From assembly GCF_003790525.1 (NCBI RefSeq), contig NZ_CP033635.1: DNA of 64,000 nucleotides. One strand, written 5' to 3'. Made by a program: the position numbers and the translations under genes. Positions within the stretch are counted from its first letter, which is position 1, and every line of letters begins with the position of its first letter. Below, piece by piece: positions 1-64,000 of this stretch. Origin of the DNA: Escherichia coli. Lineage in GTDB: Bacteria > Pseudomonadota > Gammaproteobacteria > Enterobacterales > Enterobacteriaceae. The notes under the pieces were generated by a model that ran no database searches, was not told the origin of the DNA, and was given only the letters and a program-made list of their open reading frames with translations.

Positions 1-33
1 AAGTGATATGAAGGTGATTGTGACGGTGACGGG

Positions 34-510
34 TTAAAGCAGACCGTGTTCCGCAAAGGAGAAAACCTGGCTGCCACCGATTATCAGATGGTCCGGTACC
101 CGGATATCCACCAGGGCCAGTGCCTGTACCAGACGTTCCGTAATAAGGCGGTCAGCCTTACTGGGTGTGACTTCACCTGACGGGTGATTGTGTGCCAGTA
201 CCACGGCGGCGGCATTGTGGTACAGGGCGCGTTTAATCACCTCCCGGGGATGGACTTCCGTGCGGTTGATGGTGCCTGTGAAGAGGGTTTCACCGGCAAT
301 CAGCTGATTCTGGTTGTTCAGGTACAGCACCCGGAATTCTTCACGCTCCAGTCCCGCCATGTTCAGAATCAGCCATTCCCGTGCCGCACGGGTGGAGGTG
401 AAGGCCACGCCGGGTTCATGAAGATGGCGGTCCAGGGTTTTCAGGGCCCGCTGAATGAGGCTGCGCTCACCGGGCGTCATCGCTCCGGGCAGAAAGGAAA
501 GCTGTTGCAT
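34..510 (-). CDS. RadC-like JAB/MPN-domain protein (YeeS/YkfG/YfjY family of CP4-type islands)
   Basis: ORF 34..525. The internal Met at 510 gives MQQLSFLPG..., as I recall for K-12 YeeS. Carries the JAB motif LAHNHPSGEVTPSKAD. Confidence 0.88.
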   Translation of the reverse strand: MQQLSFLPGAMTPGERSLIQRALKTLDRHLHEPGVAFTSTRAAREWLILNMAGLEREEFRVLYLNNQNQLIAGETLFTGTINRTEVHPREVIKRALYHNAAAVVLAHNHPSGEVTPSKADRLITERLVQALALVDIRVPDHLIIGGSQVFSFAEHGLL

Positions 511-525
511 TGTGCTTCTCTCCAT

Positions 526-1005
526 TCAGTCGATGATGCGCATAATGGCGCTGCATTCCGGATGCTGCAGGGCGTAATCCCGCAGACGGTAATAATGAAC
601 CGTCATGGCATAACACTCCGTACGACAGGCATGATGACTGTACGTCATCAGACAGGCAGCAATGCCGGCGGCTTCCGGGCTCATTTCAGCGCGGTTACCG
701 TTCATGGCATTGAACAGTACCCATGTTTCGTCATCATCATCATCCGGTTCGGGTGCCATAAATGCCCCGCCGTTGTTCAGGGTGTACAGATTCCAGATAC
801 CACCGCAGTAGTCTTCACACAGACGGTCCATCCAGCCGAAGACACGGGGCTCCAGGGTCACCCACTGTGGAATGAGGCCAAAGTGCTGCGGCCAGAAGCT
901 GATACGTTGTTCATCAGGGACGAGGCTGGCAACCAACTGAGGCGGATTATTCTCTGGTGTTGTAGCTGAATAAATTGTGGGGGTATTCTGAGAAACGGTT
1001 TTCAT
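526..1005 (-). CDS. antirestriction protein (YfjX/YafX family)
   Basis: 159-aa ORF sitting directly upstream of the radC-like gene, as in CP4-type islands. Has the acidic PEPDDDDDETW patch and the conserved C-terminal half typical of this family. Confidence 0.82.
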   Translation of the reverse strand: MKTVSQNTPTIYSATTPENNPPQLVASLVPDEQRISFWPQHFGLIPQWVTLEPRVFGWMDRLCEDYCGGIWNLYTLNNGGAFMAPEPDDDDDETWVLFNAMNGNRAEMSPEAAGIAACLMTYSHHACRTECYAMTVHYYRLRDYALQHPECSAIMRIID

Positions 1006-1086
1006 GAGATAACGCCTTAAATAACAAATAAATGTGTGTTTTTCAGGAACGAAAGCTGAATGATTCCCTCACTCAGGGAAACGGCA

Positions 1087-1908
1087 TCAGCGCAGGCTCT
1101 CCAGCATCGTTTCTGCTATCACCCACAATGCGCGATTGAGCTTAATGTCGGTATCAATGCTGTGAATGGCCCGGGTGTGGATACGTTTTCCTTTTGCACT
1201 GCGTCCCTGAAGACCGCCCTTGAGCATATTCTCCTGGATGGTCTGATAAGCACTCCACAGGTCCTTACCGTAATCCTCCCGGCGTCGTGGTGTCAGAATG
1301 TCGGCGGTGGTGACGGGCTGATGTTCATCACCATAACGGTAAGTCAGTGCCGCCTGTGCCAGCGCCTGGCGTGCCGGTGGCGGCAGGACCAGCGACTGCA
1401 TGGCATCACGCTTCTCCTCTATCCGGTCAAACACGCCCACCACCTCGTAAGCCCCTTCAATGACTCTGTCCACCACATTTCCCCTGTGCGGAACACGCAC
1501 CTCTCCCAGAGACTGACCACAGACGCACCCGTTCTGGCAGACGAATCTGAAGTAACCCGGCAGCATCTGGTAGCTGGAGGTACCGTCATGGGAGTTGAGC
1601 AGGATGATCTCCGGGACATGCTGTCCGTTTATTTCCCCGTCACGACGTAGACGCAGCATGTGTTTTGTGTATCCCCGGTGGCCCGGGTCCCGTACGCGGG
1701 TCTGGCAGGCGAAAAAGGGCTGGAAGCCTTCCCGCTGCAGGCTTTCCAGCACGGTGATGGTGGGGATATACGTATAGTTCTGGCTTCGGGACGTGTGTTT
1801 CTCTTCCCCGAAAATACTCGGTACATGGTGCATCAGCTCTTCATGTGTCAGTGGGCGGTCACGGCGTATCTGGTTTGCAGCATAACCAAAACGACTGGCT
1901 AATCGCAT
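1087..1908 (-). CDS. DUF932 protein (YfjQ/YafZ family)
   Basis: 273-aa ORF starting MRLASRFG..., in the conserved position within the CP4-type module. Confidence 0.82.
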   Translation of the reverse strand: MRLASRFGYAANQIRRDRPLTHEELMHHVPSIFGEEKHTSRSQNYTYIPTITVLESLQREGFQPFFACQTRVRDPGHRGYTKHMLRLRRDGEINGQHVPEIILLNSHDGTSSYQMLPGYFRFVCQNGCVCGQSLGEVRVPHRGNVVDRVIEGAYEVVGVFDRIEEKRDAMQSLVLPPPARQALAQAALTYRYGDEHQPVTTADILTPRRREDYGKDLWSAYQTIQENMLKGGLQGRSAKGKRIHTRAIHSIDTDIKLNRALWVIAETMLESLR

Positions 1909-2008
1909 ACTTTGCTCCTTATCGGTGGTTAAGATTTACTGGTGTAATAAATGAAAAAAACCACGTCTCCCGGAGAAGACGCGGCCTGACAGATGAAATG
2001 AATGACGT

Positions 2009-2242
2009 TTATTGTCTGAGAAGCCCTTCACTGGCGAGATACGGATTTAGCTGTTTTCCGGCATCAGGTTCAAAATTCCAGCACCGCCAGCGTAGCTGCC
2101 CTTCAGCATTGCGAATAACCAACCGGAAATGCGTTCCCTGGTCATCTTCAGTAAACACATTGCGGTAAGCTGTTGTGACAGCCATCGCCTGTTCGCGTGA
2201 GAAAGGGCCTTCGGGCAATAAAACAGGGTGACAGTCCGACAT
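2009..2242 (-). CDS. DUF905 small protein (YkfF-like)
   Basis: 77-aa ORF. The motif [24 protein letters not shown] resembles recalled K-12 YkfF. Confidence 0.72.
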
Positions 2243-2247
2243 ACCGG

Positions 2248-2925
2248 CTATTTTCCGATAAATTCAACGCTGGCACCGGTGGCATTACCGTCAGCACCAA
2301 CCGTGACGGTCACTTTGTCGTACGCACGGTCTTCAGGATTGAACACTTCAAACTCAACCTTATTGCCTTTTACTTCGTAAGAGCCAAAATCAGCGGTTTC
2401 TGTTGTTTCCTCGTCATATTCCCGGGCGTATGCCTGCCGGGCAGCCTGCAGGACGGAATCTTTATTAATAGTGGTCGTCTGTTTCGGGGAAAAACCGGCA
2501 AGTGATGTGACAAATTTCGGACAGACCTTCAGCATATCACCGCGGGTGAATTCCATTCGTACACCAAATGCCTGTAAAACGGACACATCACGCTCTGCTA
2601 TGGAGTGAACGGCTTTTTTGACCATTTCCGGCGCCTGTCCGACTTCCACCTCAACAGCCCTGAATCCCGTCTGCTGATTACACATTTGTGATGTGGGGAT
2701 CAGGTTACCGTTAATACTGATACGGCTGCCCAGGAGCGTCTGTACGCCATTCGGGCATTCCTGCATCAGGCCGGTAATACCAATCGTGCCATTTTTCAGC
2801 ATTACCAGTGCCTGACCATCTTCCGTCATGGTCTGACACCAGCCGTTTTTGACAGCCCAGTTGCCGGCGGAGGCGGAGAAGGATGCCACAGTGAACAGCA
2901 GGGGAAAAAGAATTCTGGTATTCAT
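2248..2925 (-). CDS. exported hypothetical protein (signal peptide)
   Basis: 225-aa ORF with an N-terminal signal-like segment [20 protein letters not shown]. Tightly packed in the same operon-like string, 5 nt before the DUF905 gene. Confidence 0.6.
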
Positions 2926-3043
2926 GACTGACCTCTGAAATTAAAGAGCGTGTTATTGATAATGACAGACGGTATACGGCAGTGGTTACCGTAATCCGTT
3001 GTCGTGTAAAGGTATACGGTTGCCACGGGGGACTCCGGGGCGC

Positions 3044-3928
3044 TCAGAACAGGTGATCCCACAGTGTGACCAGCAGGTGGATAATGCGGGCCCGGGCTTT
3101 ACGCAGAAGCTGTAACATCCAGGCCGGAAAACTGAACCGGGCAGCGGCGTCGTCAAAACTTTTCCCGATGGCGTCACCAAAAGTCTGTTGTGCGTGTTTC
3201 TGGGCCTGTTCAGAGCGGTTTTCTCCCCGGATATGTGAATAAACCGCGCTGGTTGCCTGTGGTGGCAGTGCGTGGATCATCAGTGACACCAGTGCCTGAA
3301 GATTCCAGCCGACAGGCGCTGCAACGGAGAGTACCGGAAATGATGACGGGAACAGGGTGGCCACCCGGGCTGTTACTGTCGCCAGTGAGAGTTCCTGCTG
3401 ACGGGACGGGCATTTTTCTGTGTCGTTCCATTCTTCAGCAGGAAACACGCGATCGGCATGGCTGAGAACAAACAGAAAACGCGAGGGATCGGCATCTTCA
3501 TTCAGTAAAAACTGATGCATGGCGATGTCGGCAGCATACGCACGTTCATCAGCCCGCAGGATCCAGATAATCAGATCCAGTTCCGGTAGCAACTGATGAT
3601 AAAGTGCCCGGTATTCCTGATCATGCTGCGGTGTCTCACCAATGCCGGGCAGATCGACCAGCGTCATTCTGCGTTCACCGATCTGCAGGGTGAGGTGATG
3701 AGCCTGGCGGGTGCAGCCGTTCAGGGGATGCGTGGCGCAGATATGGGACTGAAAAATGGCATTACACAGGCTGCTTTTGCCTGTGCCGGATTTACCCATA
3801 ATGCCAATCACGGGCTCGTAATGAATAACACCGTGGAGATGTTCAAGGATTTTCTGGCGAATTTCTTCAGGAAGAAACGTCAGATATGATTTCACTTGTG
3901 CAGAGAGGGAAGAATGGCTGAATGACAT
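3044..3928 (-). CDS. YfjP/YeeP/YkfA-type small GTPase
   Basis: P-loop GKSGTGKSS, a DLPG (G3) motif, and the conserved first-gene position in the CP4-type tail module. Confidence 0.85.
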   Translation of the reverse strand: MSFSHSSLSAQVKSYLTFLPEEIRQKILEHLHGVIHYEPVIGIMGKSGTGKSSLCNAIFQSHICATHPLNGCTRQAHHLTLQIGERRMTLVDLPGIGETPQHDQEYRALYHQLLPELDLIIWILRADERAYAADIAMHQFLLNEDADPSRFLFVLSHADRVFPAEEWNDTEKCPSRQQELSLATVTARVATLFPSSFPVLSVAAPVGWNLQALVSLMIHALPPQATSAVYSHIRGENRSEQAQKHAQQTFGDAIGKSFDDAAARFSFPAWMLQLLRKARARIIHLLVTLWDHLF

Positions 3929-4034
3929 ACCGGTATCCTGTTGATTTCGCTGAACCGGATCACACTAATCCGGTTTATCATTCAGGTAATATGGACGTGA
4001 AAAAATCTGGAGTGACAAAGTGTGGAGGGAAGAG

Positions 4035-5009
4035 ATGACGGCACAACAAAGTGATGCGCTGCGTGAGATTGCTAATAAAGCCAGAGTTACCACCATTCTT
4101 CAGAGTAAGGCCTGGAAAGATACCCAGCGAATACTGAAGCGCAGCGGACTTGTGTGCAGAGAACGATCAGAGCCGTTTGATCCGGAGAAACATTTTGACT
4201 GTTATACGGTGCGTTATCTGTACCTGCTTAACATAATAGCACTTGAGCTAAGGCCAGATACAAGGCCAGATACACGGATTAAGGTTGAGGTGGGCCACTG
4301 GTATCGTATGACGGGTAAACGTTTATCACTTAATGTCCCGCCTTTTATGCTGATTCCGCGTAATATCCGGAGAAAAGTGGATGGATTCAGGCAATCAGAA
4401 GGTAAAACAACAAAAAAACCGACTCAACCGTTCACGGGCAGTTTGTATGAGGTTTTGAGCGGGGATATTGATTCGGCTAAGCTGGACGCATGGATTGCTG
4501 GACTACCTCTGAGTGCGCTGGAGGGAGCGAAGGAAATCCCAATCATGGGATTTAGTCCATGGGTTGTAGCCAAATCTGTTCGTCAGTCTGCATCCCCGAC
4601 GTTTGAACTTTTTTATCAGGAGTATCAGTCCCTGGTATTAAAATCTGTTTTTAAACTGGAACCGGGATTTGAACAACTTTTAACAAGACTAAGCTTTATA
4701 AAACAATCAATCCTCAGCAAACAACAATACAGGGTTAAATCGCAGTTACTGGAGAGACTGGGGAATGTGTTGTTTTTCACGTTGCTTTATAACCAGGGAT
4801 GTCCGGGAGAGTTTATAAATACACTTGTGGAAAAGGAGGACATTTATCTGAAAGCGTCCCCCGGGGAAGAAAAGGTGAAAGCACACCAGAAGCTGATTAA
4901 CTACATTGAAGAGTTCTGCAACGAAATGACGGAAAAGTACCTGATGCCTGCAGCCGGGAGACACTACAAAAAGAGGAAAACTGCCAGGAGTGGAAGTAGT
5001 GAAAGTTAA
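4035..5009 (+). CDS. hypothetical protein (324 aa from ATG 4035), no recognisable domain
   Basis: Long uninterrupted ORF (track 4020..5009). ATG 4035 follows GGAGGG at 4024-4029. Divergent from the GTPase operon. Contains a 12-bp tandem repeat (aaggccagatac x2) encoding RPDTRPDT. Confidence 0.6.
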   Translation: MTAQQSDALREIANKARVTTILQSKAWKDTQRILKRSGLVCRERSEPFDPEKHFDCYTVRYLYLLNIIALELRPDTRPDTRIKVEVGHWYRMTGKRLSLNVPPFMLIPRNIRRKVDGFRQSEGKTTKKPTQPFTGSLYEVLSGDIDSAKLDAWIAGLPLSALEGAKEIPIMGFSPWVVAKSVRQSASPTFELFYQEYQSLVLKSVFKLEPGFEQLLTRLSFIKQSILSKQQYRVKSQLLERLGNVLFFTLLYNQGCPGEFINTLVEKEDIYLKASPGEEKVKAHQKLINYIEEFCNEMTEKYLMPAAGRHYKKRKTARSGSSES

Positions 5010-5797
5010 TCCAGTCTACCGTTCAGAATCAGTTGTTCCAGAATAGCCTGCTGTGTTGTTTTCCTCGCTCTGGTCAGTCTGTCCAGAGCGCTTTTTGCGG
5101 ACGGTGATATCTTTACGTTAATTTGTACCCGTTTATCTTTTTTCCCGTCGATAAACTGTTTTCTGAAAGCGTCGTGCATTCTTCTGTAAAAATGTTCTTC
5201 AGCGCAGATCCCGACATGAAACTCTTTGTCGTTGTACTGGCATGGTATATCTCCGGGATACAGTATTTTAAGCAATGCTAAGATGGCAATGCGTTTCTCT
5301 TCGTTATTGACGGGGCAAAACCAGGTTAAATGTGACTCGGGAATACGAATGTTAATATATTTCCATGCCCACTCGAGTTGTTCCGGATTTTTTTTAAGCC
5401 ATGTAGCCTGGTTTTTGTTCCCGATTTCCTTCCAGTTTTTATAGATGGCATCAACGAGATTTTTAGTAAAAGCTTCCGTTTCTATCTGTGCTACACTATC
5501 AATCCATCGCCTGATGATCTCCAGCCGAATCTCATGGGTTGAGGATGACAGCTTACTGATGCAAACAGATTCTTCAGAAGTGGGAAGTTGCATGGTAAGT
5601 TCATAGTAACTGCTCCCTGACACTTTCATATCCTTTATCACCAGACAAAACCAGAATGCTGCAACTTTATCCTTAAGCCATTCAGGTAAATGCCTATCCT
5701 GCACATGACGCGATTTTAACGAATTCAGATTTTCTCCATTTTTCGATAAAAATTGATTCTGTTTATCTCGCCCCTGATCGTTAATCCGTAATGTCAT
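5006..5797 (-). CDS. hypothetical protein (263 aa) with C-terminal ribbon-helix-helix-like tail
   Basis: Track ORF 5006..5845. ATG 5797 follows AAGGAG. The C-terminus VQINVKISPSAKSALDRLTRARKTTQQAILEQLIL has a beta-strand/helix/helix pattern like CopG/Arc RHH. Its stop overlaps the stop of 4035..5009 within TTAA. Confidence 0.6.
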   Translation of the reverse strand: MTLRINDQGRDKQNQFLSKNGENLNSLKSRHVQDRHLPEWLKDKVAAFWFCLVIKDMKVSGSSYYELTMQLPTSEESVCISKLSSSTHEIRLEIIRRWIDSVAQIETEAFTKNLVDAIYKNWKEIGNKNQATWLKKNPEQLEWAWKYINIRIPESHLTWFCPVNNEEKRIAILALLKILYPGDIPCQYNDKEFHVGICAEEHFYRRMHDAFRKQFIDGKKDKRVQINVKISPSAKSALDRLTRARKTTQQAILEQLILNGRLD

Positions 5798-6430
5798 CTG
5801 TTTTCTCCTTCTTTCCGGGTTATCTGTTATTAAACCCCATATCAATAAAACGAGTGCAATGCAATAAAATTTACAAATAAAAGCATTTTGTGTTCACAGA
5901 ACGATTATTCACCAGTTATTAATGCAATAAAATATTCCTGAACTATTCCTTGATTAGGAAAAACATGCTATCAACTATGGTTCATGTGCCCCTTGTGGAG
6001 GGCGTTTTGCCGTTCGGCTGTTCTTGTGGTCAGATTAACAATCTGAAGAGTAAAGACGACAGTAATCTGTCTGTTATAGTGGCGATAAAAACACTGAATG
6101 TGCATCCTGTATGTGAAATCCGGTCATGTGGAGCAGTAAGCAATGACAGACATGCATGTTATATGTGAAGGGGGCCGGGAGACGACATAATCAGTATGGC
6201 TGTCATTCTGGTTGTAAAACGCGATCACTTTCCGGGGGTAAAAGATGATATGGAGGCTGACAAACGGTTTGCTTCGGATTGTCTTTTCTGGGGCCTGAAA
6301 TACGGGGGCAGAAAAATAATTCCAGAGTAAATCTGCTCTGTTTTTAGGACAGAAAACTCCATGCTGGCTGTAAAAGTGAGAAATCAACACCCAGTATGTA
6401 TGGAAGTCTGAAGATGTTGAGAATGTCGGT

Positions 6431-6622
6431 ATGATACTATATACACATGTTTTTATTAAGTGTTATATACATATCTTTTTAAATAGATAATTCTACACAT
6501 ATTTTACTAAGTATTTTTACTAAGCATTTCAGTAAGTGTTATACACGTATTTTCTACTAAGTGTTTTACCAGACATACACGTGTTTTCATAAACAGCCCT
6601 ATAAGTGTTTTCATTAAGCATT
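6431..6622. repeat. iteron-like array: four ~22-35 bp units ATACAC(A/G)T..TTTT..A(C/T)TAAGT(G/A)TT plus extra TAAG(C/T)(A/G)TT half-sites
   Basis: Units read at 6431-6454, 6494-6516, 6541-6565 and 6575-6609. Half-sites at 6521-6528, 6533-6540 and 6615-6622. Confidence 0.6.
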
Positions 6623-7522
6623 GCTGTACACATTGCTTTGTCTGAAACTCATCCAGTTTAGTAAATCTTTACGTTAGCTAAAATCAGTTTAAAGCTGCTG
6701 TAAAACCTTTCTGTTTAAGCAATCAATCTGCTATTCGATTTTACTGATGTTGCGTTTAACCTTTTCTGAGATTTCGAGTTTCGACGTTAGCATGAGAAAA
6801 GTATCTTTACGCTAAATCAACCCGAACTTTCCTGAAGTAATCTGACGTTTTTTTCGATGTGCTTTCGACGATTCTGTTAAACGACTTTCTGGATGTTTTG
6901 ATAACAATCAGATTGAGGCATTAACGATTCCTGACGTTTTGCTTTTTCATGTAAGGTCATTGTTTTCGTCATGATGTGATTTTTCTTCTTGCATTGCGAA
7001 AGTGTGATGATTGGTTTTGGTTTTTTGATTCAGATGAGATTTACGTTATCGATGGTTAATCGTTTTTATGGTGCGTAGTGAAATGTAACATTTTCGGGAT
7101 GAGAAAATCGATTCTGATGGTGATGGGGATGATCGTGTTACGGCGTTATCTGTAAACAGGTTTTAAACGTGTCATTCGCATTCGTGATTGAGTAATGTGG
7201 TTAAGCTGTAGGTTTTGGTGTTGTTGTTGATTCACAGCGCCAGAAAGTGCTCTGATTGCGTTTCTGGTGTTTTGTTCGAATGTTCTGTGGATCCTTTTCC
7301 CTTCTGACTTTTCTCGTTGTCCATGTCGTTTTTAAATCCATTCGCTGTTCTTGAGTGTTTTTACCCTGCGTGTAGAATTATCTTTTCGTTCCGGGATGGT
7401 TTGTTCCGTTTCAATCACTCTTAATCAGAGAGTTGTAGCATTGCTCAATGCCGGATGCCGTAAAGTTTTACCGCAGTGATTAATGATGTGAAGTCAATCC
7501 AAATCAACGGAGATCTCTCATC

Positions 7523-8254
7523 ATGAATCAACCAATACACAATGCTTACTGGTTATCCCGTTTTGACAGCCTTCTCAACAGTGCCCTGGCGCAACACCGT
7601 GCCGTTTCGTTAATCCGGGTGGATTTACGTTTTCCTGAGTATATGCCTGCCACCATTATGGATACCGATTTAGATTCAGCGGTGATTTCTCGTTTTTTCG
7701 AATCCCTGAAAGCCAAAATCCAGGCTTACCAGCGGAAAAAACGACGTGCCAACAAGCGTGTGCGTGCAACCACCCTGCATTATTTCTGGTGTCGGGAGTT
7801 TGGCAAGGAAAAAGGCAGGAAACATTATCACGTGATATTACTGCTCAACAAAGATACCTGGTGCTCGCCAGGGGATTTCACCGTTCCTTCTTCGCTGGCG
7901 ACACTGATCAAGCTGGCATGGTGTAGTGCTCTGCATCTTGAGCCCTGGCAGGGTAATGGACTGGTTCATTTTTCCAGGCGGACGCCTTTCCGTAAACCGA
8001 CATCATCTGATGCTCGCCCTTCTTCCGATGATACGCCTTTGTCGGGTGGATGTTCTGATACCAGGAAGGCTTCAGACAAAAAGCCGGGTGAAGCCGCTGT
8101 TCTCTGGATCAAGCGTGGTGATGTGGAAGCGCTGCAGAAAGCCCGGAACAGAGCCAGTTATCTCGTGAAATATGAGACGAAGCAGCATGACGGTTCCGGG
8201 CAACGTAATTATGGTTGCAGTCGTGGGCCGGGGCGTCTGCTGGATGGCAGGTGA
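7523..8254 (+). CDS. YfjJ/YagK (inovirus Gp2-type) family protein, paralogue 1
   Basis: 243-aa ORF. The N-terminal VSLIRVDLRFPEY... and HYHVILLLN motifs are typical of this family. SD GGAGA lies 9 nt upstream. Confidence 0.75.
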   Translation: MNQPIHNAYWLSRFDSLLNSALAQHRAVSLIRVDLRFPEYMPATIMDTDLDSAVISRFFESLKAKIQAYQRKKRRANKRVRATTLHYFWCREFGKEKGRKHYHVILLLNKDTWCSPGDFTVPSSLATLIKLAWCSALHLEPWQGNGLVHFSRRTPFRKPTSSDARPSSDDTPLSGGCSDTRKASDKKPGEAAVLWIKRGDVEALQKARNRASYLVKYETKQHDGSGQRNYGCSRGPGRLLDGR

Positions 8255-8610
8255 GCCCTGTAAAACGACATCCGGTGCCTGAGCTTATGCTACAGGACGT
8301 TGGCTGACGCCCTTAGCTCGTTTTCTGAAAAAGTCGTCCTGAAGTCATGCAACGGTATTTTTCTCTGCTTTCGCTCCTGGAAACACTCCGTCGGTAAAAC
8401 CTTACTGTCCTGCTTAATGATGTGAACCGAAGTCAACGGAGAGCATTCATTCTGAACCTGCATCCGGTGTTCTGTCCCTTGTCGGTTACCTGATCTTCCC
8501 GTTCTGCCGCGGTTTTTCACTTATTCCATCAACCCCATACGCAAGCCATAACACGTCAGCGCATCCACGGGCAGGACGCGTTGTGGGCTGCGTATAACGG
8601 AACATATCTT

Positions 8611-9183
8611 ATGAATGCTATCCCTTATTTCGACTATAGCCTTGCCCCCTTCTGGCCATCTTATCAGAACAAAATCATCGGCGTTCTCAACCGTGTGTTG
8701 CGCGAGCAGTCCTGCTCCCGAATACGGCGGATCCTGCTTCGTCTGCCGGGGGAACATGGCAACATCTTCAGCGACAGAAAAACCTGGTTCGGTATGGCCT
8801 TTATCGAAACCGTCAGTGCGCTGATGAATGCAACCCCCGGACGCGACCTCTGCTGGCTCCTGACACGTCATCCTGAAAAACCGGAATACCACGTGGTGCT
8901 GTGCGTCAGACAGGAATATTTCGACGGCCCTGAGCTGGACCGGTTGATTCTGGATGCCTGGAGCAACGTACTGGGCTTCGCGTCACCGGGTGAAGCAGCA
9001 CCGTACCAGAAACAGATAACCCGGGATGTGGTGCTGGACAGTTGTTCACCGGACTGCGAAGAGAGACTCAAAGAGCTGATATGGGCGTTCAGTGATTTCG
9101 CCCGCGATCGTCGTGGTGTGCGCGATCCGGAAGCCCGTTACCTCGCCGGTAATCCCTGGTATCCCGTAGCAGGCCAGCTCTGA
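8611..9183 (+). CDS. YfjJ/YagK family protein, paralogue 2
   Basis: Track ORF 8581..9183; ATG 8611 gives MNAIPYFDY... Contains RRILLRLPGEHG and YHVVLCV, the same block order as paralogue 1. Confidence 0.68.
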   Translation: MNAIPYFDYSLAPFWPSYQNKIIGVLNRVLREQSCSRIRRILLRLPGEHGNIFSDRKTWFGMAFIETVSALMNATPGRDLCWLLTRHPEKPEYHVVLCVRQEYFDGPELDRLILDAWSNVLGFASPGEAAPYQKQITRDVVLDSCSPDCEERLKELIWAFSDFARDRRGVRDPEARYLAGNPWYPVAGQL

Positions 9184-9251
9184 AAGCTCAGCTCAGCAGA
9201 TTCACCCGCATTTGCCCAACATTCATAAATCTCACAGAGGACATTCTGACC

Positions 9252-9488
9252 ATGTTGACCTCAATGACAGGTCACGACAGCGTATTGCTGCGTGCCGACG
9301 ATCCCCTGATCGACATGAACTACATCACCAGCTTCACTGGTATGACCGACAAATGGTTTTACAAGCTGATCAGTGAAGGCCATTTCCCTAAACCCATCAA
9401 ACTGGGGCGCAGCAGCCGCTGGTACAAAAGTGAAGTGGAGCAGTGGATGCAGCAACGAATCGAGGCATCACGAGGGGCAGCAGCATGA
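9252..9488 (+). CDS. AlpA-family phage/island transcriptional regulator
   Basis: 78 aa. GMTDKWFYKLISEGHFPKPIKLGRSSRWYKSEVEQW is the classic AlpA/MerR-like HTH signature. Confidence 0.85.
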   Translation: MLTSMTGHDSVLLRADDPLIDMNYITSFTGMTDKWFYKLISEGHFPKPIKLGRSSRWYKSEVEQWMQQRIEASRGAAA

Positions 9489-9688
9489 AACGTGTTGTAA
9501 TGCCGGTACGCTGGCAATGTGCAAAATACCAGCGTTGGTATTGTGGAAATCAGCCCTGTCCCTGGTGCTGGCGACCTGCTGCCCCCGTCTGTCATTCCTC
9601 GTTCTTCGCTGTAACAGGCATCGTACCGGTCTCGGCGTGCTTTCCTGCGTACCGACACCGGTTCAGCAACATTCAAGGGGATCAAATC

Positions 9689-18084: not shown

Positions 18085-19639
18085 TACGATAAAATCTCTT
18101 CGACTTCGTTTTTAATGATGGTGACATGAGGGCCATAAATCACCTGAACGCCGTTGCCGCGAATAATCACGCCACGCGCTCCGGCCACTTTCAGCGCAGC
18201 TTCATCTACCTTACTGCTCTCTTTAACCGTCACGCGCAGGCGCGTGGCGCAACAGTCCACCTCTTCCAGATTCTCTTTGCCTCCCAGCCCGGCAATGACT
18301 GCCGCTGCGCGTTCACTCTGAGGCTGGCCGGATTCAACCCGGGTTACGTTCTCACGCCCCGGCGTCAGCCAGCCAAAGCGGTTAATCAAATAGCGGAAAG
18401 TAAAGTAGTAAAGGAAGAACCACGGTATTCCCACTATGGGGACATACATCCAGTTTGTTTTAGCTTCCCCCTGCAACACGCCGAAGAGAAGGAAATCGAT
18501 AAGCCCGCCCGAAAAGGTTTGCCCAATAGTGATATGTAAAATATGGGCGACCATAAACGCCAGACCATCGAAGAAGGCGTGAATTACGTATAATACGGGC
18601 GCGACAAACAGGAAGGAGAACTCAACAGGCTCAGTGATTCCCGTCAGGAAAGAGGTCAGGGCTGCTGACAAAAGTAGTCCGGCGACAACCTTTCTATTCT
18701 CCGGCTTTGCAGTATGGTACATTGCCAGACATGCGCCAAGCAGGCCAAACATCATGGTGATAAAGCGCCCGGACATAAAGCGAGCGGTACCCGCGTAGAA
18801 CTGCTGCGTATTCGGATCGGCAAGTTGGGCAAAGAAAATCCGCTGCGTACCTTCAACCAACTGGCCGTTGACGATTTCACTGCCGCCCAGCGCCGTCGTC
18901 CAGAACGGCAAATAAAAGATATGGTGTAAACCCAGTGGACCAAGCATACGCAGGATGAAGCCGTACAACAGCGTCCCCAGATAGCCCGTCGCATCCACCA
19001 GGTCGCCCAGTCCAAAAATGAGTTTCTGGAAATGCGGCCACACCACCGTCATAACCGCACCCACTACTATCGCGGCAAGGGAGCTGATAATGGGTACAAA
19101 ACGAGAACCACTAAAAAAACCGAGAAACTGAGGTAGTGAGACTTTATTGAAACGGCTATGTAAAGTGCAGGTGACGAGACCAATCACCACCCCACCAAAC
19201 ACACCAGTTTCCAGTGTCTGAATACCAAGCGTCATCCCCTGGCCAACTGAAGCGGGGTTCTTGTGCGCCAGCGTTCCGTTGAGCGTTAATAAGGCGTTGA
19301 TGGTGGCATTCATCACCAGAAACGCCAGCAATGACGCAAGCCCGGCAGTGCCTTTATCCGATTTCGCAGCCCCACGGCGACGCCGACTGCAAAGAGTACC
19401 GACAGGTTGGCAAACACAATAGAACCTGCGCTGGTCATGATTGTGAATATTGCCTGCAACCAGTCGGCATCTAAAAACGGATAAGCCGTCAACGTGTTTG
19501 GATTTGACAACGCGCCACCAATCCCTAATAACAGCCCTGCTGCGGGCAATACCGCAATCGGCAGCATGAAGGATTTTCCGAACCGCTGCGCTTTTTCAAA
19601 CCATCCCCCCGATGAAGCGCCGCTAAACATTTGCATCAT
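18084..19639 (-). pseudogene. PTS glucose-family EIICB component, frameshifted
   Basis: ORFs 19313..19639 (EIIC N-terminus) and 18084..19331 (rest of EIIC plus the EIIB CATRLR motif) overlap in different frames. The break maps near 19361-19370, where ...GLAKSDKGTAGL... would need one extra G. Confidence 0.75.
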
Positions 19640-19804
19640 TTTATCATCTCCTCGATTTTTGATGAAAATTTTTACTATAATTATTCTTATAAATAAAAAT
19701 CACCATCAAAATCTAAGAAGTCGATCATACTTTTTTAAAATGTCTGGCATCAATCCCCTCCTTTCCGTCACACTATCAACAGATAAACGCATTAAGGATT
19801 TTAC

Positions 19805-20629
19805 ATGTCAGAAAATGAAAACCTGCTGCTGAGATTGCGCCAGAGCGTTGATGGATATAGCCGAACACAACAGAAGCTGGGAGAGTTTGTACTTAGCGAT
19901 CCGGCAAAAGTTGTCTACCTGACGATTACCGAACTTGCGCGTGAAAGCGGCACCAGCGAGGCTAGCGTCACACGTCTGTGCCGAACGCTTGGGTGTAAGG
20001 GCTATAACGAATTCAAAATGGCGCTGGCACTCGATCTCCGACAAGTACAGTTTGTAGAGCACGGCGGTGATGAGATTGACAATGTGGTCAATGAATCCGT
20101 GCAAGCAATACAGGACACAGCAAAATTACTCGACAGAACCTTGCTGGAAGCAGCCGCGCTTGCACTGCATCAGGCTCAGTCAGTGCAGATTTATGGCGTA
20201 GCAGCCAGTGCCATTCTGGGGGAGTATTTACATTATAAACTCCTGCGTCTGGGGAAACCCGCACAATTGTTCAGCGATATGCATCGTGCTGCCATGAACG
20301 CCACAACACTTAGTAAAAACACGTTCGTGGTGGCGATTTCCAGTTCTGGATCCACGCGCGATCTGCTGCATGTCGTAAAACTAGCGCGTAAGCAAGGTGT
20401 GCGTGTACTGGCGCTGAGTAATACACCGCGCAGTCCGTTAGCTTCGCTGAGTGATATTCAACTGGTCGCGGCCAAACCGGAAGGACCCTTGAGTGCCGGC
20501 GCGCTGACTGCCAAAGTGGGAGTGATGCTGTTGGTAGAGCTACTCACCACATCGCTGATTGCGCTGGATGACCAGTACAGCGAGGTGAGCCAGAAAACAG
20601 CCAGCGCGACCCTACCGCTACTGCTTTAA
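19805..20629 (+). CDS. MurR/RpiR-family transcriptional regulator (HTH_6 + SIS)
   Basis: 274 aa. N-terminal HTH (LTITELARESGTSEASVTRLCRTLG) and a SIS-type C-terminal half (VVAISSSGSTRD). Divergent from the PTS/nanE operon. Confidence 0.85.
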   Translation: MSENENLLLRLRQSVDGYSRTQQKLGEFVLSDPAKVVYLTITELARESGTSEASVTRLCRTLGCKGYNEFKMALALDLRQVQFVEHGGDEIDNVVNESVQAIQDTAKLLDRTLLEAAALALHQAQSVQIYGVAASAILGEYLHYKLLRLGKPAQLFSDMHRAAMNATTLSKNTFVVAISSSGSTRDLLHVVKLARKQGVRVLALSNTPRSPLASLSDIQLVAAKPEGPLSAGALTAKVGVMLLVELLTTSLIALDDQYSEVSQKTASATLPLLL

Positions 20630-20724
20630 AGACATAAAAAACCGCCGAAGCGCTGGGTGCTCCCCATGAATCAGTGATAATAAACCAACATCATATTCTG
20701 GTAGGTTCTGGCGAGGTGATTAAA

Positions 20725-20750
20725 AACGGTGCTCAGCACCGTTCGTTTTA
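20725..20750 (+). terminator. rho-independent terminator downstream of the rpiR-like gene
   Basis: AACGGTGC-TCA-GCACCGTT stem-loop followed by cgtttta. Confidence 0.6.
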
Positions 20751-20785
20751 AAATTAGCGAGGAGTATCGTAAGATGCTCTTCCCC

Positions 20786-22129
20786 CTACTTCAGAAAATC
20801 CTTCACATCCAGTAGAATAAACTCGTTGTCATCCGCCATATTAGGCCAGCGGCTGGAGGAAAACGGGAAGTTATTATCGTTGCCTACGATGATGTGGTTA
20901 GTGTCAACCACATCCACGTTCTCGATGGTGAAGAACGGGAAGGTCAGCACACCGTCGTTCAGCGGCTTGCGTGCCAGCTTGTTCGGATCCTGAATCTTCA
21001 TCAGGTCAATATAGCCCAGTTTTTCGACAGGTTTTCCGACGTTAGTGTCCGAGAAAGCAATTTTATACACCCGTTTGAACCTGGCTACTTGACTGAAGCA
21101 GTTGTTGGTCGGCGCGCCGGCGACGCAGGCTTTATCCGCCGTGCCTTCGCCGTTATCACGCTCGATCACCAGTCCGTGGGTATCATCTATCATATTGAAG
21201 TCGCCGATGGCGTTCTGGTTGTCTTCCAGCACGTACTGCCAGCTGCGACCAGTCCAGGCCTGCTGTTTGGCATCGAACTCCAGCACACGCAGGTAGCGTT
21301 TTCCGCCAACGTTCTCGAACTGCTCACCGTCCCACAATGCCCCTTCCAGCAGCGGATACAGCTTACTGCCGTCCGGCGAGATGGCCATGCCTTCAAAGCC
21401 TTTGGAACGCGCCACCTGGAAGTTCAGCTTACCGTCCGGAGCGCTAGGTAGAGTCAGCGTCGGGTTGTCCGGCGATTTAACCACCTTACCGTCCACTTCT
21501 GTGTCGAACACCGCCAGCACCTTGCCGTTCAGGTCGGTCTTGATCAGGTAAGGACCGAACTCATCACCGATCCATAAGGCATCGTCGGAAAACTGGAAGC
21601 TTTCCGGATCAAAATCGCTGCCGGTCAGATAGCGTAGTTCGGTGCTCTCGTTGATGATGTGGAACGGCACCTTTTTATCCGGATCATGCAGGAACAGCGT
21701 CTTCAGCGGTACTACCGAGCCGTCTTTGAAATCTATCTTGTATTGGTTGAGGTACAGCATGGCGTCCGGGGAGTTGGCTTTGCTGCCGAAGCCATTGTCA
21801 GTCAGCACCCAATAGGTACCGTCGGGCATGTGTTTGATACCTGAGTGGCCCTGCAACGGCTGACCATTGATCGGCAGGCTGAGTCCTGTCAGGCGTTCTG
21901 CGGATTTGCCCGCTACGCTGCCCAGCTCGGTGACGCGTTTGCCGCTGGTGTATTTGCCGCTCTGTTGCAAATCGCCCGGCGCATCCTTCGGTGTTGAAAC
22001 AGCGGATTTTGCCGGCAGAATTGCATGCCCGGCCAGCGTTGCCTGCACCGGCTGCGCTTTGGCCCACAGGTTGGCGCTCAGAGCCATGCAGCCAACCAGT
22101 ATAGCCAGCCGGATTTTGGAGGTGTGCAT
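20786..22129 (-). CDS. secreted protein, phytase-like esterase family (tentative)
   Basis: 447 aa with signal peptide MHTSKIRLAILVGCMALSANLWA. Repeated beta-propeller-like blocks (GFEGMAISPDGSKLY) match my memory of the 'esterase-like activity of phytase' domain. The family call is a recollection, not a search result. Confidence 0.5.
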   Translation of the reverse strand: MHTSKIRLAILVGCMALSANLWAKAQPVQATLAGHAILPAKSAVSTPKDAPGDLQQSGKYTSGKRVTELGSVAGKSAERLTGLSLPINGQPLQGHSGIKHMPDGTYWVLTDNGFGSKANSPDAMLYLNQYKIDFKDGSVVPLKTLFLHDPDKKVPFHIINESTELRYLTGSDFDPESFQFSDDALWIGDEFGPYLIKTDLNGKVLAVFDTEVDGKVVKSPDNPTLTLPSAPDGKLNFQVARSKGFEGMAISPDGSKLYPLLEGALWDGEQFENVGGKRYLRVLEFDAKQQAWTGRSWQYVLEDNQNAIGDFNMIDDTHGLVIERDNGEGTADKACVAGAPTNNCFSQVARFKRVYKIAFSDTNVGKPVEKLGYIDLMKIQDPNKLARKPLNDGVLTFPFFTIENVDVVDTNHIIVGNDNNFPFSSSRWPNMADDNEFILLDVKDFLK

Positions 22130-22489
22130 GTCATACTCTCCTTTCGTTGTTATCGCCCAGAAGTAAAACTAACGTCATTGTAGGGAGCAGAAATGACAGA
22201 AATATTATGATTACGGTAGGGATAGCCGTTGCCGGCTTCCCCGCCATGTCAACGCCGGTATTTATGGTTTCTGTTTGCTTTTCTGTAAAAATAAAGGGGA
22301 GAGACGACGGTACTATAAACAACCATGATGAATCTCATCTATTCGGCCCAGATGAAAGACGCGAGTGAGGCTCTTGTTCGTTAAGCGGATACGTATATCC
22401 TGTACAATAATCAGATATACCTCACGGGGTCTAACACTTTATCATCAACGAGTTGCAGATCAGATAGTCATACGGTTGCTGCGTGCTTT

Positions 22490-23489
22490 AGCTGGCTGAA
22501 TACAGCCTGAAATCATCACCGTAATGACATGATGCCCAGCACAGCCTTACCTTTCTGGCGGCGATGGCCACAACAGCGCGTCAGTATTCTCTGCGTTCAA
22601 CCAGTGAACAGACCCAACGACTGAATGAGTCAGTCCTTTTCTCAGCACCAATCAGTACTGAACGAGCCCCCTGAACCAGAAGCATTCGCAGATACGAATC
22701 ACCGGCTTTTGTTATCCTGCCCAGCTTCGACATTCAGCCGCTGCTGTATTGTGATAGCGTCAGCCCAGCCAGGCTGCCAGTTGCCGTCCCTTTTTAAAAT
22801 CATGTGCATTACCGATACAGGCAACCAGCGCACAGGCTGTTGTGGGACCAACTCCTTTTAGCTCCATCAGCTGTTTAATACGGATATCATCCCTTGCAGC
22901 CTCATGAAGACGGTGGTCATGAGACGATATGAGTTCATTTTACTCTGACAGTTCGCACAACAAACGGATGAAGGGTCATTCCACTGCCCCTGGACAGTAT
23001 TCCCTGCTGGATTTTACGCACGTGCCTTATCCCCACAGGCAGCAGCAGACCAAATTCACTCAACAGCCCCCGGATTTCATTACGCAACGCCGTTCGCTCG
23101 CGGATGATTCTGGCCCGGACCCGGTATTCTTCCTGTAACGTCTGCTGGGATTCCGATATGAAAACAACAAATCGCATGCCGGGCCTGCTGACGGCCTCAC
23201 AGATGGCAGCTGCATTATTAGCGTCGTTTTTGTTACCTTTGAGATAAGATTTGACAAGTTTCTACGGAATAATGCGCACGGTAGGCCCCATACGGAATGA
23301 GTTCCCGTGCCCAGAATGGGAAGAGCCACAGACTTCGATGCTGATGAGGCAGGGAGAAAGCCCGGAGAAAAACGTCATCATGTGGGGAGGGCTCAGCGTT
23401 TTTCTCCGTACCACTATTCATTGTGATCAACGCCGTGGATTTGAAAAACATTTTTCGGCAAGATCGAAACCAATACGATTAATATTCAT
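22490..23489 (-). pseudogene. IS110-family transposase, multiply frameshifted
   Basis: Minus-strand MNINRIGFDLAKNVFQIHGVDHNE..., then fragments in several frames (track ORF 22935..23177 and others). Lies directly downstream of ugpB beside a REP-like sequence (tgtaggccgatg). Confidence 0.6.
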
Positions 23490-23623
23490 GACTGACTTCT
23501 CCACCAGGGAACTGGGTACATCTCAGTCTGGAACGTTGATGCCGTAAGGAGGAAGATGTCAATCACATCGGCCTACACGCGATGTTAGCTCAGATAGGCG
23601 AAACGTATCCGACATTACACTGG

Positions 23624-24940
23624 TTAAGACTTCGTCGATTTCTCAAAGCGGCGTAGTAACTGATTCCCACGCTCAACGGCGGTATCCAGCGCCTGCTGTG
23701 GCGTCTTCTTACCGGTCCACACGCTCTCAAGCTCTTCATCCACAATCGCTCTGATCTGCGGCATGTTGCCCAGACGTAGTCCTTTGGTGAACGGTAACGA
23801 CGGTTTGTTCAGCATCTGACGTGTCGCGATATCCGCCCCTGGGTTTTTCTCATAAAAGCCCTGCTCACGGGTCAGGTCATACGCCGCTTTGGTGATTGGC
23901 AGATAACCGGTTTTCTGATGCCACTCGGCAGCATTTTCTGGCTTCGCGAGGAAGTCGAGGAACTTCGCCACGCCGGTATACGTTTCTTTATCTTTGCCCT
24001 GCATCACCCACAGGCTGGCTCCGCCGATAATGGCGTTTTGTGGTGCATCTTTCGCGTCAGCGTCGTAAGGCATCATGCCTACGCCGTAGTTGAATTTGGC
24101 GTACTCGCGAATGCTGGCAAGAGAACCAGAAGAGGCAGTCGTCATTGCGCAATCACCGTTATAGAACTTCTCGGTGGATTCATCCTTACGCCCGACGTAG
24201 CTGAAATCGCCTTTCTTGTTCATCTCTTCGAGCATGGCGATGTGTTTCACCTGCTCCGGCTTGTTGAACTCCAGCACCGCATCTGTGCCGTCAAAGCCGT
24301 TGTTTTTGCTGGCAAACGGCAGACCGTTCCAGGCGCTAAAGTTTTCCAGTTGGATCCAGCCCTGCCAGCCGCTGGAGTAGCCGCACTTCATACCGGAGGC
24401 TTTCAGTTTCGCGGCATAGTCCGCCAGATCCTGCCAGGTTTTCGGCGGCTGTTCCGGGTCTAATCCTGCTTTCTTGAAAGCATCTTTGTTGTAATAGAGA
24501 ACAGGAGTCGAGCTGTTGAACGGCTGGGAGAGTAAGTGTCCCGTTTTGCTGTCGGAGTAGTAGCCTGAAACCGTCGGCACAAACTGCGACTCATCAAAGT
24601 TAATCCCCGCCTCTTTAAACACGTCATACACCGGTTTAATGGCTTTCGACGCCATCATGGTGGCGGTGCCAACTTCATAAACCTGCAAAATAGCCGGAGC
24701 GTTACCGGTACGAAATGCTGCGATCCCCGCACTTAAACTCTCTTCGTAGTTGCCTTTATAAGTCGGTATAATTTTGTAATCCGGGTTTTCGGCGTTAAAA
24801 CGTTGGACCAGAGAATTCACCTCTTTACCCAGTTCCCCTTCCATAGAGTGCCAGAACGGAATGGTCGTCACTGCCTGTGCATTCCCCATTAACGTCAGTC
24901 CGAGCACCAGTGCTGAAGCTGTATAATGTAACGGTTTCAT
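23624..24940 (-). CDS. ugpB: sn-glycerol-3-phosphate ABC transporter substrate-binding protein UgpB (orphan extra copy, no ugpAEC)
   Basis: 438 aa. Collinear with, and differing at only a few positions from, my recollection of K-12 UgpB ([11 protein letters not shown]...RRFEKSTKS). Confidence 0.9.
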
Positions 24941-25040
24941 CGTTTATCTCTCTTGCTTGTTGTACCTGATGAGCGAATTCACACGTTTCATGCTCGTGGG
25001 ATTAAATATCATGCCCGAATTGCAGAAAAATAACTTTTTT

Positions 25041-25080
25041 ATTACATGTGTTAGACAGTAAAGTGTTAGAAAGATGACAG
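25041..25080 (-). promoter_or_regulatory. ugp-type promoter with Pho boxes
   Basis: Minus strand reads CTGTCATCTTTCTAACACTTTACTGTCTAACACATGTAAT. This has tandem CTGTCA-type Pho-box half-sites, as I recall for the K-12 ugpB promoter. Confidence 0.55.
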
Positions 25081-25096
25081 AGCAGTGACGGCACAG

Positions 25097-25412
25097 GTGA
25101 GACGTGGTGGATTGAATTTGATCCTGCTGTTGACAGTGAAATCCGCAAGACATGTCCGGCAGTGATCGTGAGCAATGACGCAGCAAACAGGAACCTCGCT
25201 CGAGTAGTCGTCGTTCCTCTGACCAGTAACACAGAGCGAGTGTATCCAAGTGAGGCTGTTGTGACCGTAGGTGTCAGAGCAGCAAAGCGATTGTAGAGCA
25301 GATTATGGCGGCGGATAAGTCCTGTCTCAAAACACATATTGGCTCGTTGTCCAAAGCAGATATGTTGTCTGTTGAGGACGCAATCAAGATCCATCTTGGT
25401 TTACTGCGGTAA
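25097..25412 (+). pseudogene. PemK/MazF-family type II toxin remnant (5' lesion plus internal frameshift, no antitoxin gene)
   Basis: Reads VRRG / WIEFDPAVDSEIRKTCPAVIVSNDAANRNLARVVVVPLTSNTERVYPSEAVVTV, then after a frame change ...IMAADKSCLKTHIGSLSKADMLSVEDAIKIHLGLLR*. Confidence 0.6.
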
Positions 25413-26069
25413 CGCCATGTGAATCTGTCGGCTACCGCCATTAGTGACGGAATTTTCTGTGGGGCAGCGTACCAATGGCATTCGGTTAAGTTCTTGCTGG
25501 AGCATCAAAAGAGTTCCAGCGCGTTCTGGGCCGTACATATTTTCGTGGGTAACACCTCCCTGGCCTTACTCGCTGAGTCATACAACTGCGATCGATTCAG
25601 ATGCCATTTTGCAATCAGCCTCTCAGAAAGAGCGCAACAGAATGATTTTAAATGTTTTCCTGTTACCCGAATCAGTAAAGACAAGTACCTCACTACGAGA
25701 AACAAGCAGTTTTTGAAATTAAAATTTTGTTTATTTCTACTACTACCGATGAAAACGTTATTATCTTAATAATTAATGTCATTTCAGGATATCCATGTAA
25801 GGTTAAGTAATAATATATGAGCCTGTATTTTTATTTTACATCTTTCTCACTCTGTGAATGAAAATATTCAATAGAAAATTTGATTTGAATAATTTATATA
25901 ACTCTTCTATATTACATCAATGCCGATAGAAATCGTAAAAAGCTTCGTTTTCATAAAAATTTCTTTCAATAATATTTGTAGCTGGACCAGCCCCTTGAAA
26001 CGCCAGATAGTGGATGTATCTTAAAATAAGAGACAGGCTTGGATATATGTCTGACACTGGTTCTAATTT

Positions 26070-26600
26070 TGAGATGACTGGAACTTTGCCGGGGCTGTAG
26101 CTTCGTAAACGTAAAACTCCTCAGGAAAAAATTGGCATTATTCAGCAGACAATGGAGCCTGGCATGGCGGTGTCACATGTGGCGCGTTTGCGTTGTATTC
26201 AGCCCTGCCTGTTGTTTAAGTGGAAAAACAATCTCTGGAAGGAAGTCTCACTGCTGTTGCTTCAGGAGAGGGTGTCGTTCCTGCCTCAGAACTGCCTGCC
26301 GCTATAAAACAAATAAAAGAGTTACAGCTCTTGCTGGGTAAAAAACCATGGAAGTTTAGATCCTCAAAGAAGTGGTGGAGTATGCGCAATCGCGAAAATG
26401 GATAGCGCATGTGCCCTTGTTACCTTCGGACAAGGAATAGCCCCGGTAAGCCGTGTTCTGGGCGATACTCAGGCGGCAGTCCCTAAATGAAGGACTACCG
26501 TTAGTGAATGCAAAGCGCGTTTACCGTAAGCGTAAACTGACCGCCGTATGTAGCCATCAGACGAGAATTGGTAACTTAGACGCCCATCTGATATAGACGG
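26070..26600. mobile_element. IS2-group (IS3 family) orfA/orfB remnants and IS66-type end debris
   Basis: ...RKRKTPQEKIGIIQQTMEPGMAVSHVARL... and ...[34 protein letters not shown]... parallel IS2 InsC and are broken by frameshifts. Confidence 0.5.
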
Positions 26601-26695
26601 ACATCTAAGTATGGAATTACAGGACTGGCGAAAAGAACCTCGTAAAAACTATTTGAACCGCCCCGGGTTTCCTGGAGAGTGTTTTATCTGTGAAC

Positions 26696-27586
26696 TCAGG
26701 CTGCCAGATCATCGTTTCCGATGGAAGCATAATAAGCTTTTTCTGCTTCTGCCGGTGGGATATGGCCCAGCCTTTCCAGCAATCGTCGATTGTTATACCA
26801 GTCCACCCACGTGAGTGTGGCCAGCTCCACTTCTGTCCGGTTTTTCCAGCTCTTACGGTGTATTACCTCCGCTTTGTAAAGGCCATTGATGCTCTCCGCC
26901 ATCGCGTTGTCATACGAGTCACCAGTACTTCCTGTTGATGCCAGTAATCCGGCTTCCTTAAGCCGCTGTGTGTAGGCCAGCGATACATACTGAGAACCTT
27001 TATCACTGTGATGGACTGTGCCGGACGGTCGACGGGCCCATAACGCCTGCTCCAGAGCATCCAGCACGAATGTCGTTTCCATAGACGATGAGACCCGCCA
27101 CCCCACGATGTATCCGGCAAACACATCAATGATGAACGCCACATAGACGACCCCCTCCCATGTGCTGACGTAAGTAAAATCAGCCACCCACAACTGGTCA
27201 GGACGTTCTGCCACAAACTGACGGTTTACGCGGTCGCCTGCGGCAACGGCTTTCCGGCTGACGGTAGTGCGGACCTTTTTACCCCGGAGAACACCGGCAA
27301 GTCCCATAACCGCCATGAGGCGCGCCACTGTACATCTGGCTACCCTGATTCCTTCCCGTAACAACTGACGCCAGACTTTACGCACACCGTATACCTGATG
27401 ATTCCCATCGTATACGCGCAGTATCTCTTTCTTCAGCCAGTCATCGCGCTGCGCACGGGCACTGCGTTTATAAGGATGATGTCGCTGTTGCTGACAGTGG
27501 TAATACGTTGACGGGGCAATATGTAGTTCACTGCATACCGGTCCGACCCCGTACAGCTTACGCAGCTTATCCAGCAGTGGCATCAC
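26696..27586 (-). CDS. IS3-family transposase orfB (DDE integrase core)
   Basis: 296-aa frame with [19 protein letters not shown] and [10 protein letters not shown] motifs. Confidence 0.9.
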
Positions 27587-27909
27587 TTTTTCCAGAGGCG
27601 GTCGAACTCCGCCTTCGCAAAATAAGCGGAAGCCTGGCGAAGGATATCGTTACTGCGGCGCAGTTCACGATTTTCACGTTCCAGCTCTTTCAGACGCTGA
27701 CGTTCAGCGGTGGTGAGCCCGCCATCACCGCCTCCGGTATCCCGCTCATGCTGGCGTACCCAGACACGCAGAGTCTCCGGTGTACAGCCAATCTTTGGGG
27801 CAATGGAACAAATTGCCGCCCACTGTGAGTCATATTCGCCCTGACTTTCCAGAACCATACGAATCGCCCTCTGACGGACTTCGGGGGAAAAACGAGTATT
27901 TTTAGTCAT
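27583..27909 (-). CDS. IS3-family transposase orfA
   Basis: 108 aa, [26 protein letters not shown]..., HTH plus leucine zipper. Confidence 0.9.
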
Positions 27910-27963
27910 TCTGTTTACCTCTTTCTCAGGGAGTTTAGTCTCCAGGATTCCCGGGGCGGTTCA

Positions 27964-29003
27964 ACTTGTGATTTTTTCCCTTTTGCTGTCAGAGTTCGGT
28001 AACGAGAACACAATCGTTGTTGAGCTTTCCATGCAATATCTTTGGAATATTGTGTTACAGAGTCCGGTCGGTAATATATAAGCCATGCACCAACTTTTGC
28101 AGGTGTACGATAAGACCAGGCGGCTTCGTAAAGCAGACGTCTCAGTTCGCTGTTTCCAACTTTTGTTATTCCTCTGGGACGAATACTGTTTCCACTGGAA
28201 TATTCACCTGGCACCAGTCCCAGAAAAGCCATGAGCTGTTTGGGATTGGAAAATCGCGAAAAATCACCCAGTTCAGCAACCAGGGTTATTGCAATTAGCT
28301 GACCAACACCTTTTAGAGCCTGCAACTGGCAGACCAGATTGCACAGAGACCACTCAGGTAACAGGCGAGATATTTCCTGGTCGAGTTGAAGTATGCGATC
28401 TTCAATCTGCTCCAGACTTTGACAATAGTGTTGAAAAGCAATCTGCTGAGATGGCTGACTAAATGATTGATTAGCTAACCAGGTTCGATGTTTGCCGGTC
28501 CAGTGCTTCCCTGCATAACGTTTGTCTGTTCGCAATAGCATGCTCAGAATTCGCTGTCGGGCAACTCTGCTGTCTCGTTTAGCTGCTGCACGGGCTCTGA
28601 TTAGATCCCGCATAGCTTCATGAGTCAGGTCAGGGATCCAGACAGGGGTAAGTTCACCAGCCCGCAGTAACCTGGCAAGAGAAATTGCGTCCCGATGATC
28701 ATTTTTGATTCTGTCTGTCGGTGATTTTGGTATCCGGGAAGGGGCAATAACCTGGCATTTTATATTCATCGCTGTGAGTTGATGATATAGCCCAAAACCA
28801 CAGGGGCCAGCCTCATAGCAGGAAAGAATGTTTCCGTAAAGTCCCTGCAATTTTTGAAATAATCGACGTACAGCCTGGGCTTCGTTGTTAATCGTACCAT
28901 AATAACGAACTTCGCCAAGCCGTTCAGGTGCAGCAATAGCAACCGCCAACGTTTCTTTATGTACATCCAGCCCGATGTAAGCTGCAATATTTTCCGAATG
29001 CAT
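27964..29003 (-). pseudogene. IS110-family transposase truncated at its 3' end by the IS629-like insertion
   Basis: ORF 27915..29003 starts MHSENIAAYIGLDVHKETLAV... Its last ~16 codons read into the IS629-like terminus, so the native C-terminus is missing. Confidence 0.8.
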
Positions 29004-29066
29004 AATGACCTCCTCTGGAATATCCCACCAATGCTATAGTGAGTATATAAAGGTCATACCATCTTT

Positions 29067-29282
29067 ATGTTCTTTGGCAGCGATCACGGCGGCGAGCGTG
29101 GAGCACTGTTGTACGGGCTGATCGGCACCTGCCGTCTGAACGGTATCGATCCGGAAGCGTATCTGCGCCATATCCTGAGCGTACTGCCGGAATGGCCTTC
29201 CAACCGAGTTGATGAACTCCTGCCATGGAACGTAGTACTCACCAATAAATAAGCGTCAATACGGTGCTCCGTTGACGCTTAC
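29067..29282 (+). mobile_element. IS66-family tnpC 3' fragment with terminal inverted repeat
   Basis: ...[41 protein letters not shown]..., then the reverse complement of GTAAGCGTCAACGG... ending at 29282. Confidence 0.6.
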
Positions 29283-29829
29283 CGTTTACCGGATAATGAG
29301 CGAAAATATCCTGTTGTTACATGACAAACCATCACGACCGCAGCGGGAACATAAAGGCCGAATATCGGTAAGGAAAGCGACCAGCGTTGATGTTCTGATG
29401 GCTTTGAGTTCGGTTGCGATGATGGCGAAAAAGTCCGGGTTACGTTCGCTCTGGACTGTTGCGATCGTGAAGCTATCGACTGGGCATCCAATACGGGAGG
29501 TTACAATAAAGCGACAGTGCAGGATGTGATGTTAGGAGCGATAGAAAAACTCTTTGGCGATAAAGTACCGGAACAGTCCATCCGGTGGTTGACAGATAAC
29601 GGTTCAGCGTATAGAGCGCATGAAACACGGCAGTTCGCCAGAGAGTTGGATCTGGAGCCCTGCACAACGGCAATCAGCAGCTCTCAGAGTAATGGAATGG
29701 CAGAAAGGTTAGTGAAAACGATGAAGGAAGACTACATTGCGTTCATACCGAAACCGAATGTAATAACGGCATTGCATAACCTTGCATAGGCGTTCGAGAA
29801 TTACAATGAGAACCACCCGCATAGTGCGA
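29283..29829 (+). pseudogene. IS2-group orfB (integrase core) remnant with stops and frameshifts
   Basis: ...[32 protein letters not shown]...[42 protein letters not shown]... parallels IS2 InsD. Confidence 0.55.
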
Positions 29830-29917
29830 GAATTCATCGTTCGTGTCCATCAATAGATGGACGCGATTGTTGCCAGACAGGACAACCACCACAAGACGGC
29901 ACAGAAGGAGCGCTTAC
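29830..29917 (-). mobile_element. 88-bp IS66-family left-end remnant (copy A)
   Basis: Aligns by eye with 38453-38542, the end of the complete element, including the terminal GTAAGCGC and the first codons MNSRT of orf1. Confidence 0.6.
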
Positions 29918-29961
29918 GATGAATTTTACCGGACAATAAAAATTGTCCGGCTATTAATTAT

Positions 29962-31263
29962 TTACATCAGCCCTAGAAATTGTGGGATAAATAAAGAGAT
30001 TTGTGGAATGTAAGTGATCATCATCAATGCGACTAGCAATGCTGTATAAAAGGGTAGCAATGGTCTAAGCAAATGTTGAATCTTCACACCTGAAATAGAA
30101 CAACCAACAAATAGCGCACTACCCACCGGCGGTGTTAACAGCCCAATACAAAGGTTGGCCACCATCATAATACCGAAATGTACCGGATCCATTCCCAGCT
30201 CTTGTGCAATCGGCAAGAAGATTGGTGTGAAGATTAGTACAGCCGGTGTCATGTCCATAAAGATGCCGACAATTAATAAGACGATATTAATCAGCAGCAA
30301 TATGACCAGTGGGTTATCAGAAATCCCCATCAACGCGTCGCTGATCATATAAGGAATATCAGCATTGGTCATTGCCCAGGACATGCCCACGGAAAAACCG
30401 ATCAACAGTAATACAATCGAAGTGGTAACAACCGACTCCAGAATCAGTTTGGGTAAATCGCGCCATTTTACTTCCCGGTAAATCAGCACCGAGAGAATAA
30501 ATGTGTAGACCACGGCAATTGCTGACGCTTCAGTTGCGGTAAAAATGCCGCCCAGAATGCCGCCCATTACAATGAACACCAGAAGCAAACTTGGTAAGGC
30601 ATCCAGAAACGCTTTACATGCCTGAGCAAAGGTTGCTCTTTCTGAAAGTGGGTAGCCACGGCGTTTAGCAATAATGCCGCAGACTATCATTACCGCGAGA
30701 CCCATTAAGATCCCTGGCAAATATCCCGCCATAAATAGCGATGCTACAGAAACGCCGCCAGCTGTCAGGGAAAATACAATTAACACGTTTGAGGGCGGTA
30801 TCAGTAATCCAGTAATACAAGATGAGACGTTTACAGCGGTAGAAAATGCCGGATCATAACCTTCTTTGGTCTGAATGGGATTCAGTGTGCCACCAACGGC
30901 AGCAGCTGCCGCAACGGCTGAACCAGAAATGGAACCAAACATCATATTCGCCAGGACGTTCACATGACCAAGCGAACCAGGAACGCGGCCAACCATTACC
31001 TGGGCGAGGTTAATCAAACGTATCGCAATACCGCCGCTGTTCATCAGTGTTCCGGCAAAGATGAAAAAGGGGATTGCCAACAGGGCAAAGTTATCCAGTC
31101 CATTAGCCAATCGTTGCGAAACAGTGATTGCCGCGATATCCCAGGGAAACATCAACAGCATTGAAGCTACAGTCGCAATACCGATTGAGAACGAAATGGG
31201 CACACCAATAAAGACCAGCACAAAAAAACAGCCAAATAGTGTAAGCGCGATATAACTATCCAT
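29962..31263 (-). CDS. TRAP transporter large permease (DctM family)
   Basis: 433-aa polytopic membrane protein. Overlaps the start of the DctQ-like gene by one base. Classic DctM layout. Confidence 0.88.
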   Translation of the reverse strand: MDSYIALTLFGCFFVLVFIGVPISFSIGIATVASMLLMFPWDIAAITVSQRLANGLDNFALLAIPFFIFAGTLMNSGGIAIRLINLAQVMVGRVPGSLGHVNVLANMMFGSISGSAVAAAAAVGGTLNPIQTKEGYDPAFSTAVNVSSCITGLLIPPSNVLIVFSLTAGGVSVASLFMAGYLPGILMGLAVMIVCGIIAKRRGYPLSERATFAQACKAFLDALPSLLLVFIVMGGILGGIFTATEASAIAVVYTFILSVLIYREVKWRDLPKLILESVVTTSIVLLLIGFSVGMSWAMTNADIPYMISDALMGISDNPLVILLLINIVLLIVGIFMDMTPAVLIFTPIFLPIAQELGMDPVHFGIMMVANLCIGLLTPPVGSALFVGCSISGVKIQHLLRPLLPFYTALLVALMMITYIPQISLFIPQFLGLM

Positions 31264-31775
31264 TAACTGGCCTCCTGCGCAGGTTGTTTCAGTTGTTGAA
31301 TGCTTTGATTAATAAAACACAAGGCATAAAACATCATCACCAATCCACTTAATGGCAGAATGATATATACGTATCCCATCGGTATTTGCATCGCGGCAGA
31401 TACCTGTGATGTTGCCAGTGTTTTATCAATTAATTTCAGGCCACCAGTCACAATGACCGAACCGGCAAAACCTAAAATGAGAATGTTAATGACTATACTA
31501 AGAAGTAATTGCTTGCGCTTATTCAGGGCGAGAGCAAATAAATCGATAGAGAGATGTCTCTGCGCGCCGACGGTATATGCAGCACCTAATAATCCTACCC
31601 AGATCATCAAAAAGCGTGCCAGCTCATCGGTTAATGTACTTGGCTGGTTAAGTACGTAGCGGCTAAATACTTGCCAGACTACGCATACAACCAGAGCAAG
31701 CATGACGGCGACAGAAAACGCGGCAATGACGCGGTCTACCGCAAGTTTCAGGCGGTTAAATATCATTGTAAGCAT
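31263..31775 (-). CDS. TRAP transporter small permease (DctQ family)
   Basis: 170 aa with four hydrophobic segments, located between the DctP and DctM genes. Confidence 0.82.
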   Translation of the reverse strand: MLTMIFNRLKLAVDRVIAAFSVAVMLALVVCVVWQVFSRYVLNQPSTLTDELARFLMIWVGLLGAAYTVGAQRHLSIDLFALALNKRKQLLLSIVINILILGFAGSVIVTGGLKLIDKTLATSQVSAAMQIPMGYVYIILPLSGLVMMFYALCFINQSIQQLKQPAQEAS

Positions 31776-31810
31776 CCTGGAAAATCAGGGCCAGAGACTG
31801 GCCCGAAATA

Positions 31811-32800
31811 TTATTGAGCAGCGTTGTCGAATTTCTCTAACAAAGCAGCTTGTTTTGGATCTTTTTTGAAGTCGTCAAACAGAGGTTGAACTGCGGCACG
31901 GAATGGGGCTTTATCAACCTTAACGATTTCACCACCCATAGCTTTCGCCTGAGCACGTGTGTCAGCGTCAATTTTTTCCCACAATTTTTGTTGATAAGCT
32001 TCGGATTTCTTCGCCGCTGTTTCGAGGATTTGTTGCTGTTCTGGGGTTAATTTATTCCATGTTTTGGTGGAGATAACCAAAAAGTCAGGAATTGAGGCAT
32101 GTTCATCTTCAGAAAAGACTTTGGCAATTTCGATATGTCGAGTCTGCACCCAGGAAGGCACGTTATTTTCTGCGCCATCTACTACACCTTGCTGCATCGC
32201 AGTATAAACTTCGCCAAATGAAATTGGAGTGGGTGAGCCCCCCATCAGTTCAATCATTTTGATGGTGGTCGGGCTTGGCTGAACACGAATTTTCAGCCCT
32301 TTAAGATCTTCTGGCTTAGTAATCGGTTTTTTCGCATAGAAACTGCGAGTACCCGCTACATAAGCTGATAAAGCAAAAAAGCCTTTGTCTTTTGTTGAGT
32401 CCATAATTTCTTTACCAACTTCACCAAAAACCACTTTGTTGAAGTGCGCCTGATCTTTAAATAAGAACGGCAAATTATAGATAGCATAAATATTATCAAA
32501 AGACTCCAGATCACTGGCGGAACCTTTGGTCATATCCAGTGCGCCATTTTGTAACAACTCCATAGTTTCTCGCGCATTACCCATCTGGCTACTGGGGTAT
32601 ATACGAATGACAATATTGCCATTAGAAAGTTGTTTTACCTCGTTTGCCAGATGTTCAAAAGTCTGGTGTACAACATGACTGCGTTCAAGGTTGTGTGCCA
32701 ATTTTAATGTCACTTTTTCTGCGGCATTTACGCTATTGATAAGCAAAGTCACCAGAACTGATGAATAAAATAACGAATGGATAAATAACCTAATTTTCAT
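31811..32800 (-). CDS. TRAP transporter substrate-binding protein (DctP family)
   Basis: 329 aa with a signal peptide. DctP-type blocks (LKLAHNL..., GLKIRVQPSP, TPISFGEVYTAMQQGVVDGAENN). Confidence 0.88.
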   Translation of the reverse strand: MKIRLFIHSLFYSSVLVTLLINSVNAAEKVTLKLAHNLERSHVVHQTFEHLANEVKQLSNGNIVIRIYPSSQMGNARETMELLQNGALDMTKGSASDLESFDNIYAIYNLPFLFKDQAHFNKVVFGEVGKEIMDSTKDKGFFALSAYVAGTRSFYAKKPITKPEDLKGLKIRVQPSPTTIKMIELMGGSPTPISFGEVYTAMQQGVVDGAENNVPSWVQTRHIEIAKVFSEDEHASIPDFLVISTKTWNKLTPEQQQILETAAKKSEAYQQKLWEKIDADTRAQAKAMGGEIVKVDKAPFRAAVQPLFDDFKKDPKQAALLEKFDNAAQ

Positions 32801-32984
32801 ATAATCCCTCCTCTATGTATAAACATGAAAATTGGTTGATATAAAATGCCATTTATTATCATCTTGTCCGACCAATCATTAAACCTGTTAGACCACTTCT
32901 CCGTATTTATCACATATTAAAACAAAGTCAATAAATAAAGTGTCTGTTTTGTGAGCTATGTTGGGAAATGTTGATCGGACAGGG

Positions 32985-33286
32985 CTATCCAACCTCGGGA
33001 AATAACTGATTTTAGCACGAGAGAAATTCCTGGCCTGTCTGGGATTGATAACAGCTATATCAAAACCTTCAGCCTAAAGTGAACAGGCTACAGCAGCTTC
33101 AAACCCACCAGTAGCCTCCATCAAAACCAGCGCCACCGAATGATTTCTCAATTCAGCAATGATGAGCTAAAAACCATCGGTGTCGTTACAAGAAGTAAAC
33201 TGAGCAAACTCGTTGTTAGCAGTAGCAATGTCAAGAGTTGTTTTAGAAACATCAATACCCACACAAAGCTGATTTGGCTGACTCAT
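32985..33286 (-). pseudogene. IS110-family transposase N-terminal fragment
   Basis: Minus strand MSQPNQLCVGIDVSKTTLDIA..., with in-frame stops, ending ...VINPRQARNFSRA... Confidence 0.55.
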
Positions 33287-33348
33287 GATTACCCATCCTT
33301 GCAAATGCGTTATAGCGTATGGACAACTGTTCGGGTTTCAGATGGGTA

Positions 33349-33468
<120 letters not shown>

Positions 33469-33797
33469 CGAATAAGGTAACGGGGGGACAGGGACCGTTT
33501 TCGCCGGGTGACTGAAGTCTTTTTCTGTTTCTCAGTACAAGGCCGTACAGCCGGTAATCCAGGCAGCATCACAAAAATGGGCGATGTAGCTTTATTATCG
33601 GACCCAGTTATCGTCTGGACGGCCCCCGACTGAGAAAAGACATTTACACTGAGTGATAAACAGGCTCTGTGACCACAGACTTGTCTCATAAGCGCGACCG
33701 GATATGTCCATCTGTCTCTCTGCCAACAGTCTTTCCATCACCAACTTTGGTAAGGGCGTCTTCTGAAAGGTTTCCTTCTCAGAAGGCTGTCTTCTGC

Positions 33798-35780
33798 TCA
33801 GACTATTGTGGCCCACCGCAGTCGTAGCTTCATCCCCCAGGAACTGGTCCAGCCGCTGGTTGTGGAGATTACCCGCCCCTTCGATATCACTACGAACGTC
33901 GGGGTTACTCTAATTCTCCATAAACGGGATATTGTGCCATCAGCATCATTGATCACCGGGAACCTGTTCCTCCTGAGAGCCAGCTTCCGGCTCACCTCAT
34001 CAGATGAGCCGGAACGGTATGCAATCGTCATCACATTCTCTCCCCTGGCAGATAAAGCCGCCACCTCCGCGCAGTGCAACAACATCCGCCTCCTGCAGCG
34101 ACTTCTGCACATTGTCTTTTTGCAGCACATTGTATTTATTGAATTTACAGGTAACACACCAGTCTGCAGTCACATCGATAAATACCCGCTTATGCTGAGC
34201 CAGCGCCTCCTTAATCGCCTGTTCACTGAGAGGCTGCCAGACAACCTGTTCTTTCGTTGTACTGTGTGAGGATACTCCCAAGTGTGGCAGTAACAGTGTT
34301 GTCAGCCAGAAGGCAGAACCCAGCATCATCAGGCCAAGCACCCGACGCAAAATATTCATCCATCCTCCCGGATGGGGCAAACACAACGCAAGCCCGGGTC
34401 GCAACGCCACCAACAGCCACGGAAGACTCATTCCCACGCCCAGTGCAAAGAAAATCCCCCACAGAGTGGGTAGTGATGCCGTCAGCGCCACTGCCACTGC
34501 CGTACCGAGGAAGGGGGCGCTACACGGTGTCGCCAGAAGAGTCGCAAAAGCGCCCTGCCAGAAATGTCCGGACATTCCATTACCACCAAATGTCGCCAGA
34601 CGAGTCATGAGGCCGGAAGGCAGGCGGAACTCAAACAGGCCAAACAGACTGGCACTAAAAATCAGCATAACCAGCGTCATCAGAACAATAAACCAGGGAC
34701 TCTGATACTGGATCCCCCACCCCAGAGCCCGGTTTGTCAGCCGCAGAAGGGTCATTAACGTAGCCAGAGCCATAAAGGAAGTAAGGATCCCGGCTACAGA
34801 CATCAGAAACTGACATCGAATCTGCTGACGGTTTTTCTCTTCCACCAGTAAAACTGAGCCCAGCTTCATCCCCAGAACCGGTAATACACAGGGCATCAGG
34901 TTAAGAATGAGTCCACCAGCTAATGCCATCAGAGTGACCTGCCAAAGAGGTAAGACATTCTCTGCTATTTTGGTTGCACCTGCCGCAACCGTAAGCGTAC
35001 TTTCCTGAGCGAGGCCGCCGCTTTCAATAACCAGTGTGACTTGTTGGCCAGTCAGGTCCGGCGCCCCCTCTCCCCAGTTGTCCGTGACCGGCACAGATGC
35101 GAGCAGATTCTTGCCGTCAATCTGCATCTGCGGCTTACCGAAGCTTGCATAATCAACAGAATCCAGATAAATATCCGGAGATGACCAGCCGTCTGCCCGT
35201 ATTGCGGTAATGAGCAGTCCACCAGGTCGGTAAACCGCGTTTAAGGAATCCGCTACCCCATGGGAAAGCGGAATTTTCCCCATGGCCTGTGCGTAATCAT
35301 GTGCAAATGTTGTATCCTGTGTGGAAACATTCACAGTGAAAGGGTAATCGGTCAGCAGACAGACATTGCTGCAGACAGGCAGGGTCAGTACGCCAGTGAT
35401 CCTCTCAGGTGATATACCACGTAACACCACGGGAAACGTGACTGTGTTGTGATATCCCGTAGTGGTAATGCCGGCCACGTCAAAACGTGAAGGCCAGGCC
35501 AGTACCACTCCACTTCCGGTGTTTCACTTTTCCAGTCGACTGACGGTGCAATCCCCCCTTATCCGGGTGAGCGCCAGTAAGTTTTCCAGCCGTTATCCAG
35601 TTTAACGTCCAGCAAAACACGTGTTTCCCCGGAGACCACGGAATCAGCACGTATCCGTATACTGGCATGCTCATTCTCAGGAGAACGCAACCAGCCACTT
35701 TCGGTAGCCCAGGATACAGGCAGCCAGAACAATAACAGACAGAGAAGCATCTGCCTGAAAACATAATTAACATAATTCAC
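33798..35780 (-). pseudogene. scsB: scsB (DsbD-family copper-sensitivity suppressor) with frameshift, fused by deletion to the 3' half of scsD; scsC missing
   Basis: 35559..35780 gives the N-terminus (...DNGWKTYWRSPG). 34000..35508 gives the body with LMPCVLPVL and a C-terminal DWCVTCKFN thioredoxin motif. 33798..34157 carries GENVMTIAYRSG...VTPTFVVISKGRVISTTSGWTSSWGMKLRLRWA, matching recalled Salmonella ScsD. Confidence 0.7.
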
Positions 35781-35817
35781 ATTGTTCGTAAGCGGCTCGC
35801 CAGAACCGTATTGATAT

Positions 35818-37422
35818 TTACTGAGAGGTCAGATCCACTTTCCAGGGCAACAGATCGCGTACCCGGTTTGCCGGCCAGTCCTGGATATGCTCAATGACGT
35901 AACGCAGCCATTTTTCTGGTTCCACATTGTTCAGACGGCATGTGCCGATCAGCGAGTACAACACCGCCGCATGTTCGCCACCGCTGTCGGAACCCGCGAA
36001 GAGCCAGTTTTTCCGGCCTACGGCCACTCCCCGTAAGGCGTTCTCTGCGATGTTGTTGTCGATTTCCACCCAGCCATTACTGCAGTACACGTTCAGGCCA
36101 TCCCACTGTTTCAGCAGGTATGCGAACGCTTTTGCCGTATCCGAGTGACGCGACAGTGTTTTCATCTGAGTCTGTATCCAGTCATACAGTGACTGCATCA
36201 GTGGCGCAGCTCTGGCTTTTCTTACCGCCAGACGCTGTTCTGCTGAACATCCCCGGACTTCTGCCTCGATGACATACAGTTCACCGATACGCCGCAGGGC
36301 TTCCGTGGTGATGTCGGTTGGCACTCTTGCATGCACATCGTGGATTTTTCTCCGGGCATGAGCCATACACGCGGCTTCCGTTATTCTGCCGGATTCGTAT
36401 AACGCCCGGTAGCCACCGTAAGCATCGGCCTGAAGCACTCCGCTGTAACCGGCCAGATGAGTCTAGGGATGTATGCCTTTCCGGTCCGGACTGTACGCGA
36501 ACCAGACCGCCAGGGGCATTTCCGAACCGGCATTGCGGTCATCACGGACGTAGACCCACAGCCGGGCTGTCCGGGTTTTACCGCTGCCCGGCTCCTGGAC
36601 CGGAACGGGGATATCATCCGCATGGACTTTACCGGGCATCAGCACATACTGGCGCAGCACGTCATACAGCGGCTCCGGCAGTTCAGCAACGGCACCGGTC
36701 CAGCGCCCCAGCGTGGCGCGGCTCAGTTCCACGCCCTGACGACGGTATATTTCTGACTGGCGGTATAACGGCAGATGGTCTGCATACTTCCCGGTGACGA
36801 TATGAGCCAGAAGCCCCGCTCCGGCATAACTGCGTGCAATGGGTTTTGAAGGAACCGGCGCCTGCACAATATGGTCGCACCGGCTACAGGCCCGTTTGGG
36901 ACGTATGGTTTCAATAACTTTAAAGGCGGTATTAATGATATCCAGTTGCTCTGAGATTGTTTCCCCCATTTCTTTCAGAACACCTCCACAGGCCGGGCAA
37001 CTGGTTTCAGCAGGCAGAAGGCGATGTGTCTCCCGGGGAAGTTCTGCCGGCAGCGGTTTTCGTGAAGATTTTCGTCCCAGGGATTCAGGCTTACTGGCGA
37101 TCGGGTTTTCTGACGGGGGACTGGTGTCAGGTGAATCTGTGACTGACGATGCATCTTCCAGAAGATTTCTGGCTGTGTTCAGCCGGTTTTCCAGTTCCGA
37201 CAGTCGTTTTTCTGCCTGTCGGATCTGATTTTCAAGCTTATGACGCTTTTTCTCTGAACTCTGGCCGAACAACATACGACGCAACCTGTCGAGTTGCGCT
37301 TTCAGCCGTTCAATTTCCTGCTCATAGCCCGCGACCTGACAGGTATACTGGCGAAGCCGACTCTGTTGCTTACGCAACATGGCTTTAAGCAGCTCAATAT
37401 CGTCGGGGAGTTCATTGTTCAT
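35818..37422 (-). pseudogene. IS66-family transposase TnpC, split by a frameshift near 36440-36465
   Basis: N-terminal ORF 36463..37422 (coiled coil plus Zn-finger CPACGG) and C-terminal ORF 35818..36438 (DDE part) are in different frames. Confidence 0.85.
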
Positions 37423-37441
37423 TCCCTTGTTTTATCACGGG

Positions 37442-37789
37442 TTATATCCGGATGCCAGGCCGTTCTGTCCGTTTGGGATGTTGCCACGCGATCCCCTCCA
37501 GTAGCATGGATAACTGAGCTGGCGTCAGGTGCACTTTCCCTTCCCGGGTCACCGGCCAGATGAAGCGGCCCCGTTCCAGGCGTTTGGCGAACAGGCATAA
37601 CCCATCACGATCGGCCCACAGTATTTTCACCATTTTGCCACTGCGGCCCCGGAAGACGAAGATATGCCCGGAGAACGGGTCATCTTTCAGCGTGTTCTGC
37701 ACCTTCGAAGCCAGGCCATTGAAGCCACAACGCATATCTGTGATGCCAGCGATGATCCAGATTTTGGTACCGGTCGGCAGCGTTATCAT
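37442..37789 (-). CDS. IS66-family TnpB (orf2)
   Basis: 115 aa, MITLPTGTKIWIIAGITDMRCGFNGLA..., the canonical IS66 Orf2. Confidence 0.9.
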   Translation of the reverse strand: MITLPTGTKIWIIAGITDMRCGFNGLASKVQNTLKDDPFSGHIFVFRGRSGKMVKILWADRDGLCLFAKRLERGRFIWPVTREGKVHLTPAQLSMLLEGIAWQHPKRTERPGIRI

Positions 37790-38460
37790 CGGGTACCCCC
37801 TTTCATTTCGCGGATTAGCGCCCGTAACAGTTCCGGAGTGAGAGGGTCAAACAGTTTTACCACACCTGATTTAAGATGCAGCTCGCACCGTGGGACGTTT
37901 CCGGGATCCCCCTCAGGGCGCTCATCAGGCTTGTTACGCCAGAAGGGATTTGTAACTGGTCTGGTCGGCTCTGGCTTATCAGTCAGTGCCACCGGGACAG
38001 GCATGCATTCCTGTATGTCATCATCGCTCAGTAAGCCGTCCTCGTACTGGCTTTTCCATTTAAACAGCAGCTTATCATTGATATCGTGTTCTCTGGCGAT
38101 CCGGGCAACAACAGCACCAGGCTGTAATGCCTGCTTAGCCAGACGGACCTTAAATTCACGGCTATAGCTGGTTCGCCGTTCTTTTCGCCATGAGCCTTCT
38201 CTGATTTGAGGCTCTGTTAATTCCTTCTTTCTGTTGGCATAAAGGATGGCGTCAAGTTGAGCGAATGAAACTGAATCGGGCAATGGCCATGCGATACCGG
38301 ATGCAAGAAATCGCTGAAAAAGCGTATGTATTGTGGAATGACTGAGACCTAGACGCTGAGCGATGGCTCGGATAGTCAGTTTATCTTCAAATCTTAAACG
38401 TAGGGCATCAGGCAAATAAGAACGGAAGCAGAGAATATCTTTTGTTGTCCGGGAATTCAT
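37786..38460 (-). CDS. IS66-family accessory protein (orf1/TnpA, extended HTH form)
   Basis: 224 aa; ...ALQPGAVVARIAREHDINDKLLFKWK... block. Confidence 0.8.
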   Translation of the reverse strand: MNSRTTKDILCFRSYLPDALRLRFEDKLTIRAIAQRLGLSHSTIHTLFQRFLASGIAWPLPDSVSFAQLDAILYANRKKELTEPQIREGSWRKERRTSYSREFKVRLAKQALQPGAVVARIAREHDINDKLLFKWKSQYEDGLLSDDDIQECMPVPVALTDKPEPTRPVTNPFWRNKPDERPEGDPGNVPRCELHLKSGVVKLFDPLTPELLRALIREMKGGTR

Positions 38461-38706
38461 CCTTCGTGTCCATCAATATAGATGGGCGCAATTGTTGCCA
38501 GACAGGACAATTTTCACAAGACGTCGCTGATAGGGCGCTTACATTTAGTCTGCAAGGATCAGGAGTTACAGACGGCATTGGCTTTACGCTTACGTATTAG
38601 GTAAGATACATCAACAAAATAATTATGTGGCTTTATACATGGATGTCAGTAGGCTATTTCCGGTTGATATACCCTGCCCGTAAATTACAGGGCAGGAATA
38701 GTATTA

Positions 38707-39498
38707 TTAATTTCGGGAGAAGCTTAAGGTTGCCACATCGACAGTTTCATCACACAGGTTTTTGTCCTGAAATACTTTCTTATTTTTGACTTTAGCTAGC
38801 CATTGCCCGACATGAAGGGAGGGTACAGTGATGATACCGTCCTCATTACTTACAAAGGTAAGTTCTGCTTTATGAGCCGAATGTTTATGCTCTGCCGCAT
38901 GAGTATGGCGGGATGATTTCAGATAACTGACAGAGTCAAGCTCCAGAGTGGCTCCGGCAAGCGGGGAAGTTTTATACAGAACTTTCAGCTTCACATCTTC
39001 ACCGAAACGACTGATATCGGATAACGGAATGATTTCAAGCTCATCCCCTATTGGATACTGATAGAGTTGTGCTGGCATCTGCTGTTCACCAGGAATAAAA
39101 GATTTTGCATATTTAGTCACAAACTCACAGTATGCCACATCATTTCTGCCCTCCCGGCTGACAGGCTTCCATCCTGACGAGGTTCTCGACCAGTATCCCG
39201 GTTTCATTTTCGTTGACAGAACGTAGCTATTACCGTTGCCTGCAGTCTCAATTTTATAGACATAATCCGTGGATGTTGGCTTCAGCGTTATTGTCTCTTT
39301 CCCGTTATAAAGCCGGGGAGTTTCAAAGAAATCCCTTCTGTCAGGAATCGTGCCCTTTGAGGGGAAATTATGACCATAACCAATCTCTGCGATAACGTTG
39401 TTCTCTGCCTGTTTGCCGGTAATCCAGACATCATGGGCCAGGACATGCCCCGATGCTGTCAGACAAAGAGCTAAGATATAGCCTGTATTTTTCATCAT
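38707..39498 (-). CDS. periplasmic DUF4198-family protein, co-operonic with the heme receptor
   Basis: Signal peptide followed by the AHDVWITG...GYGHNFP start typical, as I recall, of DUF4198. Lies 18 nt downstream of the receptor gene. Confidence 0.58.
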   Translation of the reverse strand: MMKNTGYILALCLTASGHVLAHDVWITGKQAENNVIAEIGYGHNFPSKGTIPDRRDFFETPRLYNGKETITLKPTSTDYVYKIETAGNGNSYVLSTKMKPGYWSRTSSGWKPVSREGRNDVAYCEFVTKYAKSFIPGEQQMPAQLYQYPIGDELEIIPLSDISRFGEDVKLKVLYKTSPLAGATLELDSVSYLKSSRHTHAAEHKHSAHKAELTFVSNEDGIITVPSLHVGQWLAKVKNKKVFQDKNLCDETVDVATLSFSRN

Positions 39499-39516
39499 GA
39501 TTTATTTCCTGAGAGG

Positions 39517-41487
39517 TTACCACTGATAACGGGTATAAAGACTGACAGTTCGGCCTGAAAGCGGCACACCTTTGCCATTCATGGCAAGCTTGTTGAAGGC
39601 ATTATCCAGAGTTACTGACGCCTCAAAGCCTTTAACACTTACAGGCTTATAAGACAGTGAAAAGGAATGTATGGCATAGCCAGCCTGATAGGAGTCGCCT
39701 TTTTTCACATGCGTGGCTGATGCTGAAAGTTCAGCACGCCATCCGGCATAAACGCCTCTATGACCAACAGGTATGCTGATGTCACTGATAAGTGTGTCAG
39801 GATTGCCGGAGCCCAGCCATTCCCTGCTGCTGGCATCCATACTTTCCGTCCGGTTATAAGAAAGCACCCAGTCAACATAATCAGACTGGTAATTTCCCTG
39901 CATATCCCATCCCCAGATACGGGCCCGGGATACATTATAAGAATAAGAACGCATCCGTTTCATATCCACGCGTGTGGCAATATAGTTTCTGGCATCCGTT
40001 CCGAAATATCCGCCTTTTAACTGCAGCCGGTCATTGTCTGTAAGCAGGCCATCCAGTTGAATACCTGCGCCAATCTCACGGGTGATGTTATTTTCTGGTT
40101 TCAGATTAAGGTTAGGAACCCAGTAATTGGGTTTACCCTTGCGGTAAAAATGTACATCATCCCTGTACATTTCTGCCATTGTGGGCGCTCGGAATGCAGA
40201 GGATATGGAGCCGTACATCATCAGCCAGTCTGTCGGTGAGACTGAAATCGCCGCCCTTGGGGACAGGCGTTCGGCTTTCAGTTCTCCGGCACGGGGATTG
40301 AAGCTCTTGTACCGGTCATAGCGGGAACCGACGATAATGTTAACAGGGTAGCTTTTCATTGTCATTTCATCCTGGAAATACAACGATGTAAAGTCAATAT
40401 TTCCTTCCGGATATAGTGTGGCAGAGCCTTCTGGCTTCTGCTGCTGACGGTAATATTCAGCGCCATAACTTAACTGATGGGCTCCCGGAAAAATCAGAGT
40501 ATGACTCCTGTTGACAACATTAACACCGGAGGTTCTGTTGTTTCTCCATTCTGCCGTTTTGTTGTGACCGTTTGTCTTGATAGTGATATCACTGAGATAT
40601 AACGTTGACTGTACATTGATGAGGCTGTTATCCACAGGAGCGTACTGGTACCAGAACTGTACGTCATTTTGTACTGTTTTTCTGTCACGCAGGCCGCTGT
40701 CACCATGTGTCTGAGTGGGATTGCCCGGTTCAGTGGTGTTATTCCGGTAGAGACGCAAGCTGGCACCTGCTTTGTTACTGTCTGTTATACCGACAGAGCC
40801 TTTCGCAAACAGGGCTGCAGGTTTTTCCTTGTTAGGTGCGCGCTCACCATCACTTTGATAGATATTACCTCTTTTACGCATAATGACAGAAAGGATCGCA
40901 TCTGTTTTTCCGGTTTTACCGAACCAGGTGAGCCCCGAGCCTGTGCTGTGGTCACCACTGGCAATATTTCCCCACAGACTTAAACCGTTTGTCTCTCCGG
41001 GGGGAAGGAAATCTGCTGCATCGGCAATTCTGAAGTCCACTACACCTCCCAGCCCGCCACTGCCGTACAGACTGGAGTTTGGCCCGCGGACAACTTCGAT
41101 ACGTTTGACAAGAGCCGGATCCAGATAAGTGCCACTGCTTTTTGCCATGTCACTAAGTTGGCGGACGCCGTCAACAAGAACAAGTACCCCGCTTTTGTCA
41201 TAGCCGCGTAGATTAAAGGTCTGCCCATTGGTCCGTCCTGCACCAGTCTGGCTGAGACCGGCAACACCTTTCAGCATGCCGGCCGATGTAACCGCATTCT
41301 GACTCCACGGTGTGTCATTCGTGACGACACTGACCATCGACGGCGTTTCAAATACCGTGTTCTGATTTCCTGTCGCGACAATGGTGATTGTATCTTTAGC
41401 CATAGAAGAATGACTGGTCGCTGCCTGTAGTCCCACCGGGACTATAATTAATGTACAAATGACAGTTCTGATTACATTCATATACAT
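39517..41487 (-). CDS. TonB-dependent outer-membrane heme/hemoprotein receptor (ChuA/HemR family paralogue)
   Basis: 656 aa. TonB box DTITIVATG, plug domain, FRAP box (SAFRAPTMAEMY) and an NPNL-like box (VPNLNLKPE), terminal YQW. Collinear by eye with recalled ChuA. Confidence 0.85.
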   Translation of the reverse strand: MYMNVIRTVICTLIIVPVGLQAATSHSSMAKDTITIVATGNQNTVFETPSMVSVVTNDTPWSQNAVTSAGMLKGVAGLSQTGAGRTNGQTFNLRGYDKSGVLVLVDGVRQLSDMAKSSGTYLDPALVKRIEVVRGPNSSLYGSGGLGGVVDFRIADAADFLPPGETNGLSLWGNIASGDHSTGSGLTWFGKTGKTDAILSVIMRKRGNIYQSDGERAPNKEKPAALFAKGSVGITDSNKAGASLRLYRNNTTEPGNPTQTHGDSGLRDRKTVQNDVQFWYQYAPVDNSLINVQSTLYLSDITIKTNGHNKTAEWRNNRTSGVNVVNRSHTLIFPGAHQLSYGAEYYRQQQKPEGSATLYPEGNIDFTSLYFQDEMTMKSYPVNIIVGSRYDRYKSFNPRAGELKAERLSPRAAISVSPTDWLMMYGSISSAFRAPTMAEMYRDDVHFYRKGKPNYWVPNLNLKPENNITREIGAGIQLDGLLTDNDRLQLKGGYFGTDARNYIATRVDMKRMRSYSYNVSRARIWGWDMQGNYQSDYVDWVLSYNRTESMDASSREWLGSGNPDTLISDISIPVGHRGVYAGWRAELSASATHVKKGDSYQAGYAIHSFSLSYKPVSVKGFEASVTLDNAFNKLAMNGKGVPLSGRTVSLYTRYQW

Positions 41488-41518
41488 TCATATACATCCG
41501 AAAACATATGCCGGTATT

Positions 41519-41541
41519 AAAATGTTATAACATAACATTTT
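41519..41541. promoter_or_regulatory. AT-rich perfect palindrome, candidate Fur box of the receptor promoter
   Basis: AAAATGTTAT-AAC-ATAACATTTT, 32-54 nt upstream of the receptor ATG. Hexamer content resembles the Fur consensus GATAATGATAATCATTATC. Confidence 0.4.
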
Positions 41542-41722
41542 ATTTATGCAACTCTGATTATGTAGCGTTCAGTGATGAACTGTTAATAATATTCTGTCGA
41601 TCCGCTAAGTGTCAGTGTATGCGGTAAGCCTGCCCTTGAGTCACTGTTTGGCAACTGCTACATCTAAGGTGACGTTATCCGCTGACATCGATATTCCCGT
41701 GGTGAGAGATAACCTAACGCAC

Positions 41723-42600
41723 TGGATTTGCCCCTATATTTCCAGACACCTGTTATCACTTAACCCATTACTGGCCTGCTGCCGTAGATATTCCCGTGGC
41801 GAGCGATAACCCAGTGCACTATGCGGATGCCATTCGTTATAATGCTCGAACGCCTCTGCAAGGTTCTTTGCTGCCGTTAACCCGTCTGGTTTAGGCATGA
41901 TACTGATGTAGTCACGCTTTATCGTTTTCACGAAGCTCTCTGCTATGCCGTTACTCTCCGGACTCCGCACCGCCGTGTTCTTCGGTTCAAGCCCCAACAT
42001 CCGGGCAAACTGCCGTGTTTCATTAGCCCGGTAGCATGAACCATTATCCGTCAGCCACTCTACTGGAGACGCCGGAAGCTCGTTGCCGAAGCGGCGTTCA
42101 ACCGCTCCCAGCATGACGTCCTGTACTGTTTCACTGTCGAAGCCGCCCGTAGTGACCGCCCAGTACAGTGCCTCACGGTCACAGCAGTCCAGCGCGAACG
42201 TGACTCGCAGTCTCTCTCCGTTATCACAGCAGAACTCGAACCCGTCAGAACACCGTCGCTGATTGTTTTCTTTTACGGCCACTCTGCCTGTATGTGCCCG
42301 TTTCGATGATGGTACAGCAGGTTTTCGCTCAAGCAATAGCGCATTCTGGAGCATGATCCGGTAAACACGTTTGGCATTGATATCAGGCATACCATCAAGT
42401 TCTGCCTGTCTGCGAAGCAGCGCCCATACCCGACGATAACCATACGTGGGCAGCTCTCCGATAACATGGTGTATACGGAGAAGCACATCCGTATCATCAG
42501 TGTGACGACTGCGGCGGCCATCCAGTCATCGGTTCGTCTGAGAATGACGTGCAACTGCGCACGCGACACCCGGAGACAACGGCTGACTAAGCTTACTCCC
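41723..42600 (-). mobile_element. IS2 partial copy (right end plus orfB/InsD with a frameshift; orfA and left end deleted)
   Basis: IS2 terminus TGGATTTGCCCCTATATTTCCAGACACCTGTTATCACTTAA at 41723. ORF 41734..42486 matches recalled InsD from [20 protein letters not shown] to the end. The upstream part [29 protein letters not shown] is in another frame. Confidence 0.8.
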
Positions 42601-42850
42601 CATCCTTTCAGGCCTACAGCTACTCCACGTAAGGTGTTCTCTGCGATGTTGTTGTCGATTTCCGCCTGACCATTATGCAGTACACGTTCAGCGCATCCCA
42701 CTGTTTCGGCAGGCATGCGAACGCTTTTACTGTATCCGGGTAACGCGACAGTGTTTTCATCTGTTGCTGTATCCAGTCATACTACGCCTGCATCATTGGT
42801 AGCACCTGGGCTTTTTTTGCCGCAGGCGCTGGTTCGCAGACTACTAAAAT
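42601..42850 (-). pseudogene. IS66-family tnpC internal fragment interrupted by the IS2 copy
   Basis: ...[22 protein letters not shown]...[17 protein letters not shown] parallels residues of the tnpC at 35818..36438. Confidence 0.5.
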
Positions 42851-42868
42851 AATACGCGGTTTTTCATT

Positions 42869-44101
42869 TTACGGACGGGCAGCCAGAAGACACAGTTGAA
42901 ATGCCACATTATACGATTCCTCAAAGGATTTTAGAGGTAGAAACTCAAATATGGAGTGAAAATTATGTGCGCCAGTAAAAAAATTAGGCGTCAAAATTCC
43001 TCTGGCTGACAGAACTGCACCATCAGTTCCACCACGCATTGGTATCGGTTTTGGTGTAATTCCCAGCATATTCATGGACTCAAAGAGTAGATCTACAGCA
43101 CGTCTGTCTTTGTTTAAAGCATTACTAATATTGCTGTAGATATCAGTGATCGTGAACTCAACCCTGGCTGTCGGATATCGGGAAGATATTTTATGTGCAA
43201 CAGCAGCAATCTGTTGTTTTCTGCGAGTAAAACTGGATTGATCAAAATCACGTATACTTGCCTGTAACACAGCATTACTTTGTCCGGCATTCATACCATT
43301 GAACCAGATATAACCTTCACGACCAGCGGTATTCTCCGGTGTTTCAAGGCGATCAAATTCATTTATGTAATCACAGGCCATCAGTAATGGATTAACTAAT
43401 ACATTTTTTGCAGACATCGGATGTGCCGTTACACCAGTAAAACGGATCTCTGCAGATGCAGCGTTAAAGTTTTCATAAACAATCTCTCCTGACTCGCAAC
43501 AGTCAATTGTCCAGGCAAAGTCAACAGAAAAACGTTGTAAATCAAGAGACTTAGCTCCACGCAAGCCTGTTTCCTCATCAGGGACAAATGCAACCACAAT
43601 ATCACCATGCTGATGTTCTGAGGTCAGATTCTCCAGCATAGTCATCACTACCGAAACAGCGGCTTTATTATCAGCCCCTAGTACACTTGTTCCGTCGCTG
43701 AAAATAATGTCTTCCCCCCGATATTTCAGAATTTCGGGATGCTCTTTGACCCGCAGCCAGATATCTTTTTCTGCATTGAGACACAAATCTTCACCTGTAA
43801 ATTTCAAAATTTGTGGATGAATATCCGGAGATAAACCAACATCTACTGTATCAATATGAGTAATGAAACCAATTCGAGGCGCACCCGGAATATTACCTTT
43901 TTTCACCGCGGTGACCGTTGCATGCTCATCAACAATAATATCGTCCATATCCAGCAACGCCAGTTCATCTGCAAGTGTCCGGGCCATCTCATACTGTCCT
44001 TGTGTGGACGGAAGGGATGCTGAATTTGGGTCACTCTGGCTACTGATTGAAAGGTAGCGAAAGAAACGTTGGATTAATTGACTGCTTAATGGGGAGTACA
44101 T
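42869..44101 (-). CDS. tripeptide aminopeptidase PepT-like (M20B)
   Basis: ATG 44101 after GAAGGAAAAG. Blocks GFITHIDTV, LGADNKAAV, VAFVPDEETG and PMRGGTDGA are collinear with recalled E. coli PepT. Confidence 0.82.
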   Translation of the reverse strand: MYSPLSSQLIQRFFRYLSISSQSDPNSASLPSTQGQYEMARTLADELALLDMDDIIVDEHATVTAVKKGNIPGAPRIGFITHIDTVDVGLSPDIHPQILKFTGEDLCLNAEKDIWLRVKEHPEILKYRGEDIIFSDGTSVLGADNKAAVSVVMTMLENLTSEHQHGDIVVAFVPDEETGLRGAKSLDLQRFSVDFAWTIDCCESGEIVYENFNAASAEIRFTGVTAHPMSAKNVLVNPLLMACDYINEFDRLETPENTAGREGYIWFNGMNAGQSNAVLQASIRDFDQSSFTRRKQQIAAVAHKISSRYPTARVEFTITDIYSNISNALNKDRRAVDLLFESMNMLGITPKPIPMRGGTDGAVLSARGILTPNFFTGAHNFHSIFEFLPLKSFEESYNVAFQLCLLAARP

Positions 44102-44219
44102 AACTTTTCCTTCTTTTTTTGTGTTATGAGGTGAATGCAATACGCATTTAATGTTATTTATTAATCTGTAAACGATGCGGATTCATCACTCCATATTGTC
44201 AAAGAAAACAGGAAAAGTC

Positions 44220-45812
44220 ATGGTAAGAAGATTAGCGACTATTGCACCGTTACTGGTTGCGTTGGGTGTAAGCTCAACTGTTTATGCAAAGACACTGGTT
44301 TACTGCTCTGAAGGCTCACCTGAGAGTTTTAATCCTCAGCTTTATACTTCGGGGACCAGTGTTGATGCAAGTGCTGTTCCGGTGTATAACCGACTGGTTG
44401 ATTTTAAGGTGGGCACTACTGTGCTGGTTCCCAGCCTGGCTGAACGATGGGAAATCAGTGGTGACGGGAAAGCATATACTTTTTATCTGCGTAAAGGCGT
44501 TAAATTTCACAGTAATAAATACTTTACTCCAACGCGAGAGTTTAATGCTGATGATGTTATTTTTTCATTTATGCGCCAGAAGGATCCTGGTCATCCATAT
44601 CACCAAGTTTCTGGTGGGACGTATTCTAATTTTGAAAGTCTGGAATTCAGTTCACTCATAACCAGTATCGACAGAGTTGATGATCATACAGTTCGCTTTA
44701 ATCTTTCACATCCGGAGGCTCCCTTTATTGCTGATTTAGCCTGGTATTTTGCTTCTGTTTTATCCGCTGAATATGCTGATGCTATGCTTAAAGCCGGAAC
44801 ACCTGAACGGGTTGATATGAATCCAATTGGGACAGGGCCATATCAACTCAAACAATATCAGAAAGATTCGCGTATTTTATTTACGGCTTTTGATGATTAC
44901 TGGGAGGGGAAAGCAAAACTGGAACGCATTGTTTTCAGTATCACACCAGATTCCTCAGTGCGTCTGGCTAAACTGGAGAAAAATGAGTGTCAGGTGATGC
45001 CGTTTCCTAATCCATCAGATCTTTCCAGAATCAAAAAAAATCCGGCTCTTAAATTGATGAGTAAAGCCGGACTTAATACAGGTTTTCTTGCTTTCAATAC
45101 GCAAAAAGCTCCTCTGGATAATGTAAAAGTTCGTCAGGCACTGGCAACAGCAATTAATAAAAATGCCATTATAGATGCTGTATTTCAGGGGACTGGTAGT
45201 GCTGCTAAAAATCTGCTGCCACCAGGAGTATGGAGTGCAGACAGTGAATTGAAAGATTATGAATATGATCCAGAAAAAGCCAGATCATTGCTAAAAGAAG
45301 CTGGTTTTGATAATGGAATGACTATTGATCTTTGGGCGATGCCAGTTCAACGCCCTTATAACCCAAACGCTAAACGAATGGCCGAAATGATTCAGGCTGA
45401 CTGGGCAAAAGTGGGAGTAAAAACAAACATTATCACTTTTGAATGGGGGGAATATCTTAATCGTATAAAGAACGGAGAGCATCAGGCTGCGTTGATGGGA
45501 TGGACAACCGCAACAGGTGATCCTGATAATTTTTTTGGTCCACTCTTTACCTGCACTTCTGCTAACGGTGGTTCTAATTCCGCGAAGTGGTGCTACAAAC
45601 CTTTCGATGAAATTATTTCTCAGGCTAAAGTAATAACTGATCAGGAAAAACGAGCAGTGCTCTATAAAAAAGCACAACAGATGATGCATGAACAAATACC
45701 AGCGGTGATGATTGCACATTCCACCATTTTTGAACCAATACGCAATGAAGTCACAGGTTATGAAATAGATCCATTTGGTAAACATATTTTTTATCAGGTT
45801 GATATAAAATAA
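44220..45812 (+). CDS. DppA/OppA-family (cluster C, peptide) ABC substrate-binding protein, orphan
   Basis: ATG 44220. Signal peptide MVRRLATIAPLLVALGVSSTVYA, then KTLVYCSEGSPESFNPQ..., which is very DppA-like. No permease or ATPase genes follow. Confidence 0.85.
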   Translation: MVRRLATIAPLLVALGVSSTVYAKTLVYCSEGSPESFNPQLYTSGTSVDASAVPVYNRLVDFKVGTTVLVPSLAERWEISGDGKAYTFYLRKGVKFHSNKYFTPTREFNADDVIFSFMRQKDPGHPYHQVSGGTYSNFESLEFSSLITSIDRVDDHTVRFNLSHPEAPFIADLAWYFASVLSAEYADAMLKAGTPERVDMNPIGTGPYQLKQYQKDSRILFTAFDDYWEGKAKLERIVFSITPDSSVRLAKLEKNECQVMPFPNPSDLSRIKKNPALKLMSKAGLNTGFLAFNTQKAPLDNVKVRQALATAINKNAIIDAVFQGTGSAAKNLLPPGVWSADSELKDYEYDPEKARSLLKEAGFDNGMTIDLWAMPVQRPYNPNAKRMAEMIQADWAKVGVKTNIITFEWGEYLNRIKNGEHQAALMGWTTATGDPDNFFGPLFTCTSANGGSNSAKWCYKPFDEIISQAKVITDQEKRAVLYKKAQQMMHEQIPAVMIAHSTIFEPIRNEVTGYEIDPFGKHIFYQVDIK

Positions 45813-45817
45813 CAGGT

Positions 45818-46035
45818 GTAAGCTCCGTCTGTGACGTCTGGTGATAGTTGTCCAGTCTGGTAACAATAGCGTCCATCTATACAGATGGACGCGAATGATG
45901 AATTTTCAGACAACAAGATATTGATGGTTTTCGTTTTTATCTGCCCGACGCATTACGTCTAATATTCGAAGAACAATTATCTGTCTAGTTAATCGCTCAT
46001 CAGTCAGGGCTAAGTCATTTCACCATCACGATTTT
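45818..46035 (+). mobile_element. IS66-family left-end fragment (copy C, inverted relative to copies A and B) with a decayed orf1 start
   Basis: GTAAGCTCCGTCTGTGACGTC... starts 6 bp after the dppA-like stop. Aligns with the reverse complement of 38453-38542. The orf1 remnant reads MNFQTTRY*...FRFYLPDALRLIFEE... Confidence 0.6.
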
Positions 46036-46043
46036 TTTAACTA

Positions 46044-46154
46044 TTACCCGAATGAGCAAAGTGAGGATGATGCCATGACGCAGGTCAGAGCGACCAGCAC
46101 CGCGACAATTAATAAAACAGGAAGGCTGCGCGTTTCAGACAGTGATGTCAACAT
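46044..46154 (-). pseudogene. hok/gef-family type I toxin remnant (C-terminally truncated)
   Basis: Manual translation gives MLTSLSETRSLPVLLIVAVLVALTCVMASSSLCSFG*. The hydrophobic helix and the spacing from LIV to SLC match Hok family members (e.g. recalled HokE ...[22 protein letters not shown]...). The periplasmic C-terminal ~20 aa are absent and no SD is evident. Confidence 0.4.
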
Positions 46155-46910
46155 AAACTATCAGTAACGTTAACTGCATCAGAAGCACAAGTATGGATTT
46201 TACCATTGTGCAGAACGACTTGCCCATGGGAAATAATAAATTTAATAAAAAAAGAAAGATATGGTTGCAAATATTATAATATCCCGGGCAACGATCCTGA
46301 TTTTCTCAATACATGTTTTCCTCACGTATTTGTTCTTCAAAGAGCAATCAGCATCTGTTACTGAATGGTTGTTATGAGCATTAAAAGAATAACGGGAAGT
46401 CGGTGACGTGGGGATATGTCGCGTGTTGAATTATACAAAGGGCCGACATCTTCATGGTGTCGGCCAGTCATAAGTGCCAGATATTAACCGTCAGTTACAG
46501 GGGGTAACCGCAGGAAACAGGCTACGCTCCGGGTAACGGGTTATCAATAGTTATTTATTTACTTAAATTCAGTGATTTTGTTCTGTATCATTGCGCTTTC
46601 TTACTGGTATAAATAATGATCGATTGATTTTCGCATGAGCATCAGAATTTGTCGTAATTTGAGGTCCAGGTGCTGTACATACAGGAATATGGTTCTGTCA
46701 GCGGTAGATTGCCGTTGCTGAGCAGAATGTTCAGGCTGGATGGTGAGATTACAGCTGATATTGCTGTGCTGATGGCAGAATGGTAAACGTTAAGTGCGCG
46801 TTCCCGGCAATGAAGGCAAACACGTCATGACAGCAACGCAAAATAAACCAGGAACGCGCGGTATTTTTTATCCCGAATGAAAGCGATTGTCCATATCCGG
46901 TAATAAATAT

Positions 46911-47162
46911 TCAGCAGTATGTAAAGTGCGGTTTGCCCGGTTCTGGTGGAAGGGGCTCCAGATACACATCATCAACAAACACACACGGGAATTTATCCAC
47001 CGGGCAGCCTGCACGGTCAGCCATATCCTGCAGCGTCACACTGTGCTTCGCGACATCAATAAACACAACATCCGGTTCCATTTCATCGGGGATTCGGGTT
47101 GCGTGATGCATAATGCGATGGACTGAAGGGCAGTGACGGTAACCAAAAACACGTATACGCAT
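46911..47162 (-). CDS. small hypothetical protein, possibly glutaredoxin/NrdH-like fold without a CxxC
   Basis: 83 aa. The order MRIRVFGYRHCPSVH...VVFIDV...FPCVFVDD resembles the beta-alpha-beta order of Grx/NrdH. The assignment is weak. Confidence 0.4.
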   Translation of the reverse strand: MRIRVFGYRHCPSVHRIMHHATRIPDEMEPDVVFIDVAKHSVTLQDMADRAGCPVDKFPCVFVDDVYLEPLPPEPGKPHFTYC

Positions 47163-47485
47163 GATGTACCTCCTGGTTGCAGGGTGACTGTATCATCAGA
47201 CCTTATCATGCGTTTAAAAAATGTACTGTAACTCACATTTTTTGGTAAGACGGTGGCTATTACTGCAAATGATGATGGCTCAGTTTTTATTTTTTATTCA
47301 ATATTTTCATGTTGTTATTGTTATTTTGTTTGTTCATACCCTGTGTGGTTCCCCGTTCTTTACATTCAGGCACTTCCGTTTCCTTTAACGTTTTCGTTAC
47401 TCTCTGAAGCTTGTGGTATCTGTGATTACTGATGCCTGCCGTCATACTGCGAAATACCGGATATCAGACCGTGGAGGATTCTGCC

Positions 47486-48058
47486 ATGCAACGCTGGTTT
47501 CTGCCTTTTCTTGCGTCTCTGTTGCTGTTACAGGGTTGTGTTGCCGCTGCGCTGGTCGGTACGGCTGCTGTGGGTACTAAAGTGTCAGTGGATCCCCGAA
47601 GTGCGGGAACGCAGATTGATGATGAAATTCTGGAAGCAAGGGTCAGCCGTGCGCTGTCGAAGGACTCACAACTCAGGGGTGATGCGCGAATTATCGTCAC
47701 AGCATACCAGGGCACTGTACTGCTGACAGGGCAGGTACCAGACCGTAGTGCAGGTGAAAGAGCCCGTCAGATTGCAGATGGTGTTGAGGGGACTGTGCAG
47801 GTATGGAATGAAATAAGGACGGGAAAACCACTCCGTGCTGATAAAACAACCACTGATGCCTGGCTGACCACAAAAATCCGGGCACAGTTACTGAAGAGCA
47901 GCCGGGTGAAACTGTCAGATGTAAAGGTACTGACGGAGAATGGTGAAGTCTTTCTTATGGGGAGAGTTACAGAGAAGGAAGGACAGGCTGCTGCAGATAT
48001 CGCCAGTCGCGTGGCGGGGGTGAAACACGTCATCACCGCATTCAGTTATATACGATGA
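47486..48058 (+). CDS. dual-BON-domain outer-membrane lipoprotein, DolP (YraP) paralogue
   Basis: ATG 47486 after GGAGGA. Lipobox LLLQGC. Two BON-like repeats (...IIVTAYQGTVLLTGQV... and ...VKVLTENGEVFLMGRV...), as in DolP. Confidence 0.8.
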   Translation: MQRWFLPFLASLLLLQGCVAAALVGTAAVGTKVSVDPRSAGTQIDDEILEARVSRALSKDSQLRGDARIIVTAYQGTVLLTGQVPDRSAGERARQIADGVEGTVQVWNEIRTGKPLRADKTTTDAWLTTKIRAQLLKSSRVKLSDVKVLTENGEVFLMGRVTEKEGQAAADIASRVAGVKHVITAFSYIR

Positions 48059-48065
48059 GTATGGA

Positions 48066-48096
48066 GAGCCCGTTCGTTCGGGCTCTGTATTTATCT
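48066..48096. terminator. bidirectional hairpin terminator between the convergent dolP-like and yebF-like genes
   Basis: GAGCCCG-ttcgtt-CGGGCTC followed by a T-rich tract. Confidence 0.65.
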
Positions 48097-48105
48097 TCCC
48101 CCCGT

Positions 48106-48459
48106 TCATCCCTGGCGTTGCCAGGTGGCACTTCCGTTCTTACAGTCAACGCGCACACGATACTGAATATCTGCTTTCTTTCCACGGGCAGTGAGATGCA
48201 CAGTGATGACATTATCACCTTTATTTACCGGCTCACGAAGATTCACCCAGACAACGGGACGCTGCTGACCGAGAATTTCCTGGTCATCTTTCCACTGAAA
48301 CACCTGTTTCTGGAGATAGTCCCGTTTGACGCTGGCTGCAACAGTCGATGCTTCCTGTCCTTCACATCGTGGAAAACTGACGGTTCTGTTTTTTTCAGCG
48401 GCCAGTGATGATGCACAGATACCGAAGATGAGCAGAATGGAAGAGAGTGCTTTGTTCAT
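48106..48459 (-). CDS. YebF-family secreted protein paralogue
   Basis: 117 aa with a signal peptide. [24 protein letters not shown]...[20 protein letters not shown] aligns by eye with recalled YebF ([24 protein letters not shown]...[21 protein letters not shown]). Confidence 0.8.
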   Translation of the reverse strand: [117 protein letters not shown]

Positions 48460-48773
48460 TTACAGGTCCTCCACAGGGGATAGTTTCATTGAGGAGTTAC
48501 ATCTTAACAACATAAAACAGCATTTCCTGTAACAATCCTCACATAACTTCTTATCCCGTCACTTCCCGTTTCACATGGGCAGCATAGCCTGTTTTTTAAC
48601 CCGTTTTTCAGTCATTTCCATAAACAAATCTTCGCTGACGATAAATCTTTTTTCTGTTTAACGATCGATTTTGTCGATCGATATGATATGTATAATTCAT
48701 TTTACCAATGAGAAATCCATCTTAAAATTGGACAAATTCATATGTCTGAAGGAAACATCAGGAGAGGTGGATT

Positions 48774-49523
48774 GTGAAAAAGTTACTGGCACTCACTGCG
48801 GTAGCTGCGCTTACCGGCACGTTTTCAACGCTGGCGCTGGCAGATGCGGATAAAACCGGGTTCTATATCACGGGTAAGGCTGGTGCATCTGTTATCACTC
48901 AGGATAATCAGCGTTTTAGTCAGGACTTTGGTGATGTTGTTTATAAGTATAAAGGCGGTGACAAGAGCGATACGGTTTTTGGCGCCGGCCTTGCGGTGGG
49001 ATATGACTTTTATCAGCACTACAATGTACCTGTTCGCACGGAAGTTGAATTCTATGGTCGCGGCTCTGCGAATTCCCGCTATACACTGGATACATGGGAG
49101 TCCCCGTCTGGAGATAATGGTTGGAAGGAAGACACACAAAACAGGCTCAGCGTGAATACCCTGATGGTGAGCACGTATTATGATTTCAGAAACAGCAGTG
49201 CTTTCACTCCGTGGGTATCAGCCGGACTGGGTTATGCGCGGGTACATCATAAGGCAACATACACCGATACCACCTGGCATAAATCAGGTGAAGTAAGTGA
49301 TGCTTCTTCATTACATTACTCGGGATATGATAACAATTTCGCATGGAGCCTTGGTGTTGGCGTGAAATATGATGTCACCCCGGATTTCAGTCTTGACCTT
49401 GCTTATCGCTATCTTGATGCAGGTGATTCAACCCTGACGTATAAAGACGGGCAGGATACATATAAATCCTCTGTTGATGTCAGAAGTAACGAATTTACGT
49501 TAGGCGCTACATACAGCTTCTGA
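48774..49523 (+). CDS. Hra1/Hek/Tia-family 8-stranded beta-barrel adhesin/invasin
   Basis: GTG 48774 after GGAGAGGTGG. Signal peptide, then TGFYITGKAGASV..., AFTPWVSAGLGYARVH, FAWSLGVGVKYDVTPDFSLDLAYRYLDAGDS, terminal F. Closely patterned on recalled Hra1. Confidence 0.82.
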   Translation: MKKLLALTAVAALTGTFSTLALADADKTGFYITGKAGASVITQDNQRFSQDFGDVVYKYKGGDKSDTVFGAGLAVGYDFYQHYNVPVRTEVEFYGRGSANSRYTLDTWESPSGDNGWKEDTQNRLSVNTLMVSTYYDFRNSSAFTPWVSAGLGYARVHHKATYTDTTWHKSGEVSDASSLHYSGYDNNFAWSLGVGVKYDVTPDFSLDLAYRYLDAGDSTLTYKDGQDTYKSSVDVRSNEFTLGATYSF

Positions 49524-49735
49524 ATGTAATATCTGACTACACGTTGTTAAATTCAAAATCGCAGCGTGTAGTCTGATTTGATAGTTTAATACAACAGACA
49601 CGTACCTTCATGGCACTTCCTTAGCCCCCGGTTACGTTCATTTGTACCAGATGTAAGTGGCGTAAAACCATTGTCCAAATAGTGGCTCTAAAAGATTAGA
49701 TACTCATTTAGATATTATATAGCATAAGGTGATAT

Positions 49736-50089
49736 ATGGGATTTTGGGATGCTATAATGGGATTCGGTAAGCTTGCTTCTAATGCTGCTGCTGAAACGAT
49801 GAAAAAAGTCAATTTCAATGTGTGGGATAAAATAAAATCATCTCCGGTAGAAAGAATTAACGATTTTTATAACCAAAATAATACATCTGAGTATAATCGG
49901 CCAGCATACAGAGGATTGGCTATTGCTGCTCTATGTTTTAGGGGGGATTGGAGCGGGGAGCGTTTATGGCGTGAAGATCAGGAGGCTGCTAATTGGTTAA
50001 AGAATTTTAGAATAAAAATTTCACTGGATACATGTGATTCTGCAGATGAACTACGTAAAATAATCGATCGTCTTACAGAACTGAATTGA
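49736..50089 (+). CDS. hypothetical protein (117 aa), cassette gene A
   Basis: ATG after AAGGTGA. AT-rich. No recognisable motif. Confidence 0.55.
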   Translation: MGFWDAIMGFGKLASNAAAETMKKVNFNVWDKIKSSPVERINDFYNQNNTSEYNRPAYRGLAIAALCFRGDWSGERLWREDQEAANWLKNFRIKISLDTCDSADELRKIIDRLTELN

Positions 50090-50178
50090 TTACTGGAGGT
50101 GAAGTTATTTTTATAGGGATAAGTTGAAAATATTTATATGCCCTGTAAGTGTTATTTATATATCGAGAGCGTGAGCCA

Positions 50179-50379
50179 ATGGTCTTTCTTCGACCACCTA
50201 CTACATTTATCTGTATGAATTGTCAATGGAGTAAAACTATTATTCATGTGAACTGTACAACAGGATTTTATGAATGTCCTGTGTGTGGAGAGAAAGTTAT
50301 TTATAAACGTAAGGCTACGATTACAGAAAATCTGTTTTCCAGAGTAATGCAATTCTTTCTTAAAAATCATAATATTTGA
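50179..50379 (+). CDS. small 4-Cys zinc-ribbon protein (66 aa), cassette gene B
   Basis: CMNC...(19 aa)...CPVC pattern. The start at 50179 is chosen because it retains both Cys pairs; the track ORF starts at 50149. Confidence 0.5.
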   Translation: MVFLRPPTTFICMNCQWSKTIIHVNCTTGFYECPVCGEKVIYKRKATITENLFSRVMQFFLKNHNI

Positions 50380-50460
50380 TTGATAATAATAATTGTGTCC
50401 CGATGTCTGGCGGAGATAGTTTTTGGAAAGTGATTGTGAAATTTTTAGGTTTTTTGTTGT

Positions 50461-51117
50461 ATGACTGATAATGAAAATATTCTCACACCATCAAAAATCA
50501 TAAAATTTCTGGATTACGCTTATGAAAAATCCATCGATGGTATTGGTATCCCGGGGATAGATACGGCACATAGTCTTGCGGAAAGTTATCTGAAAACGGG
50601 TAGTAGTTTAAAAGAACAGATAAATAGCCTTATTCGATGGCAGAATACCAAGTCTGCCACATCAGGTTTTCTTACTGGTCTTGGAGGAATTATTACATTA
50701 CCAGTAACTATACCGACCAATATTTCAAGTGTCCTTTTCATTCAGGTCAGGATGGTAGCATCTATTGCGATCATGTGTGGTCAGGATATTCGTGATGATA
50801 AAGTCAGAACTATTGTTTATACCTGTCTTGTAGGTAATGCTGCGAAAGATATTTTGAAGGAAGCAGGAATTCAGATAGGACAAAGGTTGACAACAAATGC
50901 AATTAGATGTATTAGCAAAGAAATTATTGTAAAGATAAATAAGGCTGTCGGTTTCAGACTGCTTACAAAAACAGGTGCTACTGGTGTTATTAATATGTCA
51001 AAGCTTGTTCCTGTTGTAGGAGGAATCGTTGGTGGTAGTTTTGATGCGATAACAACCAACATCGTTGGTAATTATGCCAGAGATACATTCCTGAGTTTGA
51101 TTGATAATGATTTATAA
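50461..51117 (+). CDS. EcsC-family protein, cassette gene C
   Basis: 218 aa. The Gly-rich amphipathic core ...TSGFLTGLGGIITLPVTIPTNISSVLFIQVRMVASIAIMCGQDIRDD... matches my recollection of PF12787 EcsC proteins. Confidence 0.55.
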   Translation: MTDNENILTPSKIIKFLDYAYEKSIDGIGIPGIDTAHSLAESYLKTGSSLKEQINSLIRWQNTKSATSGFLTGLGGIITLPVTIPTNISSVLFIQVRMVASIAIMCGQDIRDDKVRTIVYTCLVGNAAKDILKEAGIQIGQRLTTNAIRCISKEIIVKINKAVGFRLLTKTGATGVINMSKLVPVVGGIVGGSFDAITTNIVGNYARDTFLSLIDNDL

Positions 51118-51516
51118 AATAAAAGTTTCATAAAAAATAGTATTTTAGGTGTGCTGACGATAGTGGATACTTTAGTATTATTGCTTCAAGTTGCATAATT
51201 TTTAACTAACATTAGGTATGAAATTATCCTGACTGGCGGGTAATACTGCCGCTCAATATGGCAAGGTTGTATTACACTGCAAGGAGAAATTCATCGCATA
51301 TCCTTACCCACAAATTTGGAGGCTATTTTATTTGCCAGTAATAATCATGTTAATCCTGAGAATATAGTTTGATATCATATGGTTAATCATTTATCTTGAT
51401 AGATATCTTCTGGTTTGTATAGGAATTAACTATTGAATATGTCGCCTGAAATCAGAAATCAAAAAATACAAATGACAGTTAACTCCCCACCAACCACTGC
51501 GGTTGGTGGGGAGGAC

Positions 51517-52710
51517 TTATTTCGTTTTTACGTTTTTCTCCATAAGTGAATCAATGTAATCAGCGTACCACTGCATCATTTCACGACGTCCATCCAGATA
51601 TTGCGCATGGTTATAAGTGCCACGCATGACGTTTTTATCAACATGAGCAAGCTGGAGTTCAATCCAGGCTGAGCTGAAATCATGGTCATGGAGAATGGTG
51701 CTGAAGGTATGACGAAATCCGTGGGCTGTTGTCAGGGCATGCCAGCCTGACTGCTCAAGGAATTCATTGATACACTTGCGGTTTCGCGGGAGATCTTTTC
51801 TGAATGCACCAGGAATAATAAAGGCGGAATTACGCGATTCAGTGCGTGTTTTTATCTCCTCCAGTAACGCCAGTACCTGGCGTGAAAGCGGCACAACGTG
51901 CGGTCGTCGCATTTTCATTCTTTCTTTCGGAATAACCCACAGGGCCTCCGTGAAATTAATTTCGTCCCAGGTTGCCAGTCGCAGTTCTCCGGTGCGAACA
52001 GCAGTCAGAACCAGCATCTGCGTTGCCAGCGACATCAGATTTTCGGATGCCGTTATCTGATGCATGAAAGCTCCCATCTGTTCTTCAGAAAGCGTCCTGC
52101 GCTGTTGTTTTTCAGGAGGAAGCAGTACCCCGCTGAGTGTCGATGCCGGATTAACGGTAGCACGTCCTGTTGCTATGGCATAATCAAAAACCTGCGCACA
52201 GAGCTGGCGTGTTTTACGCAGTGCTTCAAGTTTTCCCTGTTCTTCTATAGTCCTCAGAACGTTCAGTATTTCCATGGGGCGGATCCCGGTCACAGGACGG
52301 TTTCCAAGAGCAGGGAAAACATGATTTTCAAGTCTTGCACGCTGATCTGCCTGGTAACCTGTTGTCCATCGACGTGCCATATGGGTAAGCAGCTCCTCTG
52401 CAATGGTGCGAAATGTGCAGGCCATACTTTCCCTGATGGCAAGTTTTCGCGCCTGTTTTTCATACGACGGATCTTTACCTTCAGCCAGAAGTTTCCGTGC
52501 TTCATCCCGCTTCTGACGAGCCTGAGCCAGTGATATGTCAGGATAGACACCAATCACCAGTTTCTTTTCCTTACCGGCAAAGCGGTACTTCAGATTCCAG
52601 TAACGGGCACCGGATTTTTTGACAAGAAGATAAAGGCCCTGACCGTCAGAAAGTTTGTAATCCCTGTCAGCAGGTTTAGCCGACTCAATTTGTCGAACAG
52701 TAAGTGGCAT
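51517..52710 (-). CDS. P4-type tyrosine integrase (DUF4102 arm-binding N-terminus plus catalytic core)
   Basis: 397 aa. N-terminal LTVRQIESAKPADRDYKLSDGQGLYLLV, and catalytic RTGELR...HGFRHTF...RGTY. Confidence 0.92.
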   Translation of the reverse strand: MPLTVRQIESAKPADRDYKLSDGQGLYLLVKKSGARYWNLKYRFAGKEKKLVIGVYPDISLAQARQKRDEARKLLAEGKDPSYEKQARKLAIRESMACTFRTIAEELLTHMARRWTTGYQADQRARLENHVFPALGNRPVTGIRPMEILNVLRTIEEQGKLEALRKTRQLCAQVFDYAIATGRATVNPASTLSGVLLPPEKQQRRTLSEEQMGAFMHQITASENLMSLATQMLVLTAVRTGELRLATWDEINFTEALWVIPKERMKMRRPHVVPLSRQVLALLEEIKTRTESRNSAFIIPGAFRKDLPRNRKCINEFLEQSGWHALTTAHGFRHTFSTILHDHDFSSAWIELQLAHVDKNVMRGTYNHAQYLDGRREMMQWYADYIDSLMEKNVKTK

Positions 52711-52961
52711 GATGTTACCCCTGCAATGTAGCCCCCATAATAGCCCCCAAAATCATCTTGATGTTCATGGAATATGATTTACCCCCAGAGAGAAGGAATT
52801 TCTTATGATACCTTATTTCAAAGGGGGTTAAAGGGGGAGGGGTTATCTCTGTTGAAATCAGTTGATATCAATAGATCCTCCCCAGAGGGGCGAGGGGACC
52901 GTTCGAACTCGTATTTGACTTTGTCAACAATAATAAAGGGAGCTTTCGCTCCCTTGTTAGA

Positions 52962-54047
52962 TTACGATTTTCTCATTAACAGCCACAGGCTGATTAAGAA
53001 GAAGCTGGCGCTTGGCAACAGTGCGCCGATGATCGGCGGGATGCCATAAACCAACGTCAGCGGGCCGAAGATCTGGTCCAGTACGTAGAAGACAAAACCG
53101 AAGCTGATACCGGTGACCACACGCACGCCCATCGGTACGCTACGCAGTGGGCCAAAGATAAACGACAGCGCCATCAGCATCATCACCGCCACGGATAGCG
53201 GCTGGAAGATTTTGCTCCACATGTTGAGCTGATAACGTCCGGCATCCTGACCGCTCGACTTCAGATACTTCACATAGTTGTGCAAACCACTGATGGAGAG
53301 TGCATCCGGGTCCAGCGCCACCACGCCCAGTTTGTCTGGCGTGAGGTTGGTTTTCCAGGTGCCGCTCACCGTCTGCGAACCGGTGATCTGTTTCGGATTG
53401 GTCAGATCAGATTCATCAACCTGCGACAGACGCCAGACTTTATGTTCCGGGTCAAACTTCGCGGTAGCGGCATAACGTACGGATTGCAGACGACGATTCT
53501 CGTTAAAGGCATAAATACTGATGCCACCTAACTCTTCGTCACCTTTAACCCGCTCAATGTAGACGAAGTTGTTGCCATCTTTCGCCCATAAGCCTTGCTG
53601 AGTGGAGAGCAACGAGCCGCCGTACATCGCCTGCGCACGGTAGTTACGCGCCATCTGCTCGCCCTGCGGCGCGACCCATTCACCAATCGCCATCGTCAGC
53701 AAGACCAGCGGAATGGCGGTTTTCATCACCGACAGCGCCACCTGCATACGGGTAAAACCAGAAGCCTGCATGACTACCAGTTCGCTGCGCTGCGCCAGCA
53801 TCCCAAGACCAAGCAACGCCCCAAGCAGAGCCGCCATCGGGAAGAAGATTTGCACATCTTTCGGCACGCTCAGCAAGGTATACATTCCTGCGCCTAACGC
53901 GTCGTAACTCCCCTGCCCGGCTTTTTTCAGCTGATCGACAAACTTGATAATGCCCGACAGCGACACCAGCATGAACAGCGTCATCATGATGGTGGTGAAA
54001 ATAGTTTTACCGATATAGCGGTCAAGTACGCCAAAAGGTTGCATCAC
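52962..54047 (-). CDS. lptG: LPS export ABC permease LptG
   Basis: 361 aa. ATGA overlap with lptF. Core synteny with pepA. Confidence 0.95.
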   Translation of the reverse strand: MMQPFGVLDRYIGKTIFTTIMMTLFMLVSLSGIIKFVDQLKKAGQGSYDALGAGMYTLLSVPKDVQIFFPMAALLGALLGLGMLAQRSELVVMQASGFTRMQVALSVMKTAIPLVLLTMAIGEWVAPQGEQMARNYRAQAMYGGSLLSTQQGLWAKDGNNFVYIERVKGDEELGGISIYAFNENRRLQSVRYAATAKFDPEHKVWRLSQVDESDLTNPKQITGSQTVSGTWKTNLTPDKLGVVALDPDALSISGLHNYVKYLKSSGQDAGRYQLNMWSKIFQPLSVAVMMLMALSFIFGPLRSVPMGVRVVTGISFGFVFYVLDQIFGPLTLVYGIPPIIGALLPSASFFLISLWLLMRKS

Positions 54048-55144
54048 ACCGCTCCTTTACGCGAAAAACTGGCGCGCAGGCGGCGGACCGGCACGGTGTC
54101 CCAAAGGTTGAGAACAATCGCCAAAGCCAGATAAATCAGGTTAACGGTCCACATCCACAGCGTCGGGTCCAGCTTACCTTTACCGCCGTTCGATTTCAGG
54201 GAGGTCTGGATCAGGAAGAACAACAGATACAGCAGCATGGCTGGCAGCATCGATAGTACGCGTCCCTGACGCGGGTTAACCACGCTCAGCGGTACGACCA
54301 TAAGTGCCATCATAAACACGGTGAACACCAACGTGATACGCCAGTTCAGTTCTGCGCGAGCACGATCGGTGTCAGTGTTCCACAATGTGCGCATGTCCAT
54401 CTGGTCGGTATCGTTCGGGTCGAGCGCCACCGCCTGGTGACCAATGATCGCCTGATAATCCTGGAAATCCGTAATGCGGAAATCACGTAACAGTGCAGTG
54501 CCTTCGAAGCGCGTTCCCTGGTTGAGAGTGACGACCTGGGAGCCGTCGCGCAGCTGGGTTAAATGTCCGGAATCGGCCACCACCACAGAAGGTCGTGCAT
54601 TACCTTTTGGTCGAATTTGCGCGAGGAACACATCTTTGAAATCGCTGCCGTCAACGCTTTCGATGAACAGCACCGAGCTGCCATTAGTCGCTTGCTGGAA
54701 TTGCCCTTGCGCAAGCGCCGCCATGCCAGGGTTCGCTTTCGCTTCTGCTAACACTTCATCCTGATGACGCGATGACCACGGTCCCGCCCACATCACGTTA
54801 ACCGCCGCGACGATTGCCGTGAATACCGCAAGGATCATTGCCGCTTTCACCAGCACCGCTTTGCTCAGGCCGCAGGCATGCATTACCGTAATTTCACTTT
54901 CGGTATACAGTTTGCCCAGCGTCATCAGCAGCCCGAGGAACAGGCTTAATGGCAGGATAAGCTGCGCCATTTCCGGCACGCCCAACCCGAGAAGGGAGAG
55001 CACCAGATTCGCCGGAATATCGCCGTCAACCGCTGCGCCGAGGATCCTCACTAACTTTTGACAGAAGAAGATCAAAAGCAAGATGAAGAGTATCGCCAGC
55101 TGGCTTTTGAGCGTCTCCCGCACCAGATATCTTATGATTATCAC
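54044..55144 (-). CDS. lptF: LPS export ABC permease LptF
   Basis: 366 aa, MIIIRYLVRETLKSQLAILFILLLIFF... Divergent from pepA, as in K-12. Confidence 0.95.
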   Translation of the reverse strand: MIIIRYLVRETLKSQLAILFILLLIFFCQKLVRILGAAVDGDIPANLVLSLLGLGVPEMAQLILPLSLFLGLLMTLGKLYTESEITVMHACGLSKAVLVKAAMILAVFTAIVAAVNVMWAGPWSSRHQDEVLAEAKANPGMAALAQGQFQQATNGSSVLFIESVDGSDFKDVFLAQIRPKGNARPSVVVADSGHLTQLRDGSQVVTLNQGTRFEGTALLRDFRITDFQDYQAIIGHQAVALDPNDTDQMDMRTLWNTDTDRARAELNWRITLVFTVFMMALMVVPLSVVNPRQGRVLSMLPAMLLYLLFFLIQTSLKSNGGKGKLDPTLWMWTVNLIYLALAIVLNLWDTVPVRRLRASFSRKGAV

Positions 55145-55407
55145 TTTAAATACGCCCGTAAAAACTCGTCTTTTGCAGGATTTTAGCTTGTTTCATGGCT
55201 TAAACGTCATTTATTCTCTTGAGTCGTCGAAATCGTCGCTAAGATAATTATACTCAACGGATTCACCTCTCAGATTTTGTTCTGACGTGCCAATGCCGTA
55301 ATAACGTTAAGATTAACACGAAGTCATCGCAACAGCGGACATGAGTTACGAAAGCTTGCAATTCTATCTGTAGCCACCGCCGTTGTCTTTAAGATTCAGG
55401 AGCGTAG

Positions 55408-56922
<1,515 letters not shown>

Positions 56923-57055
56923 GTTTGCGTTTTACCCTCACCCTAACCCTCTCCCTAAGGGAGGGGGAACCGATCGAGCGCAATAGAAATTCATTGCTCA
57001 TCTTTCAGGGTGAGGAATGCAGCAATATTTAAATCCACCACAAGAAGCCCCATAT

Positions 57056-57499
57056 ATGAAAAACGCAACGTTCTACCTTCTGGACAATGACACCACCGTC
57101 GATGGCTTAAGCGCCGTTGAGCAACTGGTGTGTGAAATTGCCGCAGAACGTTGGCGCAGCGGTAAGCGCGTACTCATCGCCTGTGAAGATGAAAAGCAGG
57201 CTTACCGGCTGGATGAAGCCCTGTGGGCGCGTCCGGCAGAAAGCTTTGTCCCGCATAATTTAGCGGGAGAAGGACCGCGCGGCGGTGCGCCGGTGGAGAT
57301 CGCCTGGCCGCAAAAACGCAGCAGCAGCCCGCGCGATATATTGATTAGTCTGCGAACAAGCTTTGCAGATTTTGCCACCGCTTTCACAGAAGTGGTAGAC
57401 TTCGTTCCTTATGAAGATTCTCTGAAACAACTGGCGCGCGAACGCTATAAAGCCTACCGCGTGGCTGGTTTCAACCTGAATACGGCAACCTGGAAATAA
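57056..57499 (+). CDS. holC: DNA polymerase III chi subunit
   Basis: ATG 57056 gives [11 protein letters not shown]... (147 aa). Its stop overlaps the valS ATG. Confidence 0.93.
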
Positions 57500-60354
57500 T
57501 GGAAAAGACATATAACCCACAAGATATCGAACAGCCGCTTTACGAGCACTGGGAAAAGCAGGGCTACTTTAAGCCTAATGGCGATGAAAGCCAGGAAAGT
57601 TTCTGCATCATGATCCCGCCGCCGAACGTCACCGGCAGTTTGCATATGGGTCACGCCTTCCAGCAAACCATCATGGATACCATGATCCGCTATCAGCGTA
57701 TGCAGGGTAAAAACACCCTGTGGCAGGTCGGTACTGACCACGCCGGGATCGCTACCCAGATGGTCGTTGAGCGCAAGATTGCCGCAGAAGAAGGTAAAAC
57801 CCGTCACGATTACGGCCGCGAAGCTTTCATCGACAAAATCTGGGAATGGAAAGCGGAATCCGGCGGCACCATTACCCGTCAGATGCGTCGTCTCGGCAAC
57901 TCCGTGGACTGGGAGCGTGAACGCTTCACGATGGACGAAGGCCTGTCCAATGCAGTGAAAGAAGTTTTCGTTCGTCTGTATAAAGAAGACCTGATTTACC
58001 GTGGCAAACGCCTGGTAAACTGGGACCCGAAACTGCGCACCGCTATCTCCGACCTGGAAGTGGAAAACCGCGAATCGAAAGGTTCGATGTGGCACATCCG
58101 CTATCCGCTGGCTGACGGCGCGAAAACCGCAGACGGTAAAGATTATCTGGTGGTTGCGACTACCCGTCCGGAAACCCTGCTGGGCGATACCGGCGTGGCC
58201 GTTAACCCGGAAGATCCGCGTTATAAAGATCTGATTGGCAAATATGTCATTCTGCCGCTGGTTAACCGTCGTATTCCGATCGTTGGCGACGAACACGCCG
58301 ACATGGAAAAAGGCACTGGCTGCGTGAAGATCACCCCAGCGCACGACTTTAACGACTATGAAGTCGGTAAACGTCACGCCCTGCCGATGATCAACATCCT
58401 GACCTTTGACGGTGATATCCGTGAAAGCGCCCAGGTGTTCGATACCAAAGGTAACGAATCTGACGTTTATTCCAGCGAAATCCCGGCAGAGTTCCAGAAA
58501 CTCGAGCGTTTTGCTGCACGTAAAGCCGTCGTTGCTGCGGTTGACGCGCTCGGCCTGCTGGAAGAAATTAAACCGCACGACCTGACCGTTCCTTACGGCG
58601 ACCGTGGCGGCGTGGTTATCGAACCGATGCTGACCGACCAGTGGTACGTGCGTGCCGATGTACTGGCGAAACCGGCAGTTGAAGCGGTTGAGAACGGCGA
58701 CATTCAGTTCGTACCGAAGCAGTACGAAAACATGTACTTCTCCTGGATGCGCGATATTCAGGACTGGTGTATCTCTCGTCAGCTATGGTGGGGTCACCGT
58801 ATCCCGGCATGGTATGACGAAGCGGGTAACGTTTATGTTGGCCGCAACGAAGACGAAGTGCGTAAAGAAAATAACCTCGGTGCTGATGTTGTCCTGCGTC
58901 AGGACGAAGACGTTCTCGACACCTGGTTCTCTTCTGCGCTGTGGACCTTCTCTACCCTTGGCTGGCCGGAAAATACCGACGCCCTGCGTCAGTTCCACCC
59001 AACCAGCGTGATGGTATCTGGTTTCGACATCATCTTCTTCTGGATTGCCCGCATGATCATGATGACCATGCACTTCATCAAAGATGAAAATGGCAAACCG
59101 CAGGTGCCGTTCCACACTGTTTACATGACCGGTCTGATTCGTGACGACGAAGGCCAGAAGATGTCCAAATCCAAGGGTAACGTTATCGACCCGCTGGATA
59201 TGGTTGACGGTATTTCGCTGCCAGAACTGCTGGAAAAACGTACCGGCAATATGATGCAGCCGCAGCTGGCGGACAAAATCCGTAAGCGCACCGAGAAACA
59301 GTTCCCGAACGGCATTGAGCCGCACGGCACCGATGCCCTGCGCTTCACCCTGGCGGCGCTGGCTTCTACCGGTCGTGACATCAACTGGGATATGAAGCGT
59401 CTGGAAGGCTACCGTAACTTCTGTAACAAGCTGTGGAACGCCAGCCGCTTTGTGCTGATGAACACAGAAGGTCAGGATTGCGGCTTCAACGGCGGTGAAA
59501 TGACGCTGTCGCTGGCGGACCGCTGGATTCTGGCGGAGTTCAACCAGACCATCAAAGCGTACCGCGAAGCGCTGGACAGCTTCCGTTTCGATATTGCCGC
59601 AGGCATTCTGTATGAATTCACCTGGAACCAGTTCTGTGACTGGTATCTGGAGCTGACCAAGCCGGTAATGAACGGTGGCACCGAAGCCGAACTGCGCGGT
59701 ACTCGCCATACGCTGGTGACTGTACTGGAAGGTCTGCTGCGCCTCGCGCATCCGATCATTCCGTTCATCACCGAAACCATCTGGCAGCGTGTGAAAGTAC
59801 TTTGCGGTATCACTGCCGACACCATCATGCTGCAACCGTTCCCGCAGTACGATGCGTCTCAGGTCGATGAAGCCGCACTGGCCGACACCGAGTGGCTGAA
59901 GCAGGCGATCGTTGCGGTACGTAACATCCGTGCAGAAATGAACATCGCACCGGGTAAACCGCTGGAGCTGCTGCTGCGTGGTTGCAGCGCGGATGCAGAA
60001 CGTCGCGTAAATGAAAACCGTGGCTTCCTGCAAACGCTGGCGCGTCTGGAAAGTATCACCGTGCTGCCTGCCGATGACAAAGGTCCGGTTTCCGTTACCA
60101 AGATCATCGACGGCGCAGAGCTGCTGATCCCGATGGCTGGCCTCATCAACAAAGAAGATGAGCTGGCGCGTCTGGCGAAAGAAGTGGCGAAGATTGAAGG
60201 TGAAATCAGCCGTATCGAGAACAAACTGGCGAACGAAGGCTTTGTCGCCCGCGCACCGGAAGCGGTCATCGCGAAAGAGCGTGAGAAGCTGGAAGGCTAT
60301 GCAGAAGCGAAAGCGAAGCTGATTGAACAGCAGGCTGTTATCGCCGCGCTGTAA
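57499..60354 (+). CDS. valS: valyl-tRNA synthetase
   Basis: 951 aa. HMGH and KMSKS motifs, with a C-terminal coiled coil. Confidence 0.98.
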
Positions 60355-60374
60355 TCAACACCGTGATGAAAACG

Positions 60375-60403
60375 AAGGCCGGAGCATGCGCCGGCCTTTT
60401 TTA
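60375..60403. terminator. bidirectional rho-independent terminator between valS and yjgN
   Basis: AAGGCCGG-agcatgcg-CCGGCCTT followed by TTTT. Confidence 0.8.
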
Positions 60404-60407
60404 TCTC

Positions 60408-64000: not shown

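Follow-up and report, generated by a model that had tools for sequence, protein, structure and literature searches.

The convergent genes that we call OrfA and OrfB belong to the invariant backbone of a family of mobile islands and are not part of the island cargo. OrfA-like DNA occurs in 742 of 5426 complete E. coli genomes (about 14%), mostly over two genes that are annotated as hypothetical. It is new that these two genes form an invariant core pair, and that OrfB, a fast-diversifying protein with a very probable ribbon-helix-helix (RHH) domain that appears to be exchanged together with its upstream DNA, is a candidate regulatory or immunity switch of the islands. Our preferred reading, held with moderate confidence, is that the pair represents a backbone module of satellite-like islands, in which OrfB would act as an allele-specific, immunity-like RHH repressor and OrfA as its obligate partner. 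The analyzed stretch of E. coli DNA (64,000 nucleotides) is referred to as the window, and its relevant features are:

3044..3928, minus strand: YfjP/YkfA/YeeP-type GTPase (RefSeq 'GTPase family protein')
3929..4034, no strand: presumed divergent control region of the GTPase gene and OrfA, 106 bp
4035-5009, plus strand: OrfA, 324 aa (open reading frame 4020..5009, first ATG at 4035)
5006-5797, minus strand: OrfB, 263 aa (open reading frame 5006..5845, ATG at 5797)
5021..5134, minus strand: probable RHH domain of OrfB, residues ~222-259 (CopG / CopB-RepA2-like, DNA-binding by similarity)
5798..6030, no strand: allele-specific OrfB upstream region, presumed promoter and operator (identity drops relative to other islands)
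5858-5870 and 5921-5933, plus strand: exact direct repeat AATGCAATAAAAT, two copies 63 bp apart in the OrfB upstream region
5932..5948, plus strand: candidate OrfB operator ATATTC-N5-CTATTC, two half-sites at 11-bp phase
6031..7522, no strand: AT-rich noncoding region from the OrfB cassette to YagK/YfjJ, conserved across alleles
7523..8254, plus strand: YagK/YfjJ, inovirus Gp2-type HUH Rep-like protein (PF11726/PF23343), with AlpA-type genes next

Both OrfA and OrfB are real genes and not chance open reading frames, because they are annotated in RefSeq (WP_032354114.1 and WP_000175256.1, labeled 'hypothetical' everywhere), are conserved over their full length in other genera down to about 16-31% identity, and show pairwise dN/dS values of 0.2-0.8, which are below 1 in every comparison (OrfB: 0.2-0.5). 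A strong Shine-Dalgarno sequence precedes each start codon (GGAGGGAAGAG ahead of ATG 4035 for OrfA, AAGGAG ahead of ATG 5797 for OrfB), and the exact proteins are present on 411 and at least 1000 contigs. The stop codons overlap by 4 nt, with the TAA of OrfA at 5007-5009 and that of OrfB being the complement of 5006-5008, so that TTAA at 5006-5009 is common to both genes. The pair has a GC content of 0.41-0.46, compared to 0.50-0.57 for the GTPase module and 0.34-0.40 for the noncoding DNA on the right-hand side. The original prediction had described two long, convergent, uncharacterized open reading frames (324 aa on the plus strand, 263 aa on the minus strand) which share a TTAA and are more AT-rich than the conserved flank, and this description is confirmed. 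The low GC content, the exclusively hypothetical annotation, and the abundance of IS elements and pseudogenes in the surrounding island would fit decaying, non-functional remnants or mis-called open reading frames in H-NS-silenced AT-rich island DNA. However, sequence motifs are kept and the proteins remain full-length from E. coli to Serratia and Citrobacter, and these conservation data, together with the dN/dS values, the Shine-Dalgarno sequences, and the contig counts, leave such a reading effectively refuted, with a negligible probability. The two proteins are not paralogs of each other, which was ruled out by hhalign (probability 0.2%).

The 4-nt stop overlap is retained in all E. coli loci examined, and no terminator-like site was found between or inside the two genes. 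In distant loci, the convergent genes are instead separated by gaps of 15-121 bp. As the E. coli pair has neither intergenic space nor a terminator, each transcript must read antisense into the other, and such read-through would couple the expression of OrfA and OrfB negatively. Distant loci lack the stop overlap, so that the module cannot depend on antisense coupling.

The gene order GTPase(-)/OrfA(+)/OrfB(-)/YagK-YfjJ(+)/AlpA is intact in the related E. coli loci L002, L003, L005-L015, and L027. The same order is found in Citrobacter (L018, with 31% identity for OrfA and E=2e-44 for an OrfB-like protein compared to the OrfB profile), in Serratia (L017 and L029, with 26% identity for OrfA and E=1e-23 for an OrfB-like protein), and in the distant loci L020 and L021. 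This covers every locus that is long enough to show flanks, with OrfA down to about 25% identity. The overlapping pair is also retained on two short contigs (L004, L026) and on a plasmid-borne island fragment (L025), and the convergent pair is present on the short contigs L022 and L023. The invariant left neighbor, divergent from OrfA, is the GTPase gene, which opens a leftward 'moron' operon that continues with a 225-aa protein, DUF932, an antirestriction protein, RadC, and onward; MMR_HSR1 Pfam matches were obtained in each related locus that extends far enough to reach this gene. The invariant right neighbor, divergent from OrfB, is YagK/YfjJ. A scan of the genome-contig collection returned two loci, one in a Serratia MAG and one in a likely contaminated MAG, a low number which is due to the collection having one genome per species. 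In the plasmid collection, one plasmid with a captured island fragment was identified, and the phage collection gave no match.

Cargo that differs by locus (TonB receptor, TIR protein, DUF3987, dynamin-like protein) is located to the right of YagK/YfjJ. The pair had originally been placed in a variable cargo slot, and this view has to be abandoned given that the order is fixed in all loci with visible flanks. Strain K-12 had also been described as carrying defense genes at the equivalent position of CP4-57, which is correct: between yfjJ and yfjP, the order is abpB(yfjK)-abpA(yfjL)-yfjM-rnlA-rnlB. When all six-frame open reading frames of K-12 CP4-57 were searched with both profiles (hmmsearch), no homolog of OrfA or OrfB was obtained; the same search rejected YfjH, a K-12 protein of 318 aa encoded divergently from alpA, as a homolog. 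K-12 CP4-57 is a different lineage with other genes in this interval, and the pair is thus conserved in the family analyzed here but not in all CP4-type islands. As the interval is not a defense-cargo slot in this lineage, screens for defense systems should turn to the right of YagK/YfjJ.

Few large mobile elements are as common in E. coli, Shigella, and related bacteria as islands of this type, which combine a P4-like integrase, AlpA, a Gp2-type Rep, and a GTPase/DUF932/ArdB/RadC/CbtA operon. They carry defense systems as well as genes for ferric citrate uptake, adhesins, and resistance. The element family has independently been described as uncharacterized and putatively satellite-like, its members combining an integrase and an excisionase with a HUH Rep, a RadC/ArdB/CbtA module, and cargo that includes ferric citrate operons (bioRxiv 10.1101/2025.09.15.676423).

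OrfA (pI 9.6) is predicted to be all-helical and soluble. Its conserved motifs are SKAW..TQ..LKRSG, IVP..IRRK(A/V)D(A/G)F.Q, GSLY, and LG.ALFF.LLY, and it has a basic C-terminal tail. OrfA and 20 relatives gave no match to Pfam, NCBIfam, PHROG, PADLOC, or the PDB, profiles included, and no meaningful match was obtained when profiles A2, A3, A4, and A5 were compared to PDB sequences. Judged by these sequence comparisons, OrfA founds a small new protein family, and OrfA and OrfB each define a family that is absent from Pfam. The AlphaFold models (pLDDT 44.2 for OrfA, 57.6 for OrfB) are too poor to indicate a fold for OrfA or for the N-terminal domain of OrfB, and fold searches returned nothing informative. 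The C-terminal third of OrfA co-varies with the OrfB allele, which physical linkage alone can explain.

The original prediction had envisaged a new toxin-antitoxin, abortive-infection, or anti-phage pair. OrfA would then be an effector or toxin, and OrfB an autoregulating RHH antitoxin with a HicB-like layout, having its neutralizing domain at the N-terminus and the RHH domain at the C-terminus. RHH domains are common in antitoxins, and OrfA and OrfB are strictly co-inherited across large evolutionary distances. The fast divergence of OrfB and the mosaic nature of OrfA, whose dN/dS is rather high (0.4-0.8), resemble what is seen in conflict systems, and the islands do carry defense cargo, with AbpAB and RnlAB at the equivalent position in K-12. 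Nevertheless, OrfA and OrfB are convergent and not co-transcribed, they do not form the co-directional operon of type II systems, their position in the backbone is fixed while cargo varies elsewhere, and the island already has CbeA/CbtA. No nuclease, NTase, pore, toxin, or other effector domain is recognizable in the pair, neither protein has a predicted membrane segment, and there is no recognizable toxin family at the sequence level; OrfA lacks a Pfam or PDB match even when profiles are used. A search of PADLOC-DB v2 with 21 OrfA and 14 OrfB relatives returned a single stray match (JetB, from an OrfB relative, E=0.0037). We thus consider a toxin-antitoxin or defense role less likely than had been assumed, and an effector-antitoxin pair of this kind to be improbable.

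OrfB, like OrfA, is basic (pI 9.3) and predicted to be soluble. Its N-terminal ~215 aa form a helical, Trp-rich domain, which is followed by the probable C-terminal RHH domain. The residues W40, W49, W122, and W133 are invariant in the OrfB family, and no known relatives of the N-terminal domain were found. A match of this domain to phrog_2562 ('replication initiation protein', E=0.015) is judged to be a chance match because it is seen for only one of 14 OrfB relatives.

The C-terminus of OrfB is very probably an RHH domain, as suggested by several profile matches which are all below threshold. Its elements would be the strand VQINVKIS and the helices SAKSALDRLTR and TQQAILEQLIL, and the C-terminal sequence VQINVKISPSAKSALDRLTRARKTTQQAILEQLIL is confirmed. 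Scans of OrfA and OrfB against Pfam, NCBIfam, PHROGs, and PADLOC gave nothing above threshold. OrfB itself scores 13.7 bits with RHH_1 (PF01402; cut-off 20.5, E=0.065) and 13.4 bits with NF010256 (RepA2/CopB; cut-off 87, E=0.057). Among 14 OrfB relatives, 11 are matched by NF010256 (best E=7e-5), six by the IncL/M RepC model, and four each by RHH_1, PF10723, and an Arc-like PHROG. PF10723 (RepB-RCR_reg) is precomputed for five OrfB clusters, including the 281-aa allele group, and some OrfB alleles are labeled 'replication regulatory RepB family protein' by PGAP. The top PDB match of the OrfB C-terminal profile is CopG (E=0.1 among 177,635 PDB sequences), with the alignment extending from the CopG strand into its second helix. 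The AF2 monomer shows helices at 232-245 and 249-258 (pLDDT 73-79) and no strand at 224-230. The RHH-like tail that had been noticed from the sequence alone thus stands as a strand-helix-helix pattern of about 45 aa, consistently recognized on the same OrfB segment across the family and with CopG as the best PDB match, but it does not reach a curated cut-off in any profile match of OrfB.

Between islands of this family, the OrfB allele varies while the gene content of the interval is constant. A hypervariable cassette is formed by the N-terminal two thirds of OrfB and 150-230 bp of upstream DNA. When compared to L009 and L013, the window shows 41-66% identity over about 5144-5944 versus 90-99% in the GTPase gene, most of OrfA, 6044-7500, and YagK. 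The divergent block relative to L005 covers 4644-6044. At the protein level, the identity between the window and L009 is 88% for OrfA and 49% for OrfB. OrfB thus shows the arrangement of an immunity cassette: a presumed repressor gene which is hypervariable together with its intergenic DNA, is enclosed by conserved flanks, and is divergent from a Rep gene.

The allele-specific upstream DNA contains candidate operator sites. ATATTC-N5-CTATTC has a single match in the 64-kb window, which is not significant on its own since at least one match was also obtained in 41 of 100 shuffled sequences. In all other loci with a QINVKIS-type RHH, the same motif is present at the same place in two, three, or four copies with exact 11-bp spacing, and CTATTC-N5-CTATTC is confined in QINVKIS-type loci to the DNA upstream of OrfB. 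It is absent from distant loci and from loci with a QISALIS-type RHH, the latter being a sample of three loci with near-identical upstream DNA, which does not amount to an independent second operator comparison. The presence of phased CTATTC repeats is thus correlated with the OrfB RHH type, and we treat them as candidate sites. The array is located at the edge of the block that can be aligned between alleles, and it could reflect common descent combined with slippage of 11-bp units rather than selection for binding.

Other noncoding DNA of the interval is conserved. In the control region between the GTPase gene and OrfA, GGTAATAT at 3985-3992 is unchanged across the loci of E. coli, Citrobacter, and Serratia and in L020. 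A dyad in this region (AACCGGAT at 3953-3960 and ATCCGGTT at 3968-3975) is conserved in position across loci with altered arms (CCTGGC/GCCAGG, CCGGA/TCCGG). On the other side of the pair, the noncoding region 6031..7522 may be a target of regulation or an origin, and has an iteron-like array at 6457-6628. For the conserved GC-rich patch at 6130-6345, RNAalifold did not indicate a structured RNA (covariation term +0.48, one compensatory pair), and the region has no match in Rfam. A small open reading frame of 44 codons, found by eye in this patch, is disrupted in L009 by an indel of 2 nt.

These data also bear on the possibility that the pair is a replication-control module for the HUH YagK/YfjJ replicon. 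A CopB/RepA2- or CopG-like OrfB would then set Rep expression and thereby the copy number after excision, and OrfA would assist in replication or segregation by acting on the iteron-bearing noncoding region. By sequence, the OrfB C-terminus is closest to repressors of plasmid replication (NF010256, IncL/M RepC, PF10723, CopG), some alleles have the PGAP label given above, and CopB and CopG act as transcriptional repressors of rep genes (PMC5717011). Moreover, OrfB is divergent from the Gp2-type Rep gene over a conserved noncoding region of 1.5 kb with its iteron-like array. However, CopB and CopG have only about 45-86 aa and are co-transcribed upstream of rep, whereas OrfB has 263 aa and is divergent at a distance of 1.7 kb; no more than the generic RHH fold is shared, at scores below threshold; and these islands are not known to replicate. 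The iteron-like array is constant across OrfB RHH types, which makes it an unlikely site for OrfB. We regard replication control as possible but rather unlikely; as a Rep-side repressor is assumed in both cases, it overlaps with our preferred reading and differs mainly in the claimed physiological role.

According to the preferred reading, that of a backbone module with an immunity-like repressor, the layout of the island family would be integrase, AlpA, HUH/Gp2-type Rep, and cargo, then the GTPase-DUF932-ArdB-RadC-CbeA/CbtA operon. OrfB would be a DNA-binding regulator whose CopG/CopB-like RHH domain dimerizes and recognizes short repeats lying on the same face of the DNA. For the allele in the window, the 11-bp-phased (A/T)TATTC / CTATTC elements are the candidate sites; they are located some 135-150 bp upstream of the OrfB start, in DNA that faces the side of the YagK/YfjJ Rep and AlpA. 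The Trp-rich helical N-terminal domain may serve oligomerization and/or signal sensing. OrfB and its upstream DNA appear to be exchanged and diversified as one cassette within otherwise near-identical islands, and such exchange would be the hallmark of a repressor of the immunity type and its cognate operator (like rstR/ig-2 and the lambdoid immunity regions). OrfA is the putative obligate partner, as it is never missing, converges with OrfB in every case, and is invariably divergent from the GTPase operon. We infer that it is most likely either a co-regulator or antagonist of OrfB, or a regulator of the GTPase-side operon.

A farther-reaching version, which we consider quite unlikely, is that OrfA and OrfB are the master switch of a widespread family of satellite-like islands, with a Stl- or RstR-like OrfB whose hypervariable Trp-rich N-terminal domain senses specific signals from a helper phage or the host, and with OrfA as dedicated antirepressor or co-sensor. 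If true, OrfB allele diversity would set the pairing of inducers and islands and would confer heteroimmunity between islands, and the missing regulatory logic of CP4/SRL-type islands that carry defense, iron-uptake, and resistance cargo would have been identified.

Several known systems invite comparison. With type II toxin-antitoxin systems that have RHH antitoxins (HicAB with a C-terminal RHH in HicB, ParDE, CcdAB), the pair shares that it is a co-inherited two-gene unit with one RHH partner on a mobile element, but it differs by its convergent genes, the lack of a toxin fold or motif, much larger proteins, and its fixed backbone position. CopG from pMV158 and CopB/RepA2 from R1 (IncFII) are the closest matches, below threshold, to the strand-helix-helix pattern in the last ~45 residues of OrfB; OrfB is also encoded beside a Rep gene and, by analogy, would be expected to occupy repeated sites in dimeric or tetrameric form. 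These repressors are, however, stand-alone proteins, while OrfB has in addition the novel Trp-rich domain and a convergent partner gene. In the Shigella SRL pathogenicity island, orf42-orf45 are located between the AlpA-type orf41 and the YfjP/YeeP GTPase orf46; they were reported to have 'no similarity' in 2001 and were still hypothetical in 2020 (PMC6980539, Table 2). From position and annotation, these are probably the same genes as OrfA and OrfB.

The rstR - ig-2 - rstA module of CTXphi and RS1 (and likewise the lambdoid immunity regions and SaPI Stl) provides a functional analogy only. OrfB, a probable RHH protein with a large additional domain, has no sequence relationship to RstR, which is a small helix-turn-helix protein, and the CTXphi module has no equivalent of OrfA. 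In both cases, however, the presumed or known repressor gene is divergent from a Rep gene of the filamentous-phage type (Gp2/RstA-like), and the repressor gene and the adjoining intergenic DNA differ strongly among elements that are nearly identical elsewhere, a divergence which in CTXphi is the basis of heteroimmunity (PMC7326730).

The window carries a convergent pair of genes, OrfA and OrfB, in the following setting.

3044–3928 (−), YfjP/YeeP-type GTPase gene, left neighbour of OrfA
4035–5009 (+), OrfA, 324 aa, ATG start preceded by GGAGG, in-frame GTG at 4020
5006–5797 (−), OrfB, 263 aa, ATG start preceded by AAGGAG
7523–8254 (+), YagK/YfjJ gene ("inovirus Gp2 family", HUH Rep-like), right neighbour beyond a noncoding stretch, with AlpA-type genes next

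The two reading frames had been described as facing each other with overlapping stops, and their coordinates, lengths and shared TTAA were all recovered: the plus-strand TAA occupies 5007–5009 and the minus-strand stop is the complement of 5006–5008. The region had also been thought more AT-rich than the flanking conserved module. The pair (GC 0.41–0.46) indeed lies below the GTPase module on its left (0.50–0.57), and the 1.7-kb noncoding stretch on its right is lower still (0.34–0.40). Both proteins are basic (pI 9.6 for OrfA and 9.3 for OrfB) and hydrophobic segments were found in neither. On an avian E. coli chromosome which is 100% identical to the window, they correspond to WP_032354114.1 and WP_000175256.1, both annotated as "hypothetical protein", and all public copies are named hypothetical or uncharacterised. 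Pairwise dN/dS values of 0.4–0.8 (OrfA) and 0.2–0.5 (OrfB) indicate purifying but relaxed selection. The conservation data exclude that the two are non-functional ORFs. That they might be paralogues was rejected upon comparison of the two.

A set of 5.8 billion proteins contained 67 close relatives of OrfA, and HMMER, run over all 1.84 billion cluster representatives, added about 18 full-length clusters at 22–32% identity. The motifs SKAW..TQ..LKRSG, IVP..IRRK(A/V)D(A/G)F.Q, GSLY, and LG.ALFF.LLY and a basic C-terminal tail are common to the clusters, and the protein is a mosaic whose variable patches are N-terminal, central, and within the C-terminal third. Neither the single sequence nor profiles gave a match in Pfam, NCBIfam, PHROGs, PADLOC or PDB sequences, and 20 aligned relatives likewise matched no family, PADLOC entry or PDB sequence. 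By these searches, OrfA represents a new protein family. Copies which are 81–88% identical to the E. coli protein occur on short contigs of Firmicutes MAGs (locus L028, "Oliverpabstia sp."; protein P0066, "Negativicoccus succinicivorans"); they almost certainly reflect bins contaminated with E. coli and not real host range.

For OrfB, a single-sequence search returned nine relatives, and more were recovered with a profile built to take in the divergent 281-aa allele. The convergent neighbours of distant OrfA homologues match this profile with E = 2e-44 and 1e-23 and, on these scores, are clearly OrfB homologues. The N-terminal ~215 residues are helical, with W40, W49, W122, and W133 invariant in the family alignment; judged from sequence, this region is an orphan without known relatives. 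The original prediction of a ribbon-helix-helix (RHH)-like tail is backed by matches that are sub-threshold but consistent across the family. At the C-terminus of the window protein, RHH_1 (E = 0.065) and NF010256 (RepA2/CopB, E = 0.057) match the same residues. Among 14 OrfB family members, C-terminal matches were obtained to NF010256 in 11 (best 7e-5), to IncL/M RepC in six, and to RHH_1, PF10723, and an Arc-like PHROG in four each. When all PDB sequences were searched with a profile of the final ~50 residues, CopG ranked first (E = 0.1), with an alignment running from the CopG strand into the second helix. The 281-aa allele group has a precomputed PF10723 assignment, and some of its members are named "replication regulatory RepB family protein" by PGAP. 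All RHH scores are below the curated family cut-offs, so that membership is likely and not proven; we consider the C-terminus to be very probably an RHH domain. AlphaFold2 models built on shallow alignments were poor (pLDDT 57.6 and 44.2), and fold searches gave generic helical matches only, to which no weight is given. As read here, OrfB combines a familiar type of DNA-binding module, the RHH domain, with a novel domain, its partner belongs to a novel family, and the pair corresponds to no known system.

The pair had been assigned to a variable cargo slot of a CP4-type island. The content described for K-12 CP4-57 is correct (abpB-abpA-yfjM-rnlA-rnlB between yfjJ and yfjP), and a homologue of neither OrfA nor OrfB was found there. 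The slot itself did not prove variable: in the retrieved islands, the interval between the GTPase and YagK/YfjJ genes has constant gene content, and OrfA and OrfB have the same flanks in every flank-showing locus from E. coli to Serratia. In all loci long enough, the order is GTPase (−), ~100 bp, OrfA (+), convergent OrfB (−), noncoding DNA, YagK/YfjJ, AlpA. The E. coli islands, whose OrfB alleles measure 243, 263, 269, 271, and 279–284 aa, keep this order and all have the 4-nt stop overlap; the overlapping pair is also present, adjoining Gp2-type and YfjI genes, in an island fragment captured by an IncI plasmid. The order is also kept in Citrobacter (L018, OrfA–OrfB gap 15 bp), Serratia (L017, identical to L029, gap 121 bp) and three metagenomic lineages (gaps 22–64 bp). 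Variable cargo sits to the right of YagK, where the content changes by island (TonB-dependent receptor, TIR protein, DUF3987, dynamin-like pair) and where the window has fec and class 1 integron remnants, then the ter and iol operons.

We consider it probable that the pair is a backbone regulator and not cargo. Its place is fixed, and the island family, though unstudied, is very common. OrfA-like DNA was found in 742 of 5426 complete E. coli genomes, and OrfB-like DNA was detectable in 560; a lower number is expected for OrfB, as the 281-aa allele group is only ~25% identical and invisible to blastn. The pair was found in none of 50,697 phage records and on one of 72,556 plasmids. A new toxin-antitoxin, abortive-infection or defence system, as originally suspected, would agree with the existence of RHH antitoxins, the tight co-inheritance of the genes and their fast evolution; it is unlikely given that the genes are convergent, their backbone position is fixed, PADLOC gave no hit, and no effector is recognisable. 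The equivalent position in the Shigella SRL island, with the AlpA gene on one side and the YfjP/YeeP GTPase on the other, belongs to orf42–45, which have carried the label "no similarity / hypothetical" since 2001 (PMC6980539). A 2025 preprint treats elements of this kind as uncharacterised and possibly satellite-like MGEs and lists integrase, excisionase, HUH Rep, a RadC/ArdB/CbtA module, and cargo, with ferric citrate operons among the latter; the section describing the elements does not mention the pair (10.1101/2025.09.15.676423).

Several observations concern the wider island. Two YagK/YfjJ paralogues are often present in related islands; at 8581–9488 of the window and in L001 (21377–23861), the first YagK is followed by another, shorter gene with the YagK/YfjJ domain, one for a hypothetical protein of 191 aa, and one for an AlpA-type HTH protein. 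In this strain, before the window begins (L001, 7769–8304), a frameshift affects the CbtA toxin gene of the island and the DUF5983 gene is truncated, with the YeeU-family antitoxin gene intact. The rest of the window (~14000–64000; L024, NZ_CM148631.1 1472293–1522000) is a composite island riddled with IS elements. It has fecI-fecR and, directly against remnants of intI1 and sul1, a truncated fecA; the ter (tellurite) cluster is complete and includes its ATP-grasp/PRTase/StiP genes; the iol (myo-inositol) operon, sitA, copies of IS1, IS2/IS3, IS66, and IS110, and many pseudogenes are also present.

The stretch of the window from the GTPase gene through YagK was compared with its counterparts in other E. 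coli islands. Relative to L009 and L013, the flanks (GTPase gene, most of OrfA, 6044–7500, YagK) show 90–99% identity, as against 41–66% at ~5144–5944, a block comprising the OrfB N-terminal two thirds together with 150–230 bp directly upstream. Protein identity to L009 is 88% for OrfA and 49% for OrfB. Relative to L005, an island with the 281-aa allele, the divergent block extends from 4644, in the last third of OrfA, to ~6044. In a multiple alignment of the noncoding DNA, the part adjoining OrfB is allele-specific and the 1.5 kb beyond is common to the alleles. By analogy, a repressor-like gene swapped together with its upstream DNA in near-identical elements is the pattern of an immunity region.

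The 243-, 263-, and 269/271-aa alleles have very different N-terminal domains and a near-identical RHH (strand QINVKIS). All QINVKIS-type alleles have (A/T)CTATTC repeats with exact 11-bp spacing, ~135–190 bp upstream of the start codon, represented in the window by:

5932–5948, candidate operator, ATATTC-N5-CTATTC, two copies

There are two copies in L003, three in L002, and four in L009–L015, and the bases between the CTATTC repeats vary. The two-site pattern has no other occurrence in these 9–17-kb loci or in the 64-kb window, and is absent from QISALIS-strand loci and from distant loci. The window match taken alone is not significant (at least one match in 41 of 100 shuffles). Among these loci, the repeats correlate with the RHH type; the three available QISALIS-type loci have nearly identical upstream DNA. 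Short direct repeats one helical turn apart would suit recognition by an RHH oligomer. An alternative is common descent with slippage, since the array sits where alignable DNA ends.

The conserved noncoding DNA between OrfB and YagK/YfjJ also contains an iteron-like array (6457–6628). TRF reports 5.2 copies of TTTTACTAAGTAT at 6502–6567, and related (C/T)TAAG(T/C)(A/G)TT copies extend from 6457 to 6621, on one strand throughout; among E. coli islands, the copy number is 2 to 7, independent of the OrfB allele. The array could be a Rep-binding origin or the site of another regulator. Dedicated replication control by the pair would agree with the adjoining Rep gene and array and for the similarity of OrfB to CopB and CopG, which are transcriptional repressors of rep genes (PMC5717011). 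CopB and CopG, however, are small and co-transcribed with rep, and the array does not follow the RHH type; we regard this reading as doubtful.

Within the same AT-rich DNA, a GC-rich patch (6130–6345) is >90% conserved; a plus-strand hairpin and T-run at its end (6323–6340) resemble a terminator. The patch has no Rfam match and no covariation support, and a 44-codon ORF read there by eye was discarded, its frame being broken in other loci. Inside the conserved noncoding DNA, RefSeq calls a putative 57-aa hypothetical protein (WP_001499034.1, ~7200–7373, minus strand); the small ORF is also called in L013/L014. In the 106-bp divergent region between the GTPase gene and OrfA, GGTAATAT (3985–3992) is invariant in E. 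coli, Citrobacter, Serratia, and one metagenomic lineage. The dyad AACCGGAT N7 ATCCGGTT precedes it (arms at 3953–3960 and 3968–3975); its arms change with symmetry kept (CCTGGC/GCCAGG; CCGGA/TCCGG), and two changes would give G-U pairs on the plus strand. Such a dyad might serve as an operator placed at −35 or form an RNA/DNA hairpin.

Returning to the backbone regulator, we propose that the RHH domain of OrfB binds the phased repeats and that OrfB represses its own promoter and/or the rightward unit facing YagK/YfjJ and AlpA; its variable N-terminal domain would set oligomerisation or answer a signal. OrfA, transcribed from the divergent GTPase/OrfA control region, would be an obligate partner acting as a modulator of OrfB or of the GTPase-side operon. 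In E. coli, the two genes adjoin without intergenic space, and a terminator-like site was found neither within nor between them, so their convergent transcripts must overlap. This would make their expression mutually antagonistic, resembling a bistable switch; because the stop overlap is not universal, such antisense antagonism would only be a lineage-specific refinement. The gene anatomy, the conservation, the divergent cassette and the link between repeats and RHH type are shown by the sequences, whereas DNA binding, repression and the part played by OrfA are inferred. For this explanation as a whole, we see roughly even chances. That OrfB acts as an immunity-like repressor of the Rep/AlpA side is a tentative reading. 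A Stl/RstR-like master switch of the islands, with the variable domain of OrfB sensing helper phages, is quite improbable and would be of high interest if true. The closest organisational parallel, by analogy and not homology, is rstR/ig-2 of CTXphi adjoining the Gp2-type rstA; in CTXphi, heteroimmunity rests on rstR diversity (PMC7326730).

Follow-up and report, generated by a model that had tools for sequence, protein, structure and literature searches.

We find that a gene-free stretch upstream of a yfjJ-type gene in a CP4-type island of Escherichia coli is probably a protein landing site, acting as a switch, as a replication origin or as both, a reading that we draw from the sequence because a direct-repeat array there adjoins two short boxes kept from E. 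coli to the Betaproteobacteria. The core of this candidate landing site occupies positions 6315-6633 of the 64-kb stretch of DNA that was analysed (the window). With moderate confidence, we interpret it as a conserved cis-acting control module of islands that carry a Gp2-like (YfjJ) and an AlpA-like gene, which would hold binding sites for an island protein, form the yfjJ-alpA switch and possibly include a Rep origin. A first-pass annotation of this DNA had suggested a protein-binding origin or a regulatory landing pad, and for this sequence that still appears to be the best class of explanation, since the array is real, adjoins an HUH-type gene and recurs there in distant islands. The module of about 320 bp directly upstream of yfjJ, conserved across genera, offers a concrete DNA substrate, and the succession of box 1, about 90 bp and box 2 is a sequence signature by which the control end of these islands can be located in genomes. 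The features discussed below are listed in Table 1.

Table 1 Features of the gene-free stretch and its neighbouring genes (positions in the window)
Feature	Position	Strand	Remarks
Variable left part	5846-6314	none	Restricted to islands that have the same cargo genes on the left
Box 1, AATAATTCCAGAGT (family consensus RATAAYTCCAGAGT)	6315-6328	+	Kept upstream of YfjJ-type genes in other genera
Terminator-like hairpin, CAGAGTAAATCTGCTCTG and T run	6323-6345	called on both	Overlaps box 1
Conserved block, GTCTGAAGATGTTGAGAATGTCGGTATGATACTAT, holding box 2 (6426-6440)	6406-6440	+	Near-invariant among 38 unique E. coli versions
Direct-repeat array, TACACRT half-sites and TTTnAnTAAGYRTT units	6441-6633	+	Among the longest versions seen
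T/G-rich gene-free tract, candidate leader or spacer	6634-7374	+	No coding or RNA-structure signal
Proximal conserved region	7375-7522	+	Palindrome GTAAAGTTTTAC (7460-7471); Shine-Dalgarno GGAG (7509-7512)
YfjJ-type gene (YfjJ-1, inovirus Gp2 family)	7523-8254	+	HUH motif HYHV, residues 101-104; conserved Tyr in RAsYLvKyeTK
AlpA-like excisionase-family gene	9252-9488	+	Pfam Phage_AlpA, 2e-10; downstream of yfjJ, same orientation

Island context and distribution

At every locus examined, the region lies between a GTPase/DUF932/antirestriction module (or inserted cargo) and the YfjJ-type gene, which is followed in these islands by the AlpA-like gene. The region is single-copy within the window. 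Of 5426 complete E. coli genomes, 1878 carry it (median 2 copies), and a stretch of about 1 kb is found at a coverage of at least 80% in more than 1300 E. coli genomes, a distribution that removes the concern, raised in the first-pass annotation, that the region might not be conserved between related islands. About one third of complete E. coli genomes therefore carry the region, often in several copies, in islands with virulence, toxin-antitoxin and anti-phage cargo. EHEC 86-24 is one carrier, with a copy of 90% identity; E. coli copies total about 3,300, and homologous loci number at least 948. Islands whose YfjJ proteins are only 35-45% identical have the module of box 1, box 2 and array in common. 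In an alignment of 11 loci, by comparison, lineages with another left neighbour (L006 and L008-L011) are unrelated to the E. coli sequence until about 6320. The E. coli islands are degraded, with no integrase near the region and with frequent IS elements and pseudogenes; the module persists in them.

Several candidate references and relatives were discarded. In the CP4-57 island of K-12, the region has no homologue, box 1 is missing and AlpA shows only 25% identity. The 31.7-kb record CP088396, considered as a plasmid form of the excised island, is an IncF fragment and not an island circle, and the idea that the region mimics the cos or pac site of a helper phage found no match among 50,697 phage records. 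Plasmid matches consist of island copies on four E. coli plasmids, with no other oriT-like match; a sub-threshold NikA-like match (E 0.011) belongs to a 176-aa protein of variant B islands that is absent from this window.

Two conserved boxes and a lineage-specific repeat array

The exact 12-mer of box 1, ATAAYTCCAGAS, is found a single time in the window. Each locus of 8-12 kb likewise has one occurrence, upstream of the YfjJ gene and on its strand, in E. coli, Brenneria, Providencia, L109, L114 and L115, and forms with one mismatch are found in Salmonella, Herminiimonas and the Morganellaceae. Box 2 contains TGATACTAT (6432-6440), which resembles an extended -10 element; relatives carry GTCTGATTGGTAATAT instead, a 16-mer that is identical in Salmonella, L114 and L115, and TGnTAnnnT follows box 1 by 83-112 nt in five lineages. 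Both boxes and their spacing are kept from the Enterobacterales to the Betaproteobacteria, the distance from box 1 to box 2 being 108 nt in E. coli and 85-97 nt in distant lineages, although the sequence between them is unrelated among lineages. The module is absent from L118-L121.

The hairpin that overlaps box 1 is not kept in other genera and is thus probably specific to the E. coli lineage, and no conserved hairpin occurs at a common position of the module (DNA-fold z-scores of -1.7 to +1.9 in 8 lineages). In E. coli, Salmonella and L115 alike, a two-hexamer promoter scan left box 2 uncalled for lack of a -35 partner. Six-frame translation across genera ruled out a conserved small ORF ending at box 1.

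The repeats had been described in the first-pass annotation as four copies of one unit with three additional half-sites. A real array does occupy 6431-6633, but the supposed copy at 6575 reads TAAACA in place of TAAG, and the extra TAAGYRTT half-sites number four. The composite pattern TACACRT-N5-14-TAAGYRTT occurs three times in the window (6442, 6494 and 6542; 0.01 expected), always on the plus strand, and 7 of the window's 16 TAAGYRTT sites fall within 6457-6622, all of them on the plus strand. Tandem Repeats Finder (TRF) reports a 13-nt unit, TTTTACTAAGTAT, repeated 5.2 times at 6502-6567, a repeat search returned families D1-D3, D7 and D11, and the last TACACAT lies at 6627-6633. Spacing in the E. 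coli array is irregular (26, 26, 48, 34 and 51 nt), and among 30 unique E. coli versions array length ranges from 101 to 220 nt with differing copy number, the half-sites being retained.

Four independent lineages have an array that begins just past box 2, and the unit differs in each. Besides E. coli, these are L115 (4 copies of 14 nt, spaced by 22-24 nt), Providencia (3 copies of CTATGTGTTT) and Salmonella (an 8-nt unit, AGTATCTC, present 31 times in one strain and 22 times in another). The Morganellaceae (L110) and L114 possess the boxes, but a two-copy repeat or an inverted repeat replaces the array, and in Brenneria the repeats sit on the opposite side of box 1. By eye, the units of E. 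coli, Salmonella and L115 have an RGTRT core in common, which resembles CAGAGT of box 1. ACACAT was considered as a repeat of the whole family, being found in Brenneria and Providencia, and was abandoned in favour of boxes 1 and 2 as it is missing from the Morganellaceae and L114. Four one-mismatch matches to the DnaA box at 6439-6547 were likewise rejected as a DnaA-box cluster, given that none is perfect and that the motif differs in other lineages; we retain these look-alikes as a lead only.

A putative control module for the yfjJ-alpA operon

The first gene downstream of the array encodes a Rep-like protein. YfjJ-1 possesses HUH and Tyr motifs, and the closest matches to its predicted fold are the origin-binding nickase domains of parvovirus NS1 and AAV Rep, which bears out the earlier proposal that the flanking family is related to rolling-circle initiators. 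That three such genes are present is less certain: the gene at 7523-8254 has a clear HUH domain, while the family match of the one at 8581-9183 is no better than E=0.29 and the one at 9689-10237 has no Pfam match. Across genera, no protein of the module is as well conserved as the AlpA-like one, which has 67-70% identity between lineages where YfjJ has 35-43%, and a near-invariant helix-turn-helix. The AlpA antiterminator of P. aeruginosa, a different and larger protein, was set aside as an analogue.

From this arrangement we infer protein binding, promoter activity and nicking at the module. The repeats would be stacked sites for an island-encoded DNA-binding protein, most likely the HUH Rep-like YfjJ and alternatively the AlpA-like protein, and box 2 would be an extended -10-like sequence directed at yfjJ. 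Occupancy of the repeats would then set expression of the yfjJ-alpA operon, which would itself be the switch for island excision and replication. If the binder is the Rep protein, the repeats may also mark the melting or nicking site for rolling-circle copying of the excised island. The remaining 890 nt or so (6634-7522) would represent AT-rich leader or spacer sequence, expanded in the E. coli lineage. Several observations weigh against this control-module reading: changes in repeat copy number could reflect neutral slippage, the module has no conserved hairpin, unlike many HUH origins, box 2 is not called as a promoter, and arrays or the entire module are missing in some lineages. The antisense gene of variant B, together with divergence above that of yfjJ fourfold sites outside the anchors, also counts against it.

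A parallel for a switch is phage Pf4 (xisF4, pf4r and PA0727), which similarly pairs an excisionase-family protein with an inovirus Gp2-type initiator; there, the excisionase binds the initiator's promoter and turns it on, and proteins of the H-NS family keep the switch silent at an AT-rich control region (PMC7379572). In the E. coli island, by contrast, Rep precedes AlpA in one operon and structural phage genes are absent, and the text consulted describes no repeat array for Pf4 (PMC7379572).

A possible, if doubtful, alternative is that the module is purely a rolling-circle origin with no promoter role, box 2 (or box 1) being the nick site of YfjJ and the array its origin-binding repeats, such that the circle, once excised by AlpA and integrase, would be copied into concatemers destined for packaging or transfer. 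HUH origins in which repeats lie by a conserved nick motif include those of AAV (RBE and trs), MVM (ACCA repeats), geminiviruses (iterons and TAATATTAC) and pMV158 (dso bind and nic). The module resembles them in having an HUH Rep-like gene directly downstream and, as far as sequence layout goes, a short family-conserved box of 13-16 nt beside direct repeats that vary between lineages. The HUH motifs and predicted fold of YfjJ fit such an origin, as does the conservation of box 2, which exceeds the need of a -10 element (the GTCTGATTGGTAATAT 16-mer being identical in three lineages) and lacks a -35 partner. However, many, although not all, HUH origins present their nick site in a hairpin or cruciform, whereas there is no hairpin at box 1 or box 2. 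Moreover, a second conserved box lies about 90 bp off, the array is up to 1 kb from the rep gene, and the setting is a chromosomal island and not a virus or plasmid. The persistence of the module in degraded E. coli islands, and the absence of arrays from some lineages that keep YfjJ, also argue against a pure origin. The two readings are compatible rather than exclusive; in geminiviruses, the repeat sites of the origin double as the operator of the rep promoter.

Related islands of Pseudomonas are a precedent for the control module and lend some weight to an origin: those that combine a Gp2-like gene with AlpA and RadC are excised as circles or concatemers and act as phage satellites (PMC12595487). 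The tmRNA-integrated islands I23, I44 and I55 are similar to ours in their core of a Gp2-like gene followed by alpA, to which they add RadC and variable defence cargo, but they belong to another genus and integrase context, and PMC12595487 describes no non-coding module. It is conceivable, though we think it rather unlikely, that the module is the origin of a widespread class of islands or phage satellites, from CP4-type islands of Enterobacterales to those of Betaproteobacteria and Pseudomonas, in which YfjJ would bind the lineage-specific repeats and nick a conserved, non-hairpin box, rolling-circle copying of the excised island would yield concatemers for hijacked packaging, and the number of repeats would adjust copy number or incompatibility among the several islands that share a genome.

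Theta origins of the iteron type and Cox arrays of phage P2 offer another comparison, given that they too are runs of direct repeats, set in AT-rich sequence close to a gene for replication or regulation, and differ in copy number between relatives, and the 22-24 bp spacing of L115 is in keeping with them. We nevertheless rejected an iteron-type theta origin, as spacing is irregular in E. coli, no DnaA box is perfect, and the adjacent initiator is of HUH type and not a winged-helix protein of the RepA or pi type.

It is unlikely, in our view, that the repeats are instead an operator array for the AlpA-like protein, which would autoregulate the operon and/or bend the DNA with no involvement of Rep. 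Cox/Xis-type proteins polymerise on tandem direct repeats, P2 Cox binding runs of cox boxes, and the AlpA-like protein is the sole module protein conserved enough to match the near-invariant boxes. The similarity between the RGTRT core of the units and box 1 would also suit this reading, but a core of only 5 nt with two degenerate positions may be shared by chance in such AT-rich sequence. In Pf4, XisF4 binds at two promoters, its own and that of Rep (PMC7379572). Set against these points, the units otherwise differ between lineages while the helix-turn-helix of AlpA does not, and no att site adjoins the module, as would be expected for a binding array of a recombination directionality factor (RDF).

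We regard it as quite improbable that the stretch is mostly non-functional, that is, H-NS-silenced AT-rich filler between two divergent units with a slippage-prone minisatellite, of which only short promoter-proximal pieces matter. Sequence outside the anchors has indeed diverged beyond yfjJ fourfold sites and is a recombination mosaic, its length differs between genera, with a range of about 450 nt to 2.2 kb, its skew is not conserved and array copy number is free to change. Yet the boxes persist with their spacing from the Enterobacterales to the Betaproteobacteria, arrays with different units arose or persisted at the same spot in four lineages, and more than 1300 genomes still have the 1-kb stretch even though bacterial genomes are biased towards deletion.

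RNA gene and decayed gene readings

Two tempting readings of a long, ORF-poor stretch, namely a long structured non-coding RNA (or riboswitch-like leader) and a decayed coding gene, can be removed; we consider either highly improbable, and the sequence analyses do not support them. The G/U-rich plus strand does fold as a single sequence at -27 to -36 kcal/mol per 150 nt, and the first-pass annotation had raised a structured RNA as a possibility. Nonetheless, no relevant Rfam match was obtained at gathering thresholds across the whole window, or at E values up to 5 across 5600-7700, and RNAalifold, sliding on both strands of 17 representatives, gave structure conservation indices (SCI) of 0.0-0.54 without a covariation-driven consensus. 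The invariant last 125 nt reach an SCI of 0.58, yet offer almost no variation to test. Decayed coding sequence, which had been named as a finding that would overturn the functional proposal, is equally without support: substitutions have no 3-nt periodicity, indels do not come in multiples of 3, the 38 E. coli versions have no conserved ORF in common, and tblastn with the variant-B protein found no remnant.

The suggestion of a partition-like site also fails, for want of a partner of the ParA, ParM or TubZ type. The neighbouring GTPase matches MMR_HSR1/AIG1-type families and not ParA or tubulin-like proteins, and Pfam searches of the neighbouring genes revealed no ParB- or ParR-like gene.

The tract between the array and yfjJ

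The ORF list agrees with the earlier statements on coding content. No ORF of at least 60 aa lies in 6391-7522, where only two short ORFs are listed (46 aa, 7201-7341, minus strand; 42 aa, 7351-7479, plus strand), and 5846-6390 contains two, at 5950-6168 (plus strand, 72 aa, TTG start) and 6124-6390 (minus strand, 88 aa, GTG start), neither with a Pfam match, which we term mechanical ORFs.

The T/G richness described for the plus strand of 6660-7460 is likewise evident (A 21.6, C 16.1, G 22.2 and T 40.1%), with an AT skew of -0.17 to -0.53 and a GC skew of up to +0.49. A function of this tract in its own right finds no backing, as the skew is missing from the equivalent regions of distant relatives and conservation does not exceed that of fourfold sites. 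Recurring words had also been reported there, and three CG-containing words do occur twice each, above the expectation of a first-order Markov model: TTACGTTA (6669 and 7041), TGACGTTT (6843 and 6932) and TTTCGACG (6779 and 6863). This evidence is weak, because the patterns were picked after inspection.

Across the approximately 890 nt of 6634-7522, conservation is no better than at the fourfold sites of the adjoining yfjJ, and outside the anchors the gene-free region diverges more than those sites. The tract at 6634-7374 is a mosaic with 79-97% identity, and in variant B islands 7040-7375 is swapped for a cassette with the 176-aa gene on the minus strand. With this gene placed antisense between array and yfjJ, a simple 1.1-kb leader becomes less plausible and a second, proximal promoter more so. 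Judging from the alignments, only the last 60-150 nt of 6634-7522, a putative proximal regulatory and translation-start region, are visibly constrained. The final 60 nt or so (7460-7522) are near-invariant across all E. coli lineages, variant B included, and a similar layout, TTTWAC-N14-TRTGRA...GGAG, can be recognised by eye in L106, L107, L110, L115, L125 and L126.

Conservation of a box and array module upstream of yfjJ

Alignment of the equivalent regions from other islands, as the first-pass annotation had proposed, revealed that two short boxes and a repeat array recur across genera. YfjJ homologues of 35-45% identity occur in Brenneria, Providencia, Morganellaceae, Pectobacterium, Salmonella, Herminiimonas, Alcaligenes and two gut lineages (L114 and L115); in all of these distant islands an AlpA-like gene follows the homologue, while in most a GTPase/DUF932/antirestriction module or a ~320-aa gene lies upstream in divergent orientation, and the gene-free regions upstream of yfjJ measure 0.3-2.2 kb. 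Box 1 (RATAAYTCCAGAGT) is present as an exact 12-mer in five lineages, with a single copy at each locus on the same strand as yfjJ; forms with one mismatch occur in Salmonella (ATAACTCCGGAGT), Herminiimonas and Morganellaceae. Box 2 follows 85-97 nt downstream, the E. coli distance being 108 nt, although the sequence between the boxes is unrelated. It is identical in Salmonella, L114 and L115 (GTCTGATTGGTAATAT), whereas E. coli has GTCGGTATGATACTAT and Morganellaceae TTGGTATAGT. Directly after box 2, four lineages (E. coli, L115, Providencia and Salmonella) carry a direct-repeat array, the unit of which differs in each. A full array is not universal, as some lineages possess only two repeat copies or an inverted repeat at this point, and the module is missing from a few of the lineages compared.

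Features of the gene-free region, its flanks and related loci (window coordinates unless a locus is named)
Feature	Location	Strand	Description
Left flank	left of region	-	RadC, antirestriction protein, DUF932, GTPase, then two cargo genes
279-aa gene	5006-5845	-	left of region
Box 1	6315-6328
Box 2	6426-6440
Array, E. coli	6441-6633
Array, L115			four 14-nt units, spacing 22-24 nt
Array, Providencia			three CTATGTGTTT
Array, Salmonella			AGTATCTC x31 in one strain, x22 in another
Right flank	right of region	+	YfjJ/inovirus-Gp2-family gene (7523-8254), 200-aa ORF, AlpA-like gene (9252-9488), further ORF
ORF	8581-9183	+	YagK_YfjJ_C at E 0.29 only; one-His remnant EYHVVL
ORF	9689-10237	+	no Pfam match; RefSeq name 'YagK/YfjJ domain-containing'
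Variant B 176-aa gene	L009:4198-4728, L010:4148-4678, L011:4208-4738	-	annotated hypothetical or DNA-binding protein
ALIL pseudoknot	27512-27628	-	Rfam, 116 bits
Ysr276 (Yersinia sRNA 276)	55969-56163	-	Rfam, 183 bits

Within the window, the composite motif TACACRT-N5-14-TAAGYRTT bears out the iteron-like array noticed at first pass, with three occurrences in 64 kb (0.01 expected), all on the + strand at 6442-6565; seven of the 16 TAAGYRTT sites fall within 6457-6622, and TRF and a repeat finder recovered a 13-nt unit and several 24-27-nt families. Two boxes held at a fixed distance over a wide phylogenetic range, and arrays that reappear at one position although their units differ, argue for DNA-protein recognition as opposed to chance or filler. 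Judged from sequence, the first-pass suggestion of a protein-binding origin or regulatory landing pad is thus the class of explanation that finds support; a partition-like site, suggested alongside it, is unsupported.

Coding and RNA explanations

The reported ORF gap is real: a six-frame list contains only 46-aa and 42-aa ORFs in 6391-7522, and two weak ORFs, starting with TTG and GTG, in 5846-6390. Decayed coding sequence is contradicted by substitutions without 3-nt periodicity, indel lengths without bias to multiples of three, and the lack of any ORF common to 38 variant A versions (islands with the window-type region). The long structured RNA envisaged at first pass fares no better, given that an Rfam search of the region returned nothing and RNAalifold on 17 representatives gave structure conservation indices of 0.0-0.54 over both strands. 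Elsewhere in the window, Ysr276 and the ALIL pseudoknot, the frameshift element of IS3-family transposases, match Rfam at the gathering threshold; both are unconnected with the region. The + strand is indeed T/G-rich at 6660-7460 (T 40%, G 22%, A 22%, C 16%), and the CG-containing words described there exist, yet merely twice each. Equivalent regions in distant relatives are unskewed, and the tract is not a distinct feature but a spacer or leader that is lineage-specific.

Variation within E. coli

From metagenome contigs, an anchor search recovered 92 loci, which gave 38 unique variant A and 13 variant B versions. Among 30 distinct E. coli versions the array spans 101-220 nt, changing by gain or loss of whole units with half-sites retained, and 6406-6440, directly before it, is almost invariant. 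Between array and proximal end, the tract falls into eight lineages of 80-93% identity, and its conservation does not exceed that of fourfold-degenerate sites in the neighbouring gene; identity of tract and of fourfold sites is uncorrelated (in locus L006, for example, 79% versus 96%), which indicates recombination mosaics. The final ~60 nt before the yfjJ ATG (7460-7522) are nearly invariant in all E. coli lineages, exceeding coding sequence in conservation. Their layout, TTTWAC-N14-TRTGRA...GGAG, is common to E. coli and other genera; its spacing of 14 nt is wrong for a sigma-70 promoter. In variant B, ~1.1 kb replaces 7040-7375 and carries, antisense between array and yfjJ, a 176-aa gene with a sub-threshold Pfam match to NikA-like relaxosome accessory proteins (E 0.011), of which no remnant was found in the window. 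Both this antisense gene and the invariance of the 60-150 nt closest to yfjJ hint at a second promoter in the proximal part.

Possible functions of the module

Two mutually compatible readings fit these observations. Box 2 resembles an extended -10 element oriented towards yfjJ, and would then be part of a promoter with the repeats as operators, although no -35 partner was found and a generic promoter scan makes no call there. Alternatively, the module may be an origin for YfjJ as an HUH Rep-like protein, although neither box has a hairpin. A box shared throughout the family adjoins repeats that differ by lineage and a gene for an HUH Rep, an arrangement also seen in the origins of AAV/MVM, geminiviruses and pMV158. 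Across lineages, the AlpA-like protein keeps 67-70% identity and a nearly unchanged helix-turn-helix, against 35-43% for YfjJ and 34-37% for the GTPase. A diverged YfjJ would suit as binder of the lineage-specific repeats; for the invariant boxes, the AlpA-like protein, itself conserved, would be suitable, as would a host factor.

YfjJ-1 matches YagK_YfjJ_C (1.2e-36) and REP_ORF2-G2P (1.1e-9) in Pfam, and contains HYHVILLL followed by RAsYLvKyeTK, in the order of Rep proteins; both His and the first Tyr are kept among 21 homologues, the most diverged of which is 41% identical. Its AlphaFold model has a mean pLDDT of 76, aside from an E. coli-specific disordered insert (residues 153-189), and sequence comparison by itself brings up no relative in the PDB. 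The insert (window 7979-8089; ~45 residues, Ser/Pro/Asp/Lys-rich, pLDDT <50) is missing in all homologues of other genera, and several database entries are frameshifted exactly there. Of three YfjJ-type genes named at first pass, 7523-8254 stands, while 8581-9183 and 9689-10237 are at best remote paralogues.

A precedent comes from Pf4, in which a Gp2-type initiator whose catalytic Tyr has been identified (PMC4863604) is coupled to an excisionase under H-NS-type silencing (PMC7379572). Related Pseudomonas islands, which share the Gp2-like gene and AlpA with those of E. coli, are excised as circles or concatemers and act like phage satellites (PMC12595487). The non-coding module is described in none of the three papers; a repeat-containing control or origin region beside a Rep gene is a known kind of element, of which the present example is previously undescribed.

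Distribution and island context

The island family carrying the module is very common. The window is a CP4-type island of E. coli; of 5426 complete genomes of this species, 1878 contain its gene-free region, nearly always on the chromosome (median 2, maximum 8 places per genome); 6391-7522 is covered to at least 80% in 1348 E. coli genomes, at 68-97% identity. Every inspected locus has the GTPase side on one flank and a YfjJ-type gene on the other. Phage records gave no match, E. coli plasmids just four, and K-12 CP4-57 is without the region.

Cargo hotspots lie directly after alpA (loci L110-L113, L112, L115, L118) and between GTPase and gene-free region (window 4020-5845), holding, by lineage, genes for NACHT, KAP NTPase/QatB or TIR proteins, for type I or III restriction-modification systems or for restriction endonucleases, which suggests an anti-phage defence cargo site. 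The protein of the window's 279-aa gene is 28% identical (E 6e-18) to that of a 272-aa Salmonella gene (L126:987-1805, -), also left of its region, which has a weak RepB-RCR_reg Pfam match; the C-terminus of the former weakly matches ribbon-helix-helix and RepA-regulator families, and the gene may encode a module regulator that is conserved. In one E. coli genome, no sizeable gene is called over ~3.8 kb (L109:2214-6000) upstream of a 62%-identical YfjJ-type gene, with box 1 ~2.06 kb from its ATG, such that the region can exceed its length in the window. A 6.5-kb contig from a 'Bacillota bacterium' MAG (L003, JAEYLX010000008.1) carries the region (identity to the window ~79%) together with a YfjJ-type gene encoding a protein 88% identical to YfjJ-1, and is most likely mis-binned Enterobacteriaceae DNA.

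Follow-up and report, generated by a model that had tools for sequence, protein, structure and literature searches.

A Tia-family gene and divergent dolP and yebF xenologues as probable independent cargo of a mosaic genomic island in Escherichia coli

Four neighbouring genes near one end of an Escherichia coli genomic island, encoding a glutaredoxin-like protein, relatives of the core envelope proteins DolP and YebF, and an outer-membrane protein (OMP) of the Tia/Hra/Hek family, are most probably independent, separately transcribed cargo on a mosaic, IS-ridden island, joined by recombination and acting as other members of their families do; we place the probability of this reading at roughly 70%. 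The quartet would then be accessory cargo of an ordinary sort, in which a new allele of the Tia family is accompanied by additional, divergent versions of two core envelope genes. The kinds of gene involved are already known and the cluster is of modest interest in itself, with a side lead provided by a clade of DolP genes borne on mobile elements. The window referred to throughout is the whole 64,000-nucleotide stretch of contig NZ_CP033635.1 (assembly GCF_003790525.1) that was analysed.

The island and its integrase-proximal block

All four open reading frames are intact between positions 46911 and 49523 and lie at the integrase end of a mosaic genomic island of more than 52 kb that adjoins lptG. 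The features of this end of the island are as follows.

46911..47162, minus strand: monothiol GrxA-like small protein, 83 aa; C11-P-S-V replaces CPYC; no signal peptide
47163..47485: AT-rich spacer (GC 0.40) separating the divergently oriented Grx-like gene and dolP2
47486..48058, plus strand: DolP xenologue (DolP2), predicted outer-membrane lipoprotein, 190 aa; lipobox LLLQGC and two BON domains
48065..48086: hairpin rich in G+C, located where dolP2 and yebF2 converge; terminator-like for dolP2
48106..48459, minus strand: YebF xenologue (YebF2), 117 aa; N-terminal signal-like sequence (...ASSLA/AE), C32 and C106
48460..48773: AT-rich spacer (GC 0.36) separating the divergently oriented yebF2 and OMP genes
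48774..49523, plus strand: Tia/Hra/Hek-family beta-barrel OMP, adhesin/invasin homologue, 249 aa; GTG start
49736..51117, plus strand: remainder of the conserved integrase-proximal block, namely orf117 (49736-50089), the small, Cys-rich orf76 (50149-50379) and a gene for an EcsC-family protein with an EcsC Pfam match (50461-51117)
51517..52710, minus strand: island tyrosine integrase

The strands of the four genes alternate (-, +, -, +), and they therefore constitute four separate transcription units rather than an operon. A sigma-70 scan called no promoter in the intergenic region at 47163..47485, and weak sigma-70-like sites are present at 48658-48728, between yebF2 and the OMP gene.

The insertion site lies immediately beyond the 3' end of lptG, in a region published as a variable hotspot (10.1101/2024.01.28.577318), and the right end of the island is at about 52878, 84 bp past the lptG stop codon. 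Strain CM2 has an integrase 99% identical to that of the window at the same insertion site, whereas in AR_0085 and 23CRST013 the integrase is only 84% identical and the island lies between ulaD and ulaE. The block from 46792 to 51319 is common to the window and to three other loci of our survey (L001, L002 and L016), and travels with 84%-identical integrases and different insertion sites (lptG versus ulaD/ulaE). Around the quartet the island is rich in IS fragments and unrelated cargo. It resembles the mosaic islands of ExPEC, APEC and STEC strains (LAA, for example) in its terminal integrase, its modules that are bounded by IS elements and differ in G+C, its metal-uptake cargo, and an Hra-family adhesin gene close to the integrase; it differs from them in that there is no tRNA at the island junction in the window, and in that the same cargo block with the 84%-identical integrase enters the ula operon in other strains.

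A scan of 45800-52960 against Rfam found no known RNA element, the sole match being a sub-threshold IS102. In a PADLOC scan the only match was the neighbouring EcsC-family protein (PDC-S29, E = 2.4e-86), and no known or candidate defence system includes any of the four genes. Peptide-pattern scans of viral contigs with the Grx-like protein and DolP2 revealed no relatives, so that a phage origin is not supported. We note that additional copies of the envelope genes lpxM, cptA and sodC are found on related islands, and that a DsbD-like gene is present within the window.

Family relationships of the four products

The initial annotation placed an Hra/Hek/Tia-type adhesin gene after the yebF-like gene, and this identification is well supported: the 249-residue protein matches Pfam OMP_b-brl (E = 4.8e-17) and aligns along its entire length with PGAP-annotated Tia at 76% identity, with identities of 69% and 58% to two other E. 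coli members of the family. Like Tia, Hra1, Hra2, Hek and Hes, and the related Salmonella PagN, it is a beta-barrel OMP of about 25 kDa encoded on an integrase-bearing island, the usual setting for these heat-resistant agglutinins (PMC5539235). At 76% identity to Tia it is nonetheless a distinct allele among the known Tia/Hra members, and it differs from Tia mostly in non-conserved stretches of the alignment, presumably corresponding to loops. The gene has a dN/dS of 0.08-0.23, and its product would be expected to act as a surface adhesin or invasin of the Tia/Hra type.

DolP2 is, as had been suggested, a second DolP in a species in which the core gene is close to universal (among 5426 complete E. 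coli genomes, 5424 contain core dolP at a nucleotide identity of 95% or more). Its best start is the ATG at 47486, which has a GGAGG ribosome-binding site 7 nt before it; the open reading frame list extends the gene to 47432. The protein is 63% identical to K-12 DolP, has BON domain matches over two stretches (Pfam, E = 2.8e-34), and reaches 279 bits with the NCBIfam DolP equivalog (NF008247), for which the cutoff is 184. It shares with core DolP (YraP) its length and architecture; the LLLQGC lipobox with its +1 Cys is invariant in an alignment of DolP2 with core DolPs, and W126 and L135/L136 of DolP2 align with DolP W127 and L136/L137, residues that are invariant in 10 sequences. In DolP, W127 and L137 in alpha-1 of BON2 are phospholipid-binding determinants (PMC7806268). 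The start of this helix differs between the two proteins (G120D, E121K, S123T, N124T). DolP2 also differs from core DolP in being island-borne, where the core gene occupies the lpoA-yraN-diaA-dolP locus, and in occurring in only about 0.3% of genomes; its branch in a midpoint-rooted neighbor-joining tree is long and falls outside the clade of core Enterobacteriaceae DolPs. Comparison with island relatives gives a dN/dS of 0.12-0.19. DolP2 is predicted to be a Lol-sorted outer-membrane lipoprotein that would bind anionic phospholipid through its BON2 helix, with a possible supplementary or backup role beside core DolP in the homeostasis of the outer membrane and BAM.

The claim of a second yebF likewise holds, with the core gene found at at least 95% nucleotide identity in 5425 of the 5426 genomes and YebF2 51% identical to K-12 YebF. 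YebF2 belongs to PF13995 (E = 1.3e-27; 96 bits against a cutoff of 27) and exceeds the cutoff of NF041240, 'YebF_not_Cmi' (117.7 versus 110), while its score with the stricter NF010224 is 124, below the cutoff of 147. As in YebF (2LQV), there is a signal-like N-terminus, of which the first 22 residues resemble the cleavable signal peptide of K-12 YebF, and C32 and C106 align with both K-12 YebF cysteines and are invariant in the YebF alignment. Unlike core YebF, it is encoded outside the yebG-yebF-yebE locus and is often a pseudogene in relatives, including several related islands; its dN/dS is 0.11-0.29. A peptide-pattern scan with YebF2 of 185,579 species-representative genomes found no close relative. 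The product is probably a small YebF-type protein that is exported by Sec and carries a disulfide bond. To our knowledge no native function has been established for YebF itself.

Recent duplication of core dolP and yebF was considered as a source of the island genes and rejected, since the core genes are at least 95% identical at the nucleotide level within the species and the island proteins are only 63% and 51% identical to their core counterparts; by sequence, the island genes are distant xenologues. These natural variants, in which key residues are kept, could serve in complementation experiments to map the essential parts of DolP and YebF.

An immunity function had also been proposed for this cluster; in one form of it, YebF2 would be an orphan protein akin to the colicin M immunity protein Cmi that acts against a lipid-II-degrading bacteriocin, and DolP2 an accessory envelope protector. 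Cmi has the YebF fold and belongs to the same Pfam family (PMC5821083), and YebF2 does match Cmi structures weakly (E = 0.012). It is, however, far closer to YebF in comparisons with PDB entries (2LQV, E = 1.2e-27), passes the cutoff of the 'YebF_not_Cmi' model, and has an N-terminus that resembles the cleavable YebF signal peptide. There is no ColM-type gene in the conserved block, where the neighbours of yebF2 are dolP2, the OMP gene, orf117 and the EcsC-family gene. On the strength of its greater similarity to YebF and the absence of a toxin gene we rejected Cmi-type immunity for YebF2, and regard this reading of the two proteins as highly improbable.

The fourth product departs from the expectation that all are envelope or exported proteins; this is in keeping with the family assignments of the other three, but the Grx-like protein has no signal peptide and is thus predicted to be cytoplasmic. 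It resembles E. coli GrxA (1GRX/1EGO) in its size and in an N-terminal active-site Cys at the same position, and may share its beta-alpha-beta fold; six homologues preserve C11 and an FPxVFVDD motif. An AF2 model of moderate confidence (pLDDT 67.7) has E. coli Grx1 (1GRX) as its top PDB match in Foldseek, with a TM of 0.51 and a probability of 0.99 but an E value of 0.01. It is not a dithiol glutaredoxin of the GrxA type: the site is CPSV rather than CPYC, leaving it monothiol, identity to GrxA is 26%, and scores fall below the cutoffs of both NCBIfam GrxA (NF008401, 33 bits versus 84) and Pfam Glutaredoxin (19.6 bits versus 22.9). It has a proline-rich C-terminal tail (LPPxPG) that is absent from GrxA. 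We regard it as a putative cytoplasmic monothiol protein resembling thiol-transferases. A peptide-pattern scan with the alignment of this family found no relatives in the 185,579 species-representative genomes.

Recombination seams, distribution and separability

The boundaries between the genes coincide with breaks in homology to related islands. Variants of yebF2 that are about 85% identical and are not accompanied by dolP2 begin to match the window at 48055-48061, at the dolP2 stop codon, and the dolP2/yebF2 junction is therefore a recombination seam. The hairpin at 48065-48086 lies inside this yebF2 homology block, which begins at 48055. It has eight pairs, six of them G-C, a dG of -23.3 kcal/mol and a z score of -4.9 relative to shuffled sequences; a U-rich tail follows it on the plus strand of dolP2 only. 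The suggestion that the convergent dolP2 and yebF2 share a terminator is thus sustained as regards a strong hairpin, terminator-like for dolP2, and not as regards yebF2, on whose strand the tail is not U-rich. The intergenic region at 48460..48773 is a site of both recombination and IS insertion in relatives: homology to LH50-c and Ch1 stops at about 48585-48597, and EF5-18-41 and CS5L have an IS3 insertion between yebF2 and the OMP gene. Recombination at seams near 46792, 48055 and 48590 would have brought the quartet side by side.

The full four-gene set, at about 97% nucleotide identity, occurs in 15 of the 5426 complete E. coli genomes, for the most part chicken isolates, and any form of dolP2, partial versions included, in 19. 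Of these 19 genomes 12 are listed as originating from chicken or its meat (13 with Br_112_kylling, if that strain name is read as 'chicken') and two are from black kites. A gain in fitness in the avian gut, through the envelope and colonisation, is plausible. Linkage of the quartet is seen only at nucleotide identities of at least 94%, and reflects recent common descent of a single segment with about 97% identity. Our locus survey covered a few dozen loci, and the protein searches were limited by their word index, such that restriction to E. coli applies to close relatives only.

Within this set of relatives, and beyond it, the genes come apart. Locus L031 has lost 46836-48022, containing the Grx-like gene and dolP2, and has kept YebF2 and the OMP; L019 and L020 have kept DolP2, with yebF2 bearing a +1 frameshift after the signal peptide and the OMP reduced to a 28-aa remnant; and L021 has a truncated DolP2 only. 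The 85% yebF2 variant without dolP2 is present in 32 further genomes (a pseudogene in three of four copies examined), and about 800 genomes have Tia-family genes without any dolP2 or yebF2. The next-nearest homologues of the Grx-like protein (61-70%), DolP2 (about 70%) and YebF2 (80-82%) are each found on their own: the 70% DolP homologue on ICEs, the 82% YebF homologue near hha/papB, and the 70% and 61% Grx homologues, respectively, between a TonB-dependent receptor gene and traU and beside catalase-peroxidase and sodC. Breakpoints at gene edges, together with the separation of the genes in related islands, indicate separate cargo rather than one dedicated system, and each gene most likely does what its family does.

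A dedicated system had been put forward in the initial annotation, and in its most explicit form DolP2 would aid BAM-dependent assembly of the island adhesin, with YebF2 as a secreted or periplasmic partner. Several observations count towards it, some of them also against independent cargo: envelope proteins make up three of the four products and are encoded side by side, dolP2 keeps yebF2 as its neighbour in 18 of its 19 genomes, DolP is known to support BamA folding under OMP stress (PMC8081527), and a second mobile DolP clade, borne on ICEs, is located 1.4 kb from the gene for a YadA-like OMP adhesin. Yet there is no operon, dolP2 and yebF2 meet at a recombination seam (48055), an intact OMP and YebF2 persist without DolP2 (L031), DolP2 persists with yebF2 and the OMP gene destroyed (L019 and L020), Tia-family genes are found in many genomes that have neither partner, and no adhesin is called near the ICE DolP of L005-L007. 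The proposed check of co-occurrence across genomes thus went against it, and we consider this arrangement distinctly unlikely. A co-evolving module or operon was rejected on the alternating strands, the confinement of linkage to close relatives, and the separate occurrence of variants and homologues. A looser theme of envelope fitness is conceivable, given the extra envelope genes on related islands.

At the other extreme, the four genes could be largely neutral, decaying hitch-hikers on the integrase-proximal block that confer no benefit. Relatives are often decayed, with a frameshifted Grx-like C-terminus in CM2 and LH50-c, half of the Grx-like gene left in Ch1 and GF4, frameshifts or stops in yebF2, dolP2 cut by IS elements, and remnants of the OMP gene; the cassette occurs at a very low frequency (0.3% of genomes), and core copies of dolP and yebF are universally present. 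All four genes are nevertheless intact in the window and in at least three other loci, the key DolP residues and YebF cysteines are conserved, and the intact copies have dN/dS values of 0.08-0.29, which, though calculated from few substitutions, indicate that they are or recently were under purifying selection. We therefore think such hitch-hiking unlikely, and favour functional, independent cargo.

DolP genes on islands and ICEs

Literature searches found no description of DolP genes riding on islands and ICEs, and their presence on both is documented here. The ICE-borne DolPs also fall outside the core Enterobacteriaceae clade in the neighbor-joining tree, and DolP2 does not cluster with them; members of the ICE-borne group are always preceded by a DUF465 gene. 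On a speculative reading, to which we give a low probability, E. coli mobile elements recurrently carry a DolP of their own, and these proteins might be helpers in outer-membrane and BAM homeostasis that offset envelope stress caused by the elements themselves, the sources of which would be, for example, Tia-like or YadA-like adhesins or conjugative pili; if true, this would be a new kind of 'self-help' function of mobile elements. A tblastn search of plasmids with DolP2 and YebF2 found the cassette on no plasmid, and the matches were mostly to very large chromosome- or chromid-like records with core genes. We note that a 91-kb Enterobacter plasmid carries a DolP with 65% identity.

Family assignments of the four genes

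Four neighbouring genes sit at the island's integrase-proximal end. Their alternating strands imply four transcription units, and the two divergent promoter regions are AT-rich:

46911-47162, minus strand: Grx-like protein, 83 aa
47486-48058, plus strand: dolP2, DolP homologue
48106-48459, minus strand: yebF2, YebF homologue
48774-49523, plus strand: OMP, beta-barrel outer-membrane protein

Every one of the four belongs to a described family, and their arrangement is that of a typical mosaic island. The dolP2 start at 47486 is preceded by GGAGG, and a mechanical ORF list runs the frame back to 47432. DolP2 carries an LLLQGC lipobox and two BON domains, scores 279 bits against the NCBIfam DolP equivalog (cutoff 184), and is 63% identical to K-12 DolP. 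DolP requires W127 and L137 for its function and for binding anionic phospholipid (PMC7806268); both are conserved in DolP2, and the helix start is changed (G120D, E121K). DolP2 would act as an outer-membrane lipoprotein that binds anionic lipids, and could supplement the function of core DolP. YebF2 matches PF13995 (E = 1.3e-27), passes the 'YebF_not_Cmi' model (117.7, cutoff 110), and is 51% identical to K-12 YebF with both cysteines kept; judged by its family, it would be an exported YebF-type protein. The OMP product shares 76% identity with annotated Tia and 69% with a further member of the family from E. coli; by its sequence it is a new Hra/Tia/Hek allele (family described in PMC5539235) and would act as a Tia-type adhesin/invasin. 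The initial annotation was thus right in recognizing a second DolP, a second YebF and an adhesin of this family. Since core dolP and yebF are near-universal (5424 genomes for dolP and 5425 for yebF, out of 5426 complete E. coli genomes, at a nucleotide identity of at least 95%), the island genes are additional to them, and on sequence grounds are xenologues of the core genes. Recent duplication of core dolP and yebF is ruled out by protein identities of just 63% and 51%. A midpoint-rooted neighbour-joining tree leaves DolP2, on its long branch, outside the core Enterobacteriaceae DolP clade. Peptide-pattern scans found no relatives of DolP2 in viral contigs and nothing close to YebF2 among 185,579 species-representative genomes, and a word-indexed protein search for close relatives returned matches from E. 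coli or metagenome sequences alone.

The suggestion that YebF2 might serve as an immunity protein of the Cmi type is contradicted by comparison with solved structures, in which YebF (2LQV) matches at 1.2e-27 and the colicin M immunity protein at just 0.012, and by the lack of any toxin gene; we regard it as very improbable.

The fourth product had been described as a Grx-like protein among envelope or exported ones, and only the first half of that description stands. Its glutaredoxin matches fall below cutoff (Pfam, 19.6 bits vs 22.9; NCBIfam GrxA, 33 bits vs 84), and CPYC at the active-site position is replaced by C11-P-S-V, with C11 and an FPxVFVDD motif kept in the six known homologues. The protein's AlphaFold model, of moderate confidence (pLDDT 67.7), shows a beta-alpha-beta layout, and its top PDB match is 1GRX, E. 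coli glutaredoxin 1 (TM 0.51, 26% identity). No signal peptide was found in the protein, which argues for the cytoplasm and not the envelope; membership of this family points to a putative monothiol redox protein there. Peptide-pattern scans of the 185,579 species-representative genomes and of viral contigs yielded no close relative.

Linkage among the four genes

A 2.8-kb segment is present at full length and ∼97% identity in 15 of the 5426 complete genomes, and dolP2 occurs in 19 when partial versions are included. These 19 genomes include 12 listed as from chicken or chicken meat (13 if Br_112_kylling denotes 'chicken'), two from black kites and one from a human. The gene-neighbourhood survey proposed beforehand found linkage confined to one recent segment, with variants and distant homologues in which the genes stand apart.

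Table. State of the four genes in the loci compared.
Locus: Grx-like; DolP2; YebF2; OMP
Window, AR_0085 (L001), 23CRST013 (L002), L030: intact; intact; intact; intact
CM2 (L016), L029: frameshift at codon 71 (seen in CM2, deduced for L029 from a 71-aa match); intact; intact; intact
L031, metagenome contig: deleted; deleted (46836-48022 lost); intact; intact
LH50-c (L019): frameshift; intact; +1 frameshift past signal peptide; 28-aa remnant
Ch1 (L020): cut to half; intact; +1 frameshift; 28-aa remnant
GF4 (L021): cut to half; 3' end cut by IS1414; absent; absent

Locus L031 (SKEX01000596.1, 1-2312) is the same island after a natural deletion, with the last 36 nt of dolP2 retained. A search with yebF2 only recovered 50 genomes, 18 with the dolP2-linked version and 32 with a variant of ∼85% identity that lacks dolP2. 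In the four loci examined, this variant neighbours cytochrome b562, sitABCD or IS remnants; two copies are reduced to 57 aa, one has an internal stop, and the L008 copy is a full 117-aa call. Its homology to the window begins at 48055-48061, just past the dolP2 stop codon, and therefore the dolP2-yebF2 junction is a recombination seam and the hairpin at 48065-48086 is part of the yebF2 block. This G+C-rich 8-bp hairpin (dG -23.3 kcal/mol, z = -4.9) had been read as a terminator shared by the convergent genes; a U-rich tail follows it on the dolP2 strand only. The nearest homologues after these likewise stand alone: a 70% Grx-like homologue has a TonB-dependent receptor on one side and DUF1525/traU conjugation genes on the other, a 61% one adjoins catalase-peroxidase and sodC, and an 82% YebF homologue is located near hha/papB.

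Recombination seams thus lie at gene edges, and each gene exists without the others in deletion variants and distant homologues. We favor, with a probability of about 70%, the reading that the four genes are independent cargo that built up at the integrase end of a mosaic fitness island, in which each would do its family's job, with localisations and activities as expected from family membership. A dedicated helper function, suggested for the group in the initial annotation, is not supported given the separations in L031, LH50-c and Ch1 and the alternating strands; moreover, Tia-family genes occur with neither dolP2 nor yebF2 in ∼800 genomes, and we consider such a module improbable. Neutral decay would accord with the frequent pseudogenisation, but key residues are conserved and dN/dS is low (dolP2 0.12-0.19, yebF2 0.11-0.29, OMP 0.08-0.23, grx 0.29; window compared with L001, L002 and L016, with small counts of 2-18 substitutions per gene). 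These values in intact copies fit purifying selection, and decay appears unlikely, if slightly less so than the module.

DolP genes on ICEs

Separate DolP genes occur on E. coli ICEs (L005-L007, L022-L024; for example, L005 10001-10576). Their products are ∼70% identical to DolP2 and ∼71-74% to K-12 DolP, with 85% identity in the one pair measured (P0009/P0025); in the same tree they too fall outside the core Enterobacteriaceae clade, and DolP2 does not cluster with them. A 75-aa DUF465 gene always precedes the ICE gene, which is flanked by a defence hot spot (CBASS or Kiwa close by) and UvrD/TraI_2/integrase genes, and these ICEs encode a TraI_2 relaxase, ArdC and PilI. No YebF, Grx or Tia-like gene was seen near ICE DolP, and copies of DolP or YebF carried by islands or ICEs were not described in any paper that a literature search turned up. 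In L022-L024 the gene adjoins a TacA/TacT pair and also a YadA-like adhesin, which is present near some loci and not all. Because DolP is found on two kinds of mobile element, sometimes near such an adhesin, one might speculate that these elements carry their own DolP as an outer-membrane/BAM homeostasis helper for element-encoded surface proteins, a reading we hold to be improbable.

Island composition and insertion sites

The lptG-lptF-pepA segment of the window is 100% identical to strain SMS-3-5, and the right island edge lies at ∼52878, 84 bp past lptG, in a region described as a variable hotspot (10.1101/2024.01.28.577318). The island runs past the left window end and is therefore more than 52 kb long; yjgR, the normal lptG neighbour, is not in the window. 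The shared block spans 46792-51319, from Grx to EcsC. CM2 has an integrase 99% identical to that of the window at the same site 84 bp downstream of lptG, whereas in AR_0085 and 23CRST013 the integrase is just 84% identical and the island is flanked by ulaD and ulaE, within the ascorbate (ula) operon. The integrase end abuts ulaD in AR_0085 and ulaE in 23CRST013, indicating opposite orientation or an inversion. No tRNA is present in the integration context, and none is involved at the lptG or ula site. The integrase ends compared are:

Window 51517-52962
AR_0085 (L001) 19716-21792
23CRST013 (L002) 19716-21888

Elsewhere the island is a patchwork in which IS3 and IS66 fragments are mixed with unrelated cargo, including a TRAP transporter, a PepT-like peptidase, a peptide-binding protein and:

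34000-35508, minus strand: DsbD/ScsB-like membrane thiol-disulfide protein (DsbD_TM plus thioredoxin-like domain)
38707-41487, minus strand: TonB-dependent receptor with DUF4198 partner

We note that sodC and sitABCD adjoin the cassette in related islands; together with the DsbD/ScsB-like protein and the receptor, they suggest cargo with a loose redox, metal and envelope-stress flavour. In two related islands from poultry E. coli, the adhesin has given way to a segment that comes after the OMP remnant (LH50-c, 9506-14299; Ch1, 9267-14060), with a polysaccharide deacetylase, a GT4 glycosyltransferase, a cptA-like phosphoethanolamine transferase pseudogene and a second lpxM, which adds more extra copies of core LPS/envelope genes to the same island family.

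Two further genes lie toward the integrase:

50149-50379, plus strand: 76-aa ORF between orf117 and the EcsC gene, with CxxC…CxxC spacing
50461-51117, plus strand: EcsC-family gene, very strong match to PADLOC phage-defence candidate PDC-S29 (E = 2.4e-86)

The EcsC-family protein may be a single-gene defence candidate carried beside the integrase. The 76-aa product has a zinc-ribbon-like look and no significant family match (CoiA_N, E = 0.006, below cutoff); its ORF is conserved in AR_0085 and 23CRST013 and diverged with indels in CM2.

Follow-up and report, generated by a model that had tools for sequence, protein, structure and literature searches.

A Candidate Membrane-Acting Immune Gene of the EcsC Family and Two Small Partner Genes on an Escherichia coli Island

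The Locus and Its Genes

The window (the whole 64,000-nucleotide stretch of Escherichia coli DNA analyzed here) contains three same-strand genes, A, B, and C, in AT-rich DNA between a gene for a beta-barrel outer membrane protein (OMP) and a P4-like integrase gene (Table 1). The open reading frames (ORFs) lie where an earlier note on this DNA had placed them, with gaps of 89 nt between A and B and 81 nt between B and C; the note's impression that the cassette is more AT-rich than its surroundings agrees with the measured GC content (0.33–0.38 over 49700–51500 versus 0.46–0.55 in the OMP gene, the integrase gene, and core genes). The mechanical ORF of gene B begins upstream of the ATG, at a GTG (position 50149), and the PGAP annotation lacks the gene. 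Neighbors of the trio in the window are envelope genes (DolP-like, YebF-like, and OMP) rather than defense genes.

Table 1. Coordinates of the Genes and Other Features at the Locus
Feature	Positions	Strand	Size	Basis or description
B′ relic	49586-49681	+		tblastn with B; decayed N-terminal remnant of another B-like gene, interrupted by an in-frame stop
A-B-C block	49727-51176	+		blastn; DNA conserved between lineages 1 and 2 of Escherichia
Gene A	49736-50089	+	117 aa	ORF call
Gene B	50179-50379	+	66 aa, counted from the ATG	ORF call
Gene C	50461-51117	+	218 aa	ORF call
AT-rich spacer, C to hairpin	51118-51482			without identified element
Hairpin	51483-51513		13-bp stem, 9 GC pairs	terminator scan
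P4-like tyrosine integrase	51517-52710	-		Arm-DNA-bind_3, Phage_int_M, and Phage_integrase domains
Island end (TCAATAGATCCTCCCCAG)	52860-52877			abuts core DNA downstream of lptG

All three genes are coding. The A-B-C block aligned with loci L083–L086 at 85% identity over 1456 bp (blastn), with homology ending at both flanks; A, B, and C are intact ORFs across three diverged Escherichia lineages, and their dN/dS values (approximately 0.2 for A, 0.31 for B, and 0.14 for C, at dS 0.35–1.2), together with this intactness, mark them as more than chance ORFs. Identity between the lineages is 70–84% for A, 35–77% for B, and 83–90% for C. A promoter scan found promoter-like sites equal in number to the shuffle expectation and none above chance, so no promoter can be assigned to the trio.

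The trio is specific to Escherichia and has been kept through the three lineages; all copies come from a single E. coli island family and one plasmid. The linkage persists at dS of about 1 and through a change of genomic context, lineage 2 copies adjoining QatABCD or a ResIII helicase. The trio and the OMP gene travel as one block, which in L001 and L002 also includes the DolP-like and YebF-like genes.

Integrase, Spacer, and Island End

The domain set of the integrase bears out its earlier designation as P4-type. Relatives of the enzyme are found at glnH, ulaD/E, and ycjD sites. The integrase-adjacent position had been proposed as a hotspot for defense cargo; in related islands it is occupied by a two-component system with uhpC or by a TPR protein, which speaks against that proposal. 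Nor does the locus fit the suggested tRNA-type island: no tRNA gene was found within the window, and the junction (52877/52878) lies downstream of lptG, inside a palindromic repeat (CCTCCCC..GGGGCGAGGGG), with core homology of 99.1% beginning at 52878. The island end sequence recurs at other insertion sites, and lineage 2 relatives appear to abut tRNA-like sequence. The OMP encoded upstream of the trio is a generic beta-barrel protein according to both Pfam and NCBIfam.

A strong hairpin had been reported at the 3′ end of the integrase gene and was recovered by the terminator scan; it lies directly 3′ of the integrase stop codon, and in lineage 2 both it and the integrase 3′ end are conserved. 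It probably terminates transcription of the integrase gene and may do the same for that of A-B-C.

The stretch between C and the hairpin, described earlier as about 400 bp of AT-rich noncoding DNA, contained no Rfam family, conserved ORF, or repeat; an Rfam scan of 48400–53100 gave two sub-threshold IS102 matches only, upstream of the OMP gene. The spacer is conserved only within lineage 1, with the exception of a patch of about 80 bp (51198–51276, approximately 73%); between lineages, conservation amounts to this patch and the last 90 bp or so (hairpin and integrase end). L002 carries an ISAs1 remnant and a TPR gene at 51320–51430 as an insertion. Remnants of the GGDEF or TPR genes of other lineages were considered as a source of the spacer, and no similarity was found. 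Its fold z-score (−3.2) was calculated with the neighboring hairpin included and is probably mostly due to it. The spacer probably represents a scar left by deletion or rearrangement between C and the integrase gene.

Gene C

The resemblance of C to EcsC-family proteins, seen in the earlier note, is confirmed by a score of 45.7 bits against Pfam EcsC (PF12787; gathering cut-off 30.4, E = 8e-12); residues 49–210 align to model positions 82–235 of 240, and the first 80 or so positions are unmatched. The founder of PF12787 is Bacillus subtilis EcsC, a product of the ecsABC operon. C is like it in passing the gathering score and differs in being mobile-element-borne in Proteobacteria and in lacking adjacent ecsA/ecsB; no EcsA/EcsB ABC transporter was present near C among the window ORFs or in the PGAP annotation of L001 and L002.

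The statement that nothing here matches a nameable defense system was overturned by a PADLOC run, in which C gave a full-length match to the candidate PDC-S29 (286.8 bits, E = 2.4e-86; residues 6–212 on model positions 10–214 of 220) and also matched PDC-S30 (E = 1e-11). The PDC systems are 145 phage defense candidates from guilt-by-embedding, discovered inside BREX, DISARM, and type I restriction-modification (RM) systems (Payne et al., bioRxiv 10.1101/2024.01.29.577857). PDC-S29 is a single-gene candidate family, usually stand-alone in variable regions, as are the relatives of C. The gene in the window departs from this description in that it has conserved partners, A and B, outside the PADLOC definition, and is not embedded in BREX, DISARM, or type I RM.

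The C protein is helical throughout and contains a Gly-rich, hydrophobic hairpin at residues 66–106 (approximately); its hydropathy peaks point to membrane association, and C is taken as the putative core of the module, one that would act at the membrane. Conservation is high, with about 60% identity across phyla and 63 invariant columns. Searching PDB sequences with a profile of C returned no match. An apparent motif resemblance to the JukA-like protein of L092 was followed up with hhalign, which detected no relationship.

The distribution of C is patchy, and its carriers are islands, plasmids, and a few prophages. C-type genes were found on 207 plasmids and 17 IMG/VR contigs, and among 5426 complete E. 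coli genomes only 33 (0.6%) carry one; the 2131-bp plasmid pE6474.4 has no ORF other than C. Neither A nor B accompanies C in 77 of the 80 genomic loci or in any of the 17 viral loci, gene A being found near C homologs in none of these 80 GTDB and 17 viral loci, and no recurrent neighbor of C emerged across the 80 GTDB loci. Since C is stand-alone outside Escherichia, the core unit is C, with A and B as optional partners; the three-gene system proposed in the earlier note thus holds as a co-inherited unit within Escherichia and not beyond it.

Defense-type neighbors of C homologs include ZorA, RT-Toprim, RT-TIR, MTase_I, McrBC, and WYL genes; strong defense-model matches are a minority of the 148 nearest neighbors, as counted without a matched control, and many neighbors are housekeeping or metabolic genes. 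At L028, HEPN-like and WYL genes and three dynamin-family GTPases lie near C, and at L036 a PDC-S29 gene is followed directly by JukA. On Klebsiella plasmids, C adjoins the ter stress cluster. No known defense system is adjacent to C in the window.

Such surroundings could also belong to a protein of the envelope or of membrane homeostasis that plays no part in immunity, acting like B. subtilis EcsC in stress tolerance or in the quality control of membrane proteins, in an envelope cargo block to which A and B would contribute minor accessory or regulatory functions. This would account for the Pfam membership of C and its very strong conservation (the 63 invariant columns and a dN/dS of 0.14), for the block shared with DolP-like, YebF-like, and OMP genes in the window and in L001/L002, for the adjoining ter cluster, and for the metabolic genes near C elsewhere. 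It is harder to reconcile with the lack of ecsA/ecsB-type transporter genes around C in the window ORFs or annotation, with the patchy, mobile-element-borne occurrence in 0.6% of E. coli genomes, with a 2.1-kb plasmid whose sole cargo is C, with the recurrence of C and A beside JukA, JukAB, WYL/BrxR, Zorya, DRT, and RM genes, and with the PADLOC listing of the family as embedded in defense systems; we regard an envelope role as somewhat unlikely.

Genes A and B

The product of gene A is predicted to be all-helical and soluble, with a conserved N-terminal motif (MGFWD..G.GK.A); an AF2 model (pLDDT 83.5) has six helices, and fold comparison gave generic TPR-like matches only. No match was found in Pfam, PADLOC, or NCBIfam, in keeping with the earlier finding of no recognizable motif. 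The family is very small: when 1.84 billion protein representatives were searched exhaustively with a profile, 16 were recovered, and a scan of IMG/VR gave no match. Members adjoin EcsC-family genes in L111 and L113, and this EcsC-A adjacency recurs independently in two lineages beyond Escherichia (L113 and L111/L112), where the genes are ordered differently and the EcsC paralog is a very different one. Other A-like genes lie 346 nt downstream of JukA+JukB (L092), next to PDC-M09 with BrxR (L095), and next to WYL-TerB (L107). Homology of A to JukA was ruled out, as A matches neither the JukA nor the JukB model and adjoins a complete JukAB pair in L092. In L090/L091, A is frameshifted, and B and C are intact.

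Gene B encodes a basic (pI 9.2), putative Zn-ribbon protein with the motif PPxxFxCxxCxW.KT...CPxC. The CxxC...CxxC pattern on which the earlier note based its assignment is present (FICMNCQW...ECPVCG), Pfam Zn-ribbon matches being sub-threshold only; both knuckles occur in the window, in lineage 2, and in L028 and L055, and the fourth Cys is replaced by Tyr in lineage 3 (CPVYG). B is fast-evolving, with 77% and 35% identity to its counterparts in the other two Escherichia lineages. A word-indexed protein search returned close relatives only; distant B-like genes near C emerged only with a local HMM (L028, L045, and L055), the gammaproteobacterial genera concerned being Pseudomonas, Stenotrophomonas, and Luteimonas. 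In four loci (the same three and L077), C is flanked by a WYL regulator, so that B-like genes are found in three of the four.

Alternatively, A, B, and C could be unrelated hitch-hikers, adjacent only because their carrier islands are recent relatives. In favor of this, almost all C loci lack A and B, and trio copies are confined to one E. coli island family and one plasmid; the spacers measure 81–89 nt and clear operon signals are absent, so that the genes may not be co-transcribed. The linkage, however, outlasts synonymous divergence of about 1 and a changed genomic context, two or more further lineages have come to pair EcsC with A in another gene order and with a very dissimilar EcsC paralog, and B-like genes occur near C in Pseudomonas, Stenotrophomonas, and Luteimonas, so the chance that no system exists here is judged quite small.

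A toxin-antitoxin or addiction module stabilizing the island, with C as a membrane toxin that B (as Zn-ribbon antitoxin), A, or both would neutralize, is less probable still. The genes are small, tightly spaced, on one strand, and integrase-adjacent; the hydrophobic Gly-rich helices of C resemble small membrane toxins, and B evolves fast, as antitoxins often do. The occurrence of C apart from A or B in 77/80 genomic and 17/17 viral loci and as the sole ORF of a small plasmid argues otherwise: C cannot be constitutively toxic and, in a departure from type II toxin-antitoxin systems, is not always accompanied by a partner. In addition, C is intact where A is frameshifted (L090/L091), and the 81–89 nt gaps and the gene order are unlike the usual overlapping layout of such modules.

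Proposed Function

Our tentative reading, to which we assign a little less than an even chance, is that the trio is a small accessory module around C, a candidate membrane-acting immune effector, with A and B as accessory partners. C can work alone, and in Escherichia it has acquired two co-inherited partners. C would be an inner-membrane-associated effector that either stops phage infection at an early, membrane-linked step or, once activated, damages the membrane of the infected cell; A could bind proteins as an adaptor or regulator of membrane-acting effectors, and B could be a variable specificity or regulatory subunit.

The trio is linked to immunity only through gene neighborhoods. An immune function is suggested by the PDC-S29 match, the defense-type neighbors of C homologs, and the partner links of A and B, and by retention of the trio in three Escherichia lineages under purifying selection. 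Weighing against it, C shows, with cross-phylum identity of about 60% and a dN/dS of 0.14, a degree of conservation unusual in immune proteins, many neighbors of C homologs are housekeeping genes, and the neighbors in the window are envelope genes. The idea of a module is weakened by the absence of A and B from nearly all C loci, by the frameshift of A in L090/L091, and by the lack of a promoter above chance.

Juk is an anti-jumbo-phage system with a sensor (JukA) and an effector (JukB), and EcsC-like genes occur in putative operons with jukA (bioRxiv 10.1101/2022.09.17.508391); the PDC-S29-JukA adjacency in L036 agrees with this remark. The list of tested operons in the same preprint has no EcsC entry. 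Juk and the trio both consist of small proteins without enzymatic domains, and they meet where JukA follows PDC-S29 (L036) and where an A-like gene lies downstream of JukA+JukB (L092). They differ in that A, B, and C match neither the JukA nor the JukB model; tblastn with two JukA homologs found no match to JukA (DUF3944 and Cbp3-like domain) in the window. A more specific version of the immune reading, which we think unlikely, is that A, B, and C form an undescribed multi-component immune module in the functional network of Juk. EcsC-family membrane-remodeling effectors would strike an early membrane-associated phage stage, A would be an adaptor or sensor shared by EcsC-type proteins, JukB, and PDC-M09, and B would set trigger specificity.

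Modules with WYL/BrxR regulators offer a further parallel, WYL genes flanking C homologs (L028, L045, L055, and L077) and A-like genes lying near WYL/BrxR (L095 and L107). The window, in contrast, has no WYL gene, and any regulation here would therefore come from B, A, or the host.

EcsC-family proteins are widespread and strongly conserved, and two subfamilies are listed by PADLOC as defense candidates. If C is an immune effector, it would provide a first function for the EcsC family and an added membrane-acting mechanism. The Escherichia trio, the independent EcsC-A pairs, and the JukA/JukAB links suggest a comparison of C, A+C, and A+B+C; such constructs would also bear on whether Juk-type immunity is modular, with exchangeable effectors and adaptors.

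The interval between the OMP gene and A holds the relic designated B′, which aligned with B by tblastn at 44% over 32 aa (MALP*PPVTFICTRCKWRKTIVQI); the L002 copy of this relic is free of the stop.

Organization of the Locus

Genes A, B, and C form an AT-rich segment of the window, with a GC content of 0.33-0.38 against about 0.5 on either side, as the earlier note had described. The placement and intergenic gaps that it gave (89 nt between A and B, 81 nt between B and C) were all recovered, with the three genes on the plus strand, as were a P4-like domain set in the adjacent integrase and a genuine hairpin at the integrase 3′ end. The upstream outer membrane protein (OMP), labelled Hra/Hek-type in that note, has only generic OMP beta-barrel matches in Pfam and NCBIfam. 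Between the OMP gene and A lies a degenerate, truncated second B-like gene (49586-49681) retaining only the first CxxC knuckle; it has an in-frame stop in the window copy and none in L002 (8048-8167; L numbers designate compared loci).

Features of the A-B-C locus in the window
Feature	Coordinates	Strand	Description
OMP gene	48774-49523		beta-barrel, 249 aa; upstream of A
Gene A	49736-50089	+	117-aa ORF; small helical protein
Gene B	50179-50379	+	66 aa from ATG (mechanical ORF begins at GTG 50149); Zn-ribbon
Gene C	50461-51117	+	218-aa ORF; EcsC family
Hairpin	51483-51513		13-bp stem, 9 GC pairs; immediately 3′ of integrase stop
Integrase gene	51517-52710	-	397 aa, P4-like domain set; downstream of C

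Gene C, a Mobile EcsC-Family Protein

The core of the module is C, an autonomous EcsC-family protein of the PDC-S29 type. It exceeds the Pfam EcsC gathering score and matches two phage defence candidate (PDC) models of PADLOC, PDC-S29 over its full length (E = 2.4e-86) and PDC-S30 (E = 1e-11), so the earlier view that nothing here corresponds to a nameable defence system no longer holds. The source preprint presents 145 PDC systems as untested candidates, taken from genes that lie within BREX, DISARM, and type I RM systems (bioRxiv 10.1101/2024.01.29.577857). C is predicted to be all-helical (moderate confidence, pLDDT 67), with hydrophobic, glycine-rich segments at residues ~66-106 and ~180-200; an alignment of 16 diverse sequences has 63 invariant columns, and no solved structure with detectable sequence similarity was found.

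The 2381 homologs of C (E <= 1e-5) keep ~60% identity over a range that takes in Gamma- and Betaproteobacteria, Bacillota, Bacteroidota, and others. Of 5426 complete E. coli genomes, only 33 have a C-type gene; such genes are also present on 17 IMG/VR contigs and 207 plasmids (180 from Klebsiella), and one homolog (63% identical) is the sole credible ORF of the 2131-bp E. coli plasmid pE6474.4 (L104, NZ_CP116985.1), on which no Rfam replicon RNA was detected. Among 80 C loci in GTDB representative genomes, neighbour clustering gave no recurrent partner, and neither tblastn nor a family HMM detected an A homolog. Sparse occurrence, partnerless loci, and carriage by plasmids and viruses therefore mark C as an autonomous, horizontally mobile unit, and the single-gene label that PADLOC gives PDC-S29 agrees with this autonomy outside Escherichia. 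The frequency with which C stands without A or B speaks against an addiction module, in which the genes would be retained as toxin and antidote; we consider such a module very improbable.

The protein cluster containing the pE6474.4 protein (P0008) occurs mostly on ~2.2-kb contigs. In the one Klebsiella pneumoniae plasmid inspected (IncFIB pSW25HRG, L106), a PDC-S29-type gene directly follows DUF2971 and adjoins a ter, PP2C, and kinase cluster.

In an uncontrolled survey, some genes closest to C homologs match defence models strongly (ZorA, RT-Toprim, RT-TIR, type I MTase, McrBC, WYL, further PDC candidates), and many others are ordinary metabolic genes. In the leading but tentative reading, C would be a membrane-acting immune effector that A and B modulate or direct. 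A role in envelope homeostasis draws on the neighbours of A-B-C in the window, which are envelope genes (DolP-like, YebF-like, and OMP); we regard such a role as rather unlikely.

Conservation within Escherichia

The A-B-C module is conserved within Escherichia, where three diverged lineages carry it, the window belonging to lineage 1. The reading frames are open throughout, with the exception of A in two lineage 3 loci, L090 (6001-6350) and L091 (326-675), where A is frameshifted and B and C are intact; at least some strains can thus do without A. By the Nei-Gojobori method, at dS 0.35-1.2, dN/dS comes to about 0.2 in A, 0.31 in B, and 0.14 in C; this ratio for B and its open frame across lineages indicate that B is a real gene, though unannotated by PGAP. 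Homology between lineage 1 and lineage 2 DNA spans exactly 49727-51176 and ends at both sides; a 44-codon OMP remnant still lies upstream of A in lineage 2, and the trio moves together with the OMP gene.

Escherichia lineages of A-B-C (amino-acid identity relative to the window copy)
Lineage	Loci	A	B	C	Context
1	window, L001, L002	97%	81-96%	98-99%	OMP-A-B-C-integrase block
2	L083-L086	84%	77%	90%	adjoining integrases at apparent tRNA sites
3	L087, L088, L090, L091, plasmid L105	70%	35%	83%	MFS transporter gene/GGDEF gene flanks, no integrase

Within Escherichia the trio is kept in all three lineages; outside it the proposal of a three-gene system fails, the 80 loci offering neither A nor a recurrent partner. 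Chance hitch-hiking of unrelated genes, which would leave the trio without common function, seems improbable to us. We see the trio as a several-gene version of a family that is already on record as a candidate only; A-B-C is worth testing, and its novelty is below the earlier estimate.

Partners of C

Evidence linking A to C is good, and A turns up repeatedly as a partner in modules of EcsC-family and Juk type (Juk being the JukA+JukB anti-jumbo-phage system). Searched exhaustively with a profile, 1.84 billion representatives yielded only 16 members of the A family, and fold comparison of A yields generic helical-repeat matches only. In L113 an A-like gene comes 43 nt after a PDC-S29-type gene with 56% identity to C, and in L111/L112 one comes 34 nt after a very divergent EcsC-family gene (PDC-S30 at 2e-14, Pfam EcsC 30.2 bits). 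Elsewhere, L092-L094 have a complete JukA+JukB pair (PADLOC E = 5e-80 and 1e-65) and, 346 nt further downstream, an A-like gene with 41% identity to A; other A-like genes adjoin PDC-M09A/B and a BrxR-type WYL regulator (L095-L097) or precede WYL and TerB genes (L107-L109). In L092 (229-4316; Logan SRR20950786), JukA, JukB, and the A-like gene share one strand and are met by a convergent gene for a 571-aa Pkinase/AAA/nSTAND3 protein; this region may be a compound defence locus.

C has a Juk connection of its own: in L036 a JukA gene (DUF3944 + Ubiq_cyt_C_chap; PADLOC E = 5e-76) lies 33 nt downstream of a PDC-S29 gene. This arrangement matches the remark in the Juk preprint that EcsC-like genes occur in putative operons with jukA; the tested-operon list there contains no EcsC entry (bioRxiv 10.1101/2022.09.17.508391).

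B is a fast-evolving Zn-ribbon partner, and the evidence linking it to C is thinner than for A. It is the most variable of the three genes, and in lineage 3 its fourth Cys is replaced by Tyr. With a local HMM, three of the 80 loci proved to have a B-like gene, 1-3 kb from C in each case: Stenotrophomonas L045 (E = 2e-17), Pseudomonas L028 (E = 1e-12), and Luteimonas L055, whose match is not independent since L055 was included in building the HMM. A WYL regulator flanks C in four loci, three of which have the B-like gene.

The WYL regulator, PDC-S29, and B-like Zn-ribbon recur as a block in L028 (Pseudomonas fluorescens WCS317), L045, and L055, with a HEPN-like gene (RNQxxH motif) added in L028 and L045; the L028 block is flanked by three Dynamin_N (dynamin-family) GTPases, one with Sel1/TPR repeats. 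In strain 135 (L002 8621-8842 against window 50149-50379), B has 89% nucleotide identity and the flanking A and C 98-99%, an indication of either a locally recombined patch or faster change limited to B.

Spacer, Island, and Integration Site

The spacer between C and the integrase (51118-51516) has no Rfam match, conserved ORF, or repeat. Different lineages share only two stretches of it, the hairpin together with the integrase end and a patch of ~80 bp; an ISAs1 remnant and a TPR gene split the L002 spacer. The fold z-score of the spacer (-3.2) is probably due to the terminal hairpin, and we interpret the spacer as a scar of rearrangement followed by the terminator of the integrase gene.

In related islands the slot beside the integrase is occupied either by a response regulator with a MASE1 kinase and uhpC or by a TPR protein; the slot is variable but is not a dedicated defence hotspot. 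Lineage 2 copies of the trio adjoin QatABCD or a ResIII helicase. Nor is the island of the suggested tRNA type: no tRNA genes were found in the window, and the island ends at 52877/52878 within a palindrome (CCTCCCC..GGGGCGAGGGG) downstream of lptG. The core DNA to its right (52878-56960; lptG, lptF, pepA) matches an E. coli chromosome at 99.1% identity, and related integrases at glnH, ulaD/E, and ycjD sites share the island-end sequence. The window-type P4-like integrase family does not use tRNA sites.

Depending on the strain, the island end (..TCAATAGATCCTCCCC) meets a GGGG(C/A)GAGGG half-palindrome downstream of lptG, ulaD/E, ycjD, or glnH (window 52711-52960; L001, L002, L099-L101); this abutment suggests that the family targets REP-like intergenic hairpins. 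Lineage 2 integrases, which are more distant, adjoin tRNA-like sequences, taken from the neighbouring genes to be pheU and pheV. Left of the junction, the window (1-52877, >52 kb) has the appearance of mosaic island DNA, the left island end lying outside; its best matches include a YadA-like adhesin, PTS, ugpB, a TonB-dependent receptor, a DsbD-family protein, a TRAP transporter, and many IS66, IS3, IS21, and IS110 genes.

Follow-up and report, generated by a model that had tools for sequence, protein, structure and literature searches.

The integrase-lptG junction of an Escherichia coli genomic island as a probable attachment site within a BoxC repeat

The integrase gene and the spacer next to lptG

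In the window (the whole stretch of DNA analysed, 64,000 nucleotides long), an integrase gene lies a short distance from lptG, and both genes lie on the minus strand. The features used below are the following, with the strand given where one applies.

1-52890: part of the genomic island inside the window; its left (far) end lies beyond the window start, and DNA identity with the islands at other loci stops at the core
9252-9488, plus strand: 78-aa ORF, AlpA-family small DNA-binding protein (Pfam Phage_AlpA, E = 2e-10)
51517-52710, minus strand: P4-type (DUF4102) tyrosine integrase, 397 aa, apparently intact (Pfam and catalytic motifs)
52729-52749: direct repeat of TAGCCCCCA (two copies at 12-bp spacing), 19-39 bp ahead of the int start; conserved, on both arms
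52780-52787: degenerate third copy TACCCCCA, a weak candidate site; kept in the 84-98% clades only, the others having ACATCCA or ACGTCCA
52821-52837: AAGGGGG twice, inverted G5 copies; in the 84-98% clades, degraded in the 79-92% clades and beyond
52850-52871: inverted-repeat remnant CTGTTGA-N13-TCAACAG, about 10 bp from the core; TGTTGA invariant in 10 of 10 arms
52877-52890: putative recombination core CCTCCCC-AGA-GGGG, crossover region; island to the left, host to the right
52891-52902: right arm of the BoxC in the host DNA that the insertion interrupted, CGAGGGGACCGT; identical to the SMS-3-5 empty site, fits the BoxC/TMECO consensus (PMC4666352)
52936-52955, minus strand: intrinsic terminator hairpin of lptG (terminator scan); host DNA, also in K-12 and SMS-3-5
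52962-54047, minus strand: lptG (ORF list), 98% identical to K-12
56935-56972: intact unoccupied BoxC variant between pepA and holC, CCCTCACCCTAACCCTCTCCC-TAA-GGGAGGGGGAACCG (from the sequence)

The integrase is a typical P4/CP4-family protein. Pfam recognised an Arm-DNA-bind_3/DUF4102 domain (residues 3-87, E = 4.2e-28), a Phage_int_M domain (E = 8.9e-29) and a Phage_integrase domain (E = 7.9e-21), the N-terminus matches PDB entries 3ju0 and 3jtz, which are solved structures of arm-binding domains from CP4-like integrases, and the R..K..HxxR..H..Y motifs can be read in the translation (AVRTGE, HGFRHT, LAH, RGTY). The exact protein was found in 257 blocks of the public assembly collection; in the contigs inspected it sits mostly at glnH, and in one case beside an ArsP_1 permease gene. 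Full-length relatives with at least 79% DNA identity are present in about 90 of the 5426 complete genomes.

The island itself resembles that of strain CM2, described below. Positions 6-2011 of the window match the DUF932/antirestriction/RadC module of the CM2 island, 4-5 kb from its far end, and the remainder of the window's island consists of CM2 island segments in mosaic arrangement. The CP4-like end module is DUF932-antirestriction-RadC-YeeU/CbtA-DUF4942, the last 4-5 kb of which fall outside the window. The presence of AlpA in the window, and of the full module up to the far end in the annotation of CM2, matches the backbone of CP4-like pathogenicity islands. By its family, the AlpA-like protein is a candidate excision (directionality) factor. 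A segment of ~2.2 kb, which lies beside int in CM2 and most relatives and carries a tetratricopeptide-repeat gene and ISAs1 transposase fragments, is absent from the window's island (window 51319-51431 compared to 3826-6000 of the relative-locus extract).

The spacer runs from 52711 to 52961, i.e. 251 bp between the integrase ORF (51517-52710, minus strand) and the end of the lptG ORF at 52962. The two copies of TAGCCCCCA (52729-52737 and 52741-52749) are the only ones in 64 kb, where 0.39 are expected, and two copies were reached in 4 of 100 shuffles. A C5 run is found at 52782-52786, the motif AAGGGGG at 52821-52827 and 52831-52837, and the hairpin CCTCCCC-AGA-GGGGCGAGG begins at 52877; CTCCCCNNNGGGG is present once in the window, at 52878. 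With five C5/G5 runs in 251 bp the spacer reaches the peak density of the window, which was equalled in 18 of 20000 shuffles. An earlier note made from the letters alone had reported these motifs, and each is present where it had placed it. That note had also seen no tRNA in the spacer; ARAGORN, which detected neither a tRNA nor a tmRNA in the whole window, agrees, as does a permissive Rfam scan of positions 50000-58000, whose sole match is unrelated and lies antisense inside pepA. This match (Ysr276, Yersinia sRNA 276, full-length, 182.9 bits, 55969-56163, minus strand, antisense in the pepA coding region) may reflect only pepA's own conservation. No sigma-70 promoter for int was detected by a simple promoter scan of 52600-53000. 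As annotated in CM2 and K-12, lptG is one codon shorter than the ORF listed here.

The insertion site in other genomes

Among 5426 complete E. coli genomes, the int-lptG junction was found only in CM2 (1/5426). There, it is one end of a ~92 kb insert, whose opposite end abuts yjgR; beyond yjgR, intact copies of idnR, idnT, idnO, idnD, idnK, ahr and leuX follow, and next to leuX lies a separate integrase remnant. The K-12 order lptG, yjgR, idn genes, ahr, leuX, which the earlier note had given, is correct, and yjgR is not in the window because the window starts inside the island. The second junction of the window's island is deduced from CM2, its own far end being outside the window. With a slash marking the break, the CM2 far junction reads CCCCTCACCCTAACCCTCTCCCC-ATA-GGGG/AATGGTG, or at greater length yjgR-stop...GCCCCTCACCCTAACCCTCTCCCC-ATA-GGGG/AATGGTGAAAATTC, and the near (int-side) junction reads ...ATAGATCCTCCCC-AAA-GGGG/CGAGGGGACCGTTCGAAC. 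Once joined, the CM2 host flanks (401 bp) form a perfect BoxC and match SMS-3-5 at 400 of 401 positions, and this rebuilt empty site is at least 99% identical in 48 genomes. The yjgR-lptG spacer of K-12 has a REP element in place of the BoxC.

The consensus of the repeat known as BoxC, PIT or TMECO is CCCTCNCCC-N3-6-GGGNGAGGG-N3-GGGNGAGGG (Holder et al. 2015, PMC4666352). The restored site, CCCCTCACCC-TAA-CCCTCTCCCC-AAA-GGGGCGAGGG, is its reverse complement, and the island splits the central hairpin loop. Empty sites of SMS-3-5 and K-12 fit the consensus; the window holds the right arm and a hybrid core only. The breakpoint at lptG-yjgR is precise, with an empty site in SMS-3-5, and the 13-bp core recurs at the far end in CM2 and in the relatives. 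In all junctions compared, island identity ends at the core and the same 13 bp are repeated at the far end. ARAGORN found no tRNA in the window or at 18 related loci, the direct repeat being CTCCCCNNNGGGG. We conclude from these comparisons that 52711-52890 is very probably the attR, comprising the core and the arm next to the integrase, of a large mobile genomic island that targets the BoxC centre.

The same position in the BoxC core is used at eight further loci, by islands whose integrase is 97-98% identical in DNA or identical in protein:

ygfF/gcvP
frlR/yhfS
fabI/ycjD
tusA/zntA
ypfG
glnP/glnH
the ArsP_1 permease-gene site
a metagenome-contig site

The far ends abut the K-12 neighbours ygfF, frlR, fabI, tusA and glnP, and these are therefore clean insertions. 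Islands with both ends mapped in one strain measure 75-116 kb. At the ycjD and glnH sites two strains each were found, and the neighbouring island genes are the same (97-98% DNA-identity set). K-12 has an unbroken BoxC at four of the occupied loci. Arms 100% identical to that of the window are found at glnH and at the ArsP_1 site, with a BoxC arm beyond the core in both, and a metagenome junction scan yielded three contigs and one new BoxC locus. The two half-sites of E. coli BoxC differ (CTCTCCCC versus CTCGCCCC), and the island orientation is the same in all cases seen. In the occupied E. coli BoxC sites examined, int is codirectional with the host gene that ends (3′) just past the single-arm side.

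A C4-N3-G4 centre is present in about 14 of the 23 K-12 BoxC copies (counted from Table 1 of PMC4666352). The hairpin in the spacer had been noticed earlier to resemble an element after pepA, and the two do belong to one repeat family; the centre of the pepA-holC copy is C3-TAA-G3, not C4/G4, and does not match CTCCCCNNNGGGG. This C3/G3 centre resembles the cores of the Enterobacter and Serratia relatives (see below), not the C4/G4 of the E. coli islands.

Two genomes present unusual arrangements. In Br_112_kylling (NZ_CP182371.1) the ends of the glnH/glnP island lie at 2.567 Mb (int) and 4.195 Mb (far), in opposite orientation and 1.63 Mb apart. An integrase-driven rearrangement between BoxC copies was considered and rejected, as both ends have kept their own flanks, glnP in the case of the far end, which points to a large inversion that split the island. 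In 23CRST013 (NZ_AP045773.1) three far-end arm copies were found, the best one 2 Mb from the integrase end at ypfG; there may be several islands of the BoxC-targeting family in this strain, or a rearrangement.

Integrase clades with 84% and 79% DNA identity sit in a 15-bp perfect palindrome, CTCCCCGCCGGGGAG, inside ulaE. In K-12 this site is GCG-CTCCCCGCCGGGGAG-TGC, with no BoxC around it, and the ulaE islands are found in both orientations. Judging from this comparison, the minimal target is the palindrome. The ulaE coding sequence is interrupted at codon ~15 in roughly 65 of the 5426 complete genomes, ST69 strains included, and the glnHPQ operon is split between glnH and glnP by islands of the BoxC-targeting family.

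Arm repeats, crossover and competing explanations

Ten arms, from integrase clades 65-98% identical, were aligned. The invariant blocks are the T.GCCCC...GCCCCC pair, a TTGAT block, the TGTTGA half-repeat and the CCTCCC core. Across the 65-98% clades the GCCCC cores of both TAGCCCCCA repeats do not change, while neighbouring bases vary, and in every island examined the TAGCCCCCA pair is found again ~70 bp in from the far end. The tRNA-Phe integrase gene, too, has a GCCCCCA pair beside it. By this conservation, the TAGCCCCCA pairs are probably arm-type binding sites of the integrase. The int gene of phage P4 is autoregulated, and the near-arm pair is possibly also used in int autoregulation here, which is plausible because the pair lies 19-39 bp upstream of the start codon. 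The CTGTTGA inverted repeat is possibly a site for an accessory protein. Both the window's clade and the 84% clade lack 10 bp of its right half, and show no obvious sign of reduced mobility.

The three nucleotides at the loop of the core help to place the crossover. In GPEC1040 the far end has AGA and the int end AAA, K-12 having AAA at the same site; in CM2 the far end has ATA and the int end again AAA, as has the same site in SMS-3-5. The pre-insertion triplets in both cases are those of proxy strains (K-12 and SMS-3-5). In PKF11 the far end has GCC, the target's own triplet, and the int end GGC. The ulaE int-end junction shows, in one orientation, GGC, GCC or GCT depending on the strain. 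In the window the int-end triplet is AGA, as in the identical arms at two other loci, and the triplet of the empty lptG site is AAA. Either end of the island can thus carry the target's own triplet, an arrangement that fits a recombination overlap with tolerated mismatch and not a target-site duplication. Genome comparison shows that insertion is precise, that the core is shared, that many sites are used independently and that the repeats are conserved. The precise insertions at many sites are consistent, by comparison, with site-specific integration and excision being catalysed by the window integrase.

The earlier note had proposed either a non-tRNA attachment site, which the BoxC centre now provides, or a deletion of the DNA from yjgR to the tRNA, which does not hold. 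Under such a deletion, the integrase would be that of an ordinary leuX (tRNA-Leu) island, brought to lptG when the segment with yjgR, the idn genes, ahr and the tRNA itself was lost; in K-12 no tRNA site is nearer than leuX, and the window contains neither yjgR nor a tRNA. However, in CM2 the junction coexists with an intact yjgR-idn-ahr-leuX segment beyond the far end and with a separate integrase remnant at leuX, the empty site that the joined flanks reproduce at 400 of 401 bases exists naturally in other strains, and the same integrase is found at no fewer than 8 other loci without a tRNA; we regard a leuX origin as extremely improbable. Another view would be that BoxC is merely fragile or recombinogenic, and that RecA-mediated or illegitimate recombination between BoxC copies took place with no involvement of the integrase. 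BoxC loci are indeed hypervariable, and form triplexes and hairpins in vitro (PMC4666352), but the island ends carry the 13-bp core only, without the outer BoxC arms, and this is too short for RecA. In addition, the crossover falls within the same few bases in every event, including those in ulaE, where the target is a 15-bp palindrome without BoxC, and the trait tracks one integrase clade across genera. Recombination of this kind is very unlikely.

It is just as unlikely that the island is a transposon-like unit which duplicates a 13-bp target, instead of the product of attP x attB recombination. Empty sites have a single core and occupied ones two, as a duplication would have it, but the two copies often differ in their triplet (AGA/AAA, ATA/AAA, GCC/GGC), which is not expected of a target duplication, and the enzyme, which has an arm-binding domain, is an integrase of the lambda/P4 type, the island carrying arm repeats at both ends. 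For the C5/G5 repeats, arm sites or a structured int leader had been suggested in the earlier note. The first suggestion stands for the TAGCCCCCA pair, present at both ends and in all clades, and fails for the third C5 and the G5 runs, which are limited to the closest clades. The second would have the runs fold into a structured 5′ leader RNA that controls int translation; the C5 and G5 runs are complementary to each other, and all are situated between the core and the start of int, but the predicted fold is no better than that of shuffles (z = -0.63), related clades show eroded G5 runs and no changes that would compensate for this, and the C5 pair is found again at the far end, which has no int gene to regulate. 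We give such a leader a very low probability.

In the reading that we prefer, the P4-type integrase would recombine an island-borne site with the CTCCCC-NNN-GGGG(A/C)G centre of a dispersed BoxC. The reconstructed attP would read ...TAGCCCCCA x2...CTGTTGA..ATAGATCCTCCCC-NNN-GGGGAATGGTG...TAGCCCCCA x2..., and the landing site would be the BoxC copy found between yjgR and lptG in some E. coli lineages. Of this copy, the left two arms would now lie beyond the window, at the island's far end, and the right arm at 52891-52902. The N-terminal domain of the integrase would bind the TAGCCCCCA pairs on both arms; the 3-nt loop would lie inside the strand-exchange overlap, between staggered cuts, with mismatches tolerated and the heteroduplex segregating at replication; and the AlpA-like protein would direct excision.

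Relatives in other genera and known systems

Related integrases are found beyond E. coli, in Enterobacter asburiae (78% identity), Serratia fonticola and E. kobei (68%) and E. ludwigii (65%, at three loci). The Enterobacter and Serratia integrases each follow a protein gene at a distance of 200-250 bp, without a tRNA in the vicinity, and their junctions read ...GATCCTCCC-NNN-GGGAGAGGG, also given as CCTCCC-NNN-GGGAGAGGG; after several of them comes TTA, TTG or TCG followed by GGGTGAGGG, which is BoxC again. A matching far end was found in Lelliottia wanjuensis. It is the only real relative among the 75 matches of a scan of species-representative genomes with TAGCCCCCANNNTAGCCCCC, nearly all of which were in unrelated phyla, ~70 matches being expected by chance (an estimate for 17 specified bases).

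The nearest abundant outgroup is the classical E. coli tRNA-Phe integrase, with 54% identity. Relatives with 55-59% identity occupy other sites that also lack a nearby tRNA, and non-tRNA targets may be common in this part of the integrase family. Those of Salmonella enterica (59%) and E. coli (55%) adjoin an alkA-like gene or follow a CMD-family gene; the sites are not BoxC, and each integrase has its own GCCCCCA-type arm pair. It could well be, though we would put it no higher than an evenly balanced call, that a clade of P4-type integrases in the Enterobacterales (Escherichia, Enterobacter, Serratia, Lelliottia) switched from tRNA genes to BoxC/PIT/TMECO as attB, with virulence and fitness islands of ~100 kb that use many sites (roughly a dozen loci), an orientation fixed at the asymmetric BoxC and free at the perfect palindrome, and mismatches tolerated in the overlap.

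Serving as an island landing pad would give a concrete function to BoxC, which has been known since the 1990s and whose role is still unclear. It would also offer a simple explanation for the variability between strains of BoxC-adjacent loci, accounting, if true, for part of the reported hypervariability. With one island family in many places, the ula and glnHPQ operons among them, host metabolism (ascorbate use and glutamine uptake in the case of these operons) may be affected differently from strain to strain. Island-mapping pipelines that consider tRNA genes only will miss or misplace BoxC islands. As the palindromic target of ~13 bp has about 14 copies in K-12, the integrase could serve as a multi-copy integration tool.

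Part of this picture has precedents. Islands carrying papGII have been located in the gln and ula operons, each site with its own integrase (Biggel et al. 2020, PMC7686366), and the sites of that study, ulaD-ulaE and glnP-glnH, are among the loci described here. The study (PMC7686366) appears to present these loci as insertion sites only, with no target sequence, BoxC link or further loci. The present reading would explain these non-tRNA island sites of invasive uropathogenic E. coli. The ST58 subAB island was examined as a relevant precedent and set aside, since it is located at tRNA-Phe. Four of the occupied sites coincide with entries in Table 1 of Holder et al. (PMC4666352). According to these authors, integrases and transposases are never found near BoxC repeats, and the variability of the loci was ascribed to DNA structure (Holder et al. 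2015, PMC4666352); unlike in that account, the integrase clade described here would use BoxC copies as landing sites. In a literature coverage that is incomplete, and that extended to BoxC, TMECO or PIT in connection with integrases, to islands at lptG/yjgR and to tyrosine recombinases targeting extragenic palindromes, we found no description of the present system and no link between BoxC and an integrase. A BoxC-targeting integrase clade appears not to have been described before.

The closest known systems are the P4/CP4 islands at the tRNA genes pheV, pheU, leuX and selC of E. coli. Their integrases have the same architecture, and they share the backbone of AlpA, DUF932, antirestriction, RadC, YeeU/CbtA and DUF4942 genes, as well as a GCCCCCA-type pair near the int start. 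Unlike them, the islands described here would have as attB a dispersed palindromic repeat, with many loci per integrase.

Several insertion sequences, IS1397, ISKpn1 and IS621 (IS110 family), target REP/BIME palindromes, and so does ISPpu9, also of the IS110 family. They likewise use a dispersed extragenic palindrome as a safe landing site in many copies. They differ in their DDE or DEDD transposases, in their size (~1-2 kb versus ~100 kb) and in the repeat family used. At the junction studied here, the tyrosine integrase is the only recombinase, and the ends are of the attL/attR type with arm repeats, not inverted repeats.

Finally, Tn916, CTnDOT and NBU1 are tyrosine recombinase elements that tolerate heterology in the overlap. 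In these elements, as here, the centre of the core may differ between the two junctions, in agreement with recombination taking place despite mismatches. Their integrases belong to other subfamilies and have looser targets, whereas the C4/G4 half-sites are strictly kept in the islands described here.
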